This document shows, piece after piece, positions 1 through 64,000 of a DNA stretch of 64,000 nt. The DNA is taken from contig NC_057718.1 in the NCBI RefSeq assembly GCF_004010195.1, forward strand, positions 59,044,838 to 59,108,837, in the 5' to 3' direction. Within the stretch, counting starts at the first letter, position 1. Each line of letters starts with the position of its first letter. The notes under the pieces are model-generated. The model saw only the letters and a list, made by a program, of their open reading frames with translations, did no database searches and had not been told where the DNA came from. A program made the position numbers and the translations under genes. The stretch comes from Chiloscyllium plagiosum (lineage: Eukaryota).

Positions 1-396
1 TTTCCCTGGAGTGTCGGAGGCTGAGGGGTGACCTTATGGAAGTTTAAAAAATTATGAGGGGCATGGATAGGCAAAGCCTTTTCACTGGGATCGGGGAGTC
101 CAGAACTAGAGGGCATAGGTTTAGGGTGAGAGGGGAAAGATATCAAAGAAACCTAAGGGGCAACCTTTTCACGCAGAGGGTGGTACGTGTATGGAATGAG
201 CAGCCAGAGGAAGTGTTGGAGACTGGTACAATTGCAACATTTAAGAGGCATTTGGATGGGTATATGAAATAGGAAGGTTTGGAGGGATATGGGCCGAGTG
301 CTGGCAGGTGGGACTAGATTGGGTTGGGATATCTGGTCGGCATGGACGGGTTTGACCGAAGGGTCTGTTTCCATGTTGTACATCTCTATGACTCTA
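1..396 (+). mobile_element. CR1-clade LINE 3' end (HER1-like)
   Basis: ORF2 C-terminal motif (TRGHRFRVRGERY..NLRGNLFTQRVVRVWN) and 3' tail ctatgactcta. Nearly identical to 41790-42187. Confidence 0.9.
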
Positions 397-1697
397 AAAA
401 TAACTATCATCAACACAGATAATATAACAATACAGTGTACGATCAAATTAATGATCATTGTGGCCTTTAGGGACTAATCCTTAAATATAGCCTCCTCTGT
501 TGTACGGTCATGGCTGCGATAGAACCAGGAAGTCTTGCCACCTGACTGAGGTGACCAGAATATCATCTACATTTTTTTCCGGTTAATCTATTTACTTAAT
601 TTGCTCTAAAATTCAGTATATTTCAGATTGAGGTTCCTTAATTTGTGATTTTTGTTTTAATTGCCAAATTCCCTATCCACAGATTTCTTCACTCAATAGC
701 AGTAAAATAACATTGTATATGGACTCAAAATTTCTCAGCTCTCTTCATTTGTATCTATCTTGAGGATACTTCTTCAATATGTTTCCCTCCTTGCCAATTT
801 TATGAATGATAGTTACCACTCAATGATACAATCTCCAAATGCAGTTACTTCCTTTTGAGTTACAATATACATGGCATCAAAAAAATACAGCTCTAACATT
901 CATCAGGCTTTACCTTCAACTTATGATTTCCACTTTTATTTTTTCCTGGAGTTTCCTTACCACAGATTCTTACACCACCTGAGTTGTAGCTCAGCCTTTT
1001 TTTTTACATATACTAACTATCCTAACACATTACAATTCCACTTACTTGTTCAAACATACAAATGCACAAAATGGGTATCTGTATGTCATCCAATGGGCCT
1101 TTTCACTCAGTCCATCATTGCTCCTCCCAGAGTCCATATTCTTTCATTTCTGTAATATTTTGACATAATAGTCAATCACACTTTTTATTTTGATTGTAAT
1201 TTTTACATCCCTTTCACTAATACTACTTTTATTGTTTTAATGTCAATTTCTCTATGGATTTTGTGTCAGTGTCTTATTGTTTAAATTATGTTTTTGTGCA
1301 CTTCCAAGCCACTAGCCCTTTCATCAAGTAGGTATACATGTCTGAGACCTGTTATTCAGTTCATGCTTTTTTGTACTGTCTCATGTTTGTTACCTCTGAG
1401 ATGACATTTACTTTTGCACACTTACATTGGTGTCCCAAGATCATGTCATGCATTCTTGACTCCCACAGTCTTATGAAATGATCCATGAGGTTTTACTTAT
1501 CTCTCCACCTATAGTCCCAATGCCTTGGGTAGTGGCTTGATCACCATATCAGTTTTCTTAAATGGAAAGACAAGGACACAAACATCACCAAGAGAAAGCT
1601 ATCAGTTTGGTGCTCTCATCTAAATTTCCTTTGCACTAAAATACATTTTAACCTGAATGCCTCTTCAACCCATTTTTTTTGTCTTCTGCCATTAAGT

Positions 1698-2001
1698 GGG
1701 CGGCATGGTGGCACTGCTGCCTCACAGCGCCAGAGACCCGGGTTCAATTCCCACCTCAGGCGACTGACTGTGTGGAGTTTGCACGTTCTCCCCGTGTCTG
1801 CGTGGGTTTCCTCCGCGTACTCCAGTTTCCTCCCACAGTCCAAAGATGTGCAGGTCAGGAGAATTGGCCATGCTAAATTGCCCGTAGTGTTAGGTAAGGG
1901 ATAAATGTAGGGGTATGGGTGGGTTGCGCTTCGGCGGGGCGGTGTGGACTTGTTGGGCCGAAGGGCCTGTTTCCACACTGTAAGTAATCTAATCTAATCT
2001 A
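1698..2001 (+). mobile_element. tRNA-derived V-SINE (HE1-like)
   Basis: tRNA-like head with B box GGTTCAATTCC, V-domain core tgtgtggagtttgcacgttctccccgtgtctgcgtgggtttcctcc, and (TAATC)n tail. Confidence 0.88.
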
Positions 2002-2540
2002 GTCTCCACCCTTAAATACTTTGTCTCATCCAATTTTGCAATTTAACTATTATCACCATAACTAATTCCGGAGATTTGTGGAGATCTGTAGTCCATGGAA
2101 CATAATCTTATGGTATTTTGAAACAGAAGTCAAACATTTCTGTTTGATTCAAGTACAACATACTTTGTTTGTTCTTTTTCTAAGATGATCCACTTTTTAA
2201 AAAGTTACTTGATAACTCATTCCAAATATTTGATATATTTCAATGTAAATTTGTCCAAATTCAAAACTATGTTTACTCTCTCAAAGTTATGAACCATTTT
2301 TGTATGCACTGAAACCACTGTAACTGTGTTCATGCACTTCATCACTTCCCAGAAACCCTTTACATTTTCAGATAATTATTCCATTAAATGTTTATAATAC
2401 CAGGGCATGTGAATTTTAGTATAGTTTTTGTCATGATATACTTAAGTATATCCTGACACTCAATACAATTAATATTTCCAGTACTTCCCCAACACTGAGA
2501 CATATTATTGTTGAATAGCTTGATGCCTTGTCCATTATTG

Positions 2541-3415
2541 AACCTTGTAGAAGTGTTTGAATGTACCTTTGTTTGTTGGTTACTAAATGTTGTTTTATAC
2601 AATTTGTGTTTTTTTGTACCCTGGAGCTCGAGAGCTGGGGATACTTTGAAGTTAGTTTGGATTTTGGGAATGTATGGTGATGTTGTTGCGATGTTGAAAT
2701 TCTGCAAACAGGTTCACCCTTCAGTGTCTCCAGGTTCTAAAAAAAAAACAAACAAGCTCCATCTATTCCGCATCAAGCAGAATAGGTTAATTAGTATTAA
2801 TTTACCACAGATTCAAAAAAAGGGGGTGGGGCATAAACTCCTGAATGTATTTACTTCATCCATGTCTCTTCCTTCTTGAAGCAAGGTAAAGCCCTCCCCT
2901 TTGTTAAATTTGCCTTTCCTAAATTCCTTGCACACAGGGAGTTGCATTTTCAATATTCCAATATCTCTATCGCTTGGATATTAACAATGAGTTAATCTTA
3001 TTACCCAGAATTAAAGATTCACTCATGGTTAAAACAGTACTTGGAAGTTCACTCTGGCCAGAAAATGAACTTTCAAACATGGTAATTTTTGGAATAAAAA
3101 TTTACCCAAGTTCATGGACCCAATTCAAACAGTTACATTTTTACCAAGCTTTACAAACCAAATTTTTAGAACACCATTTTGCAGATTTTTGCTTCACACA
3201 ACCATCAACGGTTTCTTAAAAGGAAACCATTAACCATATATGTCCCACACTGAGACAGACATACAAACACTTTCAAATGTCCATACATTCCTAAAATACA
3301 AACTAACTTCAAAGTATCCCCAGATCTCGAGCTCCAGAGAACAAAAACACTAGTTGTATAAAACGACATTTAGCAACCAACAAACAAAGGTGCATTCAAA
3401 CACTTCGACAAGGTT
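2541..3415. repeat. Long inverted repeat pair (2541-2677 and 3281-3415) around a spacer of about 600 bp
   Basis: By manual alignment the reverse complement of 2541-2677 matches 3281-3415 at roughly 90% identity. Confidence 0.85.
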
Positions 3416-3941
3416 GAGTCACTTGCACATACATAAACCTGGCCTCCAGTTCTCTCTTTTTCTGGTTATCGGGTCCCCCATCCTTCTGGGGGTCTTAATT
3501 GTGCTAACATATTAGCTACAGACACAAGTCCAGAGCCTATCACATTCCACATATGGAAGGTATCTAGAGCATCAGGTTGCTTTTCCCCTCTCTTACACAT
3601 TTTCCCAAGTCCCATCCTCATTGCCAAAAATGTCTTGGATCAAAGAGCATATCCAAGTGGTTATTTTCAGATTTGGTTAAATGTAGTTAAGAGAAGACTC
3701 AAAAAAAGCAATTGCTTAAGTAAGAACATTTATTGAGTAATAATAACAGATGAAAAAGGAAGGAAGAAAAACAAAACAATAAGCCTCATGCTCTTCTGCC
3801 TGTTGGGGACCTCTCTATCGACTGTTGGTCTAGAGACGGAGGTTGCTCCTGGCACCGTTTGCAATCCTGGTCTGAGGTGAAGTCCAATGACTTGGAATGC
3901 AACTTTTTCTCACATACAGTGTAACAAACAGCAAGGCACAA

Positions 3942-4628
3942 TGTTACAACACGGAGGTCGAACTCCTCTGCTAATTAAAACCAAACATCCAGAAAAGCTC
4001 ACATTGCCTCGTAATCTGCTTAAGGTGAGTGTAAGTGAGTAAACAGAACTCCTAATTTCCACTATTTAAAGAAAAATAACAACTCTAATTGTGAACACTA
4101 ATCAAAACTATTAACAAACTGAACACCTTTTCCCATAACTAACCACTATCCCTTAATTGAACACAGTTCTATTAATATGCTGTTCCAATAACCCAATTAT
4201 TAAACAGGACATTAACTTAATGTTAAGTCCACAAAGTCTCTTTTGCTGTCTTCCATCTGGTCTTCAGATTCTGCTGTCTTCTCCTTGGGGTCTTATTCTT
4301 TCTTTTTACTGTGAGTGTTTTTGGAGGAAAAAGGTACCTTTTGACATATAGCGCCCTCTGACATTTCTTTGAGATCAGGATGGTTTTTCCTTTGGTCGGC
4401 CTTTGCTCTCCAGCTCTGCGGCAGTTGCTGTGATCAATTTTCAAAGTGCCTGCATTTTTTATAATCCCAACATCGTTCCCTCTCATTGGTTCAATGCTGT
4501 CAATACATAAATTCAAACTCAATTGGGTTTTAGTATCCTGCGCATAATTTAAATTAATTGACTAAATTTGAATTGTTGTCAAAACAGCAACCAAAACTCA
4601 GATATCTATTTAACAGCCAATTGTTACA
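3942..4628 (-). mobile_element. Probable solo LTR
   Basis: TGTTACA...TGTTACA termini. Shares blocks (ctcctctgctaattaaa..cagaaaag, aaaggtaccttt, cattgg..tgtcaata) with 46330-46940. No TSD found. Confidence 0.5.
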
Positions 4629-5129
4629 TGTATCTTTTTTTGGAACAGCCCATCTCTTAGCTGTTCTATTTGGCCAGCTGTGGTTGTACTTTAAATTTAC
4701 TTTAAAATTCAGAAATCACTTTCTATCTTAAAGTGAACATGCACTCTTTTGACTTTGTAACAGCAGAAAACAACTACAGAAAGGCATGTTGGTTGTGCTG
4801 GCTTCAGCATGTACAGGAATGTTCACAAGACTCATTCAAGGACATGCAGCTATCGAATACCATCAAGAGGTTTAGTCCCTCAGCCAATCCCATACAAACA
4901 TTTTTGATGAAGAATCATTGCCCTGCCTCTCTTTTCACAGATGCTGTCAGATATTTGAGAATTTCCAACTCTTCTGGTTTCCACTTGAGCAAAAATGACC
5001 CCTTTGCCAGCTCTCCAAAGAACATCTTTACTTCTTCTAAAGCTCTCGTTCTCCTTCAGCAACAGCTGCTTCAGGTATGGTTTTGCCCAATATTAAACAC
5101 TTATCTTAAAGAAACGTTAGGGTAGTAAA

Positions 5130-5410
5130 CATAATCAGAGAAATGTAGAAGATTGGAGCGGGAGTAAGCCATTCAATCCTTTGAGTTTGCTCTGTCATTA
5201 AAATATGATGGTTAGCCATCCAACTCAGTATCCTTTATCCACTTTCTCCCCAGTCCCTTTGATTCTCTTTGGCCTTAAAAGCTATAACAAACACTTGAAA
5301 ACATTCAGTGCTTTTGCCTCAACTACTTTCTGTGGCAGAGAATTCAATAAGTTCATGATTGTTGATGAAGGCATTTCTCCTTATTTCAGTTGTAAAATGG
5401 CCTATCACTT
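5130..5410 (-). mobile_element. Old CR1 3' fragment
   Basis: Resembles the reverse-strand CR1 3' ends at 33107 and 53560 (ggagtaagccattc...ttctgtggcagagaattc). Confidence 0.55.
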
Positions 5411-6167
5411 GCTAAGCAAAAGAAACATTAAAGCAATAAGTTGTTAATTTGCAAAAGTGAATAATTAATAAAACTGGCCATTAAAATATTTCCAGTGGCT
5501 GTAGTAAGGGGACTTGAGATAATGGCTGAAGAAGAGAGTACGCACCCAGAAGCTATTGAAATTATCGCAGAGAGCAGTTGTAAAGACTCTTGGGCTGCAT
5601 ATGGCTATAGACTCGAGGGGAAGGAAATATTCCCACCAGTGGGAAAACCGAATGGTGGGTTAATTTGGGGCAATGGGACCATTTGAGGAAGAGTTAGAAA
5701 ATTGGACTTTATACACAGAATGTTTTAATTTGTTCTTAAAGGTGGGCAATGTAGCTGAGGACATCATAATACCAGTTTTCTTAAGTATCATCGGCAGCAA
5801 GATTTTCTTGATTCTAAGGAATCTCATGCAAACAGAGAAGCCTGAGGAGAAGACATTTCAAGAAGTGGAATGTTAGGAAGTGTTTGGAACTTATTTTGGA
5901 CCCAAGCCGCTGATGATTGTGGAATGTTTCCATTTTTATAAACAGGTACAGTACCAAGGAGAGTCCATAGCCCAGTTCGTGGCCACCTTAAAGAGGTGCG
6001 CAGATCAATGTGAATTTGGAGGATTCATCCATGATGCCTTGTGGAACCCTTTGGGTCTGGCTTCCAACATGAAACCATCCAATGGAAGCTACATACAAGG
6101 AGAGATCTGGATTTCAAGACAGCTTTCAAAATTACTATCTTGGTGGCTTTGCCCACCAGCGAAGCAA

Positions 6168-6443
6168 CCCAGTTGGCTAATGAAGCTCGGGTGCACCAAG
6201 TCGTGGAAACTCAGCAGAATATGGTACCAGCGTATATAATGCTGCTGATGTAGCAATGTTTTAAAAAATTCTCAAGGTCAGGTTCGTAGGAGAGTAGTCT
6301 GACACAGAACAAACGACCAAGAGGCGAGTCTGCTAGAATATGGGCATTTTATTCCCCAGTTGGCTAATGAAGCTCGGGTGCATCAAGTCGTGGAAACTCA
6401 GCAGAATATGGTACCAGCGTATATAATGCTGCTGATGTAGCAA
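6168..6443 (+). repeat. 89-bp direct duplication (6168-6256 and 6355-6443) flanking a 98-bp unrelated insert
   Basis: The two copies differ at a single position (cac/cat). Confidence 0.92.
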
Positions 6444-6846
6444 GAGTCACCACAAGGAATCGATGTGTTGGACTCGAGAACCCTGGTGCTGCAGGTGTAA
6501 GGGAGTGGGTCATATTGTCCGAAATTGGCGGATACAACCTGAACAACAGAAGGAAAGTCAGAAAGAATCAACCCTGTGGACAAGGCAAAATGTGCATGAT
6601 GCCAGCTCAGAAGATAGACAGGGAGTCAGCTGGGTCTGCAGAAGAAGAAGGCCCAGAGTCAGCAGAGTTTTGGTTAAACATACTGTCAGTATAGGGTGAA
6701 CTGATCGTTTCTGGGCTTTTCCCAAAGTAAAAGACGGAAATGGAAATTTAAAAATGGAAATAGACATGAGTGCAGTGGTGCCCCTGATTCCCTGAGAAGT
6801 TGAGGACATTACCATTGAACCCTGCCAACATTATACTATAGACATA

Positions 6847-7055
6847 CAATTGGTTCTGATGCAATGTGATAGTTCTATTCTAATGCGATCTCACATTGTA
6901 AGAAAATCACACAATAACTGCGCCATTTAAACTAATGGGGCTGGAATCGTGTTACAGCCAATACAGGTAGGGAAAGTTCGCGTTCTACAAACAACAATCT
7001 ACATTCTTCAATTGCCATAAGGCCAATTCATGTCAAAGAAACATGCATTATAGCA
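6847..7055. mobile_element. Probable Tc1/mariner-type MITE remnant inserted in the Gypsy relic
   Basis: Interrupts the Gypsy post-protease ...TY|TE... sequence right after a TA. The ends (caattggttctgatgcaatg / catgcattatagca) are weakly inverted. Confidence 0.45.
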
Positions 7056-8467
7056 CACAGAAGAAGTGGTGCCACTGAAGGGCTTGTGAAAGTACAGTTA
7101 AAGGAGCAGGGTGCAGGATTGCTACTTTACATAGTAAAAGGCAAATACCCTGCATTTATCAAACTGGGACTTGGTTAATAGGCTAGTGGACTCAAACGTG
7201 AGTTTGCAAGAGATTCTGAACAACTATAAAGATGTTTTCAAAGGAACCCTGAGGGAAATGAGTCAAGATTGAATTACAGCTGAAGTTATAGGCTAGTCCC
7301 AGGAGTCTGAAGGCATGTTCAATACCATACACCATCTGGCCTAAAGTGGAAGCGGAACTGGTGAATCTGGGAGTATTGGAACCAGTAACCACCAATGAAT
7401 GGGCCACTCCCATTCTTCTGGTCTTAAAAAAAACAGATAGCGCAGTGAGGATTTGCAGTAACTTTAAGGTGACAGTCAATCTAGCCCTGAGTACAGATCA
7501 ATACCTCCTTCCACTCATAGAAAACCTAATGCGTTGACTGGAAAGGGGAGTGAAATTTTTAAAAATAGATCTGTTCCAGGCCTAGCTACAGATGGGGGTC
7601 ACAAAGGCGTCTCAGCCGCTACTGACGATAGTGACACACAGCAGACTTTTCTGCTACAAGAGACTTTCTTTCGACATCATGTCTGCACCAGTTCAGTTTC
7701 AAAGGGCAATGGATCAAATATTAAGTGGGTTCCCGGGACTCCAGGGTTATCTAGATGATATTTCAATTACTTGACCCTCTGAAGAGGAGCATTTTAAAAA
7801 TGTAGAAAGAATCCTAGAAAAATTGTAGAAGCATGGCCTACAAATAAAAAGAGAGAACAGCAAGTTTAAAAAAATAAATTCAATAGAGTTCCTGAGCCAT
7901 CTAATCAATGGCGAAGGACCACACAACACGGCCAAAAAGGTGAAGGCTATCCTGAATGCCCCTTGACCAGAGAATGTGTCTCAACTGAGATTGTTCTTAA
8001 GACTTGCAAATTATTATGGTAAATTTGTGCTTGATCTGGCAACTGTGCTAAAACTGCTATATCGGCTGTTGGGAAAAGGGTGGAAATGGACCCAGGAATG
8101 TGAAGCAAGCCTTAAACAGGTCAGAAGTGTCAAAGCATTTCAACTTGAAGCTGCCACTGTAATTTTGCGTGTGATGCCTCATCTTATAGGTTTGGCACTG
8201 TACTGTCACACATCTTACCAAATGGAGAGGAAAGGCCCATTGCCTCTGCATTGAGGCGACAAACAAAAATGGAGGAGAATTATGCTCAAGTCACAAAAGA
8301 AGGATTGGGCATTGTGTTTGACATTAAAACGGTCACTCATTTCCTTTACAGTAGGCGCTTTGTGCTGCTTACTGAGCACAAACCTCTAAACTCCATTTTT
8401 GGGCCAAATGTGGGGGTACCATGAATGGGCAGTAAATCTGTCAGCCTACTCTTTTGAGATCAATGAT

Positions 8468-8598
8468 CAGGTGAAAGTGAGGACTGCAGATGCTGGAGAT
8501 TAAAGTCAAGAGTGTGATGCTGGAAAAGTACAGCAGGTCAGGCAGCATCCGAGGAGCAGGAGAATTGACGTTTCGGGCAAACGCCCTTCATCAAGAAT
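8468..8598 (-). mobile_element. Penelope-derived terminal-repeat fragment with a mutated hammerhead core
   Basis: Same repeat as 11601, 24758, 27387 and 52706. The minus strand reads TTGATGA-AGGGCGTTTGCCC-GAAACGTC (first core C lost). It splits the Gypsy SAYSFEI|KYR sequence. Confidence 0.75.
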
Positions 8599-9230
8599 TA
8601 GATGAAATATCGACAAGTGGAGAAGCATGGCTTTGCAGATGCCCTGTCAAGGTTATCACTACCTTAACAAAGAATAAAGATGTTCCTGACTAGAATCTGA
8701 AAATTATGCACTTTTCCCAGGATGACAAGGCACCAGTGTCAGCAAATCAGGTGCAGAATGCTACTCAAAATGACCTGGTTTTCAGCCAAGTGGTGGGCTT
8801 GGTCCTGAGAGAGAGCAAACTGCCCAGAATTACACCCTCATCTGTCCAGGAGCTGTCCATATCAGTTGGGTATTTAATGTGGGCAATGAGTTGTTATTCC
8901 TTCCTTGTTAAGAGGAAAGGTGCTGAAACAAGTGCACCAAGAGCTCTCTGGCATGATGTGAATGAAAGAGATAGCCAGGAGCAATTTTTATTGGTGAATA
9001 TGGACTTCCACATTGAGGATAAAGTAGGATTATATGAATCCTGTGCATTACTAAGAAAGGTGCCGTGGGAAAGGCCTTGATCATTGTGGTAGCAAATTCA
9101 TGTAAATTTTTCAGGATCAGTACAGGGACAGATGGACAGGAAAAGAGACAGACTAGTGGCTGTGGATGCCCACTCCAAGTGGCTCAAGGTGGTAGTCAGT
9201 ATCGGCGGATGAAATATTTGCCAGGTTTGG

Positions 9231-10807
9231 GAACAAGTGGGAATTAATGAAAGAAACTACGAGACCCCTTGCAGAAATATTTGAATCATCTATAATTATT
9301 AGTGAGGTGCGTGATGACTGGAGGGTGGCTAATGTTGTACATTCATTTAAGAAAGATTGTAAGGGGAAAGCGGAGAACTATAGACCTGTGAGTCTGACTT
9401 CGGTTGTGAGTAAACTGTTGGCAATGATTTTAAAAGACAGGAACTATGGACATTAAGAGACACAAAAATTGATTAGGGATAGTCAGCATGGTTTTGTGCA
9501 ATGAAAAGCATGACTCACAAATTCGACTGAATTTTTTGAGGAAGTTACTAAAAAGATTGATGAGGGCAGGGCAGTAGATGTTGTTTACTTGGAGTTTAGT
9601 AAAGCCTTTGACAAAGTTCTGCATAATAAACTAATTACTAAAGTTAAGTCACATGGGTTTCAGGGTGAGCTTGCCATTTGGACACATAATTGGCTTAATG
9701 GCAGGAGACAGAGTGGTGATGGAGGGTTACTTTTCCGACTGGAGGCCTTCCAGCAGCAGGGTTCCACAGGGATCAGTTCTGGATCCTCTTTTCTTTGTCA
9801 TTTATATAAACTATTTGGATGAGAATATAGAAGATATGGTTAGTAAAGTTTGTAGACAATAACAAAATTGGTGGCATAGCAAACAGGGAAGAAGGTTTTC
9901 TAAGATTACCAAGGGATCTTGATCAACTGGGTCAATGGGCTGAATAATGGTAGATGGAGTTCAGTCTGGATAAATGTGAGGAATTGTATTTTGGTACAAC
10001 AAACAAGGATAGGGCTTACATAATTAAAGGCACATGTTGTAGAACAGAGGGATGTAAGGGTTCAGGTACATAATTCTTTGAAATATAGGTCACATATAAA
10101 TAGGGTAGTTAAAAAAGTGTTTGGCAAACTTGCCTTCATTGCTCAATCCTTTGAGGAAATGAGTTGGGAAGTCATGTTGAGGTTGTACAGGATATTGGTG
10201 AGGTCTCTTCTGTGTCCAGTTCTGGTCACCCAGTAATAGGAAGGATATCAAGCTCGAGAGGGTTCAGAGGAGATTTACCAGGAGGTTGCTGGGTATGGAA
10301 GGTTTGAGTTATAAAGAAAGGCTGGATAGGCTAGGAATTCCTTTCACTGGAACATAGGAAGTTGACAGGCAATCTTAGAGAAGTTTATAAAATAATCAGA
10401 GGTATAGATAGAGTTGATGGTAGCTGTCTTTCCCTATGACGAGGAATTTCAAGACTGGGGGCACTTTTTTTAAGGTTTAAAAAAAGAGATTTAAAAAGGA
10501 CAGGGAGGTACAAATCTTTTACACAGAGGGTGGTTCACATGTGGAATGAACTTCGTGAGAAAGTGATGGTTGTGGGTACAATTACAATTTTTGTAAACCT
10601 TTTTGATAAGTACATGAATAAGAACGGTTTGGAGGGGTATGGGCCAGGAGCAGGTAGGTGGGATTAGTTTGGTTTGGTTTGGATTAATTCAAACTAATCC
10701 AAATTAGTTTGGATTCGGCAATTCGAACTATTACCGAATCCAAAGGTTTGGCATGGATTGAATGGACTGAAGGATCTGTGTCCATGCTGTATGACTCTAT
10801 GACTCTA
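9231..10807 (+). mobile_element. 5'-truncated CR1 LINE nested in the Gypsy integrase
   Basis: RT motifs ([38 protein letters not shown]) and a (TATGACTC)n tail. The Gypsy integrase resumes immediately after it. Confidence 0.9.
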
Positions 10808-11600
10808 CTATCATGAGTGACAATGGTCCCACAGTTTCTAGTGCATGAATTCAAGGAGTACCTGGAAAATCACAGATTCAAACAAGTGAGATCAGCTCCG
10901 TATCACACCGCAATAAACGGTCAGGCAGAGAGATTTGTTCAAGCCTTGAATCAGGCCTTAAAGGCCTCAGAAGAGGAGGGGTCATGAGGATGGCAAATCA
11001 GCAAGTTCCTCAGCATGTACAGAAACATGCCACAAGTGGTGACTTAGTGCTCGTGGCATGATTACTGTTCAACCATCATCTGAGAACCATGTTTGACTTA
11101 CTGCAGCTGGAAGAGACCAGAGAGATGGTAGAGTGAAATCAAGAAGGACAGATAGTTAGAAGGGCAGGTACCTCACGGTCAAAGATATTCCAAAGAGGAG
11201 AGACCATGTTGACCTGGATTTATACATAGGGGGAGAAATAGAACCATTATCATACATGGTACAGAGTAGGGATGAATTAGTCTGGAGGGGACATGTGGAC
11301 CAGGTGTTGCTGCACCTGACCAACGGGGAATGTCCTTCAGAATACTGGGTCGGTCCAGACTGGATCAGGGGTGTCAACTGAATCATGTGTCTCCAAGCTA
11401 GGGTTGGCCATACCCTGGGAGGAAATAACAGCAGCATCATAGGGCAACAACAGCCAATCAAAGAGGGGCATATCTATGGACCAACAGGAGCTTGCAGAAA
11501 CCTGGGAGATTACACAAGAAAAGGTTCCTGAGATGAGGAGATGGTCTTCTAAGAACCGCCAACTGCATCAGAGACTAACCATGTTGATGCAGTCTATGGA

Positions 11601-11822
11601 GAAAGTGAGGACTGCAGATGCTGGAGATCAGAGCTTAAAAATGTGTTGCTGGAAAAGCGCAGCAGGTCAGGCAGCATCAAAGGAACAGAAGAATCAACGT
11701 TTCGGGTATAAGCCCTTCTTCAGGAATGAGGAGGGTGTGCCATGCAGGCTAAGATAAAAGGAGAAAGCTGGAGAAATCTGCATTCATCCCTTGTGGTTGG
11801 AGGGTTCTAGGTGGAAGATGAG
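11601..11822 (-). mobile_element. Short Penelope-derived element with hammerhead core and 12-bp TSD
   Basis: TSD GCAGTCTATGGA at 11589-11600 and 11823-11834. The minus strand reads CTGAAGA-AGGGCTTATACCC-GAAACGTT. Confidence 0.8.
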
Positions 11823-11849
11823 GCAGTCTATGGACAAACATCTTGTACA

Positions 11850-12025
11850 AGGGCAGAAACTGCACGAAAAGCTCAGCAGCTCTTGCAGCATCTGTGGAAA
11901 GAAATCAGAGTTGACGTTTTGGGACGAGTCACCCTTCCTCAGAGTTCTGCCTGACGTGCCTAGCTTTTCATGCAATCTCTGTTTCTGTTCCGGCTTTCCA
12001 GCCCCCGCAGTTCTTTCAGTTTTTA
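11850..12025. mobile_element. Palindromic Penelope-related repeat, older subfamily
   Basis: Imperfect inverted arms (gcagaaactgcacgaaaagctc / gcttttcatgcaatctctg). Degenerate minus-strand core CTGAGGA-AGGG..CCC-AAAACGTC. Similar to 32565-32780. Confidence 0.6.
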
Positions 12026-12243
12026 TCGAATCGTGTAGCTTTCCTAGTCAATCTCCTGGTATACACGACAGTAGCAAAACACAATGACAGACACTGGCAG
12101 CCCTCTTCTGAAAAATTCAGTCAGGTGACCTAGTGGTTAAGCTCACAAAAAGGCACTTGGTCAAAGCCCTAGTCGCCTATTCAGAGGTGCACAGTCCCTT
12201 ATTCCCTCAACAAAATGAGAAATCATTGCTGTCTTGAGAACAT

Positions 12244-15200
12244 CCTGTTTCTGCAGGAGTGTGGGATACCGCACCTCAGCAGCTACAGGAGATGGTCGAG
12301 CTTGTGGGCCCATGGGCCGTCAGTTTGGTTGGGTGGGCAACGATAGCCGCGCCTCCGGCCTGGGTATCCTGTTGCGAGGAGGCAGCTTCACCATCTCCGA
12401 GGTTAAGGAGGTGGTGGGCGGGCGCCTCCTCGTCACCGACGTCATGTACAGGAATGCTCCCCGAGACTGATTAATGTGTATACCCCAGCGAGTAAGAGTG
12501 AACGGTTGGCCGTCCTGCAGCAGCTTCCACTGTTGCTGGCTACATCCAGGCCGGTCATTCTGGCCAGAGACTTCAACTGTATCATTGATGCAGATGGACA
12601 ATCCGGCGGGGGGGACATGGTTAAAGATGCCAAGCTGCACGACGTCTTCAGCAACCCCTGCAGATGGAGCACAGCGTAGATACACCTGGTCACGGGCAGA
12701 CGGGTCTATCCGCTCAAGGATAGACTACCTGTTTGTTTGTGTCCCGAACACGCTCGGTCAGATCCATCGACGTCAAGCCGGTGTTCTTCTCTGACCACTG
12801 CATCCTGCTGGCTGACTGTCACCTACAGGACGAGCAGCGGGCTGGTAAGGGAACGTGGAAGCTGTTGACCCTGTGAAACATTGAGGAGCTCAAGAGGGAC
12901 TACACAGGTTGAAGAACCGTGAAGCCCCTCTTTGAGTCCCCAGCGGACTGGTTGGAAACAGTAAAAGGGAACATCAAGAGGTTCTTTATCCTCAAAGGTG
13001 TTCAGGAGGGCGAGAGAGAGGCGGGGAAAACTGTCCCAGCTCCAGGAAAGGATGCAGAACCTGCTCCTGCTGCAGATGATGGGGGTCGATGTCACGGAGG
13101 ACCTCAAGGAGGTGAAGGGCCAGCAAGTCTCGCTCTTTGCCTTGGAGGCCTCCAAGATAATCTTCCGGTCCAGGGTCCGCTCGGTGGAGCAGGACGAGAC
13201 GTGCTCACGTTTCTTCTTCCACAAGGTGCACAAAGAGAGCTCTGTGCTCAGTAACCTGAAAGAAGAAGATGGCTTGATAACGTCATCTCAGGCTGACGTC
13301 ATGAGAATCAGCAAATCCTTCTATGCCAGTCTGTATGACGCGAAGCCGACCGACAGCGTTGCCTCCCAGTCGTTCCTGTCCTCTATCACGGAGGTCCTAG
13401 ACGACAGAACACGCGAGAGGCTGGACCAGCCGCTATCTCTGGATGAGCTGACCAAGACCCTCGAGTCCTTCGAAAAGAGTAAAACTCCCAGAAGCGATGG
13501 CTTACCGGTCGAGCTCTATTCTGCTCTGTGGGACTTGATTGGCCAGAACCTGCTGGAAGTGTATGTCAGTATGCTTCGGGCAGGTACCATGAGTGAATCC
13601 ATGAGGAAAGTCATCACCACCCTCATCTACAAGCGGAAGGGGGAGAGGGAAGAACTCAAAAATTGGAGACCAATCTCACTGTTGAATGCGGATTACAAAA
13701 TTCTGTCTAAGGTAATCGCCATTCGGATCAGGTCTGCTCTGGGGTCGGTGATTCACCCTGACCAAACTTGTGCTGTGCCGGGCAGGAAGACTGCTGAGAG
13801 TCTCGCACTCCTCAGGGATACGATCGCCTACATGCAGGACAGAGGGTTGGACACCTGCCTGATCAGCCTGGACCAGAAGAAAGCCTTTGACAGGATATCA
13901 CACAGATATATGAGAGATGTTCTCTCCAAAATGGGCTTTGGGGAGGGAATCTGCAATTGAATCAGACTGCTCTACACCAACATTGTCAGTGCAGTCTCAA
14001 TCAATGGGTGGGAATCAGATAGCTTCCCAGTCAGATCTGGATTCAGGCAGGGCTGCCCTCTTTCTCCTGCCTTGTTTGTGTGCTGCATAGAGCCATTTGC
14101 CGAGTCCATCAGGAAGGATGCGAGCCTGAGAGGGGTGACTATTCCTGGCAGCGTGGGCCTGCAGATTAAGGCCTCCCTGTACATGGATGAGGTCGCCGTT
14201 TTCTGCTCGGATCTGCTGTCCGTGCGCAGACACATGTGCATATGTGACCAGTTTGAACGGGCCTCGGGGGCCAAGGTAAACCGAGGCAAGAGCGAGGCCA
14301 TGCTCTTCAGGAACTGGGCCGACCAATCCTCGATCCCCTTCACTGTAGGACCGACCACCTGAAGGTGCTGGGTATTTGGTTCGGGAGGGTTGGGGCGTGC
14401 GCCAAGTCTTGGGAGGAGCGTATCAGCAAAGTGAGGCAGAAACTAGGCAGATGGAAGCTATGGTCACTCTCCAAGGCGGGAAAAAACCTGGTCATCAGGT
14501 GTGAGGCACTGTCATTGCTATTATACGTGGCACAGGTCTGGTCTATTCCCAGAACCTGCGCTGCTGCAGTCACCAGGGCCATCTTCCAGTTTATATGGAG
14601 GTCAAAGATGGACCGGGTCCGAAGAGACTCGCTGTACAAAGATCTGGGCAACGGGGGAAAAAAATACACCCAATGACACCCTCATCCTGATGGCCACCTT
14701 TGTGTGTGGCTGCATCAAGCTGTGCGTGGATCCCCGGTACCCAAGTGTCACTATGTACTGAGGTTCTACCTGTCCTCGGTGTTGCGAAGGATGGGCCTGG
14801 CCTCGNNNNNNNNNNNNNNNNNNNNNNNNNNNNNNNNNNNNNNNNNCACCTTTGACCACAAGTCCATTAGGAAGTGGTCAGCACGTAGTGTCCTTGAGAC
14901 CCTTTGGGAAAAGGAGAGGGCGGATCCTATCGAGTGGTTCCCTGAGCAGACTGTCAAAGCCATTTGGCAGAATGCCTCATCGCCAGAACTTTCCAACAAG
15001 CACCAAGACATGGCTTGGCTGGTGGTGAGAAGGGCTCTGCCTGTGAGATCCTTTATGCATGCCCGGACTCTCAGCTGCACCGCACGCTACCCTCGAAGCG
15101 GCTGCGGGGGGAAACGAGACTGTCCCACACCTCCTTCTGGAATGCACCTACGCAGAAGAAGTCTGGAGAGGAATGCAGTGGTGTTTGTCGAGGTTCGTCC

Positions 15201-15686
15201 CGAGCAGCGCCGTGACACGGGACTCCATGTTCTACGGCCTGTTCCCTGGGATGCACACTGAGATGAACATCAACCGTGCCTGGAGGATCATCAACTCGGT
15301 GAAGGATGCTCTCTGGGTGGTCCGACACCTGTTGATCTTCCAGCTGAAGGATTTGACCCTGACTGAGTGTTGCAGACTGGCATATTCCAAGGTCCAGGAC
15401 TACGTGTTGAGGGACACGCTGAAGCTTGGGGTGGTTGCTGCCAAGGCGCAGTAGGGAAAGACCACCGTGTAATGTCTGCTGCCTAAAGAAGAACAGGGGG
15501 CCCGTGCAGTCATTTGGGCTCTGCTGACGCCTCAGCTAAAAATGTAATCGTACAGACCTGTAAATAGGAATGATTACTTTATTTCGGTGTGCAAAGAAAT
15601 GGAATGTTTACATATGTATGGCATGTCCAACTGTACAGACCATCAAAGTATTTTATGAATAAATGTATATTTTTGAAATAAAAAAA
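12244..15686 (+). mobile_element. Tx1/L1-clade non-LTR retrotransposon, 5'-truncated ORF2 (APE endonuclease, RT, C-terminal Cys-His region)
   Basis: EN motifs (LFLQE, DFNC, SRIDY, SDH), a 320-aa RT-containing ORF at 12998-13960 (NWRPISLLNADYKILSKV, LDQKKAFDRISH), RQGCPLSP, YMDE, ET..HLLLEC. Ends in AATAAA plus an A-rich tail. Imperfect TSD GAGAACAT (12236) / GAGAACGT (15687). GC- and CpG-rich, so relatively young. Confidence 0.92.
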
Positions 15687-16369
15687 GAGAACGTAGGAGT
15701 TCTACCAAAGGTTCGATCCAAATTTCAGCACAGTAGCCACTTCCGTGGAAACGTATGGCCTAATATCTCCTTTCGTGGTTTGGTGTCACATTTAGTTTCA
15801 TTAATACTCCTGTAAAGCACCTTGGTCAAACTTTCTAAAATGTTTAGGTGCCATATAAAGACTAGGTGGTATTAACTTGAAATAAACAGTCGTTAATGAC
15901 TGGGTTTTCCCGATGATAAAAGTTTAAATCTAATAGCAAATTGCAGGGACGTTTCTACTTATTCAGTAATTATAACATTTCTGATGCTGATAGACACCAT
16001 AACCTTGATCAAAAATGCTCATTTAACCTAGATTTAATAATAAGGTTGTTATTATTTAACGTCCAACTGCCTGCCTCAATATTTGCGTACCAAACACAAA
16101 AAAAACAATTAATTTGATTTCTCTAGTAGTAAATTTGCTTTGACATTATAGCTGCAAATGAGCACACATTACAGAAGAGCATTTAGTGATTAAATTCTCT
16201 TAGGATGAAATAGCATTTATCTCCCAACATGGCTCAATGTAAGTACGATTTGGAGGTGCCGGTATTGGACTGGGGTGTACAAAGTTAAAAATCACCCAAC
16301 AGTTTGGAAAATAACCTAGTGTTGTGTGATTTTTAACAATGCAACTACAGTGGATTCGGAACGGCGGAG

Positions 16370-16545
16370 GTTGTGATTGGATGAACAAAGTATCTGGTGT
16401 GACTGGCCTGGAACCGTAACGTCTGTGATTGGTTGGATGTGGCCAGCGTTCTGATTGGATTGGTCAATTGTAGCCACAGCTGTGTTTGCGATTGGCTGGA
16501 ATAGACAAAGTCTGTGATTGGCTAAAGAAGGCGCGGGCCGCGACA
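16370..16545 (+). promoter_or_regulatory. Candidate FANCL promoter: array of inverted CCAAT (NF-Y) boxes followed by a GC-rich/E2F-like GGCGCGGG
   Basis: ATTGG starts at 16376, 16428, 16454, 16459, 16491 and 16517, with a degenerate ACTGG at 16402. It is locally CpG-rich, non-repeat-looking sequence in a CpG-poor window. The link to FANCL is inferred. Confidence 0.7.
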
Positions 16546-16608
16546 TTTGTGAATGACCGTCCAGCGGTGCACTTGGGAGAAGTGAGATTCAGCTAAAGGA
16601 CGGAACAA
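16540..16608 (+). other. FANCL: Putative non-coding 5' UTR exon of FANCL (start approximate)
   Basis: Lies just downstream of the CCAAT array and ends at a consensus donor AA|GTGAGT (16609). The first coding exon has its own splice acceptor 22 nt before the ATG, which suggests an upstream exon. Confidence 0.55.
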
Positions 16609-16824
16609 GTGAGTATGTGTTCGGGAATTCACTTCAACCAGCAAATATTGTGTTTTACCGGCACCAAAGTAGAGAGTCTGAGAAGTCTCTAACCGGCTGT
16701 ATCCGCAGCGCTGAAAGATCTGTTTATTTATGTATTTAGAAATCGATGAGTTCATGGTTACTGAACATTCCTGTGCTTAACTGCTGTCAACTTATCGTGG
16801 CTCTGGCCTTTCAAGATGTGTTTG

Positions 16825-17070
16825 GTGGCTCAGTGGATGGTAGACCGTCCTCATGTCAGTAGGTAAAGGGTACAACTTCTATTTTGAGCTCGAACTCAGA
16901 GCCGTATTGAGGCAGGTCTTCCACCCTTGCTATTCCTTGAATGTTCCTGATCCACCAATGTATCACTAAAACAGACTATCTGGTTATAATCATAGTGCTG
17001 TATTTGAGAATGTTGCTCCTTACATACAGATGCGTTGCCATATTCTCCATGCTGCAACAAGCACTACTGG
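16825..17070 (+). mobile_element. Degenerate Deu-domain SINE (SacSINE1/AmnSINE-like)
   Basis: tRNA-like head tggctcagtgg and a Deu-like block atcactaaaacagactatctggttataatcatagtgctgt. Recognised from memory of the consensus. Confidence 0.5.
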
Positions 17071-17149
17071 GTATTTTCAGATTTTTGTTTTTATTTCAGA
17101 TTTTCTACCTCTGCATTTGTTTTAACTTATGACCTAAAAAGGACAGTCA

Positions 17150-18499
17150 ATTCAGGACTGAGGGTGTTGTACTTAAAGGCATGCATTTGAAATTAGGTAA
17201 ATGAACCTGTAGCGCAGATTGAAATTGGCAGCTATGATGTTGTCGCTATCACAGAGATATGGCACCAATGGGATCAGGGCTGAGAACTAAATATCCAAGG
17301 GTACATGTCCAATTTAAAGGATAGGCAGGTGGGCAAAAGGGTCAGGATTGTCTTGTTAGTAAGAAATTAAATTAAATTGATAGCAAGAAGGAATGTTGAG
17401 CCAGAAGGAGTAACGTCCATGTGAGTACAGTTGAGGAACTAACACGAGTCAGAATGTGGAGAAAAAAATAAATCAGAAGATAGAAAAGGCATATAAGAAA
17501 TGTTTACAATAATCATGGGGGACTTCAATATACAAGTGGACTGGGAAAACCTGGTTGGTAGAGATCTCAAGAAAAGGAATTTGTGGAATGTATACAAGAT
17601 GGTTTTCTGGAGCAGTTTGTGATACAGCCCACTAACTTATAGACTGTCCTGGATTTCGTGACGTGTCATGAGGCAGCCTTGATTAGGGAGCTGAAATGAA
17701 GGAACCTCTTGGAAGCAGTGACCATATTTTGGTAGGATTCATCTGCATTGTGAGAGGGAGAAGCTGGAATCCAATGCACTGGTAAAGGTAGCTACAAATA
17801 CATCAGTGAGGACCTCACCAGACTGGAAGTGTAGTCTAGCAGAGAATGTGGTTCAGCAGCAATGACAGGAGTTTTCTGGAAGCACAACAGAAATTCGTAC
17901 CAAGGCACAAGAAACACACTAAGTGGTGGATGATGCAACATTGGCTGACAAGGGAAGTCAGGGGCAGTATAAAAGCAAACAATAAATATACAATCTGGAG
18001 AAGATTAGTGGAAGCCAGAGGATTGGGTAGCCTTTTAAGCAACTATCAAGTGAAAAGCAATAAAAGGGGAGAATATGAAATATGAGTAAGCTAGCTAGTA
18101 ATATAAAAATATTATGAGTTTGTTTTTAGATGTCTGAAAAACATTGGGCCACGGAAAATGAGGCTGGTGAAGTAGTAATAGGGACCAAAGAAATGGCAGA
18201 GGAACTGAATAGATATTTTCCATCAGTTTTGACAGTGAAGACACTAGCAACATACCAGAACTTCAAGAAAATCAAAAAACAGAAGTGAGTGTAGTGGCCA
18301 TCACTAAGGAGAAGGTGCTGGGATAGCGGAAGGGTCTAAAGGTGGATAAATCACCTGGACTGGTTAGACACACGGCAAGGTTCTGAAGGAGATAGCTGAA
18401 GTGATTGTAGAGTGATTGGTAATGATCTTTCAGGAATCACTGGAGTCAGGAAGGGTCCCAGAATAGTGGAGCATGGCTAATGTAATACACTTGTTTAAG
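17150..18499 (+). mobile_element. Old CR1 ORF2 fragment (endonuclease plus linker), lacking its 3' part
   Basis: Degenerate EN motifs (YDVVAITE.W, IMGDFN, LGSSDH) and DKSPG.. / W..ANV..LFK just before the break. Confidence 0.8.
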
Positions 18500-18645
18500 A
18501 AGAAGAGCAGGAAAATCGACATTTCAGGCAAAAGCCCTTCATCAGGAATAGAAACAGGGTGCCTGCAGAGTGGAGAGATAAATGAGGGCAGAGGAGATGA
18601 CCTGAGGGTTGCAGTGAGAGAAAGAGACTCACTGAGATTCTTGTA
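18500..18645 (-). mobile_element. Internally deleted Penelope remnant with hammerhead core
   Basis: The minus strand reads CTGATGA-AGGGCTTTTGCCT-GAAATGTC at about 18514-18549. The flank matches 27480-27520. Confidence 0.7.
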
Positions 18646-21600
18646 AGCTTCCACATAATTCCTATAATGTGGTGACTAGAACTGAACGCAGTACTCCAGT
18701 GTGGCCTTACCAGTGTCTCATACAGCTGAAGTATGACCTCGTGGCTCCAAAACTCAATTTCCCCTGCCAATAAACACCAACACACCATATGCTGCCTTAA
18801 CAACCTTATTAACCTGGGTGACAACTTTCAGGGATTAATGCACTGGACACTGAGATGTCTCTGTTCATCAACACTGCCAAGAATTTTACCATTAGCCCTC
18901 TACTCTGCATTCCTTTTTTTTTTCTGAAGTGAACTACCTCACACTTTTCCGCATTAAACTCCATTGCCACTTCTCCGCCCAGCTCTGCAACTTATCTATG
19001 TCCCTCTGTAACCCATAACATCCTTCACGACTTTCTACAACTCTGCCTACCTTAGTGTCATTTGTAAATTTACTAACCCATCCTTCTATGCCCACATCCA
19101 GATAACTTATAAAAACGACAAACAGCAGTGGCCCCAGAACAGATCCTTGCGGCACACCACTGGTAACTGAGCTCCAGGATGAACATTTCCATCAACCACC
19201 ACCTCTGTCTTCTTTCAGCAAGCCAATTTCTGATCCAATTTGCTAAATCGCCTTCAATCCTGAAACTCTGTATTTTGTGCAATAGCCTACCTTGTGGAAC
19301 ATTATCAAACTCCTCACTTAGGTTCATATACACCACATCAACCACTTTATCTTCATCCACCTGTTTTGTCACCTTCTTGAAGAACACAATAAGGTTAGTT
19401 AGGCATGACCTACTCTTCACAAAACCCTGTTGACTGTCTCTAATCAAATTATTCCTTTCCAAATGATTATAAATCCTATTTCTTATAACCTTTTCCAACA
19501 CCTTACCCACAACCAAAGTAAGGCTCACTGGCCTATAATTACTGGTGTTATGTCGTCTCTCCTTAAGGGAACAACATTTGTTATCCTCCAGTCTTCTGAC
19601 ACTTCTTCTGTTGACAATGATGACATAAAGTTCAAAAGCCAAAGACTCTGCAATCTCCTTCCTGGCTTCCCAGAGAATCTGAGGATAAATCCCATCTGGC
19701 CCAGGGGTCTTATCCATTTTCAGATCTTCCAAAATCACCAAAACCTCCTCATTGACAATCTCAATCTCATCTAATCTAGTAGCCTGTATCTCCGTATTCT
19801 CACTAACATTGCCCTTTTCCAATGTAAATACTGACAACAAGTATTCATTAAGTGCTTTCCCTCTATCCTCAGATTCCACACACAACTTTCCACTATGATC
19901 TTGGTCCTAATCTTACTCTAGTCATTCTCTTATTCCTAATATACCTATAGAAGGCTTTAGGGGTTTTTTTTGCTCCTATTCGCCAACAACTTCTCATGTC
20001 CCCTCCTGGCTCTTCTTAGCCCTCTCTATTGATCTTTTCTGGCTAACTTGTAACTCTCAAGCCCTCTAACTGAGCCTTCATGCCTCATACTCACATAAGC
20101 CTTCTTCTTCCATCTCAACTTCTTTAGTAAACCATGGCACCCTCTCTCGACAACTACCTCCCTGCCTGATAGGTCTCTCCTATTCAAGGAACCGCAGTAG
20201 CTGTTCCTTGAATAAACTCCACATTTCAAATGTGTCCATCCCCTGCAGTTTCCTTCCCCATCCTATGCATCCTAAATCTTGTCTAATCACATCGTAATTG
20301 CCTTTCCCCCAGTTATACCTCTTTCCCTGCGGTATATACTTATCCCTGCCCATTGCTATTGGAAATGTAACTGAATTATGGTCACTATAGCCAAAGAGCT
20401 CACCTACCTCCAAATTTAACACCTGGACGGATTCATTCCCCAGTACCAAATCCAATATGGCATCTCCCCTTGTTGGCCTGTATACATACTGTGTCAGAAA
20501 ACCCTCCTGCACACATTGAACAGAAACTGATCCATCTAAACTACTTGAACTATAGTCAATGTTGGAGAAGTTAAAGTCCCCCATAACAACTACCCTGTTA
20601 CACTTGCTCCTATCAAGAATCATCTTTGCTATCCTTTCCAGGACATACCTGGAACAATTCAGAAGCCAAAAGAAAACTCCTAAAAGGGTGACCTCTCCTT
20701 TCCTGTTTCTAACCTCAGCCCAAACTACCTCAGTGGATGAGTCCTCCCATGTTACATCAGCTGCTGTAATACTACCCTTGATTAACAAAGCACCCCCCAC
20801 CTCCTTTACCATCTTCTCTGTTCTTCCTGAAACATCTAAATACCAGAATCTGCAACAATCATTCCTGTCCCTCCTCCAGCCATGTCTCTGAAGTGGCCAC
20901 AACATCGAAATCCCAGGTGCCAACCTGTGCAGCAAGTTCACCCACTTTATTCCGATGCTTCTGGCATTGAAGTCCGCACATTTCAAACCAACACCCTGAT
21001 TGCCGTTGCCCTCTCGCGACCTTCTAAACCTATCCCTGACCTCACTACCCTCAACCTCCTACACTGGAACTACAATTCAGGTTCCCATCCCCCTACAGCA
21101 TTAGTTTAAAACCCTCCGAAGAGCATTAGCAAATTCCACCCCCAAGGATGTTGGTACCCATCTGGTTCAGGTGAAGACCATCCTTTTTGTTGAGGTCCCA
21201 CCTTCCCCAGAAAGAGCTCCAATTATCCAAGAATCCAAAACCCTCCCACCTGCACCATCCTTACAGTCATATGTTGAGCTCTGCTCTCTCCCTGTTGTTT
21301 CACTAGCATGTGGCACAGGCAACAAACCAGAGATCACAACTCTGTTTGTTCTAGCTCTAAGCTTCCACCTTAACTCCCTGAATTTCTGCCTTAGATCCCC
21401 ACCTTTTCTTCCTACCTATGTCATTGGTACCTATGTGGACCATTACTTGGGGCTTCTCCCCCTCTCCCTCAAAGATCCCGAAAACACGATCAGGGACATC
21501 ACGAGCCCTGGCACCTGGGAGGCAACACACCAATCGTCAGTCTCTCTCGTTCTCACAGAACCTCCTATCTGTCCCACTAACTATGGAGTCCCCAATGACT

Positions 21601-22120
21601 AAAACTCTTCCTTATCCCCCTTCCCCTCTTAGCAACAGGGAAAGGCTCTGCACCAGAGACCTGTGGCCTACTGCTTACCCCGGTAAGTCCTCCCCCCCCC
21701 AACAGTATACTTGTTGCTGAGGGGTATCACCATAGGTGATCCCTGCACTGCCTGATTGTTCCCTTTCCCACCCCTGACGGTAACCCATCTACCTTCTTAA
21801 TGTGGCTGTGGACTAATTACTTCCCTGTTACTCTTCTCAATTACCCCCTCCACTTCCCTAATGATCTGAAGTTCATCCAGCTCTAGCTCCAGCTCCACTT
21901 CCCTAACGCAGTTCTCGAGGAGCTGGAGTTGGGTGCACCTGGTACAAATGAGGTCAGCAGGGACACCAGAGGTGACCCTTATCTTCCACATACTGCAAGA
22001 GAAACATTCAACTGCCCTAACCTCAATTCCCACTATCCTGAATTCCCAAATAGATCACTGAATATATGAAACACAAAAGAGAAACACTTGTCACCTTACC
22101 AACCAACGCACAGAACATCT
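18646..22120 (-). mobile_element. CR1 LINE retaining ORF1 and most of ORF2 but missing the 3' end
   Basis: ORF1 start with zinc-finger/leucine-zipper pattern (AVECFSCSMW..C TRC TQLQLLE..VRELELELDEL, 21797-22033), EN ORF 20180-20986 (FNARSI, MGDFNF, SDHN), and RT ORFs 19073-19885 and 18934-19155. Confidence 0.92.
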
Positions 22121-23611
22121 TTCACCAGAGATTCTTAGGCAAAGGCCTCCCTGTTACAAACCTGTCAGCAATCTTCAAATTGATCAATGTAGAAAATCGC
22201 AATTATAACCACTTTTTTTACAGGACTGAATGCCATTTTCTATAGTTTAAATGCCATGCGGGCACCTTGGCAGCTCCTGTGAAAGGGGAAGTGAGGAAGT
22301 AGGGTGAGAGATGGCACGAGTCCAAGTAAGTGGAAGCGTACTTAGAATAGGATTAGAGGTGGGGGGGAAGGTTGATTCAGGGTTTGTCAGGTGGAGAAAC
22401 TGGTCTAGACAGGTTGGGGGATGTAGTCCCAACCTGGGTATCAGTTTAGTGTTGGTTTGCGAGGTGGGTGTCCATTCTGGGACAGTGCTGTGTGGTGGGA
22501 TGTTGAGGATTAGTGAGAGTGGAGTTAGATGTTCAAAGGTTGAGAATTAAGTTCATTAATTACCTTGGGGTTAGAATAGGCTTTTAACCTTTCCTGGGTA
22601 ACTATAAAGCTTAAGTGAGTCAGAACCCTCCAAAGTCTCTGAATATAAGGATGTTTTCCAGAGAGTTTCAGGTGCAGGGGAATTGTCCATTAGAATTTCC
22701 AGTGTTATGGCAAATGCCTCAAAATCAGTTGTGTGTCAAGAATTTTGCATGGTTCCAGCACACAACTCAGTCCAATTTCTCTAATGATTCTCTAGCTGTC
22801 GGAATGTCTGGGCGTAATAACCTATATTAACCATATGCGTTGCATCTGCCTAACCTAATAACTTCACACTTCTGTTGAACCAGGAAGCCTGATTCTGCTG
22901 AGGGCATTGCCAGTAAATGATTGACTGTCACCTGCTGTATTGAGTTTAAGCAGGCACAGTGCACGCTCTTTTAGTTCACAAGGAACAGGGTCCTGTGTAT
23001 AATTTGTGCATATCACTTCTAGTGCATGCAAGTACGCTAAATTGATTGTCAGTATAATTCTTTCACATCCAGAATTATCTGTGGTGGTGCTACTGAGTCG
23101 TTGTTATTGATGTACATTGAATTCTCCAACTTGCATATGTTCTGATCCCTTGCAGCCTTTGGCTCTTTAGAACCATTCAAATTCATCAACTTGATGAGAA
23201 GGTGATGGGAAATGTTGGGTTTACAACAAGAGGTTTCTTTGCCAATATTGACCTGCTGCCCTGAGATCCATAATTGGTTTTCAAAGCTAGACAAAAGCTG
23301 GAATACTGCCGATTTTGGATATTCTAAAACAAAACAAAAAGTGCTAGCAATACTAAGCAGGTCAGGCTGCAACAGTGGAGAGGACAGAATTAAAATGTGT
23401 CTGTTATAAGGGTGCCAGTGAGCGAGGAGGAATGTGGGCCAGATAAATGATAGTGCTCAGGGTAAGTCAAGTTAGGTCTGAGAATTTGGAGACTGGAAGG
23501 TGAAGTTGTCAGGTTTGGCAGCAGCGGAGAAATGTCAAATGCTTGAAGATTTTGGGGTGTGGGAAGATGTAGGTTGGGAAGAGATTTGGTGTCAGGGTAG
23601 TGGCGGATGAA

Positions 23612-23952
23612 GAATAGATCCATACAGTCTGGAAATAGACCCTTCACTCCAACTTGTCCAGGCTGACCAAGTTTTCCAAACTAAACTAGTCCCGTTTACC
23701 TGCGTTTGACCAATATCCCTCCAAACCTTTCCTATTCATGCACTTTTAAATGCCTTTTAAACGTTGTAATGTATTTGCATCTACCATTTTCTCTGGCAGT
23801 TCATTACACATATGAATCACACTCTGTGTGAAAAATTGCCCGTCAGGTCCACTTCAAATCTTTCTCCCTAAAATTATGCCATGTAGTTTTGAACTCCCCC
23901 ACCTTACAGAAAAGACCTTTACTATTCACCTTATCTTTGTCACTCATGATTT
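23612..23952 (-). mobile_element. CR1 3' fragment
   Basis: Reverse complement of the CR1 3' end seen at 1-396. Confidence 0.8.
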
Positions 23953-24757
23953 TAGTAGGTATTGGAAGGTTGGGGAGGAGGGAGGGGTAAAGAATAGGTT
24001 TTGGGAGGCAGAAGGTAGAATAGGTGTTAGGATGTGGGAGGGTGGTGTTAGGTCAGGGTCTTTGAGATATTGGTGGCCTCAGTGGGGTATAATTGCGGAA
24101 TGTATGGTGTCAGTTTAATAGTTATTTAGGAGTTACACTAAGTATTTAATTACAATTTTTGAGAAGATTTGTAGCTCAGGTTGGTAAGTATGTAAGTTAG
24201 CTTGCTGAGCTTGAAGGTTTGTTTTCAGATATTTCATCACCACACTAGGTAACATCAGTGAAAGTCTCTGGTGAAGCGCTAGTGGTATGTCCTGCCTCTT
24301 TATTTATAGATCTTGGTTTCTTAAGGTGGGTGATGTCATTTCTGGTTCTCTTTTTCCAAAGGAAGGTAGATAGGGTCTAAACCGATGTGCTTATTGATGG
24401 AGTTCTGGTTAGAATGCCATGCCTCTAAGAATTCCTGAACACCATCAAAGACACCAAGATAGAAAAGGACGAAATAATGGTCTCTTTTGACGTTACAGCC
24501 CTTTTTACATCAATTAACGTTGCCCTGGCCAAAGAAACACTGGCATCACTACCACAACCAGGACCACAAACAGCAGACAGCACCAACGTCATGAGCAAAG
24601 ATAACATCCTCAACCTGGTGAACCTGTGCCTCACTACCCACTTCACATTCAATAAGAAAACCTACAAACAAATCGATGGAACACCCATAGGATCACCAGT
24701 ATTAGGGCTCATAGCAGAAGCAGTAAAGCAGAGACTTGAACAAGCTGCCCTCCCATT

Positions 24758-24969
24758 ACTCTATGCTACTCTCTCCCCACCCCCACCCTCCTTTAGCTTA
24801 TCTCTCCACGCTTCAGGCTCTCTGCCTTTATTCCTGATGAAGGGCTTTTGCCCGAAACGTCGATTTTGCCTGTCCTCGGATGCTGCCTGAATTGCTGTGC
24901 TCTTCCAGCACCACTGATCCAGAATCTGGTTTCCAGCATCTGCAGTCATTGTTTTTACCTCATTGTTTT
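24758..24969 (+). mobile_element. Short hammerhead-bearing Penelope terminal repeat nested in the Penelope RT, 12-bp TSD
   Basis: TSD TGCCCTCCCATT at 24746-24757 and 24970-24981. The host RT reading (QAALP|FIQPKLWVRYVDD) resumes after it. Confidence 0.88.
24830..24865 (+). ncRNA. Minimal type I hammerhead ribozyme motif
   Basis: CTGATGA (24834-24840), an extra A, stem II GGGC-TTTT-GCCC, GAAA (24854-24857), palindromic ACGT stem III and a GTC cleavage triplet ending at 24861. Stem I is short and imperfect (attc/gatt). Activity is not demonstrated. Confidence 0.72.
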
Positions 24970-27386
24970 TGCCCTCCCATTTATCCAACCTAAACTTTGG
25001 GTCCGCTACGTCGATGACATCTTTGTCACAAAACGGAACAAATTAGAGGAATCATACAACACCATCAACAATATCCTGATGGGCATAAAATTCACAAAAG
25101 AGGAGGAGAACGCCAACAGACTCCCATTCCCAGATGTGACAGTTTAACATATAGTTAATAGAGAGCTTCAAATTAGCGTCAACAAAAAAACAACACACAT
25201 GGACCAAATACTTGACTTCAGAAGCAATCATCCCAACACCCATAAACGGAGCTGCATCGCGACATTATTTCAATGAACTACATCACAATGCAGCACCCAC
25301 GAACTACATAAAGAAGAAAAACATACTCAATAAACACAGTCTGCCAATTCCTTAGAAACGAACCCAAACAAGCAGACACTACGCAACCAAAAACTATAGC
25401 CACATTACCTTACATCAAAGACATATCAGAAATGACTTCCAGACTACTCGGACCCCTTGGCATAATGGTAGCTCACAAACCTACCAAAACACTTAAACAG
25501 TGACTAATGAACCTAGATACCACCAGCAAAACTAACATCATTTATAAGATACCATGAAAGAACTGTAACAAACACTACCTCAGACAAACTAGCAGGAAAC
25601 TTGCCACCAGGATACATGAACACCAACTAGCCACCAAAAAACACGACCCACTATCACTAGTTTCTATACATGCAAACAGACAAAGACGGACACCACTTTG
25701 ACTAAAACAACACATACATCCTAGGACAGGTGAAACAAAGGCATGCACAAGAATTCTTAGAGGCTTGGCATTCTAACCAGAATTCCATCAATAAGCACAT
25801 CGACTTAGACCCTATCTAAGTTATGTTGGAAAAGAAAGGAACAGGAAATAACATCACCCACCTTAAACCAAGACCTATAAATAGAGAGGCGGGACATACA
25901 TCCAGAGACTCTCACTGATGTTACATAATATGGTGACAAAATGTCTGAAAACAAACCTTCAAGCTCAGCGAGGTAACTTACATACTTAAGTATTTAATTG
26001 TATACTTTTCCCGAGTAACATAATTAACTGCAGAATTACTTAGCTCCGAATTCTCTGATTTTAAACAGATATTTTTGGAGGGTTCCAGGTTTAAGGGAAT
26101 TGCCCAACAGAATATTCAATTTCCTGGAAAATTCCCTTGGATTCAGCTCCGATGAGGATTCTGCCTGGTCTTCGTGCACAAATCCTATTTATGTTGCAGA
26201 AATGACTGCCTGGCCATCGGAAAATCTGACCCAGATCTGAAAGCTCCTTAAAGAAATTCAATAATTTGGTCAGATATAAGCTGCTCTTATTGACCCAGTC
26301 CTGAGTTTGATGAATGAGCCTTTATTCTTCTAGATTTCTTATGTCTTCCATCATTAATGTTTCCAGCACGTACCTCCCCCCACCCCAGACTCCTGTATTG
26401 AGGCCAGGTTCACAAGTAATTTGAAGTTGGATTCCTTCAAAATGGTTTAACTATAATGCATTCACAATTCTTATGTTCTATTTCATTAGTATGTTGCCTG
26501 ATTGCAATGCATTTTTAAAATATATTTGAGAGACTTTGTGATCTCAACCAATTCCACCAGCATCCTTTGGATGTTTTGATTATAAGTTAACAGAGTCTTT
26601 CACAAACATAAGGAGCAATCTGAGTCTGTTGTCGCTGCCTTTTCATAAAGGTTCAGGCTTGACTGGATAAAATCGTGCTATTGGAAAATGAGAAACCAGA
26701 GATTAAAGGAACAAACATCATGGAAGTTGCTTGCAATATGTTAGTTGTTCCTTGAGTCCCATGAGCAACATGTACTTCTCTGCTTCTTTAACCTACTCTT
26801 GCACACCATCCCAACTGTTAAAGTTTGTCTATCTCCAATGGTGAAAACCTGTTGGATACCTCATGCTCCATTGATTTCTATTTCTTTCTACTTTCTTTAC
26901 CTGACGCATTGACTACAGCCTATCTATTATTGCTTGCTGGTCTACCTCTCACATGTAGGTGAAGACAACCTCGTGGAACATCCCTTTTAGACACTTTTTT
27001 TTCTTGGTTGTGTACAGTGTCCTGTGGAGCTAGTTAGTTATTTAGTCCAAAAATGTATTTCTTGAGGGAGTCACTTACTTGGCATTAGAAGGCATATCCC
27101 TTTGGATTCTTTGCAGATCCAAGATGACCCACATCCTGTGTGTCACACATTCAGGAAGCTTAACACCCACATTGACATCTTGATTCCAGTCAGTTTAAAA
27201 AGTCTCAATTTTTTTTCTTCTAGACTTACCTTTTACTTCCTACTGTCAAAAGCTTACTCCAAGTCTCTAAATATAATACATTTTAACTTTGTTTTAAAGT
27301 TAATTATGTGCAGTATAACCTTCAAGGTCTGTCCTGAAGGGAGAAATCTGAACTTTACACAAAAGGCAAATCCAGTTTCTACTTCA

Positions 27387-28163
27387 TTCTGAATTAGTGG
27401 TGCTGGAAGAGCGCAACAGTTCAGGCAGCATCCGAGGAGCAGTAAAATCAACGTTTCAGGCAAAAGCCCATCATCAGGAATAAAGGCAGAGAGCCTGAAG
27501 GGTGGAGAGATAAGCTAGAGGAGAGTGGGGGTGGGGANNNNNNNNNNNNNNNNNNNNNNNNNNNNNNNNNNNNNNNNNNNNNNNNNNNNNNNNNNNNNNN
27601 NNNNNNNNNNNNNNNNNNNNNNNNNNNNNNNNNNNNNNNNNNNNNNNNNNNNNNNNNNNNNNNNNNNNNNNNNNNNNNNNNNNNNNNNNNNNNNNNNNNN
27701 NNNNNNNNNNNNNNNNNNNNNNNNNNNNNNNNNNNNNNNNNNNNNNNNNNNNNNNNNNNNNNNNNNNNNNNNNNNNNNNNNNNNNNNNNNNNNNNNNNNN
27801 NNNNNNNNNNNNNNNNNNNNNNNNNNNNNNNNNNNNNNNNNNNNNNNNNNNNNNNNNNNNNNNNNNNNNNNNNNNNNNNNNNNNNNNNNNNNNNNNNNNN
27901 NNNNNNNNNNNNNNNNNNNNNNNNNNNNNNNNNNNNNNNNNCAGGTAGTCACGGAGGGAATGGTCTTTGCGGAAGGCGGAAAGGGGTGGGGAGGGAAACA
28001 TATCCCTGGTGGTGGGGTCTTTTTGGAGGTGGCGGAAATGTTGGCAGATGATTTGGTTTATGCGAAGATTGGTAGGGTGGAAGGTGAGCACCAGGGGCGT
28101 TCTGTCCTTGTTACGGTTGGAGGGATGGGGTCTGAGGATGGAGGTGCGGGATGTGGACGAGAC
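27387..28163 (-). mobile_element. 5'-truncated Penelope-like element with a hammerhead-bearing 3' repeat, 15-bp TSD; contains an N gap
   Basis: TSD CCAGTTTCTACTTCA at 27372-27386 and 28164-28178. ORF remnant LTFHPTNLRINQII..HFRHLQ.DPTT..FPSPPLSAFRKDHSLRDYL is typical of the PLE RT-to-GIY-YIG linker. Core reads CTGATGA-TGGGCTTTTGCCT-GAAACGTT. Confidence 0.85.
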
Positions 28164-28687
28164 CCAGTTTCTACTTCAGCTGTATACAGTGACTCTGAAG
28201 CTCATCTCAGTTGCAGTTGAAATGAAAATCTAAGCAATTAAGGTTTGTTCGTGGGGGCAGAGTTCTCGTCAATGAAGTTAACTTGGTTCCTCCTCACTCA
28301 TCGCATGGGCTTAATCATGAAGAAGGCATTTTATAGAAGCAAGCCATTAAAATTAGAGCATGGAAACTAGTTAAACAAAACGGTAGTCAGGAGTGGATAT
28401 GCAAAATTTTCATTGAGATAAAATGTACTTTTCTGAGTACAGTGAACAAACCAAATCCAACCTCTGCAGGAATTAGGTATTACACAAAGATCTGCTATCT
28501 GTCCTTGTGATGCATGGCCATACAAAACAATCTCATTTCTGCTTGGGAGATCCTGGAGTTTGGGGCTGTACCTGGTGCTGTTGCGATTTTGCTTTGCTTC
28601 GTTAGCCTTTTTAAATTATGCTGGGAACAGCTAAAGGGTGATTTTCCTTATTGCCCATGCCAAAGGTTTTTCTGTAGTTCAGCTGGA

Positions 28688-29492
28688 GGCATGGACAGAA
28701 AATGGCAGATGGAGTCTAATCCAGACAAATATGATGTGATACATTTTGGAAGATCAAGTACAAGTGGAAATCATACAGTGAATGGTAGAGCCCTGAGGAG
28801 TATTGATATGCTGAGGGATCCAGGTTTCCAGGTCCACAGATTATTGAAGGTGGCAACACAGGTAGTAGCACGCTTGCCTTCATTGCAAGGGGCATTGAGT
28901 TCAAGGATCGGCAAGGTATGCTGCAGCTGTATAAAACTTTAGTTAGGCCACACTTTGAATATTACTTCCAGTTCTGGTCACCACACCACCAGAAAGATGT
29001 ACTTGCTTTTGGAGTGGGTACATAAAAGAGTTTAACTGGTATGGGGAATTTTAGCTATGAAGAAAAGTTAGATAGACTGGGTTCGTTTTCACTGGAATGC
29101 AGGAGATTGAGACGCGACCTGATAGATGTTTATAAGATTGTGAATGGGTTGGAAAGAGTGGAAAGTATGAGGCTTTTTCCCAGAGTGAAAGGGTCACCTA
29201 TTAGGGGACGCAGGTTCAAGGATGTGCAGGGGGTGGGAGTGGAGTTTAAAAGAGATGTACAAGGCAAACATTTCACACAAAGGTTGGTGCGAGCCCAGAA
29301 TACGCTGTCAGGAGGATGGTGGAAGCAGACACAATAGCTGCATTCAAGAAGCACTTGGACAAATATATGAATAGGAAGGGATTAGAAAGATATAGATCCT
29401 GTAAGTGAGGACGGTTTTAGTATTGAAGGGCAAAATGTGTTGGCTCAGACTTGGAGGGCCAAAGGGCCTGTTCCTGTGCTCTATTGTTCTTT
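28688..29492 (+). mobile_element. 5'-truncated CR1 LINE
   Basis: KWQME.NPDK..VIHFG, SYEEKLDRLG.FSLE.RRLR.DLI.VYKI and a CR1-like 3' UTR. Confidence 0.87.
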
Positions 29493-30489
29493 GAGAACAG
29501 CTTCAGTTTCCCCAAAATGTCCTTGTAAGTGGTGCCAGGTGGATAGGGTAAGTGTCTGGAGTACTGGGGTACTAGATGGGTAGGGGGTGGATGCCAGGAG
29601 TAGGATGCCAGATAACTATAGGATAGCTGTCAGCTAATTAGGATTCCAACTGGATAGGAGGGAGAGTGCCAGGTGGATAGGATGCCAAATGAATTGGGCA
29701 CCAGGATGGATGTTGGGAAGGTGGCCAGGCAAGTGATGCAGTGTTTTGATTAAGTCAGGGTTGGTAGTAAAAATCCAGTCTACTGAGGCTCTGGGAAGGT
29801 GGGTCTGTCTACAGGAGGCGTGTTGGACTGGGCCATGGTCAAGTCCAATCTGGTGCGTGGGTGTCAGGTTGTGTCAAGTGGGAGCATCAGGGGTCCGGTT
29901 GGGTCAACAGATGGAGTGCATGTATGTCTGTCTGTCCGTCCCACAGGTTTAAAGGAATGTGAGTTCGTCAGAATCTGGGGGTTTGTAATGGATAAGATGT
30001 AGATGTATGTGTGCTAAGTGTGGGGTCTATTGAATAAATACTCCAGTATTGGAGTGTGTATTTAATAGTCTAACCTTTCCTGAGTAACTAGTTATTTAAC
30101 TTCATCAAAACCATCTGAATTTTCCAAATTAAATTGAGACTTCAGTGTAATTTCCTGGCAATTCCTTTAGAGTGCGCTACAATGGAAATTCCACAGGGAC
30201 CCCACGTGCACCTCCCATCTCTGCGGGAATAAGGAGTGTCTGGTCATTGGAAAATTCAGCCAGGATGTGATGGCAATAACTGAGACATGGCTGAAAGGCG
30301 GGATGAGAGATGGAGAAAGAGTTCCTATTAATTGGGATATAGAATACAAAAGTGGAAAGGTGATGATGAACTTCTATAAGATACCTATTAGATCTCAGTT
30401 GGAGTATTATATATATTTCTGAGTGCCACAATTTGGGAAGGATGTGAGCACATTGGTTATAGGGATGAGAAACTTCAGTTATGAGACAG

Positions 30490-30775
30490 TGATACAGTCA
30501 AACTATTGTTTTGTGTGCTAACCAGGCAAATCATACCTTACATAAATACATCAGGGTAATAGGCAGAATGGAGAAAAGATGCAGAGAAAGATCAACTCTA
30601 ACGTATGAGAGGTCTGTTCATAAGTCTGATAACAGCAGTGAAGAAGCTGTTCTTGAACCTTTTGGTCAGTGTTTTCAAACTTTTGTATCTTCTGCCCAAT
30701 GCAAGAGAGTATAACCGGGGTAGGAGGGGTCTTTGATTAATTTGCCTGCTTTCATGAGGCAGCTTGACTGGACAT
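30490..30775 (-). mobile_element. LINE 3' fragment, Rex1/Babar-like
   Basis: Minus-strand peptide GRRYKSLKTLTKRFKNSFFTAVIRLMN resembles the Rex1/Babar ORF C-terminus. Confidence 0.55.
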
Positions 30776-31461
30776 GTCAGCATGGTGCCAATGTTGTGAA
30801 TGGTTACTGCTTACAGCTAGCCAGTATTGCGTAAGGTTAGCTTGCACTGCTTAGAGTAGAGATGCAATGTGATGTGTGGCCACTCTGATGGAGTTGACTC
30901 CTTGTAACCAAGCCATTATTTGCTGTAACAGATTACTGTGTCTTTGTATAAGTAATAGTTGATACTTCATCAGTGTTTAGGCTGTTAGAGAAGTAATTCT
31001 TACTCTGCAGGTTTTTCATTTGTAATTTGCTATCATACGGTTAAAATATTTTGTAATACAACAAGTGGAATTCAAAATTTGGGTCAATTTGTGCCTTGAT
31101 GGATCTAGGACAGCAAACAATGGATATGAGAAAATGCTTAGTTAGGAAGATTTCTGCAGATTTTGTACTGTAATTGTTAATGGGAGTTGTTTAATATATA
31201 ATTCTGTCACATAGTTTCCTGTCAGAATTGGCTAGTATGCCTGGCTGGGGTGGTAGATTGAATGGGTCAGCACAATATTTCTTTCACCTCTGGGACACTG
31301 ATTCGAATCTAGTACGCCATTGGTGGAAAGTTTTCTATTTTACTTCAGCTTTTAGGATCTGAAGTTCAAGGACTTTTGTGCAGTCCCAATTCAGTCACTG
31401 TAGATCTGCGCCTGCAACCCATTTAAAGTAGGTAGTAGTAATTGGTGGATGATGATGATGA

Positions 31462-31719
31462 TTTAGATTAGATTAGATTAGATTACTTCGTGTGGAAACA
31501 GGCCCTCCTGCCCAACAAGTCCACACCGACCCGCCGAAGCGTATACCACCCAGACCCATACTCCTACATTTACCGCTTCACCTAACACTATGGACAATTT
31601 AGCATGTTCAATTCACCTAACCTGCACATTTTTGGATTGTGGGAGGAAACCGGAGCACCCGGAGGAAACCCACGCAGACACGGGGAGAATGTGCAAACTC
31701 CACACAGAGAGTCGCCTGA
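31462..31719 (-). mobile_element. V-SINE (HE1-like), head missing
   Basis: Reverse complement of the 1698-2001 element, with a (TAGAT)n tail. Confidence 0.88.
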
Positions 31720-32564
31720 TGGGAGGAGAAGCGTTGGGACTGCCACTCTGCATCTGATTTGTAGATTTATTTCACACACCGAGGACGTTTTGTCAAAGAT
31801 TGTGGGGTTTCCCTGTACTGGCATCCTTCATTTGATAGGTATATTTGCTGTTCTGTTCTGAAGAGACTAGCAGAGGAAGAAGAGAAACACCAGATTTTTA
31901 GGCTACAATATTTTTGCAAGGTTCCCTTTGACATTACACTTTTTAAAAAAAATGCATCAATAAGGAAGGTTTGACATGAATTGATACTTGGGAAAGATTT
32001 TCAGACTGTAAGATAAATGTATGGCACATGTCGCACTTGAACAGTTTGTGGATCTTTGGAATTCTCTATCTCTGACTGTGGGTATTCCATTATTGAGTAT
32101 CATCAACCTGACATAACAAGAGTTTTTAGGACAGTAAGAGAATTGATGAATAAGGGAGTGAGATGGGAAAATAGAACTGATATAGAAGTTCAGTCCAGAT
32201 CTTAGAGAATGGTTGAACAGCCTTGAGGGACTGTCTGGTTCACTCCTGCTCCTATTATATTCTTGTGAAGAAAACTATACCAATTTTTTTCATTTTAATT
32301 CTCAAAATAAGTAAGGAATGAAGGCTTGTTCTGAAACTTGTAATATATTTTTAATATCGATGTTTGCTCCTTGTCTTGCCTGAAATTTGCTGAGGTACAG
32401 TTTCACAGAAGTTGGCAGCCCCTTAGAACCTTATGTAAAAGACTGTCCAAAGGCATGAACCTTGCCAGTCATTGGCCTACTTGATTTTTTTATATATAAT
32501 AACGGAAGTGGCAACTGGAGGTCCAGTCCTCATGTAATACAATAGGAATTCCAGAGAAAACCCC

Positions 32565-32780
32565 ACAAAAACTGCGGATGCCATAAATCAGAAACGAAAA
32601 TAGAAGTTGCTGGAAAAGCTCAACAGGTCTGTTAGCATCGTTTGCCAGTTAGTAGACTACATTCAGCAGGCTTCTGCAGTGTTCTGAGGAATGGTCACTG
32701 GACCTGAAACGTTAACATTGATTTCTCTTCACAGATGCTGCCAGACCTACTGAGGTTTTTCAGCAACTTCTGTTTCTGTG
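32565..32780 (+). mobile_element. Palindromic Penelope-related repeat containing a hammerhead core
   Basis: Inverted arms agaagttgctggaaaagctcaacaggtctg / cagacctactgaggtttttcagcaacttct. Confidence 0.7.
32677..32720 (+). ncRNA. Minimal hammerhead ribozyme motif with a 7-bp stem I
   Basis: CAGTGTT-CTGAGGA-AT-GGTC(ACTG)GACC-T-GAAAC-GTT-AACATTG. Stem I CAGTGTT/AACATTG pairs fully with one G-U; the cleavage triplet is GTT. Confidence 0.62.
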
Positions 32781-33106
32781 CCAAGAAAAAAAAAACTTTG
32801 ATAGTGGGGGCAATGGACTGAATTTTTTCCTATTTTGGGCTTTCTTCGACTGGGATTCATAGCATTCAGTATGTTGCAGCCCACAGTGACTTTTCTCTAT
32901 CAATATCTTGCCGATCACACAATTAATTATCCAGTCAGTCTCTCTGGGGCCCTCCATGTGGGATCAGGCAGCAAATAAGCTGAAGCATTCCTTGCTGCCA
33001 GGACCTTGTGATGTTTATACCTGCTGATGTCACATTAGTGCAAGCTACACATTAGTTCTGATGCTGCAAACTAGAACTGCTCTGCACATTGAGGTCCTGG
33101 AATGTA

Positions 33107-34365
33107 ATCATAAGATATGGGAGAAGAATTAGGACATTTAGCCTACCTGGTCTATTCCACCATGAGATCATGTTTCTCAACCTTATTGTCCTCCTCCTTC
33201 TCCTCCCCTTACCAATCAAGAACCTATCTAACTTTGTCTTAAAGGCACTCTGATTTGGCCTGTACAGCCTTCTGTGACAAAGCGTTGCACAGATTCAACA
33301 CCCTATGGCTGAAAAAATTCCTCCTCATCTCAGTATTAAAGGGTCATCATTATCACTCAGGCTGTGCCCTCTACATATAGTCTCTCATATTAGTAGAAAC
33401 GTCTTCTCCACATCCACTTGATCCAGGCCTCTCTGTATTCTGTAAGTTTCACTGACATCTTCCTCATCCTTCTAAATTCCATCGAGGACAAATCCAGAGT
33501 CCTCAACCGCTCCTCACATGACAAGCCCTTCATAGAGTCATACAGAATGGAACAGACCCTTTGGACCAACCAGTCCACGCCGAACGTAAGCCCAAACTAA
33601 ACTAATCCCACCTACCTGCTGCTGGCCCATATCCCTCCAAACTGTCCTATTCATGTAATAATCTAAGTGTCTTTTAAATGTTGTAACTGTGCTCGCATCC
33701 ACCACTTCCTCAGGAACTCATTCCACACATGGACAGCTATCTGTGTAAAACATTTGCCCCTCATTTTTTAAATCTGTCTCCTCTCACCTTAAAAATACCC
33801 TCCACCCCCCCCCCCCCCCCAGTCTTGAAATTCCCCATCCAAGGGAAAAGATACCTATGACTAACCCTATCTGTACCTCTCAGGATTTTAATAACCTCTA
33901 TAACGTCATCTGTCAACCTCCCTGGGTTTATTCTTTGAATCTCCTCCAAGGCCAGCACATCCCTCCTTAGATACGTGGCCCACAACTGCTCATCATATTC
34001 CGAGTATGTTCTAATCAGAGCTTTATACATTCCTGATCTTGTATTCCAGCCTTCTTGAAATGAATGCTAACTTCAACCTGCCAGTTAAACTATGTGTTAA
34101 TCGTAAGAGAATCCTTAACGAGGAGACGCAAGTTGTTATGTGCTTCAGGTACCTGAACCCTTTTCCAATTTAGAAAATCCTATAACCTCATACTTTTTCA
34201 TATTGTATTCTGTCTGCCACGTCTTTGCCCACTCTCTTAGCCTGTCCATTTATTCCGCAGGCTCCCCACTTCTTCAACACTAATTATCTCTCCATCTATC
34301 CTTGTATCATCTGCAAACTTAGCAACAATGCCTTCAATTGCATTTTCCAGATTATTAATGTATGT
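33107..34365 (-). mobile_element. Old CR1 fragment with a younger CR1 3' end (about 33530-33915) nested inside
   Basis: Two successive reverse-strand CR1 3' ends. The older ORF2 (..EERLRTLDL.S.EFRRMR; MYKALIRTYSEY..QLW) is split by the younger one. Confidence 0.8.
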
Positions 34366-36390
34366 TATCGCCAAGGAAATAGTTGAGAAAAGGAAGTTCG
34401 CTGTTTGGTTTGCGGTGTGTGCTAGTAGAAAAGAGGGCAGTGCTGTAGCTTGTTGACTGACAAAGGAGATCTATCACCTGACTCAACCAGCCTGTATTGA
34501 GATAATTGCAATGTTGGTCGCTACAGTGTCTGGGATGAAACACATTTTTCAGCAGTTCAGGAAGAAGGTTAGTTATTTTCTGCACTCTGCAAGAGTAAGT
34601 GTCACCTGTGTTCTGAATCTTTTCTCTTCCAGCTTACACTTACGGGGTCATCAATCACTCTTAATTCCAACACTGCAGCTGTTCATCACTAAGGCTCAAG
34701 CACGTGTCCATTCAATGGTTCCCACCCATCTCTTCCTCCCAAACCACTAAGCCCTCCAGCCCCCTCTACATCCCACTCACTTATTAGGGACATCATACCA
34801 CCACCATTACCAACTTGTGCATCACCATTAACTCCTTTTCCATCAAATTAAGTTTCTCCTTTTGTCCCTTTGCTGGAAAAATTGATCCACCTCCCAGACT
34901 GATGATTCCACTACACCTTAATTGACTTGTCTGTTATGCCTGAACTGATTGCACTTGATCTGTGGGACTGACCATGGCTAACTCCTGATCTGAAATTAGA
35001 TGAGCACCTGACTGACTGTGGTCCCCTTGATGCCACTAGGGCGGTCTCCTTTGACTTTTGGACAGAGCCATGTCTGCCATAGTTGAAGCCACACAGTGTA
35101 AGTTGCTGCGCATGCTATTGGTGTGACGTTGACATAGGATGGTGCTATGCAACAACAAGTCCACCCCCTTGATTGTCTGAAATATGATAGGTTGCTTTTC
35201 CCTCTACACTAAAATGCAATGCAAGCCACAAAAGCTGGCAGCCAGCTACAAAGTGTGAAGTTAGTGAGCGCTTTAAAGGAAAATCACCTGTATAGATGCA
35301 CATGTGCCCTTGTTCACAAAGTGACCTGAAGTATATATGTCATAGGTGTTCCTGGTCCAAAGTGAAGTCTTGCAGGGATGAAGGCAGTGTGTGAGTTGGT
35401 CTGATAGTGGACATGATGATGCAGTGACAGTCCCTGACCTGCCAATCCTGACTTGCATGAATGAAATGTGGAGGAGGATATGGAGCGTGAAGGGAAGTTG
35501 TGATGAGCAAATGTTTGGATTAAGGCCCAAAGAGACAAGCAGTTAACAAATGGTTATTGTTCTGAATTTCAAGTGAGGAACTGGTGCTGTCTGAGTTTGT
35601 TTTTGGGAAAGGAGAGGAGAGGCTGCATGATTGAGCTATTGATGGGATGTGAATGCGTGGCAGTAAACTGATTAAATGACAAAATGAGAATCTCACTAAA
35701 CTTCCAGGGGAAAATTGGGGAAAATGATTCTTAATTAGACATTCTTATATATCATTTTTGTTGTTTTTTTCCAACTTTGTTGCCATTGTCTGTGCCACTC
35801 AAAGGAGCAGAAAATTCTGCCCTTTTTGTCTTGTAACCTTTGTTTTTTAGCTCAGTAGTTTTAGAACAATCCCATTGCTATACAAGCAGAGAAGGTTGGT
35901 GATTCATGTGAATATTACTTCCGGTGGACACGGGAAGGCATCAGCTGTTGGTGTTTTATACTTTGTTTATTAAGGTCATAGAAAGATAAACAATTAGTAT
36001 TGTCCTCAAATGTTTATTATAAATTCATCTAGATTTTATCCCAGTTTAGTTTGGTGTTTTTTATGGCCATGATATAGGATGCAAAAATGTGATATTTTGA
36101 GGCAAAGCAGATTTTTTTTTTGATGTGTTCCATATCTGTTTATAGTTGGTAATCCCTCCCCTCTTGATTAACATTTGGAATATTCAGGATAGTGGGGGAT
36201 GGGGGAATGATGGTATTGTGGGCGTGTTTTATGTCAGTTGTCAATGGAATATACTTGATTATTTTTGAAGTTCTCATCATTCACATTAACTCTGATTGTA
36301 TTTGAGGTTTTGAAGTAATTTGGTAAGCAAAATGTATCATTATTAACAGACATATTAATATCTTTCAGATCTCTATCTTTTTGATAAACC

Positions 36391-36483
36391 ATGGTGGATT
36401 GTGAAGGTTTGATCAATGAGTGCCCTCTTCTGATACCTCAGAACAAACAGAAGACTGTGTTTGATGGCTTCATTATGGTTAAG
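36391..36483 (+). CDS. FANCL: FANCL first coding exon (MVDCEGLINECPLLIPQNKQKTVFDGFIMVK)
   Basis: Hand translation resembles the vertebrate FANCL N-terminus (CPLLLPQNRSKTVYEGFI in human, from memory). Kozak-like aaccATGG with an in-frame TAA at 36385-36387; acceptor tctttcag ends at 36368; donor AAG|gtacag at 36484. Confidence 0.93.
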
Positions 36484-36699
36484 GTACAGTACCTATGTTA
36501 GAGTGTGATTGGTTATTACCTGCATCACTAACAAATTCAAATTGCAGTTTGTGGAGACCTTTCCTATGAGAGAGCAAACATGATAACTGGGAAAAAAGTA
36601 CTCACTTTGTTTTCTCTCTTTGTTTCCCTTTTTTCCCACTCCAACTAAGAAAGCTCATGTTTTATAGCACAAGGAAGCCAATTCTCATTTGACATGAGA

Positions 36700-39122
36700 A
36701 GTCATTGGTGTATAGGATCGAGGAAAACCCAAAGGCTTTCTATAAATATGTCAGGAATAAAAGAATGACTAAAGTAAAATTAGGGTCAATCAAGGATAGT
36801 AATGGGAAGTTGTGCGTGGAGTCGGAGGAAATAGGAAAGTGCTAAATGAATATTTCTCATCAGTATTCACACTAGAAAAACACAATGTTGTCAAGGTGAA
36901 TACTGAGATATACAGGCTACTAGATTAAATGGGAGTGAGGTTCACAAGGAGGACCTTAGCAATTCTGGAAAATATAAAAATAGACAAGTCCCTTGGGCCG
37001 GGTAGGATTTATCCTAGGATTCTCTGGGAAGCTAGCGAGGAGATTGCTGAGCCTTTGGTGTTGATTATGTCATCATTGTCTACAGGAATAGTGCCAGAAG
37101 ACTGGAGGATAGCAAATGTTGTTCCCTTGTTCAAGAAGGGGAGTAGAGACAACCCTGAAAATTATGGACCTGTGAGCCTTTCTTCAGTTGTGGGTAAAGT
37201 GTTGGAAAGGGTTATAAAAAATAGGATTTAAAATCATCCAGAAAGGAATAACTTGATTGGAGATGAGGATCTAAAATATGGATTTAGGCTTTTGTCAGGA
37301 GCAACCATTTTAATGCATGCTTTTACCAACTACAAAATGGCTTCTTAATGCAAGTAACATAAAATGGCTTCTAGGAGCAATGGCATCTAACTCTGCTGAA
37401 AACTGCATTCCTGAACTAATTGAAAGAGATTAGCAAACAATGCCCTGTTCATAATATGAATTAACTGAGCAAGATAGGACATTATTAAAGTATCCGAGCT
37501 GGTCTTGTAGACCCAGGTGGAGAGGGATTAAAAACATGCAAACAAGTCAGTTCCCAGGAAAAACCATTGGCTTAATTTTATGTCTATTTGTCATTTTATT
37601 TCATTTTATTGGAGTAATTTTGAAATTAAGGCTGTTCCGTTTGTTAAGAGACCTAGAAAAGTTGATTGTGTTTTAAGATTGTGTGCAGCTTTTGCAGAGT
37701 ACACAGAGGTACTTAACCCTTGCATTGCTGGATAACCTATGCCCAGCGTCGTAATAAATTGTTAAAACTTGCTAAAGGAGACCGAGCACTAGTGTTTATT
37801 TGACTGATCGCAGAACTGAGAGGCTCCTCTTGGGAGTCCAAATTTACACGGATAGTCAACATGGTTTTGAGAAGGGTAGGTGATGCCTCACAAACCTTAT
37901 TGAGTTCTTTCAGAAGGTGACCACACAGGTGTATGAGGGTAAAGCAGTTGATGTGGTGTATATGGATTTCAGTAAGGCATTTGATAAGGTTTCCCATGAT
38001 AGGCTATTACACAAAATATGGAGGCATGGGATTGAGGGTGATTTAGGGGTTTGGATCAGAAAATGGCCAGCTGAAAGAAGACAGAGGGTGGTGGTTGATT
38101 GGAAATATTCATTTTGGAGTTCAGTTACTAGTGGGGTTCCACAAGGATCTGTTCTGGGTCCACGGTTGTTTGTCATTTTTATAAATGACCTGGATGAGGG
38201 TGTAGAAGGATGGATTCATAAATTTGCAGATGACACTAAGGTCGGTAGAGTTGTGGATAATGATGAAGGATATTGTAGGTTACAGAGGGACATAAATAAG
38301 CTGCAGAGCTGGGCTGAGAGATGGCAAATGGAATTTAATGTGGATAAGTGTGAGGTGATTCATTTTGGAAGGAATAACAGGAATGCAGAGTACTGGGCTA
38401 ATGGTAAGAATCTTGGTAGTGTAGATGAGCAGAGGGATATCCATGAACATAGATCCCTCAAAGTTGCCACGCAGGTTGATAGGGTTGTTAAAAAGGCATA
38501 TGATGTGATAGCTTTTACTGGTAGAGGGATTGATTTCGGAGCCACGTGGCCATGCTGCAGCTGTACAAAACTCTGGTGCGGCCACACTTGGAGTATTGTC
38601 GACTGTTCTGGTCACTGCATTGTAGGAAGGATGTGGAAGCTTTGGATAGGGTTCGGAAGAGATTTACTGGGATGTTGCCTGGTATGGACAGAACGTCTTA
38701 TGAGGAAAGGCTGAGGGCCTTGAGGCTGTTTTCGTTGGAGAGAAGAAGGTTGAGAGGTGACTTAATTGAGGCATATAAGAGGCATATAATATAAGAGGGT
38801 TAGGTAGGTTGGACTGTGAGAGCCTTTTGTCGTCTGATGGCAATCACTTGCACAAGGGAGCATAGCTTTAAATTGAGGGGCGATAGACATGGGGCAGATT
38901 TCAGAGGTAGTTTCTTTATTCAAAGTAGTAGGGGTGTGGAACGCACTGCCTGCAACAATAGTAGACTCGCCAACTTTAAGGGCATTTAAATGGTCATTGG
39001 ATAGGCATATGGATGAGAATGGAGAATAGTGTAGGTTAGATGGGCTTCAGATTGGTTCACAGGTCGGCACAACATTGAGGGCTAAAGGGCCTGTACTGCG
39101 CTGTAATGTTGTATGTTCTATA
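36700..39122 (+). mobile_element. 5'-truncated CR1 LINE in the FANCL intron, interrupted at 37264-37848
   Basis: RT ORFs 36929-37231 and 37917-38714 ([31 protein letters not shown]); tail tatgttctat. Confidence 0.9.
37264..37848 (+). mobile_element. Probable solo LTR inserted in CR1
   Basis: 585-bp non-CR1 block with TG...ACA ends and an internal AATAAA near 37753. It splits the CR1 LI|DSQHGF motif. No clean TSD. Confidence 0.55.
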
Positions 39123-39884
39123 TTCAGCTTGTCATTCCTGAAGAAAGCTTTTGCCCCATAATTGTATCCTTTTCATGAACTCTTTTTGTTTTTGTTTTCC
39201 TTTTCAAATATTTGCCAATTTGCTTTTAAATGCATTTTGCTTAGACTGACCCATTAGAGTAAAACATCTTCTAATATGGTGCATTTAACAAAACATAACT
39301 CTAACCTTTTCATCAACGTTTGGTGATAATCTTATGTGTCATGATCACAACTCATTGATGAAGAGAAATGACATTCCCTATTTGTTATCAAAATCTTACA
39401 TAATTGTGAAAATCAGACCACCTCTTAATATTCTATAATGAATTAAACTTCTTGCCCCTGTTAATTCATCTCTAGTGGATTGTCTCCAGGGCATTCACGT
39501 TATTCTTAAAGTAGAAATTCAAAATTGGACATAATCTTACTGCAGTTTTTATTAATATAGTTAATTGATTTAGATTTAGCATTTTTTCCTTCTGTACTGT
39601 GCTATTTATAAAACCTAGGATTTCAAATGTTTTTAAATGTAACTTTATCGATTTGACCTTCATTTTTAAAGGTGCAATTACTGTGAATTCCTGAATCTTC
39701 GTGTTCTTTTATTCTTTTCAATGTATTACCACTTTTTAAAATCATTTTATATCTATTTTCTTACCTTAACTTGTCTTTTCATTTATCAGGCATTTTCCTA
39801 CCCATTTATCTATTAGGATGAAAACTGTACAATTTTTATGTGAATGCAATTTTTAGAATTTTGATGTCAAAATGACAGTAGATG

Positions 39885-40620
39885 GCTGTTGGTTACTCCT
39901 GTGATGGGTTTCCTTATGAATGCATAAAGACAAAGTTTTTGGGTCCTGAATTTGACGTAAAGGCAGGTAGGTAACTGCAGACCCCTGTTTACCATTGGGT
40001 TCATGGCCAATAGGGTTAAAATTTAAGGCCATTAGTTTTGTTTCTGGTTCAGAGGAATTGAGGATTGAGCAAGCTTTTTTAATTTACATTCAATTCGGAC
40101 AACACTAGAGTTGAGTTCAGAAGCAAACATACTTTATCTCCTAGGAGTTCAGTACAGTTAAGAGAACCAATCACCTCTCCGGAAGGGCTTAATTTGTGAA
40201 TCTTGCAAACTAGGAAAGTTTGGTTAGAAAAAAAGTGTGTTAGAACTGAGAAAGTTTAGATTCTTGGATTTGTGAAAAGTTCACGAAGGCAAACTTGGAA
40301 AGCACCACAAGACTGTCTTCACATTTCATGGCAAAGATACTGTAAGACATTGATTAAGTAGAAACTGAAAGAGTTAGGGTAGTGGTGATATTTCTTTGGA
40401 TTTGAGTCTTTGTAACAGATTGCTTTGGGGAACTTTGTGTGTTTTTATGATAATTCTGTCTTTTATATTTCACTTTTTTTTTTACTCTATTCAGTTCAAG
40501 AAAATCCTTAGTGTTGTGTGAATATGTTTCAGTAACAAACTATCACATTACTAAAATAACACAAAATATGATCATGACAACTGAAATCATGACAAAACCT
40601 CCTCCTGGAGTTGCTACAAT
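39885..40620 (+). mobile_element. Possible solo LTR
   Basis: TG...ctaca ends and base composition like the other LTR-like blocks. No TSD or second copy found. Confidence 0.3.
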
Positions 40621-40974
40621 TGTCTTCAATTTGCCACGGTCCCTGTTTTATTTTGCCTTCATGTTTTGCCTTCATGTTTTGTTGCTATCTTTCTATAAAT
40701 CTTTCACTTGATATAATAGATTTGGAAAGAGAATAACAGATTCTCCAAATGATCTCCCAAGGGACTCTACTGCAAATTATCTATCATGTAAGTAAAGTAC
40801 TTGCCATGCTTCCACATGCCCTTTTAAAAAGTCTTTGTCTTAATGGTTCATTCACATGACTAAGGGCAAACATGTCATAATAATACAAGCCTATTTTTTG
40901 TCACCCGTGAGGTTATCTATTTTGTACCGAGAAAGGATACCTTCTAGATGGTATGTAGTTAAATATAGTGAATG

Positions 40975-42187
40975 TTGAGTTCTTTGAAGAAGTAACAAAG
41001 AGGATTGATTAAGGCAGAGCGGTAGATGTGATCTATATGGACTTTAGTAAGGCTTTCGACAAGGTTCCCCATGGGAGACTGGTTAGCAAGGTTAGATCTC
41101 GGAATACAGGGAGAACCATTTGGATACAGAACTGGCTCAAAGGTAAAAGACAGAGGGTGGTGGTGGAGGGTTGTTTTTCAGACTGGAGGCCTGTGACCAG
41201 CAGAGTGCCACAAGGATCAGTGCTGGGACCACTACTCTTTGTCATTTACATAAATGATTTGGATGTGAGCATAAGAGGTACAGTTAGTAAGTTTATAGAT
41301 GACACCAAAATGGAGGTGTAGTGGATAGCGAAGAAGGTTACCTCCAATTACAACAGGATCTTGACCAAATGGGCCAATGGGCTGAGAAGTGGCAGATGGA
41401 GTTTAATTCCGATAAATGCAAAGTGCTGCATTTTGGGAAAGCAAATCTTAACTTACTGGTAAGGTCCTAGGGAGTGTTGCTGAACAAAGAGACCTTGGAG
41501 TACAGGTTCATAGCTCCTTGAAAGTGGAGTCGCAGGTAGATAGGATAGTGAAGAAGGCGTTTGGTATGCTTTCCTTTATTGGTCAGAGTATTGAGTACAG
41601 GAGCTGGGAGGTCATGTTGCAGCTGTACAGGACATTGGTTAGGCCACTGTTGGTATATTGCATGCAATTCTGGTCTCCTTCTGAAAGGAAAGATGTTGTG
41701 AAACTTGAAAGGGTTCAGAAAAGATTTACAAGGGTGTTGCCAGGGTTGGAGGATTTGAGCTACAGGGAGAGGCTGAACAGGCTGGGGCTATTTTCCCTGG
41801 AGCGTCGGAGGTTGAGGGGTGGCCTTATAGAGGTTTACAAAATCATGAGGGGCATGGATAGGATAAATAGACAGAATCTTTTCCCTGGGGTTGGGGAGTC
41901 CAGAACTAGAGGCATAGGTTTAGGGTAAGAGGGGAAAGATATGAAAGAGATCTAAGAGGCAACATTTTCACGCAGAGGGTGGTACGTGTATGGAATGAGC
42001 TGCCAGAGGAAGTGGTGGAGGCTGGTACAGTTGCAACATTTAAGAGGCATTTGGATAGGTATATGAATTGGAAGGGTTTTGAGGGATATGGACCGGGTGC
42101 TGGCAGGTGGGACTAGATTGGGTTGGGATATATGGACGGGTTGGACCGAAGGCTCTGTTTCCATGCTGTACATCTCTATGACTCTAT
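40975..42187 (+). mobile_element. 5'-truncated CR1 LINE (young subfamily)
   Basis: [26 protein letters not shown] 41518-41928, and tail ctatgactctat. An older CR1 fragment follows at about 42188-42530. Confidence 0.92.
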
Positions 42188-43344
42188 GTGGGAGTTCAGG
42201 TGCACAGACTTATAAAATGTCACAAACAAATGCAGAAAATAATCAAGAAAGCTAATGAAATTCTGGCCTTTTTATCTAGAGGACTTGGAATGCTCCACTT
42301 GGAATGCTGTGAGCAGGAAGGATATATTGGCCTTGGAGGGAGTACAATGTTGATTCACAAGAATGACACCCGGACTTCAGTGGAAGTAATGAGGAGAGAA
42401 TATACAAATTAAGCCTGTTTTGTCTAAAATTTAGAAGGTTGAGAGCGGTTCTGAGCAAAATCTTCACCTGCCATGATCTCAATGGTGGAATATACTTGAG
42501 GGGCTGAATGACCTACCCCTGTTTCTATACCTCTTTTAACCCTCATGTGTAGCACTTGTCTAAGCTCCCTTGTGTTCTTAGTCACATCGTTTGCATGTGA
42601 CTTTCAAATCTATTTTGAAAGCTGTACACGTAACTTTTATCATTGTTCAGAATGTTCATTTGCATTCTCGACAAAATGTATAAAAATATTTGGTTTCAAC
42701 TTCCCAGAGCTCTCCAAGCTAATTCTTCTTAGTGAAGATTTTCAAAGAAAAGTTTGTTGTGAGATTTTCTTTACTTGTCTCTGCCGGTTAAAATGGGCAG
42801 TGATGCTGTTATCACTTGTTAATCTGCTTTTCTGTGAACAGTATATCTGAAAAAAGAACTAATCAATGGATGGATTTCAATAAAACCTGCTATATCGATG
42901 GGGAAGAATGGATTAGTTTTTGGCATAGATGTGGATTTAGATTCTAGAAATTTTCAAACAATCATTTAGCATTGGGAAAGAGAAAATTATCTTTTTAAAA
43001 ATTAGAATTTTATGTGTTGCTTTATTTGTAATGTTAAATTCTTTTAGAATATTTTAGATTGTCTTAGCTGATGTGATGTGCATTTTCAAAGCTATTAAAA
43101 TATGAGCAGAGTTTTCAGTGCATTGTTGAGTGTGGCTTGGTTTGAAGTATCCTCAGTGAGGTGGAAGCTTGTAATAACAATATATTTTTTTCCATTTTGT
43201 AGTTACAGAGCATCAGTCCTCAGATTAAAGATGAAACTATAATAATGTTAACATGGTCTGTTGGAAGTGTGCACTGTACTGAGTGTCCTCTTCTCTTGTT
43301 ATTGTTTTGGGGCTAGCTATTTTGACTGCTGCCAATACACAACT

Positions 43345-43665
43345 GTAGTTGAGTGGTTAGCACTACTGCCTCACAGCATCAGGGACCCAGGTTTGATTCC
43401 AGCCTTGGATGAACGTCAGGCTGTGTGGACTTTGCAAGTTCTCCCTATGTGTGCATGGGATTCCATTGGTGCTGCAGATTTTTCCCACAGTCTAATGATG
43501 TGTAGATTAAGTGGATTGGTTGTGGTGAATTTCCCATTAATGCAATTGCCCAATTATGAGGATAGAGTAGGAGTCTTGATCTGGGTGGGATGCTGTTTGG
43601 AGGTTTGGTGCAAACTCAGTGGGCTGAATGACTTTTTTTTCTGCGCTGTAAAGATTCTATGATTT
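43345..43665 (+). mobile_element. Diverged V-SINE (HE1-like)
   Basis: tggttagcactactgcctcacagc..ggtttgattcc head, a degenerate V core and a ttctatgatt tail. Confidence 0.75.
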
Positions 43666-44648
43666 ATAATAGGTTTATTAACCACTTCTTTAAAATAAAT
43701 AGCCTAATTCTAGCTCCACAATGTTCCTGCCATGCTGTTTGAACAGAATTGTCATTTATTAGGTCTTTAGTAAAATGATGTTTAACTGATATCGTATGGC
43801 CTCTATCATCCAAACTTTCTTTAATTAACTGTATTACTGGTTGAGAATTTCAATAAACATTGTAATAATTAGGCAGCCAGCAGTTTATCTTCACACATTT
43901 CAGTTGGCTAGGTTCAAGTTGAGTTGGTACTAGAATCATTAAGCTTCATTACATAATTGTCTTTAACCGCAGCCACTGGATCCAGGAGCTATGAAGAAAA
44001 ATGCATCTCCAGTGTGCTCACTGACTCCCAGCCACAAAAATCAGTGCTAACAATAGAATATGCTGAACTTCAGTTATTGCATCAGCAGTTCGGATCAGCC
44101 CTGATCTCTGAGGAACTGCTTACTCTGAAATTGCTTGGGATACTGCCTTTTTAAATTCACTTCTGCAATGGTAGATGGTGCAAATTCTGTACATAATGTC
44201 AGCTTAAAATACTCTAGTCGCTAATGCAGAACTGCGTTTAAAGAGGCCCATTTGCTGGTTTTAATGCTGATAGCTTTGCTGAATATTGGGAGTGAGTGCA
44301 TAATATTGTTAACATTCATCTGGGAGCTCTGGTTGTTTTCACTGAAATATAGACTGGTACAATGTGGAGTTGTGAAGAAACTATTGCTTTTTCCCAACAA
44401 AGGGAAGTGCTGCTGAAAAATCTCAATTACCCACAAATTTGTTATTCTTCAGAGGTTAATTGGTCCACTCTTTGGATAATCCCCTGAACTTTATTTATTT
44501 TAATTGGGCTTCTTTGCATTTTTAACGTCTTTCTGACCGATGTCACATAAATTAGGTTAAAAGAACACTGCAATGATTTGACTATAATGAAAAGGAATTT
44601 TGGATTATCTTTTTAAATATATCCTTTCTTTTGACTGCACCTTTACAG

Positions 44649-44707
44649 GACAAGGAGTTTCGTATAAGAATTCTGTTGCCAGAACAGAAATGTTTGCGAA
44701 ATGCAAG
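44649..44707 (+). CDS. FANCL: FANCL coding exon 2 (DKEFRIRILLPEQKCLRNAR), 59 nt
   Basis: Acceptor ctttacag and donor AG|gtatgg. Phase 0 in, phase 2 out. Resembles human GRDFHLRIVLPEDLQLKNAR. Confidence 0.93.
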
Positions 44708-45547
44708 GTATGGATTTTTTTTAATTTCAGTGACAGCATTTGTACTGTGTTTTGATATTTGCCACCTTGGCTTAGTTACAAAGCTCCTGAAGAGTTTGAC
44801 CTAACATAGGCTGGCATTTCAGTGCAATAAATGAGGGTGTACTGCATTGGTAGGTACTATCCTTCAGTTGGTCTTAAATTGAGGCCCATCCAAGATTCGG
44901 TGATCTTCCTATTTTAAACAAAATCTTGTATATCTGGGGCACCACAAAGCAGATTTCAGTCAGTATACCTGTGTACAGTTTTGCAGTGTCAACCATTGTT
45001 ATAATGTAGGAAACATGTCAGCTAATTTATACACAGCAAGTTCCTAAAAGAGATAAAAACAAGCATGTGAGTTTGTTAGGTAAGGAGTGGAGAGGGTGCC
45101 AAAGAGAACTGTGCTGTTTAAATAATGATATGACCTCCACTTGAGAAAGTAGGAGGAGTCTCAGTTTGATGTCTCATCCGAAGATGGCATCTGTGCAAGC
45201 ATTCTCTTCATGGTGCATGCAGTACTGGCATACACAGTAGTATTCAAATTTCAGGATTGGGTGATGAACCTACATTCTTCTGACTTGTGATGACATAATT
45301 CTATTGAGCTATCTTTGGTAACTGAAGAATGCTTAAGTGGTGGAGAGCATTTATCATGTTTTGACCACTGATTTGCCCACCACAAATATGACTAGTACTG
45401 TGCCAAGTGGCTTCCACATTTGTTTATAGGCATAGCAACTCCATGAAGGCTGTGCATAAGGATTAAGACATTTCCAGTAATACAATAAGGTGCTGAATAA
45501 ATCTTTCTGTTTAAGACCATAAAATGTTTTGGGTTTATTTATAGATG

Positions 45548-46150
45548 GTGTGATGCTACTGTGACTTTAAGAGGTGTTTTTTGTTCTTTTATTTTAACAA
45601 AGAGAGCCAATTCAGTAAACAGATTGTGAGACCTTGGATTTTTTAAAAATAATGTAGAAGTAGAAGTAGCCCAAACATGTGGATTCAGGCTCCCACAGAA
45701 CCAGGGTTTTAGTTTAACTTTCAATAATTCGCATTTTGAAGCTGCCATACATCTCCCCCTTCCGTAACAAAATGTTTGAGTTCTCTGTCTGCCAAAAATT
45801 TCTCTTGATGTTCTTTCCAACTGGATTGTATGTGAGACAATTTATTTTACTGAATTTGCCTTTACCAAGGGTATGTTTATGAGGTGTTACTATATTGGAA
45901 CAGTTGCTGTTTAGTAGTTAAATAATTTACTATTTTACTAAGTTTGCCAACAGTTAAAGTTAGATCAGTTTTTTTTTTTGTATTTTATTTGTAGAGTAAG
46001 AGTAAAGTGTGATTTGCTTAAAGCCGAGTAATGTAATCAGTCAAATAGCATCTGTAATATTGCACCTTACATTTGCCTTTAAATAAGAAAAAGTTAGGGT
46101 CAAAGCTACCTCCTTGGTATATTTGAAGGGAGTTTGCCTGGTCCATAACA
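45548..46150 (+). mobile_element. Possible solo LTR
   Basis: TG start and ...ggtccataACA end. The 3' end loosely resembles the reverse complement of the 3942 and 46330 termini. Confidence 0.4.
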
Positions 46151-46329
46151 GTAGCCTCTAGGATCTTGCACCAAATCTAGATTATGGAAATATCCCCGTT
46201 GCAAGACACCTAACAGATTAATTCTCTGTCAGAACTGGAAACTAAAAGTCGAACAAGCGTTTTAGTAATGATGGGATGAAAGAAAAATGGGGTGGAGAGG
46301 GTGTCTCAAGATATTCCAAAGCAATGTAG

Positions 46330-46940
46330 TGTTCCAACCCAGGGTAAACTCTTCTGCTTAATTTAAATCAGCAACACAGAAAAGATTTATCCCGTGCAGT
46401 AATCGGTGAAAATTTGAGAGGCCAAGAACTATTTAAAGTAAAAATGAACAACTTTATTTCTTAAAGTATTACAGAGAATGATTAACTAACAGCTATTTAC
46501 AAATCCTTCTTCTAACCAATCTTTTACCTTCCCCTTCTACAATACTAGTCCAATAAAACTCCCAATTAAGATTTACAAAACAAAACTTCTTATCTCAAAA
46601 CCAGGCAGCTTTCCATTCTTCTCTGTATTCCAGTCTTCTTTTCTTCTTGGGGATTCTGCTTGATAGGTTACTGATCAATAAAGGTACCTTTAAGAGAGCT
46701 ATTTTTTCATGCAGTCTTTACATGCTGGTGGCTTGGCAGTTCTCCTCCAAACTGTTCAATCTTTTCCAGTCATAAACCCCCCAAAACATCAGATTTTGTC
46801 ATTGGCTTTTAAGTTTGTCAATATGCTAAATTAAAACTGTATTTAAGTTTGATATTTTTAGGGGTATATTTAAACTGATTCGCCTAATTTAAATCTGTTG
46901 TTTGTCTCCAGGCAACCAGCTACCCGAGCTACTCCATAGC
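46330..46940 (-). mobile_element. Probable solo LTR related to 3942-4628
   Basis: Colinear shared blocks with 3942-4628, starting tgttccaacccagggtaaactcttctgc. Confidence 0.5.
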
Positions 46941-46949
46941 TGGACCACA

Positions 46950-47870
46950 GAGAATCATAGAGGTGTAAAGCATGGAAACAGACCCTTCAATCCAAGTCGT
47001 CCATGCCGATCAGATATCCCAACTCAATTTAGTCCCATGTGCCAGCACCCAACCATATCCCTCCAAACCCTTCCTATTCATATGCCCATCCTGATGCCTT
47101 TTAATTGTTGCAATTGTACCAGCCTCCATCACTTCCTCTGACAGCTCAGTCCATACACGCACCACCCTCTGTGCGAAAACTTTGCCCCTTAGGTCTCTTT
47201 TATATCTTTCCCCTCTTACCTTAAACCTAGGCCCTCTAGTTCTGCACTACCCCACCCCAGGAAGAGATATTGTCTATTTATCCTATCCATGCCCCTCGTG
47301 ATTTTATAAACCTCTATAAGGTCATCCCTCAGCCTCGGACGCTGCAGGGAAAACAGACCCAACCTGTTCAACCTTTCCCTCTAGCTCAAATCCTCCAACC
47401 CTGGTAACATCCTTGTAGATCTTTCCTGAATCCTTTCAAGTTTCACAAGATTCTTCCGATAGGAAGGAGACCAGATTGCATGCAATATTCCAAAAGTGGC
47501 CTAACCAATGTCCTGTACAGCTGCAACATGACCACCCCTGTACGGAATACTCTGACCAATAAAGGACAGCATACCAAATGCCTTCTTTACTATCCTATCT
47601 ACCTGCAACTCCACTTTCAAGAGTCTATGAATCAGCATTCCAACGTCTTTTTGTTCAGCAGCACTCCCTAGGACCTTACCATTAAGTGTATAAATCCTGC
47701 TAAGATTTGCTTTCTCAAAAGCACCTCTCATTTATCTAACTCCATCTGCCACTTCTCAGTCCATTGGCCCATTTGATCAAGATCCCATTGTAATGTGAGG
47801 TAACCTTCTTTGCTGTCCACTACACCTCCAATTTTGGTGTCATCTGCAAACTTACTAATTATACCTCTGT
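46950..47870 (-). mobile_element. 5'-truncated CR1 LINE
   Basis: Reverse complement of about 41275-42187. Ends about 190 bp before FANCL coding exon 3. Confidence 0.92.
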
Positions 47871-48060
47871 TCTTGACTACTATTGTAAGGTTTATCTTCA
47901 TGTGGACTGATAATGCCTTGATGAGTTACAAACTCATGCACTCTTTTACCGAAGTGATGAAGCCTGTATGTCGATGTATTTCTTGTAAAATTCTGCAATT
48001 TGTAACTTGAAAATTACAAAATTTGTATTCTTTTATTTTTATGCTTTTAATCGCTTGAAG

Positions 48061-48121
48061 ACTTCAATGCAGCTGGCAGTTAAAACAAGTCTTGCGAGGA
48101 TACCAGCACATAATAAAGCAG
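48061..48121 (+). CDS. FANCL: FANCL coding exon 3 (LQCSWQLKQVLRGYQHIIKQ), 61 nt
   Basis: Acceptor ttgaag and donor CAG|gtaatg. Completes the split Arg codon (AG+A). Resembles human LLCSWQLRTILSGYHRIVQQ. Confidence 0.93.
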
Positions 48122-49068
48122 GTAATGTGCAAAATAATGACTCTAGTAGCGTAATAAAAATTTAGAGGTATTATAAATTGTCTTTGAATGGAAAAATGAT
48201 GCTGTGGTTGTTGCTGTTGAGCTACAAATCTTCTCACAAACTTGGAAAAATGAAATATTTGAATATAATTTACCTTACTAAAGAAGAAGTACACATTTAC
48301 AAACAAAATTGACACCATTAATATGAACACAAGGAACAGCAGAAATTAATAAGCATGGAATTTTTCAGATTATAGCAGGTTAAATTAGAGAATTTTTTAA
48401 TGACATGTAATTGTGCTGCCTTGCTTTTTGATCGACTTATGAAGGCTGAGGTGTAGTCCACAAGTGAATCAAAACTAAATAGCTACTTGAGAACGCACTA
48501 TTATTAATTAGATTGTTTTATTTTTCAGACGAAGTATTACGATGTATTCAATGTTTTTAGCCAGAAATAGTAGCTCGGTGTTTGTAGTTCATCTTTCAAC
48601 ATTTCTTGCTATTATTTATCAGCATAATAAATGGATGCAACATTGTCTATTTGTTGGTTAACAGCACTAATCTCTTCAGTTCACACACATCCCTATTTAT
48701 GTTCAGATATCAGACCACATCAAAGTAGACAGTTCATAGCCCTGAGACAGTATTGCTCTTTCAATGTAAAGATGTTTATCTCATTAAAAAGGAAAGTTCT
48801 GTACTGATGAGTAACTGTATTTATCAAAGTCTGTCAACTGACTTGTCTAAATCATGTCTGGGAAGGCATTGGAAACGAGAAAAGTATTACTGGTATTCAT
48901 GTTGTTGATTTATTACTCCCCCCACATATGATAACAATAAAATACATATGGAGCAAGGGAAAAGGCAACATATATATTAGATACTTTATAATCCAATCAA
49001 ATCTTATGCACTGTATTGCACCATCAGTCACTGAAAGAACATTTGACCATTTTCCTTTTCTCCACCAG

Positions 49069-49125
49069 AGACTGCAACACTGCTCTAACTTGGTTAGTTT
49101 CATGTTGGAATTTAAGACTGTTTTG
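49069..49125 (+). CDS. FANCL: FANCL coding exon 4 (RLQHCSNLVSFMLEFKTVL), 57 nt
   Basis: Strong pyrimidine tract tttccttttctccaccag and donor TTG|gtgagt. Resembles human RMQHSPDLMSFMMELKMLL. Confidence 0.93.
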
Positions 49126-49504
49126 GTGAGTACAAGGGGTGGGACATAAAGAGCAGAGATGTATAAAACTGCATTTTTATAATTTACTTATTTTTTTTTC
49201 AACAACTTGATTAATCAATTCTATACTCTAGCCAAATATCTCAGATTTGGCATTCTCTTGAATGCAGGGAAGAAACATATTATTCTCATTCTAAGCTTTG
49301 CTGCATTTACATCTCACTGTATAACTTTGGGGATACATTTTAATACTAAGTGCATCTAAATTGGGAAATCCATACCATTACCTTGTTTTCCAAAAAAATC
49401 CATGTTTGAATACATTATAGATTGTCAATATGTTATCATGGCTTCCACTCTTGAAACACATTCATCATTCCTGGAAGAAAGTTTCACATGTCACATGGAA
49501 ACGT

Positions 49505-50300
49505 AGATGGGCCAATGGGCTGAGGAGTGACAGATTGGGTTTAATTTAGATAAATATGAAGTGCTGCATTTAGGAAAGACAAATCAGGACAGGACTTGTA
49601 CACTTAATGGTAAGGTCCTGGGGAGTGTTGCTGACCAAAGAGACCTCTGAGTGTAGGTTCATAGTTCCTGGAAAGTGGAGTCACTAGTAGAGAGGATAGT
49701 GAAGAAGGCATTTGGTATGCTTGCCTGTATTGGTTAGTGCGCTGATTGTAGGACTTGGGAGAACATGTTGCAGCTGTACAGGACATTAGTTAGGCCACTT
49801 TTGGAATGTGTGTGCAATTCTGGTCTCCCTGCTTTAGGAATGACGCTGTGAAACTTGCAAGGGTTCAGAAAAGATTTACAAGGATGTTGCCAGGGAGAGA
49901 CTGAATCGACTGGAGCTATTTTCCCTGGAGCATCAGAGACTGAGGATTAGAAGTTTATAAAATCATGATATGCATGGTTAGGGTAAACAGACAAGGTATT
50001 TTGCCCAGGGTTGGGGAGTCCAAAGCCAGAGGACATAGGTTTAAGGTGAGAGGGGAAAGATTTAAAAGGGACCTAAGGGCGGTGTGTGTATGAAATGAGC
50101 TGCCAGTGGAAATGGTGGAGGCTAGTTCAATTACAACATTTAAAAGACATCTGGATGGATATATGAGTATGAAGTGTTGAGAGGGATATGGATGAAATGC
50201 AGGCAAATGGGACCAGATTAATTTAGGATATCTGGTCAGCATGGGTGAGGTGGACCAAAGTGTCTGTTTTTGTGCTGTATATCTCTGATTCTGTGACTGA
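49505..50300 (+). mobile_element. 5'-truncated CR1 LINE
   Basis: Colinear with 41370-42187, with internal deletions. Confidence 0.88.
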
Positions 50301-51877
50301 ATCCAAAATCTTCTTGTCAATTTTCAATCTTCATAAGTACTTTTTTAAAAGGGAGATATGGTAGCCAGTGAGATGTAGCAGCAACTTTCACCACATTACA
50401 TATTCCGAATTGACTTGCAAGTGATATTTTGTTTAGCTGGCTAGAAAACTCTTTGCAAGTTACTACTTTTGTAATCAACATCTTCTGTGTTGAGTAATGA
50501 ACGTTTCGCAGACGCTCCAATTCCATATAAGGCCATCCCTAATTTCTGAATTATGAATTTGTGAGATCAGCTTTGTTATTTGATCAATTTGTGATTATCG
50601 AGGAAAATATTTAAATACAAGCAACATAGATTAATATAGTCAAATAGATAATTTTAAAAACCTGAAGCATTTCAGGTGAGCAATGGACTATATGCTTTTC
50701 TTAATTTGGATGCAGGTGCAGTAAGAGGTGCATGCAAAGTTCAAAACTTTATGGAAAGTCTAAGCTGATGTTGTAAACCTCTGGAAATTTAGAATCCTAT
50801 AGTAACTGCATGAACCTAACCAAATTCAGCCATGGGTGCTCAATAGGTATTTAATCTTATTAGTAAAAGCGGGGATTGCTTTAATTTTTGTATATTGGCT
50901 GTTTTTGGAAATGGATACTTCTAGTCCATGGAACACCTGAAGTGAGTAAGAAAGAACTATTGAACAATATGTTTCCTACGCAGTGATATATTCTTTGCAT
51001 TATGGTCACATGCTGATAAATCTCATTGGTTAAAAGAGCTTTCTGGTTTTCCTTGACTCCTAATTATAATGAGTTGATATTGCTCCCTGCTGCAATTGAA
51101 TGCTGTATGAAAAGGAATCCAAGAATAAAATTTGACAACAGGACCTATAATTGAAAAATTAGCAAAAGTCTTTTGTAAAATAAAACTAAGATTGCTGAAA
51201 ATGTGAGCAAATTGTTTAAATTCCTTTAAAAGGTTAAATTTATTGCATGTAACTTAAATGAATTATTAAGTCTGATTAATGGCTGGTGATTTGCTTTGAA
51301 GGTTTTGCCAAAGGGACTTGCTCCTAAGTGGCCCAAGTTCACCCAAATTGGAAAACATTTTTCTTCTTTTCCCTTTCCCCTCTGTTGTGTAATGCCTCAT
51401 CAGAAGGCTCAGCCAAGAATACTTGGGACAGTTGCAAATCTAAGTCTGTGAATTATTTCATAGTATGAAACACATTGTGAAAAAGTGCTGTGTTTTGATC
51501 AGTAATTTGTATATTTTTAAAGTATGCTGTCTGGCTTCACTCGAACTTGCACAATTACTCAGCTATAAAGCTGAAGATGGCCACATTAAAAATAAACTCT
51601 CTTACCTATTTCATGGCAAAGAGTATTGCAACTTACAGAATTAACCTCCTTGGAATTGGAATCATCCCTTGTGATTTTCCACACTTGACTTACCCATGAG
51701 TACGTAGCTTTGTTTAATAGGAAGGCAATGCTGCATGCACAACTTGGGCAACTTACTAAAGCAATTATAGTGGAGCAGTCATTGAAAATGAATTTATTTT
51801 GTCTTGCGTAATTCAGTTTTTCACCAAATGTCTGTTACTCTTTAACTTGTCATCACGATACCTACTAAAACTATAAT

Positions 51878-52080
51878 AAAGCAGAAAATACTGGAAATAT
51901 TTTGCAAGTCTGGCAACATCTGTGGAAAGAAAAAACAAAGTTAGCATTTCTGATCTGATGGAACGTCATAGACATGAAATGTTAACTTTGTTTTTCTCTC
52001 CAAAGATTCTGTCAGACCTGAGTATTTCCAGCATTTTTGATTTTTCCTTTAAATTTGTAGCATCTGCAGTATTTTGATTT
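51878..52080. mobile_element. Old palindromic Penelope-related repeat
   Basis: Inverted arms aaaatactggaaata..catctgtggaaagaaaaaacaaagttagcattt / aaatgttaactttgtttttctctccaaagat..tatttccagcatttt. Confidence 0.65.
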
Positions 52081-52705
52081 CTTTTTTTGTCTCCTTAAAT
52101 TGTAGTAATTTATTGAAACATTTCTTTTACTCATGCAATGTTCTCAAATTATGTTAATTTGAGTAAAATATTGAAATCTTGGGCTGATGTAACTTCACTT
52201 CAGCCTCATGGTGAATTTTTGAGTTGAAACTATATTGGTTAAGATAAATGTATTGATGGTATGGGACTGTTAAGCGAGAGTAGCAGTGTAAAGTGGACGT
52301 ACTCATGAAAAGAAAAGTTAATCAAGCTCTCAATTTTGCCCTCTTTTACATCTCCCTTTTTAAAAATTTCAATAGAAGATTGACTGGAGGTAAAAATTAG
52401 GGATGTGAAATGGATGGTCAATTTCATTCTACCAGTTTTACACTCTAGCACAAAGTCTAGACCTTTATGACTGATTAATGTCCCATTGTAATTTCTCCAT
52501 GTTGTATATCATTAAAAAAAGGGCTGAAATTTACAGCAGGCTTCAAGATCCTGCAGTTGAGCTTAAAAGTGGGTCCCTAGCTTGGAGACTCGACCATTAT
52601 CTCCTAAAAGGCCACCTGTAAAATTGAGCTCTTCCAAAATTCGACTTCCTATCAGCCTGTTGATTTGCATTGGCTCCCAGTCTGGTTTGACTTTAAAGAT
52701 TTTCA

Positions 52706-52940
52706 GTGTCAAGATTAGAGTGGTGCTGGAAAAGCACAGCAGGTCAGGCAGCATTGGAGAAGTAGGAAAAATTGACGTTTAGGGCAAAAGCCCTTCATCA
52801 GGAATTCATTTCCTGATGAAGGGCTTTTGCCTGATAGGTCGATTTTTCTTGCTTCTCGGATGCTGCCTAACCTGCTGTGCTTTTCCAGCACCACTCTAAT
52901 CTTGATTCTGATTTCCAGCATCTGCAGTACCCACTTCTGC
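52706..52940. mobile_element. Palindromic Penelope-derived element with two back-to-back hammerhead cores, 15-bp TSD
   Basis: TSD CTTTAAAGATTTTCA at 52691-52705 and 52941-52955. Inverted arms of about 97 bp (52709-52805 / 52810-52905) meet at a loop of a few bases. Confidence 0.9.
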
Positions 52941-54184
52941 CTTTAAAGATTTTCATCATTCTTTTAAAATCCCTCCATAACTTAGCTCCTCCTTATCTCT
53001 AACCTTGTCCAGCTCTTCACTCTTCAGTGATATGTGCTCTCCTTCAATTCTGGCCTTTTTTGGTCATCCAAAATCTTTAATGCTCCACAATTGCATGAAC
53101 CTTCAACTCCCCTGATTCTAGGTTTTGGAATTCCCTCTCCAAATTTTTTTTGACCTTCTAAACTTTCTGCCTTAAATTTGATTCTTAAAACATCTTGACC
53201 AAGGTTTTGCTAATGTGTCCTGATAACCACCCTGTGAGGTTCAATGTCACAGTTTGTGCTGTAATGTACCTGTAAACAAACGTTGTGGGTTCAAGGCACT
53301 TTATAAATTTAAGTTGGTAGACATGCCACTGTAGTCTTTTTTCAGTTGTGCATTCTTCTTTTTTGAATGTAAACTTCTTCAGTTTGTCACTCATTTCTTT
53401 AGGTTTGATGCCTCATATGAAGTGGGACTGGTTCTGCCAGTTTCTTTTGAGATCTTCTGAAGAATTGCTACAATATTGCTGCAAAGTATGCCATCTAGCA
53501 GCCAAATCAAGAACTGAAGTCACTCAATGAAGGCTGCCAAGTTTGAATGCAGAAACTATCATGTAAGAGCACAAGGAAATGGAGTAGGAGAAGGCCATTT
53601 GGCTTTCGAACCTGCTCTGTCATTGAGCTGAAGCACAACTGCTCAACCTCAGGTCAATATTCCCATAGTATTATTCAGTTCCATTTAGTATCTACTGATC
53701 TCTGACATGAATATACTCAATGAGTGAATATCCATACCTTTGGGATGAGAAGACATTTCTTCGCATAGCTCTAATAGCTAACCCTTTATTTTGGACTGTG
53801 ACTCCTAAGACTCCCTAAGCAATGGATTGTTTGCTTGGAAGTTTAATGTGCTATTATGGGTTTATCATTGAAGGTTTCTATAAAGTTGCTGCTCACCTCA
53901 ACTCTTTGAAGGCAGAAAACAATTTCTATATTTTTCAATAAATTATTCCAACAACGATTGCCTCTGAAGCAAGATCGCTTGCTGAGTCAGTTAAATAGTT
54001 GAAGTACTTTATTGAGAGTTATTAAGAAATTATGGAGTATAACAAAACATAATAATTTCAACTTGTTTACTGCCAGGTCATTCTGTCAACCCAATGCACT
54101 GTAGTTTTGTAATCTATAAAATTTAGGCTGGTATGGTAAATGTGTTGTGGATAATTACTGAAGAATGACTTCTTAATTTTGTAG

Positions 54185-54282
54185 GAAATTGCATTAAGGA
54201 ACAAAAATGACCTGACAGCTCCTCCTCCTCCACAATATTATGCACAGCTTATTAAAGAAATTGAAAGTTTGGGTTGGGATAA
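54185..54282 (+). CDS. FANCL: FANCL coding exon 5 (EIALRNKNDLTAPPPPQYYAQLIKEIESLGWDK), 98 nt
   Basis: Acceptor ttttgtag and donor AA|gtaagt. Contains the characteristic PPPPQ.Y..LI.EI..LGWDK motif of FANCL. Confidence 0.95.
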
Positions 54283-56557
54283 GTAAGTTGCAGTTTCTTT
54301 CAATTCCGTTATTATGATTGAATTCATGCACATTTATAACTAACTATAAAATTTCATTATTATTGTCTGTGTAAAACACTTATTTCTAATTTACTTGCGT
54401 ATATGCTTTTTAAAAGAAATATGTGTGTATATATGTACTGATCTTTGCCATGACAGTTGAACCGATTGATAATGAAAATACAAATGCGAGGAATAGTCCG
54501 GAATATTCTGTGGAGGAAGAATGAGAGTTAAGATGTGAATTTTTCCCAGTTTGAGTGATAAAGGGAAATGGCTGCAAGTTGTGAGACAACTGAGAATGGA
54601 AGATGAGATTCTCAATGTTGAGGATAGAAAAGTCTGACTTCCCTTTTGAGGGTTCAGTTGCAAATTAGAATTGTGCCGGTGAGTGGCAAGAGTTCCATTT
54701 GACTGCAAGAGCTTCTCATTATTATTACACTTCACCTCATTTTTATACAGTTAAGTATTTTCTGAGGTGCCAGTGAAAAGCTTGATGGCATCATACCCTG
54801 ACTTAAAATTCAGAAAAATTACGTAGCAGCTGCAGCTTTTTGGCATCTTTTCTCGCCTCCTTCTTGGCCAGTAATCCCCAATGCCTCAGAGCATGCTCCA
54901 TGGGCAGTGACCACGTGCATCTTTTCTCCATAGAAACCTTGCCCAGCAGAGTACCAGTCTCTTCACCTGATCATGATGATCTCAGATTCCCTTACAATAC
55001 AGTTCAGCCTTCAATAGTATACTTTGGAGCTTATCGACACTTTGCATTTTAGTACTGCTACCAGGCTGCTTTGCACTGCAGAGATACACACCCATCTCAT
55101 GCATCAGAACAGGGTGCATCTCTGAGCTTTTACTTTGCTTTCTTAGCTCACTCAATTTGTGCTTATTTGGATGCCAAAGACATCTCTGGCTTGCATTGCC
55201 TTTTAGAACATTGGTGTTATGTTCGAACTTAGTCTGTTCGTAGTTCTGTCTTGCCTTGGTTTTACTACACACAAAACTGGGAACTGGTATTTGCCAGCAC
55301 TGAAAAGTCAAGTGGGGGCAAGGTAAGTTGCTGTATGCTACTGTGCTATGTCAATGGCTCACCTGTAGTATGCACCTGCAGTTACATTGGCATTCACACT
55401 ACTTCATCAAACAAGCCTTCATTCAGTGAAAAGTGACTGTGGTTAGTTGAGAGTGGTATCACAGTCATTCAAGGGCATTGTCTGGTCTCAGTGCAGGGGT
55501 TGGCCACTCAGCAGTTTGGTATAATGAGGGTTCAGGGAATTTTCTCCTCACACTCTGGTGTCACAATCCGTTTCTAACCAGTCCAGTGACTGGTGGAATG
55601 TCAGTCAGGGAGCTGGATAGAATTCGGTTCAAGAGCTGCCTTCCCAAGTCAGCCAACAAGTTGGACAATAGTCATTCCAGGGGATTTGAGCTTTAATTGT
55701 CAAAGGCTTTATTAGGAGTCAGTTTTATCTTGGGGAAATTGGAGAGCTTGAGTTTGTGGATTGGAAACATTGTGGCGGGGTGAAGAAAGGGCAATTACAG
55801 TGAATGGGAGCAATCCTTGACATAAGGGTTCAATAGCTGCCACTACTCTTGATTCAATGAGGATATCACTAGATCATGCTGTTGAGTGTGGTTGTGTAAT
55901 TGCTCTGGGGGCCAGGGGAATATTGGTGATGACCAGTTAAATAGGAGAATTTGAGAACACAGAAAGCTCACAGCTAATAGAGTTGAAAGGACTGCAATGC
56001 AAAAATAAGATGATGATTGGGCTGGGCAACTAGATTAACAGATGGAGTGTGACATTACTTGTGCTGCATGTATCTGAATAAGGCCTAATATGTTAGAGGT
56101 GTGTGTGGAAGCTTTCAGTGACTTCCATGTCCTGTTGTATCAAGGCTGATGTTAAAGTCGACTGCAATTGCTGACTTGTTGCATTCATTCATTGTAACTG
56201 CCTTAATGGATCCAGCCACAGCAGGTGTTGGCATCGCTATGGCCAAAGTGGAATGAAGGAGCAGAGAAATTGAGGAAGAGCAAAGCATCAGCAAACGCAG
56301 GGCCGTCAGCAACCTCTAGTGGTTGCTGAGCAGCCTTAACATCAAGAAGATCCCTTTAGGTAGCAGGGGAGATTCCAGAGGATGAGATTAACAGACTTTG
56401 CTGTCATATCCTCCAGATGAGTGGCACTACTGAATGAGGTTTAGGGAGACAATTACTGAGTTGTGACATCTGCTGGAACAGAACTTGTGACCTGAAGGAG
56501 TAGTGGCCAAACTATCCCAGTACTTGTTAAGTGGACACTTATGATTACGTTTTTGGA

Positions 56558-56792
56558 AAGACAAATGTTGCGGATGCTGAAAGTTTGAAGCAAACACCGA
56601 TTTGCTGGGGAAACACAGGAGATCAAGCAGCATCTATGAAGAGAGAAACAAAGTTAATATTTCAATTCTGTAATGATTCTTCAGAACTCACCCAGTCTGA
56701 AACATTGTGATTCTGGATGTTTGAACATTAACTGTTTCTCTCCACAGATACTGTCACACATGCTGATTCTCTCCAATGTTTTGTGTTTGTTA
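56558..56792. mobile_element. Old palindromic Penelope-related repeat
   Basis: Arms gcagcatctatgaagagagaaacaaagttaatatttca / tgaacattaactgtttctctccacagatactg. Confidence 0.6.
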
Positions 56793-57007
56793 TTAAATTT
56801 AATGTGATGGACTGCTTCCAAGGATCCACTGTGTGGGATCTTTTCAAGCCTCAACCCACGAACACAATTTGTGCAAAATCAAATTGCTTCATCTTGTTTC
56901 CCTGTGATGAGGTCATTGTGACACCCTGGGCTGTAGTCTTTGCTAACATTGCTGTCTTGCCCATGCAGGGCACTATAGACTTTACACTGAGAACCATATC
57001 ATATTGT

Positions 57008-57312
57008 GGGTGGCATGGTGGCTCAGTGGCTAGCACTGCTGCCTCATAGCTTCAGAGACCTGGGTTCGATTCCAGCTCTGGCAAATATCTGTGTGGAGTT
57101 TGCCCATTCTCCCCGTGTCTGCGTGGTTTTCCTCCCACAGTCCAAAGATGTGTAGGTAAGGTGAATTGGCCATGCTCAATTGCCCATACTGGTAGGTACG
57201 TTAGTCAGGGGTAAATGTAGGAGAATGGGTCTGGATGGTACTCTTCAGAGGGGCGGTGTGGACTTGTTGGGCCGAAGTGCCTGTTTCCATACTGTAGGGA
57301 ATCCTAATCTAA
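57008..57312 (+). mobile_element. V-SINE (HE1-like)
   Basis: A box tggctcagtgg, B box ggttcgattcc, V core and taatctaa tail. Confidence 0.88.
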
Positions 57313-57682
57313 ATAAGGCAGTAATTTCTTCATTTCCCAAATGGAAACATTTCCTATTGGCATCCAAAGCATCTATCCTCATTACTTTCACACCTTGGAT
57401 ACCTTTGCCAGAAACTTTGGAAACTGCCATGATGTCTATATCCTTTAACTGTTGGGTTCCTGCTTCATGCCAAGGACCAGATACCTTGCCAGGATGGTTC
57501 TGGTATACCGGAGCTACCTTCAACTCCTGTGGCCAATATCTATATTACACAACACCCTGACCAAGACCAAATGTAATGCATTCTCCTATCTGGTCTGTTG
57601 TAATAGACTGCCTCAAAGCGAGTTTCCAATGCTCTGGGGCATTCTTGCATTATATTCTGATTGAGTGGATTTTTAAAAAATA

Positions 57683-57920
57683 TGTTTGTTTGTGGGATAT
57701 GGGCATCACTGGTTGACCAGCGTTTATTGCCCATCCCTACTTGGTGGTGAGCTGCCTTTTTGAACTGCTGCAGTCCACCTTCTGTGGCTTCACCCACGAT
57801 GCAATTAGAGAGAGAATTCCAGGATATTAACTGAGTGACAGTGAAGAAACGGTGATATATTTCCAAGTCTGGATGGTGAGTGGCTTGGAGGAGAACTTGA
57901 ATGTGGTATTACTTCCATGT
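57683..57920 (-). mobile_element. LINE 3' fragment (CR1/L2 group)
   Basis: Minus-strand peptide FFTVTQLISWNSLSN.IVG....GLQQFKKAAHH. A related + strand piece lies at about 62700-62790. Confidence 0.6.
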
Positions 57921-58531
57921 AATCACATAATCCTTGCATGCTGAGCTCAGCACAACTAGAACAGACAAGGAGGAAAGGTGATGAAAATTGAAGAGCTGGG
58001 AGAGCTGCAATAGTTTTCCAAGGTGGAAGATGAGGATGTTGAGAAGAAGGAATATCACCTTCAGCATGATGGAGTGCATCTACATTTTCTTGTACGGATC
58101 CAAATGAGTCTATAGTCTTCTTAATCCCAACTTCAATGGTGAGAGTTCTAAATTTTCACCATAGTTTCTGTCCAAAAAAATGCTTTTTGATTGTTATAAA
58201 CTAGATGGTAACTGTTTCTGAACAGAGCCCAAGTTAACCATACTATGTAAATTCTAACTCCACTGATTATAAATTCTCCAAATTGATACAAGTTCACACC
58301 TAATTAAACTCTCTTTAATATACCCAGCACCTGCCTCCTGTTCTGTTGGGTCTCGTGCATCTCTTCTAACCATGGGTTAGATGGTAACAGTTCTTTTTCA
58401 TTATGTTTGTCTATATTGTCTAAAAACAAATGCTCCTGTTTTCTTTCTTTGAATTAAAGTTCCAATCGTCCTATCTCCAGTACATCCAACTGTTTCTTTG
58501 AGCTTGACCCTTTCTTTGTAAAACAAATTAT

Positions 58532-58867
58532 GGGTGGCACAGTTGCTCAGCAGTTAGCACTGTTGCCTCACAGCACCAGGGATCTGGAGTCGATTTCCCC
58601 CCTTGGTCAACTGTCTTTGTGGAGTTTGTATATTCTCCCAGTGTCTGCGTGGGTTTCCACTGGGTGCTCCAGTTTCCTTCCACAATCCAAAGATATGCAG
58701 GTCAGTTGAATTGGCCATGCTAAATTGCCATGTTAAGTGTATTAGTCAGGGGTAAATATAGAGTAAACGGAATGGGTCTGAGTGGGCTATTCTTCAGAGG
58801 GTTGGTGTGGACTTGTTGGGCTGAAGGGCCAGTTTCCATATTGTAGGGAAACTAATCTAATCCAATC
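58532..58867 (+). mobile_element. V-SINE (HE1-like)
   Basis: Colinear with 57008-57312 and 1698-2001. Confidence 0.88.
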
Positions 58868-58989
58868 ACATAGCTGGACACTGCTATCCATCTATTTCAG
58901 TTTGGAAATTTATCCATTTTTCAGTTCTGTTTTAAAACTGCAGCATTTACCTCAGTCTTTTTCCATTCGTACATTTTGTTGAGTATACA

Positions 58990-61900
58990 TTATCTCATAG
59001 TGATTTATTATAAGTGTAACACTCAACGGGTATTGATGCTGAAACCTCTTTTTTGAAATTTCATCCAGTAGTTTCATCAAGAAAGAAGCCTCATCAAGAA
59101 TGGGAGTTTCTGCTATTAAGGCATTTTTTACTACTCTGCTGATCCTTCTTGCCTCCCAAGCCAAAGAGTCAAATTTACCACCTTTCCCTTAAGAAAAATC
59201 AGAGATTTGCCTGTACTGGAGAATCCATCACAGATTTACCTAAGAGGCATCACTAAAGCCAACAAGTTTTATGTTTGTGGTATCTCCCAATGCTGGAAAC
59301 TTGATAACACCATTTATGCTCTATTTTAAATTTTCTTAGTGTTTTGTTCACCAAATAATATCTTCCATCTTGGGTCTTCTTGTTGTACTCAACTCTAATT
59401 CTTCAGAACTGGCATCTCGCTTGAGTGCCCAACTAATTCAGCTGTCTAATTGTAATTCCTTTATTTTAGTTTTGAATGCTGCTGCATGTTTTTGTGAGAT
59501 CCTACTTTGACTAATAACAATGGAGTTAACATTTTTTCAAATAAGAATGCTATACAGAGTGATATTCAATTCATGCTACCTGATTTCAAAGCTTAAAAGC
59601 CTTAGCATACTGAATTCCAATTTTGAATTCTGCTTTAAGCCCATTTTTGACAATGTTTTCAAATTTACTGCTCAAAAAATTATCTGTGTGTATATTAAAG
59701 ATGCTTGAAAGCTAACCCTTAGTATCAATAAGACACGGAAGTTTAACTGAAAACAACACAATTTTACTAATACAGATCTTCCTGAGGAATACCAAAATCT
59801 GCAGGCATCATTTAGGCCATATCCATATGTATTTAAAACCCGGATTGTCCCATTGCATCTGATGCCTCTTGGAGGATGAAGAAACTCTTCCCTCTTGAGC
59901 TGATCTCCCTGCGGAACTGCAGCTATAATATTAATTGATTTACACTCCCAAGCATTTGTTGCTAACAAAGCCAAGAAAATTTTCAAAATTGATAGTGAAT
60001 TTACTGATATCGAGGTCCCCAATATTCTTCAAAATCTTGTGCCACTAGACTTGCATTAACTTTGTATGTTCCATCAGGGGACACTTTTGTTGTGCATATA
60101 CTGAGCTGGTTGTCCCTTATTTGTTAGTGTTATTACCCCAAATTCTCTTCAGCTTTTTAATTCTTGTTGTTTGACATCATGTATTGACTTGACTTCTGGA
60201 TCGTTTACGAACCACATGAGCTTCTGCTCCTGATGGCGTTCCTGGTTGGTACTATATTTCTTAACCTTGTTATACTGTGCCCTCTATCTTGCTGCTGTTT
60301 TTCTTTGTCCTCCTTTTAATATGAGTTTTTTCAATGGTCATAATATTTTTCTAGAGGCATGTTTCCTTCCAGATCTACTGTTTGAGCTTACAAACTCACT
60401 GTTTGAGTTTTATTACCTTTTTAATTTCTGTACTTCTTCATCCATAGACCTAACCTGTTCCTTCTCACCCAACTTTTATATTTTCCATGCTCATATTTAT
60501 TCATATTTCTCCATTGTATTGCCCCTTCTGGTAAATATTGTATGTCGATACTCACTTTTGGAGATGTACTTTGGAGCCAATAACCTCCTATTTACCATCA
60601 GAATTGATCTGTTTATCATTGGACAAGCTGTCTGTTGTGGTATTTTGATGCTTATTGCTGTGTAACATTTGGATTTGGGAGATTTCAATCTACAAAGTTG
60701 TAATCCATATCAAACAACCTTGGAGAGTATATTTGAACAGTTGCATTCCTATACTGTAACATTATTATTCCACTTTCAACAGTAACCTTCCTGGGCTTCT
60801 CCAGTCTTTAGGCCTCGCTTCTTATTACAAACCATACCCTGCTGATCGAAGCTGGTTTCCAACGGCCTTACATTGTGTCTTAAGGCTTTCTGAATTCTTT
60901 CTAAGACTGGAGCTTACTGAAAGCCTTTCAGCCTGCATGCAATACAATCAAATGCTCAGAGAAAGTTGAGTCAATTATAGCCCCTGCCCAAGCTATAATT
61001 GATCACTTATTACTGAGAACCTTAGGATTCCTTTCAAAATTTAACTGATATGGGCTTTATTATCCTATCATCTTCAAGAAATTCTTAGCACGGGCAACCC
61101 ACATGGTACAGGTGATAATTTACATTTTGGATGATTCACCAAAATGTTATGAACTATTTTGTCTGTTACTGCATGGTTCCTTTAACATAACCTATTGTTA
61201 AATGGTTTTTTTTGCTGCCATATTCATAATTATGTTAATATTTGTGTATACATATATAAACTCACCATTAGCCAATTCATTTCACAAATAGTCTACTTAA
61301 TTTTAACACATTTCACTTTATCTTCTAATTTACTACACCTGATATCAACGACACTTTTTAACTTCTTTAGTGAAGAGGATATATTGCAATCAGGATCCCT
61401 TTAATGGATTACCTGTAACTTCAAACAACAATGATTTTGTCATTCTCCATATCCAGCTTCATTTGTGCTTGCTTCATTTGTGGCCTATATAATAACAATG
61501 GTACTTCACTGGACACTACATCAGTGCTAATAAAATGATTGATTCCCCTATCTTACAAGGAATAACCATTATTTTCAAAGATTTAGTGTCTTGTCATCCC
61601 CAAATCTGATGGAACTCTCAAATTCCCTAACTTTGTCTCTATCCTTATTACTTGGAGATTCTAGGTAGCATTTTAGCCAGACTATTTGACACACTGTAGA
61701 CATGTATCCAGTGTGTAATACTGCACAATTGAAAGACTCTGCCACCAACACATTAATCACTAGGATCACATTAATCTCGTCAATACTACAATGGTTTTTC
61801 TTTGATTTGTATGTCCATTGTTCTCTGAAGCTTCCCTTTCATGCTTAGTTTGGATTACCGTGTTGTACCATTGGGACAGTTCATGACATTAATAATTTGG

Positions 61901-62430
61901 ATTGCACTTGAAACATTGGCTACACTCTAAGCATTTCTGAGGTTCATTCTCCTATTGTAAATCACAAATTCACTTCACTACTCAAAATGATCAATTATCA
62001 AATTATCAATAACATTTCTGTCCTCACTTTCCATGAGTTTCAGTTCTTATTTTGGCTACCTGTGACTTGTATGTAGACAGTTTTAACATTGCACCCTCCA
62101 TTTCCTGTCATTTCACAGATTTTTCTTTTTGTTCTGTGGACACTTAACATATTTCTCAGAATTTTTTTTAATGCATCCAGCATTTCTTCGAGCAGCGTAT
62201 GTCTATTCACAAATTTAACTCCTGTCAAACTGAGAAGTCTGCCCATACTTGTTAATTTGGCGCAAAAACACAACTCCTGCCAGCAGAGATTGGGGAATTT
62301 CCAGTGAAATCTCTGCAATCTTGATTTCTGCATTCTTCTAAATGGAATTTCTGCAATCTGCTGAATTCTATTATGTGTACTACCCCAAGTCTTTCAAAAT
62401 CTGTCAAAGTCTGACCATAAGTAGTCAATA
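58990..62430 (-). mobile_element. Highly decayed Ty1/Copia LTR retrotransposon (GalEa-like) internal region
   Basis: Minus-strand fragments in Copia order: gag-like (about 62150-62420), protease (AESFNCAVLHTGYMSTVCQIVWLKCYLES, about 61650-61750), integrase (ELANGE; NRLC*RNHAV.DKIV..IL, about 61080-61280), RT (ASLVAQDFEE; LKIFLALLATNAWECKSINIIAA..QG; YGLNDACRFWY, about 59750-60055) and RNase H (AWEARRISRVVKNALIAET, about 59100-59165). Confidence 0.78.
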
Positions 62431-63935
62431 AATTGTCTTTATTAGTCTACCAGTCTATCTCAACACACTGACATCTGCAGGAATTTGCATTGTCATTGAA
62501 AAGGTACATTATTTCCATGAACTAGTGGGTATAAGGGCTATTTTGGCACTTGCCTATCCTGTTTGCCAAGAAACTGCATTCACTACTTGATAGCTGGGTT
62601 GGGACTCGGTGGTTTCCAATACTTTTGCCTCAACCTATCAATCTCTGCTTTTGGTTAGTCCCAAAGTGAGTTGGTTAACTGAACTTTGAGAGTCATCCAA
62701 ACAGCACTTTAATGTATACCTAAACTGCAGCGGTTCAAGAAGGCTGCTGATCACTACCTTTTCAATGCTGGTAAGACATGGCCACTTGAATGGCCACTTC
62801 CTACAAAATAATAAAATAATATCTATTTCCCATTGTTCAAGATTTCTTTTATAACCTCTTGGCGCACAGTCACCATATTTATGCTGGGTTTCATCGAGAA
62901 GCCAGATCAAGAACTTGTCTCATTTGCCTTTTGTGGCTCCAAAAGGAATGGTAAAGAATAGACAAAACCTGGTCTTCCTCAATCTTATTTCCTTCAATGA
63001 CTGCTTAAAATCTCTCTGGAATTTTGCATGCTGGTAATTGTCATTGTGTCATATTCCAAGAGAAATTGACTAGCAGTCTGACTGTTGAAAATTCTTACTT
63101 TCTTTACATTGACCAAAGGATGCGAAGACTGCAGTGGTTTTGCTACTACACTGACCAAGCTTGTCTATCTCAGCACAATGTGAAGAAAGCTAGGATGTTA
63201 ATGGTCAGTTTGACTTGGTGTCTCGTTGTAAGGGCGAAGAAATTCTTTAATTTTTTTATTGAATTCTTTAAACTCTAATCACTAACTTTTGTCAGAGCCA
63301 TTTGAAATTGATTAACAAAGCCAATCTAAGCAGTTGAGTGTCTACAGCTGGAGTAGGTTTACAGATATAGTTCTCCAATTAAGTAAAGTACATTAATGAG
63401 CTTCCTACTCAGAATTGTACACAATTTCTGATAAAGCAAAAGGTAGATAAGTTACAAATGCATACATGATGGTTTTCATTGCAAATGTTAATAATTTGCA
63501 AGATGAAAGATTTAATGAGAAAGAATAGATTTAAAAACTAATAATACTAATGGGCTTAAAAATGCTGCCTGCTCTAACACAGTATAAAACTGTAAAAATT
63601 GATCAAAGGCCTGACAGGAAGTTTTATGTGAACATAAGTAAAGGCTGACAAGAACCTGCTGTGTGTGCCAAAGGTTCCCATGATGGAAAACTGAAACATG
63701 GTGCTCACTGACCACAGCGTGAGCCTTGACACAGGTCGTAAATAACTTTGTGATATATGAACACATTAAACAGCCGACTGGTGTATTAACAGCAGTAAAT
63801 CTGTGACAGGAGAAATGCTTGGCACTCAAGACCTTGTCTTTCTGATATTAGTTTCAGATTAATAGGGGTAAAGCAAACACATCAAATCACTAGTAGACTT
63901 TGATTTCATAAACCTTTCATATATTTTCTTCTCAG

Positions 63936-64000
63936 ACTTGCTTATATGGATGCAGAGTTCAGAACCATTAAGCTGAAGGCTGAGGATTCTGCAGGTCGAG
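63936..64000 (+). CDS. FANCL: FANCL coding exon 6, truncated by the window end (LAYMDAEFRTIKLKAEDSAGRE...)
   Basis: Acceptor ttttcttctcag. Completes the split Lys codon (AA+A). Resembles human LVYADTCFSTIKLKAEDASGRE. Confidence 0.93.

What the first reader, a model, noticed from the sequence alone, without database searches (positions are those of the whole stretch)
24758..24969. Dispersed family of small hammerhead-ribozyme-bearing retroelements with their own TSDs
Seen: one 130-240 bp repeat recurs at 8468, 11601, 18500, 24758, 27387 and 52706. Each carries CTGA(T/A)GA, a stem II hairpin and GAAACGT(C/T), or a one-base variant. Four copies have perfect TSDs (12, 12, 15 and 15 bp). The copy at 24830-24865 has an intact core. 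Established: Penelope-like elements carry minimal type I hammerheads with a palindromic stem III thought to act as dimers, and an extra A after A9 is tolerated in some natural hammerheads. Inference: the copy at 27387-28163 ties the repeat to a Penelope ORF, so the ORF-less copies are either heavily 5'-truncated insertions or a non-autonomous retrozyme-like family. Their density (6 in 64 kb, plus older relatives) implies a very large genomic ribozyme family in this shark.
Basis: partly seen in the sequence, partly recalled or inferred. Interest (0 to 1): 0.75.

Follow-up and report, generated by a model that had tools for sequence, protein, structure and literature searches.

The report
Hammerhead-bearing Penelope retrotransposon end pieces
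The short repeats are real insertions of the last 100-220 bases of a Penelope-like jumping gene, which carries a small hammerhead ribozyme motif just behind its protein-coding part; this kind of element is already described, most copies here are likely inert, and many start just in front of the motif, which may mark where the copied RNA begins.

Summary
Observation confirmed: six loci (seven arms) carry a minimal type I hammerhead core, none in shuffled controls, and the four perfect target-site duplications are real. They are end pieces (pLTR, with or without the ~35-nt tail) of a Neptune-type Penelope-like element in a carpet-shark-like genome. One copy starts in the last endonuclease codons, one TSD-bracketed unit holds a linker piece 89% identical to bamboo-shark RT/GIY-YIG proteins, and a zebra-shark protein reads through into the hammerhead. 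The 52706 locus is a head-to-head pair with a tail on one arm, a published Penelope hallmark. No tandem arrays, so not retrozymes. 5' ends are not simply random: in two DNA runs about 1,000 contigs each begin at 24830, four bases before the core, and none of the shown piles lies at the cut site. Likely cause: internal priming at the tail and run-off at the RNA start (inferred). Stem I is weak and the monomer is predicted to misfold; cleavage is untested. Known since Cervera and De la Pena 2014; this scan already noted the same family many times in this genome.

The parts
24758..24969 (+). Focal insertion: 76 nt of 3' UTR, hammerhead, pLTR and tail, ending in a 10-nt slip duplication
24830..24865 (+). 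Minimal type I hammerhead motif; C3=24834, extra A=24841, stem II 24842-24853, palindrome 24857-24860, C17=24861
24746..24757 (+). TSD, left copy (12 bp)
24970..24981 (+). TSD, right copy (12 bp)
24925..24959 (+). Optional tail (about 35 nt), present in some copies and absent in others
27387..28163 (-). Longer 5'-truncated copy: RT-thumb/linker coding piece 28163-27942, 404-N gap, 3' UTR, hammerhead (C3=27477), no tail; 15-bp TSD at 27372-27386 and 28164-28178
11601..11822 (-). Copy that starts in the last ~20 codons of the GIY-YIG endonuclease (one frameshift), short 3' UTR, hammerhead (C3=11723), tail; 12-bp TSD
52706..52940 (.). Head-to-head pair: minus arm (C3=52801) without tail, plus arm (C3=52813) with tail, 11 nt between the two cores; 15-bp TSD
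8464..8599 (-). Short copy starting 5 nt before the core, with tail; C3 changed to U; 7-bp TSD with one mismatch; inserted in a Gypsy-like pol remnant
18500..18581 (-). Decayed copy with upstream 3' UTR, broken off about 14 nt after C17; no TSD found
24185..25988 (+). Host of the focal copy: older Penelope/Poseidon-type element remnant (RT, GIY-YIG, inverted 5' copy)

Best explanation
The repeats are TSD-flanked insertions of the 3' end module (hammerhead motif, pLTR, optional tail) of a Neptune-type Penelope-like retrotransposon, likely made by that element's own RT/GIY-YIG protein priming at one of two internal sites about 65 and 100 nt behind the predicted cut site. Shown: the core, the TSDs, the two 3' end classes, the head-to-head pair, the link to the ORF. 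Inferred from the anole element (PMC11167929): the protein nicks the target and starts reverse transcription inside the RNA at the two ends of the tail; priming on both nicked strands would give the inverted pair with a tail on one arm. Inferred here: priming in the downstream pLTR with early stop gives the scattered longer copies (5' ends at -76, -99, -686 from C3), while priming in the upstream pLTR would run off the RNA's 5' end a few bases before the core and give the abundant 95-135-nt class. The hammerhead was probably selected in active founder elements and would cut 3' of C17 only as a dimer or with help from the element's protein; dispersed single copies decay like ordinary DNA and are probably inert.
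For: ORF link by three routes: 15-bp TSD around ORF piece plus repeat with the piece 89% identical over 74 aa to Chiloscyllium punctatum RT/GIY-YIG proteins; the 11601 copy begins in endonuclease C-terminal codons (best hit of a profile from 43 database proteins, E 2e-4, next 5.7); Stegostoma protein P0006 runs from RT through GIY-YIG and 124 further codons into an in-frame translation of the hammerhead. 3' ends after C17: +63, +68 (no tail) and +95, +100, about +103, +108 (tail); genome-wide loose ends with long unlike flanks at 24914 (451 and 420 contigs) and 24960 (346 in X9). 5' pile: top loose end is before 24830 in both DNA runs (1,024 and 990 contigs, median loose length 255, agreement 0.32, like the true 3' end at 0.34 and unlike subfamily divergence at 0.73-0.75); RNA read depth is flat at about 930-1,180 from 24911 back to 24832 (810 in one bin where this copy differs), then 300 and 132; 3 of 7 window arms start about 5 nt before the core. 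Core conserved among subfamilies: 87% mean identity at -4..+31 against 76% at +32..+90; of 40 shown variant rows only N7, loop II and CpG sites vary inside 24830-24865. Same architecture in metagenome relatives: 24 of 126 oriented hits have an endonuclease C-terminus on the same strand upstream (23 at 56-164 nt), and stem I positions 2-4, not part of the search pattern, pair in 90/83/56% of 41 clusters against 53/46/38% shuffled, 0 of 1,000 shuffles as high. Published: min-HHR in pLTRs incl. fish Neptune (PMC4209133); truncation, inverted 5' copy, tail on one end (PMC8557442, PMC3846280); TSS inside the pLTR (PMC2377424, PMC8557442).
Against: The 24830 pile is confounded: subfamilies differ upstream of it (11601 type is about 52% like the focal type over -34..-5), the last letters of the loose consensus match the 11601 type, RNA loose ends there agree at 0.47, and unitig assembly favours ends close to the aligned part; 732 loose-end rows and 16 variant rows were not shown. 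No transcription start was measured: table 6 lists no place where many RNA molecules begin or end, and RNA reads lie on both strands in similar numbers, as passive read-through would. No full-length or tandem element lies in the window, and the gap (404 N) is shorter than the roughly 440 coding bases plus UTR that an intact copy would need. Stem I of this family is weaker than the 4-5 bp described for most min-HHRs, and the monomer's best fold pairs U4-G8 with the cut-site strand (-11.4 kcal/mol each, against -10.3 for a whole active-type dimer, nearest-neighbour only).
Confidence: 0.72

Rival explanations
1. Ordinary random 5' truncation only: the pile at 24830 is an alignment edge, because subfamilies share the hammerhead but have unrelated 3' UTRs upstream of it.
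For: Focal and 11601 types diverge upstream of -4; loose consensus ends in 11601-like letters and RNA loose ends agree at 0.47; 4 of 7 window arms extend further and end at different places.
Against: DNA loose ends at 24830 are long and nearly as unlike each other as true 3' ends (0.32 vs 0.34); read depth does not fall between 24911 and 24832 as random truncation would predict; the 8468 copy's start at -5 is fixed by host reading frame and TSD, and the 52706 arms have only 11 nt between cores.
Confidence: 0.15
2. A discrete non-autonomous SINE-like or retrozyme-like family of about 130 nt, with its own master copies, is mobilised in trans by the Penelope protein.
For: Shared 5' end at 24830 and shared 3' ends; very high copy number; pLTR alone suffices for mobilisation in trans in rotifers (PMC3846280 passages); tandem retrozymes derived from pLTRs were counted in one chondrichthyan (bioRxiv 10.64898/2026.07.22.740005); 21 and 20 contigs share one inverted joint at 24830/24873.
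Against: The focal copy is not of the short class (5' end -76) and shares upstream sequence with the ORF-bearing copy; no tandem arrays in the window and only 4 and 6 contigs with a tail-to-head joint at 24959/24830 among shown rows; short copies occur in several subfamilies and in a second hammerhead family, which fits a by-product of each element.
Confidence: 0.1
3. Ribozyme cleavage defines the ends of the copied RNA (cut, possibly circularise, then reverse transcribe), so the copies are fossils of in vivo cleavage.
For: Model proposed in PMC4209133; core conserved among founders.
Against: No window arm of the family starts at 24862-equivalent; no shown loose-end pile and no depth step up at 24862; HHR mutants did not change insertion in vitro and no RNA-seq ends were seen at the cut site in anole (PMC11167929).
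Confidence: 0.03

Closest known systems
Minimal hammerheads (min-HHR) in pLTRs of metazoan Penelope-like elements, incl. fish Xena, Poseidon, Neptune (Cervera and De la Pena 2014, PMC4209133)
   Same: Type I core, extra base between A9 and 10.1, G10.1-C11.1, palindromic 15.2-16.2 with no loop 3, mostly single dispersed motifs from truncated elements, many families per genome.
   Different: Helix II is 4 bp (7-8 in the Schistosoma families), helix I only 2 bp plus a U-U and an A-U; abundance far above the 4,000-9,000 motifs reported for coelacanth and Xenopus if the window density holds; the parts read name no shark.
Endonuclease-positive PLE insertion architecture (Craig et al. 2021, PMC8557442; Arkhipova et al. 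2013, PMC3846280)
   Same: 5' truncation, TSDs, inverted 5' copy head to head, 30-40-bp tail on one end, hammerhead near the 3' end; Neptune-type CX2-5CxxC linker in the nearest proteins.
   Different: A frequent shared 5' end just before the hammerhead is not mentioned in the passages seen.
Anole Poseidon element PAc (Frangieh et al. 2024, PMC11167929)
   Same: Two internal RT start sites that bound the tail; both strands nicked; protein-assisted hammerhead.
   Different: PAc is Poseidon clade with its ORF starting inside the hammerhead; the shark element is Neptune-type and the position of its start codon was not found.
Non-LTR retrozymes (Li et al. 2026, bioRxiv 10.64898/2026.07.22.740005; PMC7229834 listing only)
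   Same: Type I hammerhead, pLTR origin.
   Different: Retrozymes are tandem arrays with at least two hammerhead units and no coding sequence; these are dispersed TSD-flanked single or inverted insertions, two with coding remnants.

Membership tests
min-HHR of metazoan PLEs | Core CUGANGA and GAAA with H at 17 | tested here: met
   Intact at 24834-24861 and 11723; one to three changes in the other five arms
min-HHR of metazoan PLEs | Unpaired base between 9 and 10.1, and G10.1-C11.1 | tested here: met
   Extra base in 7 of 7 arms; G-C in 4 of 7, G-U in 3
min-HHR of metazoan PLEs | Palindromic 15.1-16.1 with no helix III | tested here: met
   Self-complementary 4-mer in 5 of 7 arms
min-HHR of metazoan PLEs | Short helix I (4-5 bp typical; 2 bp in D. 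virilis) | tested here: inconclusive
   2 contiguous pairs, U-U, A-U in the focal copy; metagenome relatives with the same core have covarying 3-4 bp
min-HHR of metazoan PLEs | Located in the pLTR behind a PLE ORF | tested here: met
min-HHR of metazoan PLEs | Self-cleavage 3' of position 17 as dimer or with protein | not testable with these tools
   No RNA end pile in one poly(A) single-cell run, which is not a suitable assay
EN+ Penelope-like element, Neptune clade | Single ORF with PLE RT and C-terminal GIY-YIG | tested here: met
   By proxy: window pieces match P0001/P0004, which carry RVT_1 and GIY-YIG hits; no whole ORF in the window
EN+ Penelope-like element, Neptune clade | CX2-5CxxC linker between RT and EN (shared with Nematis) | tested here: met
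   By proxy: present in P0001, P0004, P0005, P0007 and 32 of 45 relatives of 850 aa or more; in the window this part falls in the N gap
EN+ Penelope-like element, Neptune clade | Placement in the Neptune clade on an RT tree | not tested
   No named reference set was available; the label rests on the linker and host group
EN+ Penelope-like element, Neptune clade | TSDs, optional 30-40-nt tail, inverted 5' copy | tested here: met
EN+ Penelope-like element, Neptune clade | Partial tandem pLTR-ORF-pLTR | tested here: inconclusive
   None in the window; a few tail-to-head joints in contigs
Non-LTR retrozyme | Tandem repeats with two or more consecutive hammerhead units | tested here: not met
   All window copies are single or head to head
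Non-LTR retrozyme | No protein-coding sequence | tested here: not met
   2 of 6 loci carry ORF remnants inside the TSDs
Non-LTR retrozyme | Abundant circular RNA | not testable with these tools
   Only a poly(A) run gave reads, on both strands

The most novel reading that the evidence does not exclude
The front edge of the hammerhead is the 5' end of the Penelope RNA. Internal priming at the tail then runs off after 95-135 nt and plants a 'strong-stop-like' cDNA, so that a shark genome holds on the order of 10^5 copies that record the element's transcription start and both priming sites, and head-to-head pairs record one protein dimer priming on both strands. A similar crowding of ends within about 25 nt before the core appears in several metagenome families, so the rule may be general for hammerhead-bearing Penelope elements and would explain why solo minimal hammerheads are so numerous in animal genomes.
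Probability: 0.4. Interest if true: 0.5.

Novelty: new member of a known kind. Interest (0 to 1): 0.22.

Why it matters
As a kind it is known. What a specialist could use: a shark Neptune-type family at very high copy number whose insertion ends give a genomic read-out of the still poorly understood Penelope mechanism (two priming sites, inverted pairs, a shared 5' end before the ribozyme and none seen at its cut site). That bears on the open question of what the Penelope hammerhead does in vivo, and it warns that counts of 'genomic ribozymes' in sharks are mostly counts of decayed transposon ends.

Tried and rejected
No whole genome is held, so the genome-wide BLAST was replaced by one lay of contigs and reads. 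Rfam: 11 weak matches, no hammerhead; the miRNA-like hits at 52757-52859 are the inverted pair. Pfam on the 74-aa window piece: no family; on the host RT piece RVT_1 at E 0.12 only. Exact family pattern in metagenome contigs: 0; general pattern in viral contigs: 0. No RNA holder was listed for the stretch; run X22 laid 0 of 8.3 million records; neither is evidence on expression. Folding z-scores of the focal motif are unremarkable (-0.32 for 61 nt, -1.32 for 135 nt). A search for full-length shark proteins whose N-terminus would show where the ORF starts relative to the tail gave only partial shark proteins. Summed contig depth (6.8 and 9.4 million at the core against about 13-15 for single loci) was not used as a copy number, as the tool warns. 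An initiator-like match (YYANWYY, recalled, not from a call) at 24828-24834 is too short to count as evidence. An 8-bp repeat at 8466/8746 was rejected as chance. Lunse et al. 2017 is not held; only its title was seen in a reference list. Supplement text of PMC11167929 gave no hits and its figures are not held; its Fig. S2 and the closed supplements of the 2026 preprint may already show 5' end profiles or shark counts.

Full report
Observation. The six loci are one repeat family. A core scan with a stem II requirement finds seven arms of this family and one of a second family; ten Markov-shuffled windows give none at up to one mismatch. The four perfect TSDs of 12, 12, 15 and 15 bp are real and beyond chance. 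The focal core, 24834-24861, is intact, with an extra A after A9, a 4-bp stem II, a palindromic 4-mer in place of helix III and C17 at 24861. Only 2 of 7 arms are free of changes at conserved core positions. Rfam has no matching model.

What the repeat belongs to. The 74 codons at 28163-27942 match 8 of 16 candidate proteins, best 89% to Chiloscyllium punctatum, 70% to Rhincodon and 65% to Stegostoma proteins; the nearest carry RT and GIY-YIG hits and the CX2-5CxxC linker that marks Neptune and Nematis elements (PMC8557442, passages). The same 15-bp TSD brackets this piece and the repeat, so they are one insertion despite the gap. Independently, the 11601 copy starts in the last codons of the endonuclease and reaches the core about 40 nt after them, and the Stegostoma protein P0006 reads on from the endonuclease for 124 codons into a translation of the hammerhead, the only such case among the 126 proteins held. 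The repeat is therefore the 3' end module of a Neptune-type Penelope-like element. The clade label was not tested on a tree. The host is inferred to be a carpet shark from these named proteins.

Ends. Inside their TSDs the copies end 63 or 68 nt after C17 (no tail) or 95-108 nt after it (tail); the 52706 pair has the tail on one arm only, and four pairs of a second family look the same by eye. A tail at one end and an inverted 5' copy are described for these elements (PMC8557442 and PMC3846280, passages), and in the anole element the tail lies between two internal RT start sites (PMC11167929, parts 1-2 of 4). 5' ends in the window lie at -5 (8468, fixed by host frame and an imperfect TSD), about -5 and -6 (52706 arms), -76, -99, -686 and at least -36 (18500) from C3.

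Genome-wide proxy. With no assembly held, I laid four runs on 24722-25021 at 80% likeness: 52,089 of 21.6 million and 51,854 of 25.2 million contig records in two DNA runs of two organisms, 2,020 of 13.0 million RNA reads in one run, 0 of 8.3 million in another. The commonest loose end in both DNA runs is before 24830 (1,024 and 990 contigs, plus 315 at 24831 in X1), with long flanks that agree at only 0.32; true 3' ends show at 24914 and 24960. RNA read depth stays near 1,000-1,200 from the pLTR back through the core and falls to 300 and 132 in the two bins before it. None of the 18 shown loose-end rows is at the cut site; 732 rows were not shown. Against this reading: subfamilies differ upstream of 24830, the loose consensus ends in letters of the 11601 type, and contig assembly favours ends near the aligned part, so the size of the pile is uncertain. 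RNA reads lie on both strands in similar numbers and no place where many molecules begin or end is listed. Of 40 shown variant rows, five fall in 24830-24865 (N7, loop II, three CpG-type sites) and 21 in the next 66 nt; some rows are private changes of this copy and 16 rows were hidden. In the window, arms are 87% alike across the core and 76% downstream. So the core is better kept among founder subfamilies than its flanks, while single copies decay. Seven arms in 64 kb would extrapolate to the order of 10^5 copies in a genome of several gigabases (size recalled; one window only).

Relatives elsewhere. A general core pattern found 121 metagenome loci in 9 of 64 parts of the collection. Among 126 oriented hits, 27 have a Penelope protein match and 24 have the endonuclease C-terminus upstream on the same strand; across 41 clusters (124 hits with enough flank), stem I positions 2-4 pair in 90, 83 and 56% with several pair types, against 53, 46 and 38% for shuffled partners (clusters may be related, so the shuffle count is not a probability). 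This supports selection on the hammerhead fold in this group. About half of the members of the ten largest clusters share 25 nt or less upstream with any other member, a weak hint of the same crowding of 5' ends, open to the same confound.

Activity. Stem I of the shark family is weak, and the best predicted monomer fold pairs U4-G8 with the cut-site strand; an active-type dimer scores -10.3 kcal/mol against -11.4 for each misfolded monomer (tertiary energy ignored). Published min-HHRs were inactive as monomers and weak as dimers (PMC4209133, parts 1-2 of 4), the anole one cut only with protein and was dispensable for insertion in vitro (PMC11167929), and 8 of 9 Xenopus dimers did not cut (bioRxiv 10.64898/2026.07.22.740005, parts 1-3 of 5). 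The focal copy is alone, inside a dead element, and probably inert.

Mechanism. Most likely the element's protein nicks the target and primes at either end of the tail. From the downstream pLTR it stops early at scattered places; from the upstream pLTR it would reach the RNA's 5' end just before the hammerhead. Penelope's start site lies inside the pLTR (PMC2377424, abstract and section 14; PMC8557442, passages), which makes this plausible, but no start was measured here. I noted this idea before seeing that earlier notes of this scan on the same genome say the same; those notes are not independent evidence.

Novelty. The kind is known since 2014. Searches for hammerhead+Penelope+shark, Penelope+bamboo shark, ribozyme+Chondrichthyes+retrotransposon and shark genome+Penelope+Neptune turned up no paper devoted to this family; the whale shark paper lists Penelope among superfamilies (PMC8455134, passages) and the 2026 preprint counts tandem retrozymes in one chondrichthyan. 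'Solo pLTR' had no occurrence in the 15 of 38 papers listed, although it occurs in PMC3846280 (2013). Subscription papers, Repbase entries and unseen supplements may cover the family. Verdict: real, new member of a known kind, interest 0.22.

Noticed in passing
window 11845-12020, 32560-32780, 51880-52075, 56563-56790: A second, older hammerhead family (longer stem II) present as head-to-head pairs; by eye each pair has the tail on one arm only, and only one arm keeps the front of the core. The 11845 pair directly abuts the 11601 copy's TSD region.
   Followed up: partly
window 24185-25988: The focal copy sits in the RT of an older Penelope/Poseidon-type remnant with GIY-YIG, an inverted 5' copy (24185-24437 vs 25748-25988) and a decayed hammerhead-like motif near 25913-25950 and, inverted, near 24245-24275: one Penelope clade nested in another.
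   Followed up: partly
window 23302-23392, 4921-4967: Further weak, core-less relics of the pLTR/tail region (nhmmer E 3e-5 and 7e-4).
   Followed up: no
window 5877-9080: Decayed Gypsy-like pol remnant (many stops and frameshifts) that hosts the 8468 copy.
   Followed up: partly
window 12300-15450: Long remnant of an L1/Tx1-type LINE by the look of its translations (endonuclease, RT, C-terminal zinc finger; label recalled).
   Followed up: no
window 24800-24817: Pyrimidine tract followed by CAG|G 18 nt before C3, also seen in the 27387 and 18500 copies; could be a 3' splice site like the intron end at helix I of Drosophila Penelope (PMC4209133). No joint seen there in the shown rows.
   Followed up: no
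joint 24830/24873: 21 and 20 contigs in the two DNA runs share an opposite-strand joint between the front of the hammerhead and a point about 12 nt after the cut site; whether the second arm really starts at the cut site could not be resolved because this copy differs from the family at 24866-24872.
   Followed up: no
L040, L047, L102, L113: Head-to-head hammerhead pairs with only 19-31 nt between the cores in unrelated metagenome families (L040 and L113 look like the same locus).
   Followed up: partly
window 9300-10800, 18645-21060, 36700-42190, 46945-47870, 49500-50290: Numerous CR1-type LINE remnants (label recalled from the RT translations).
   Followed up: no
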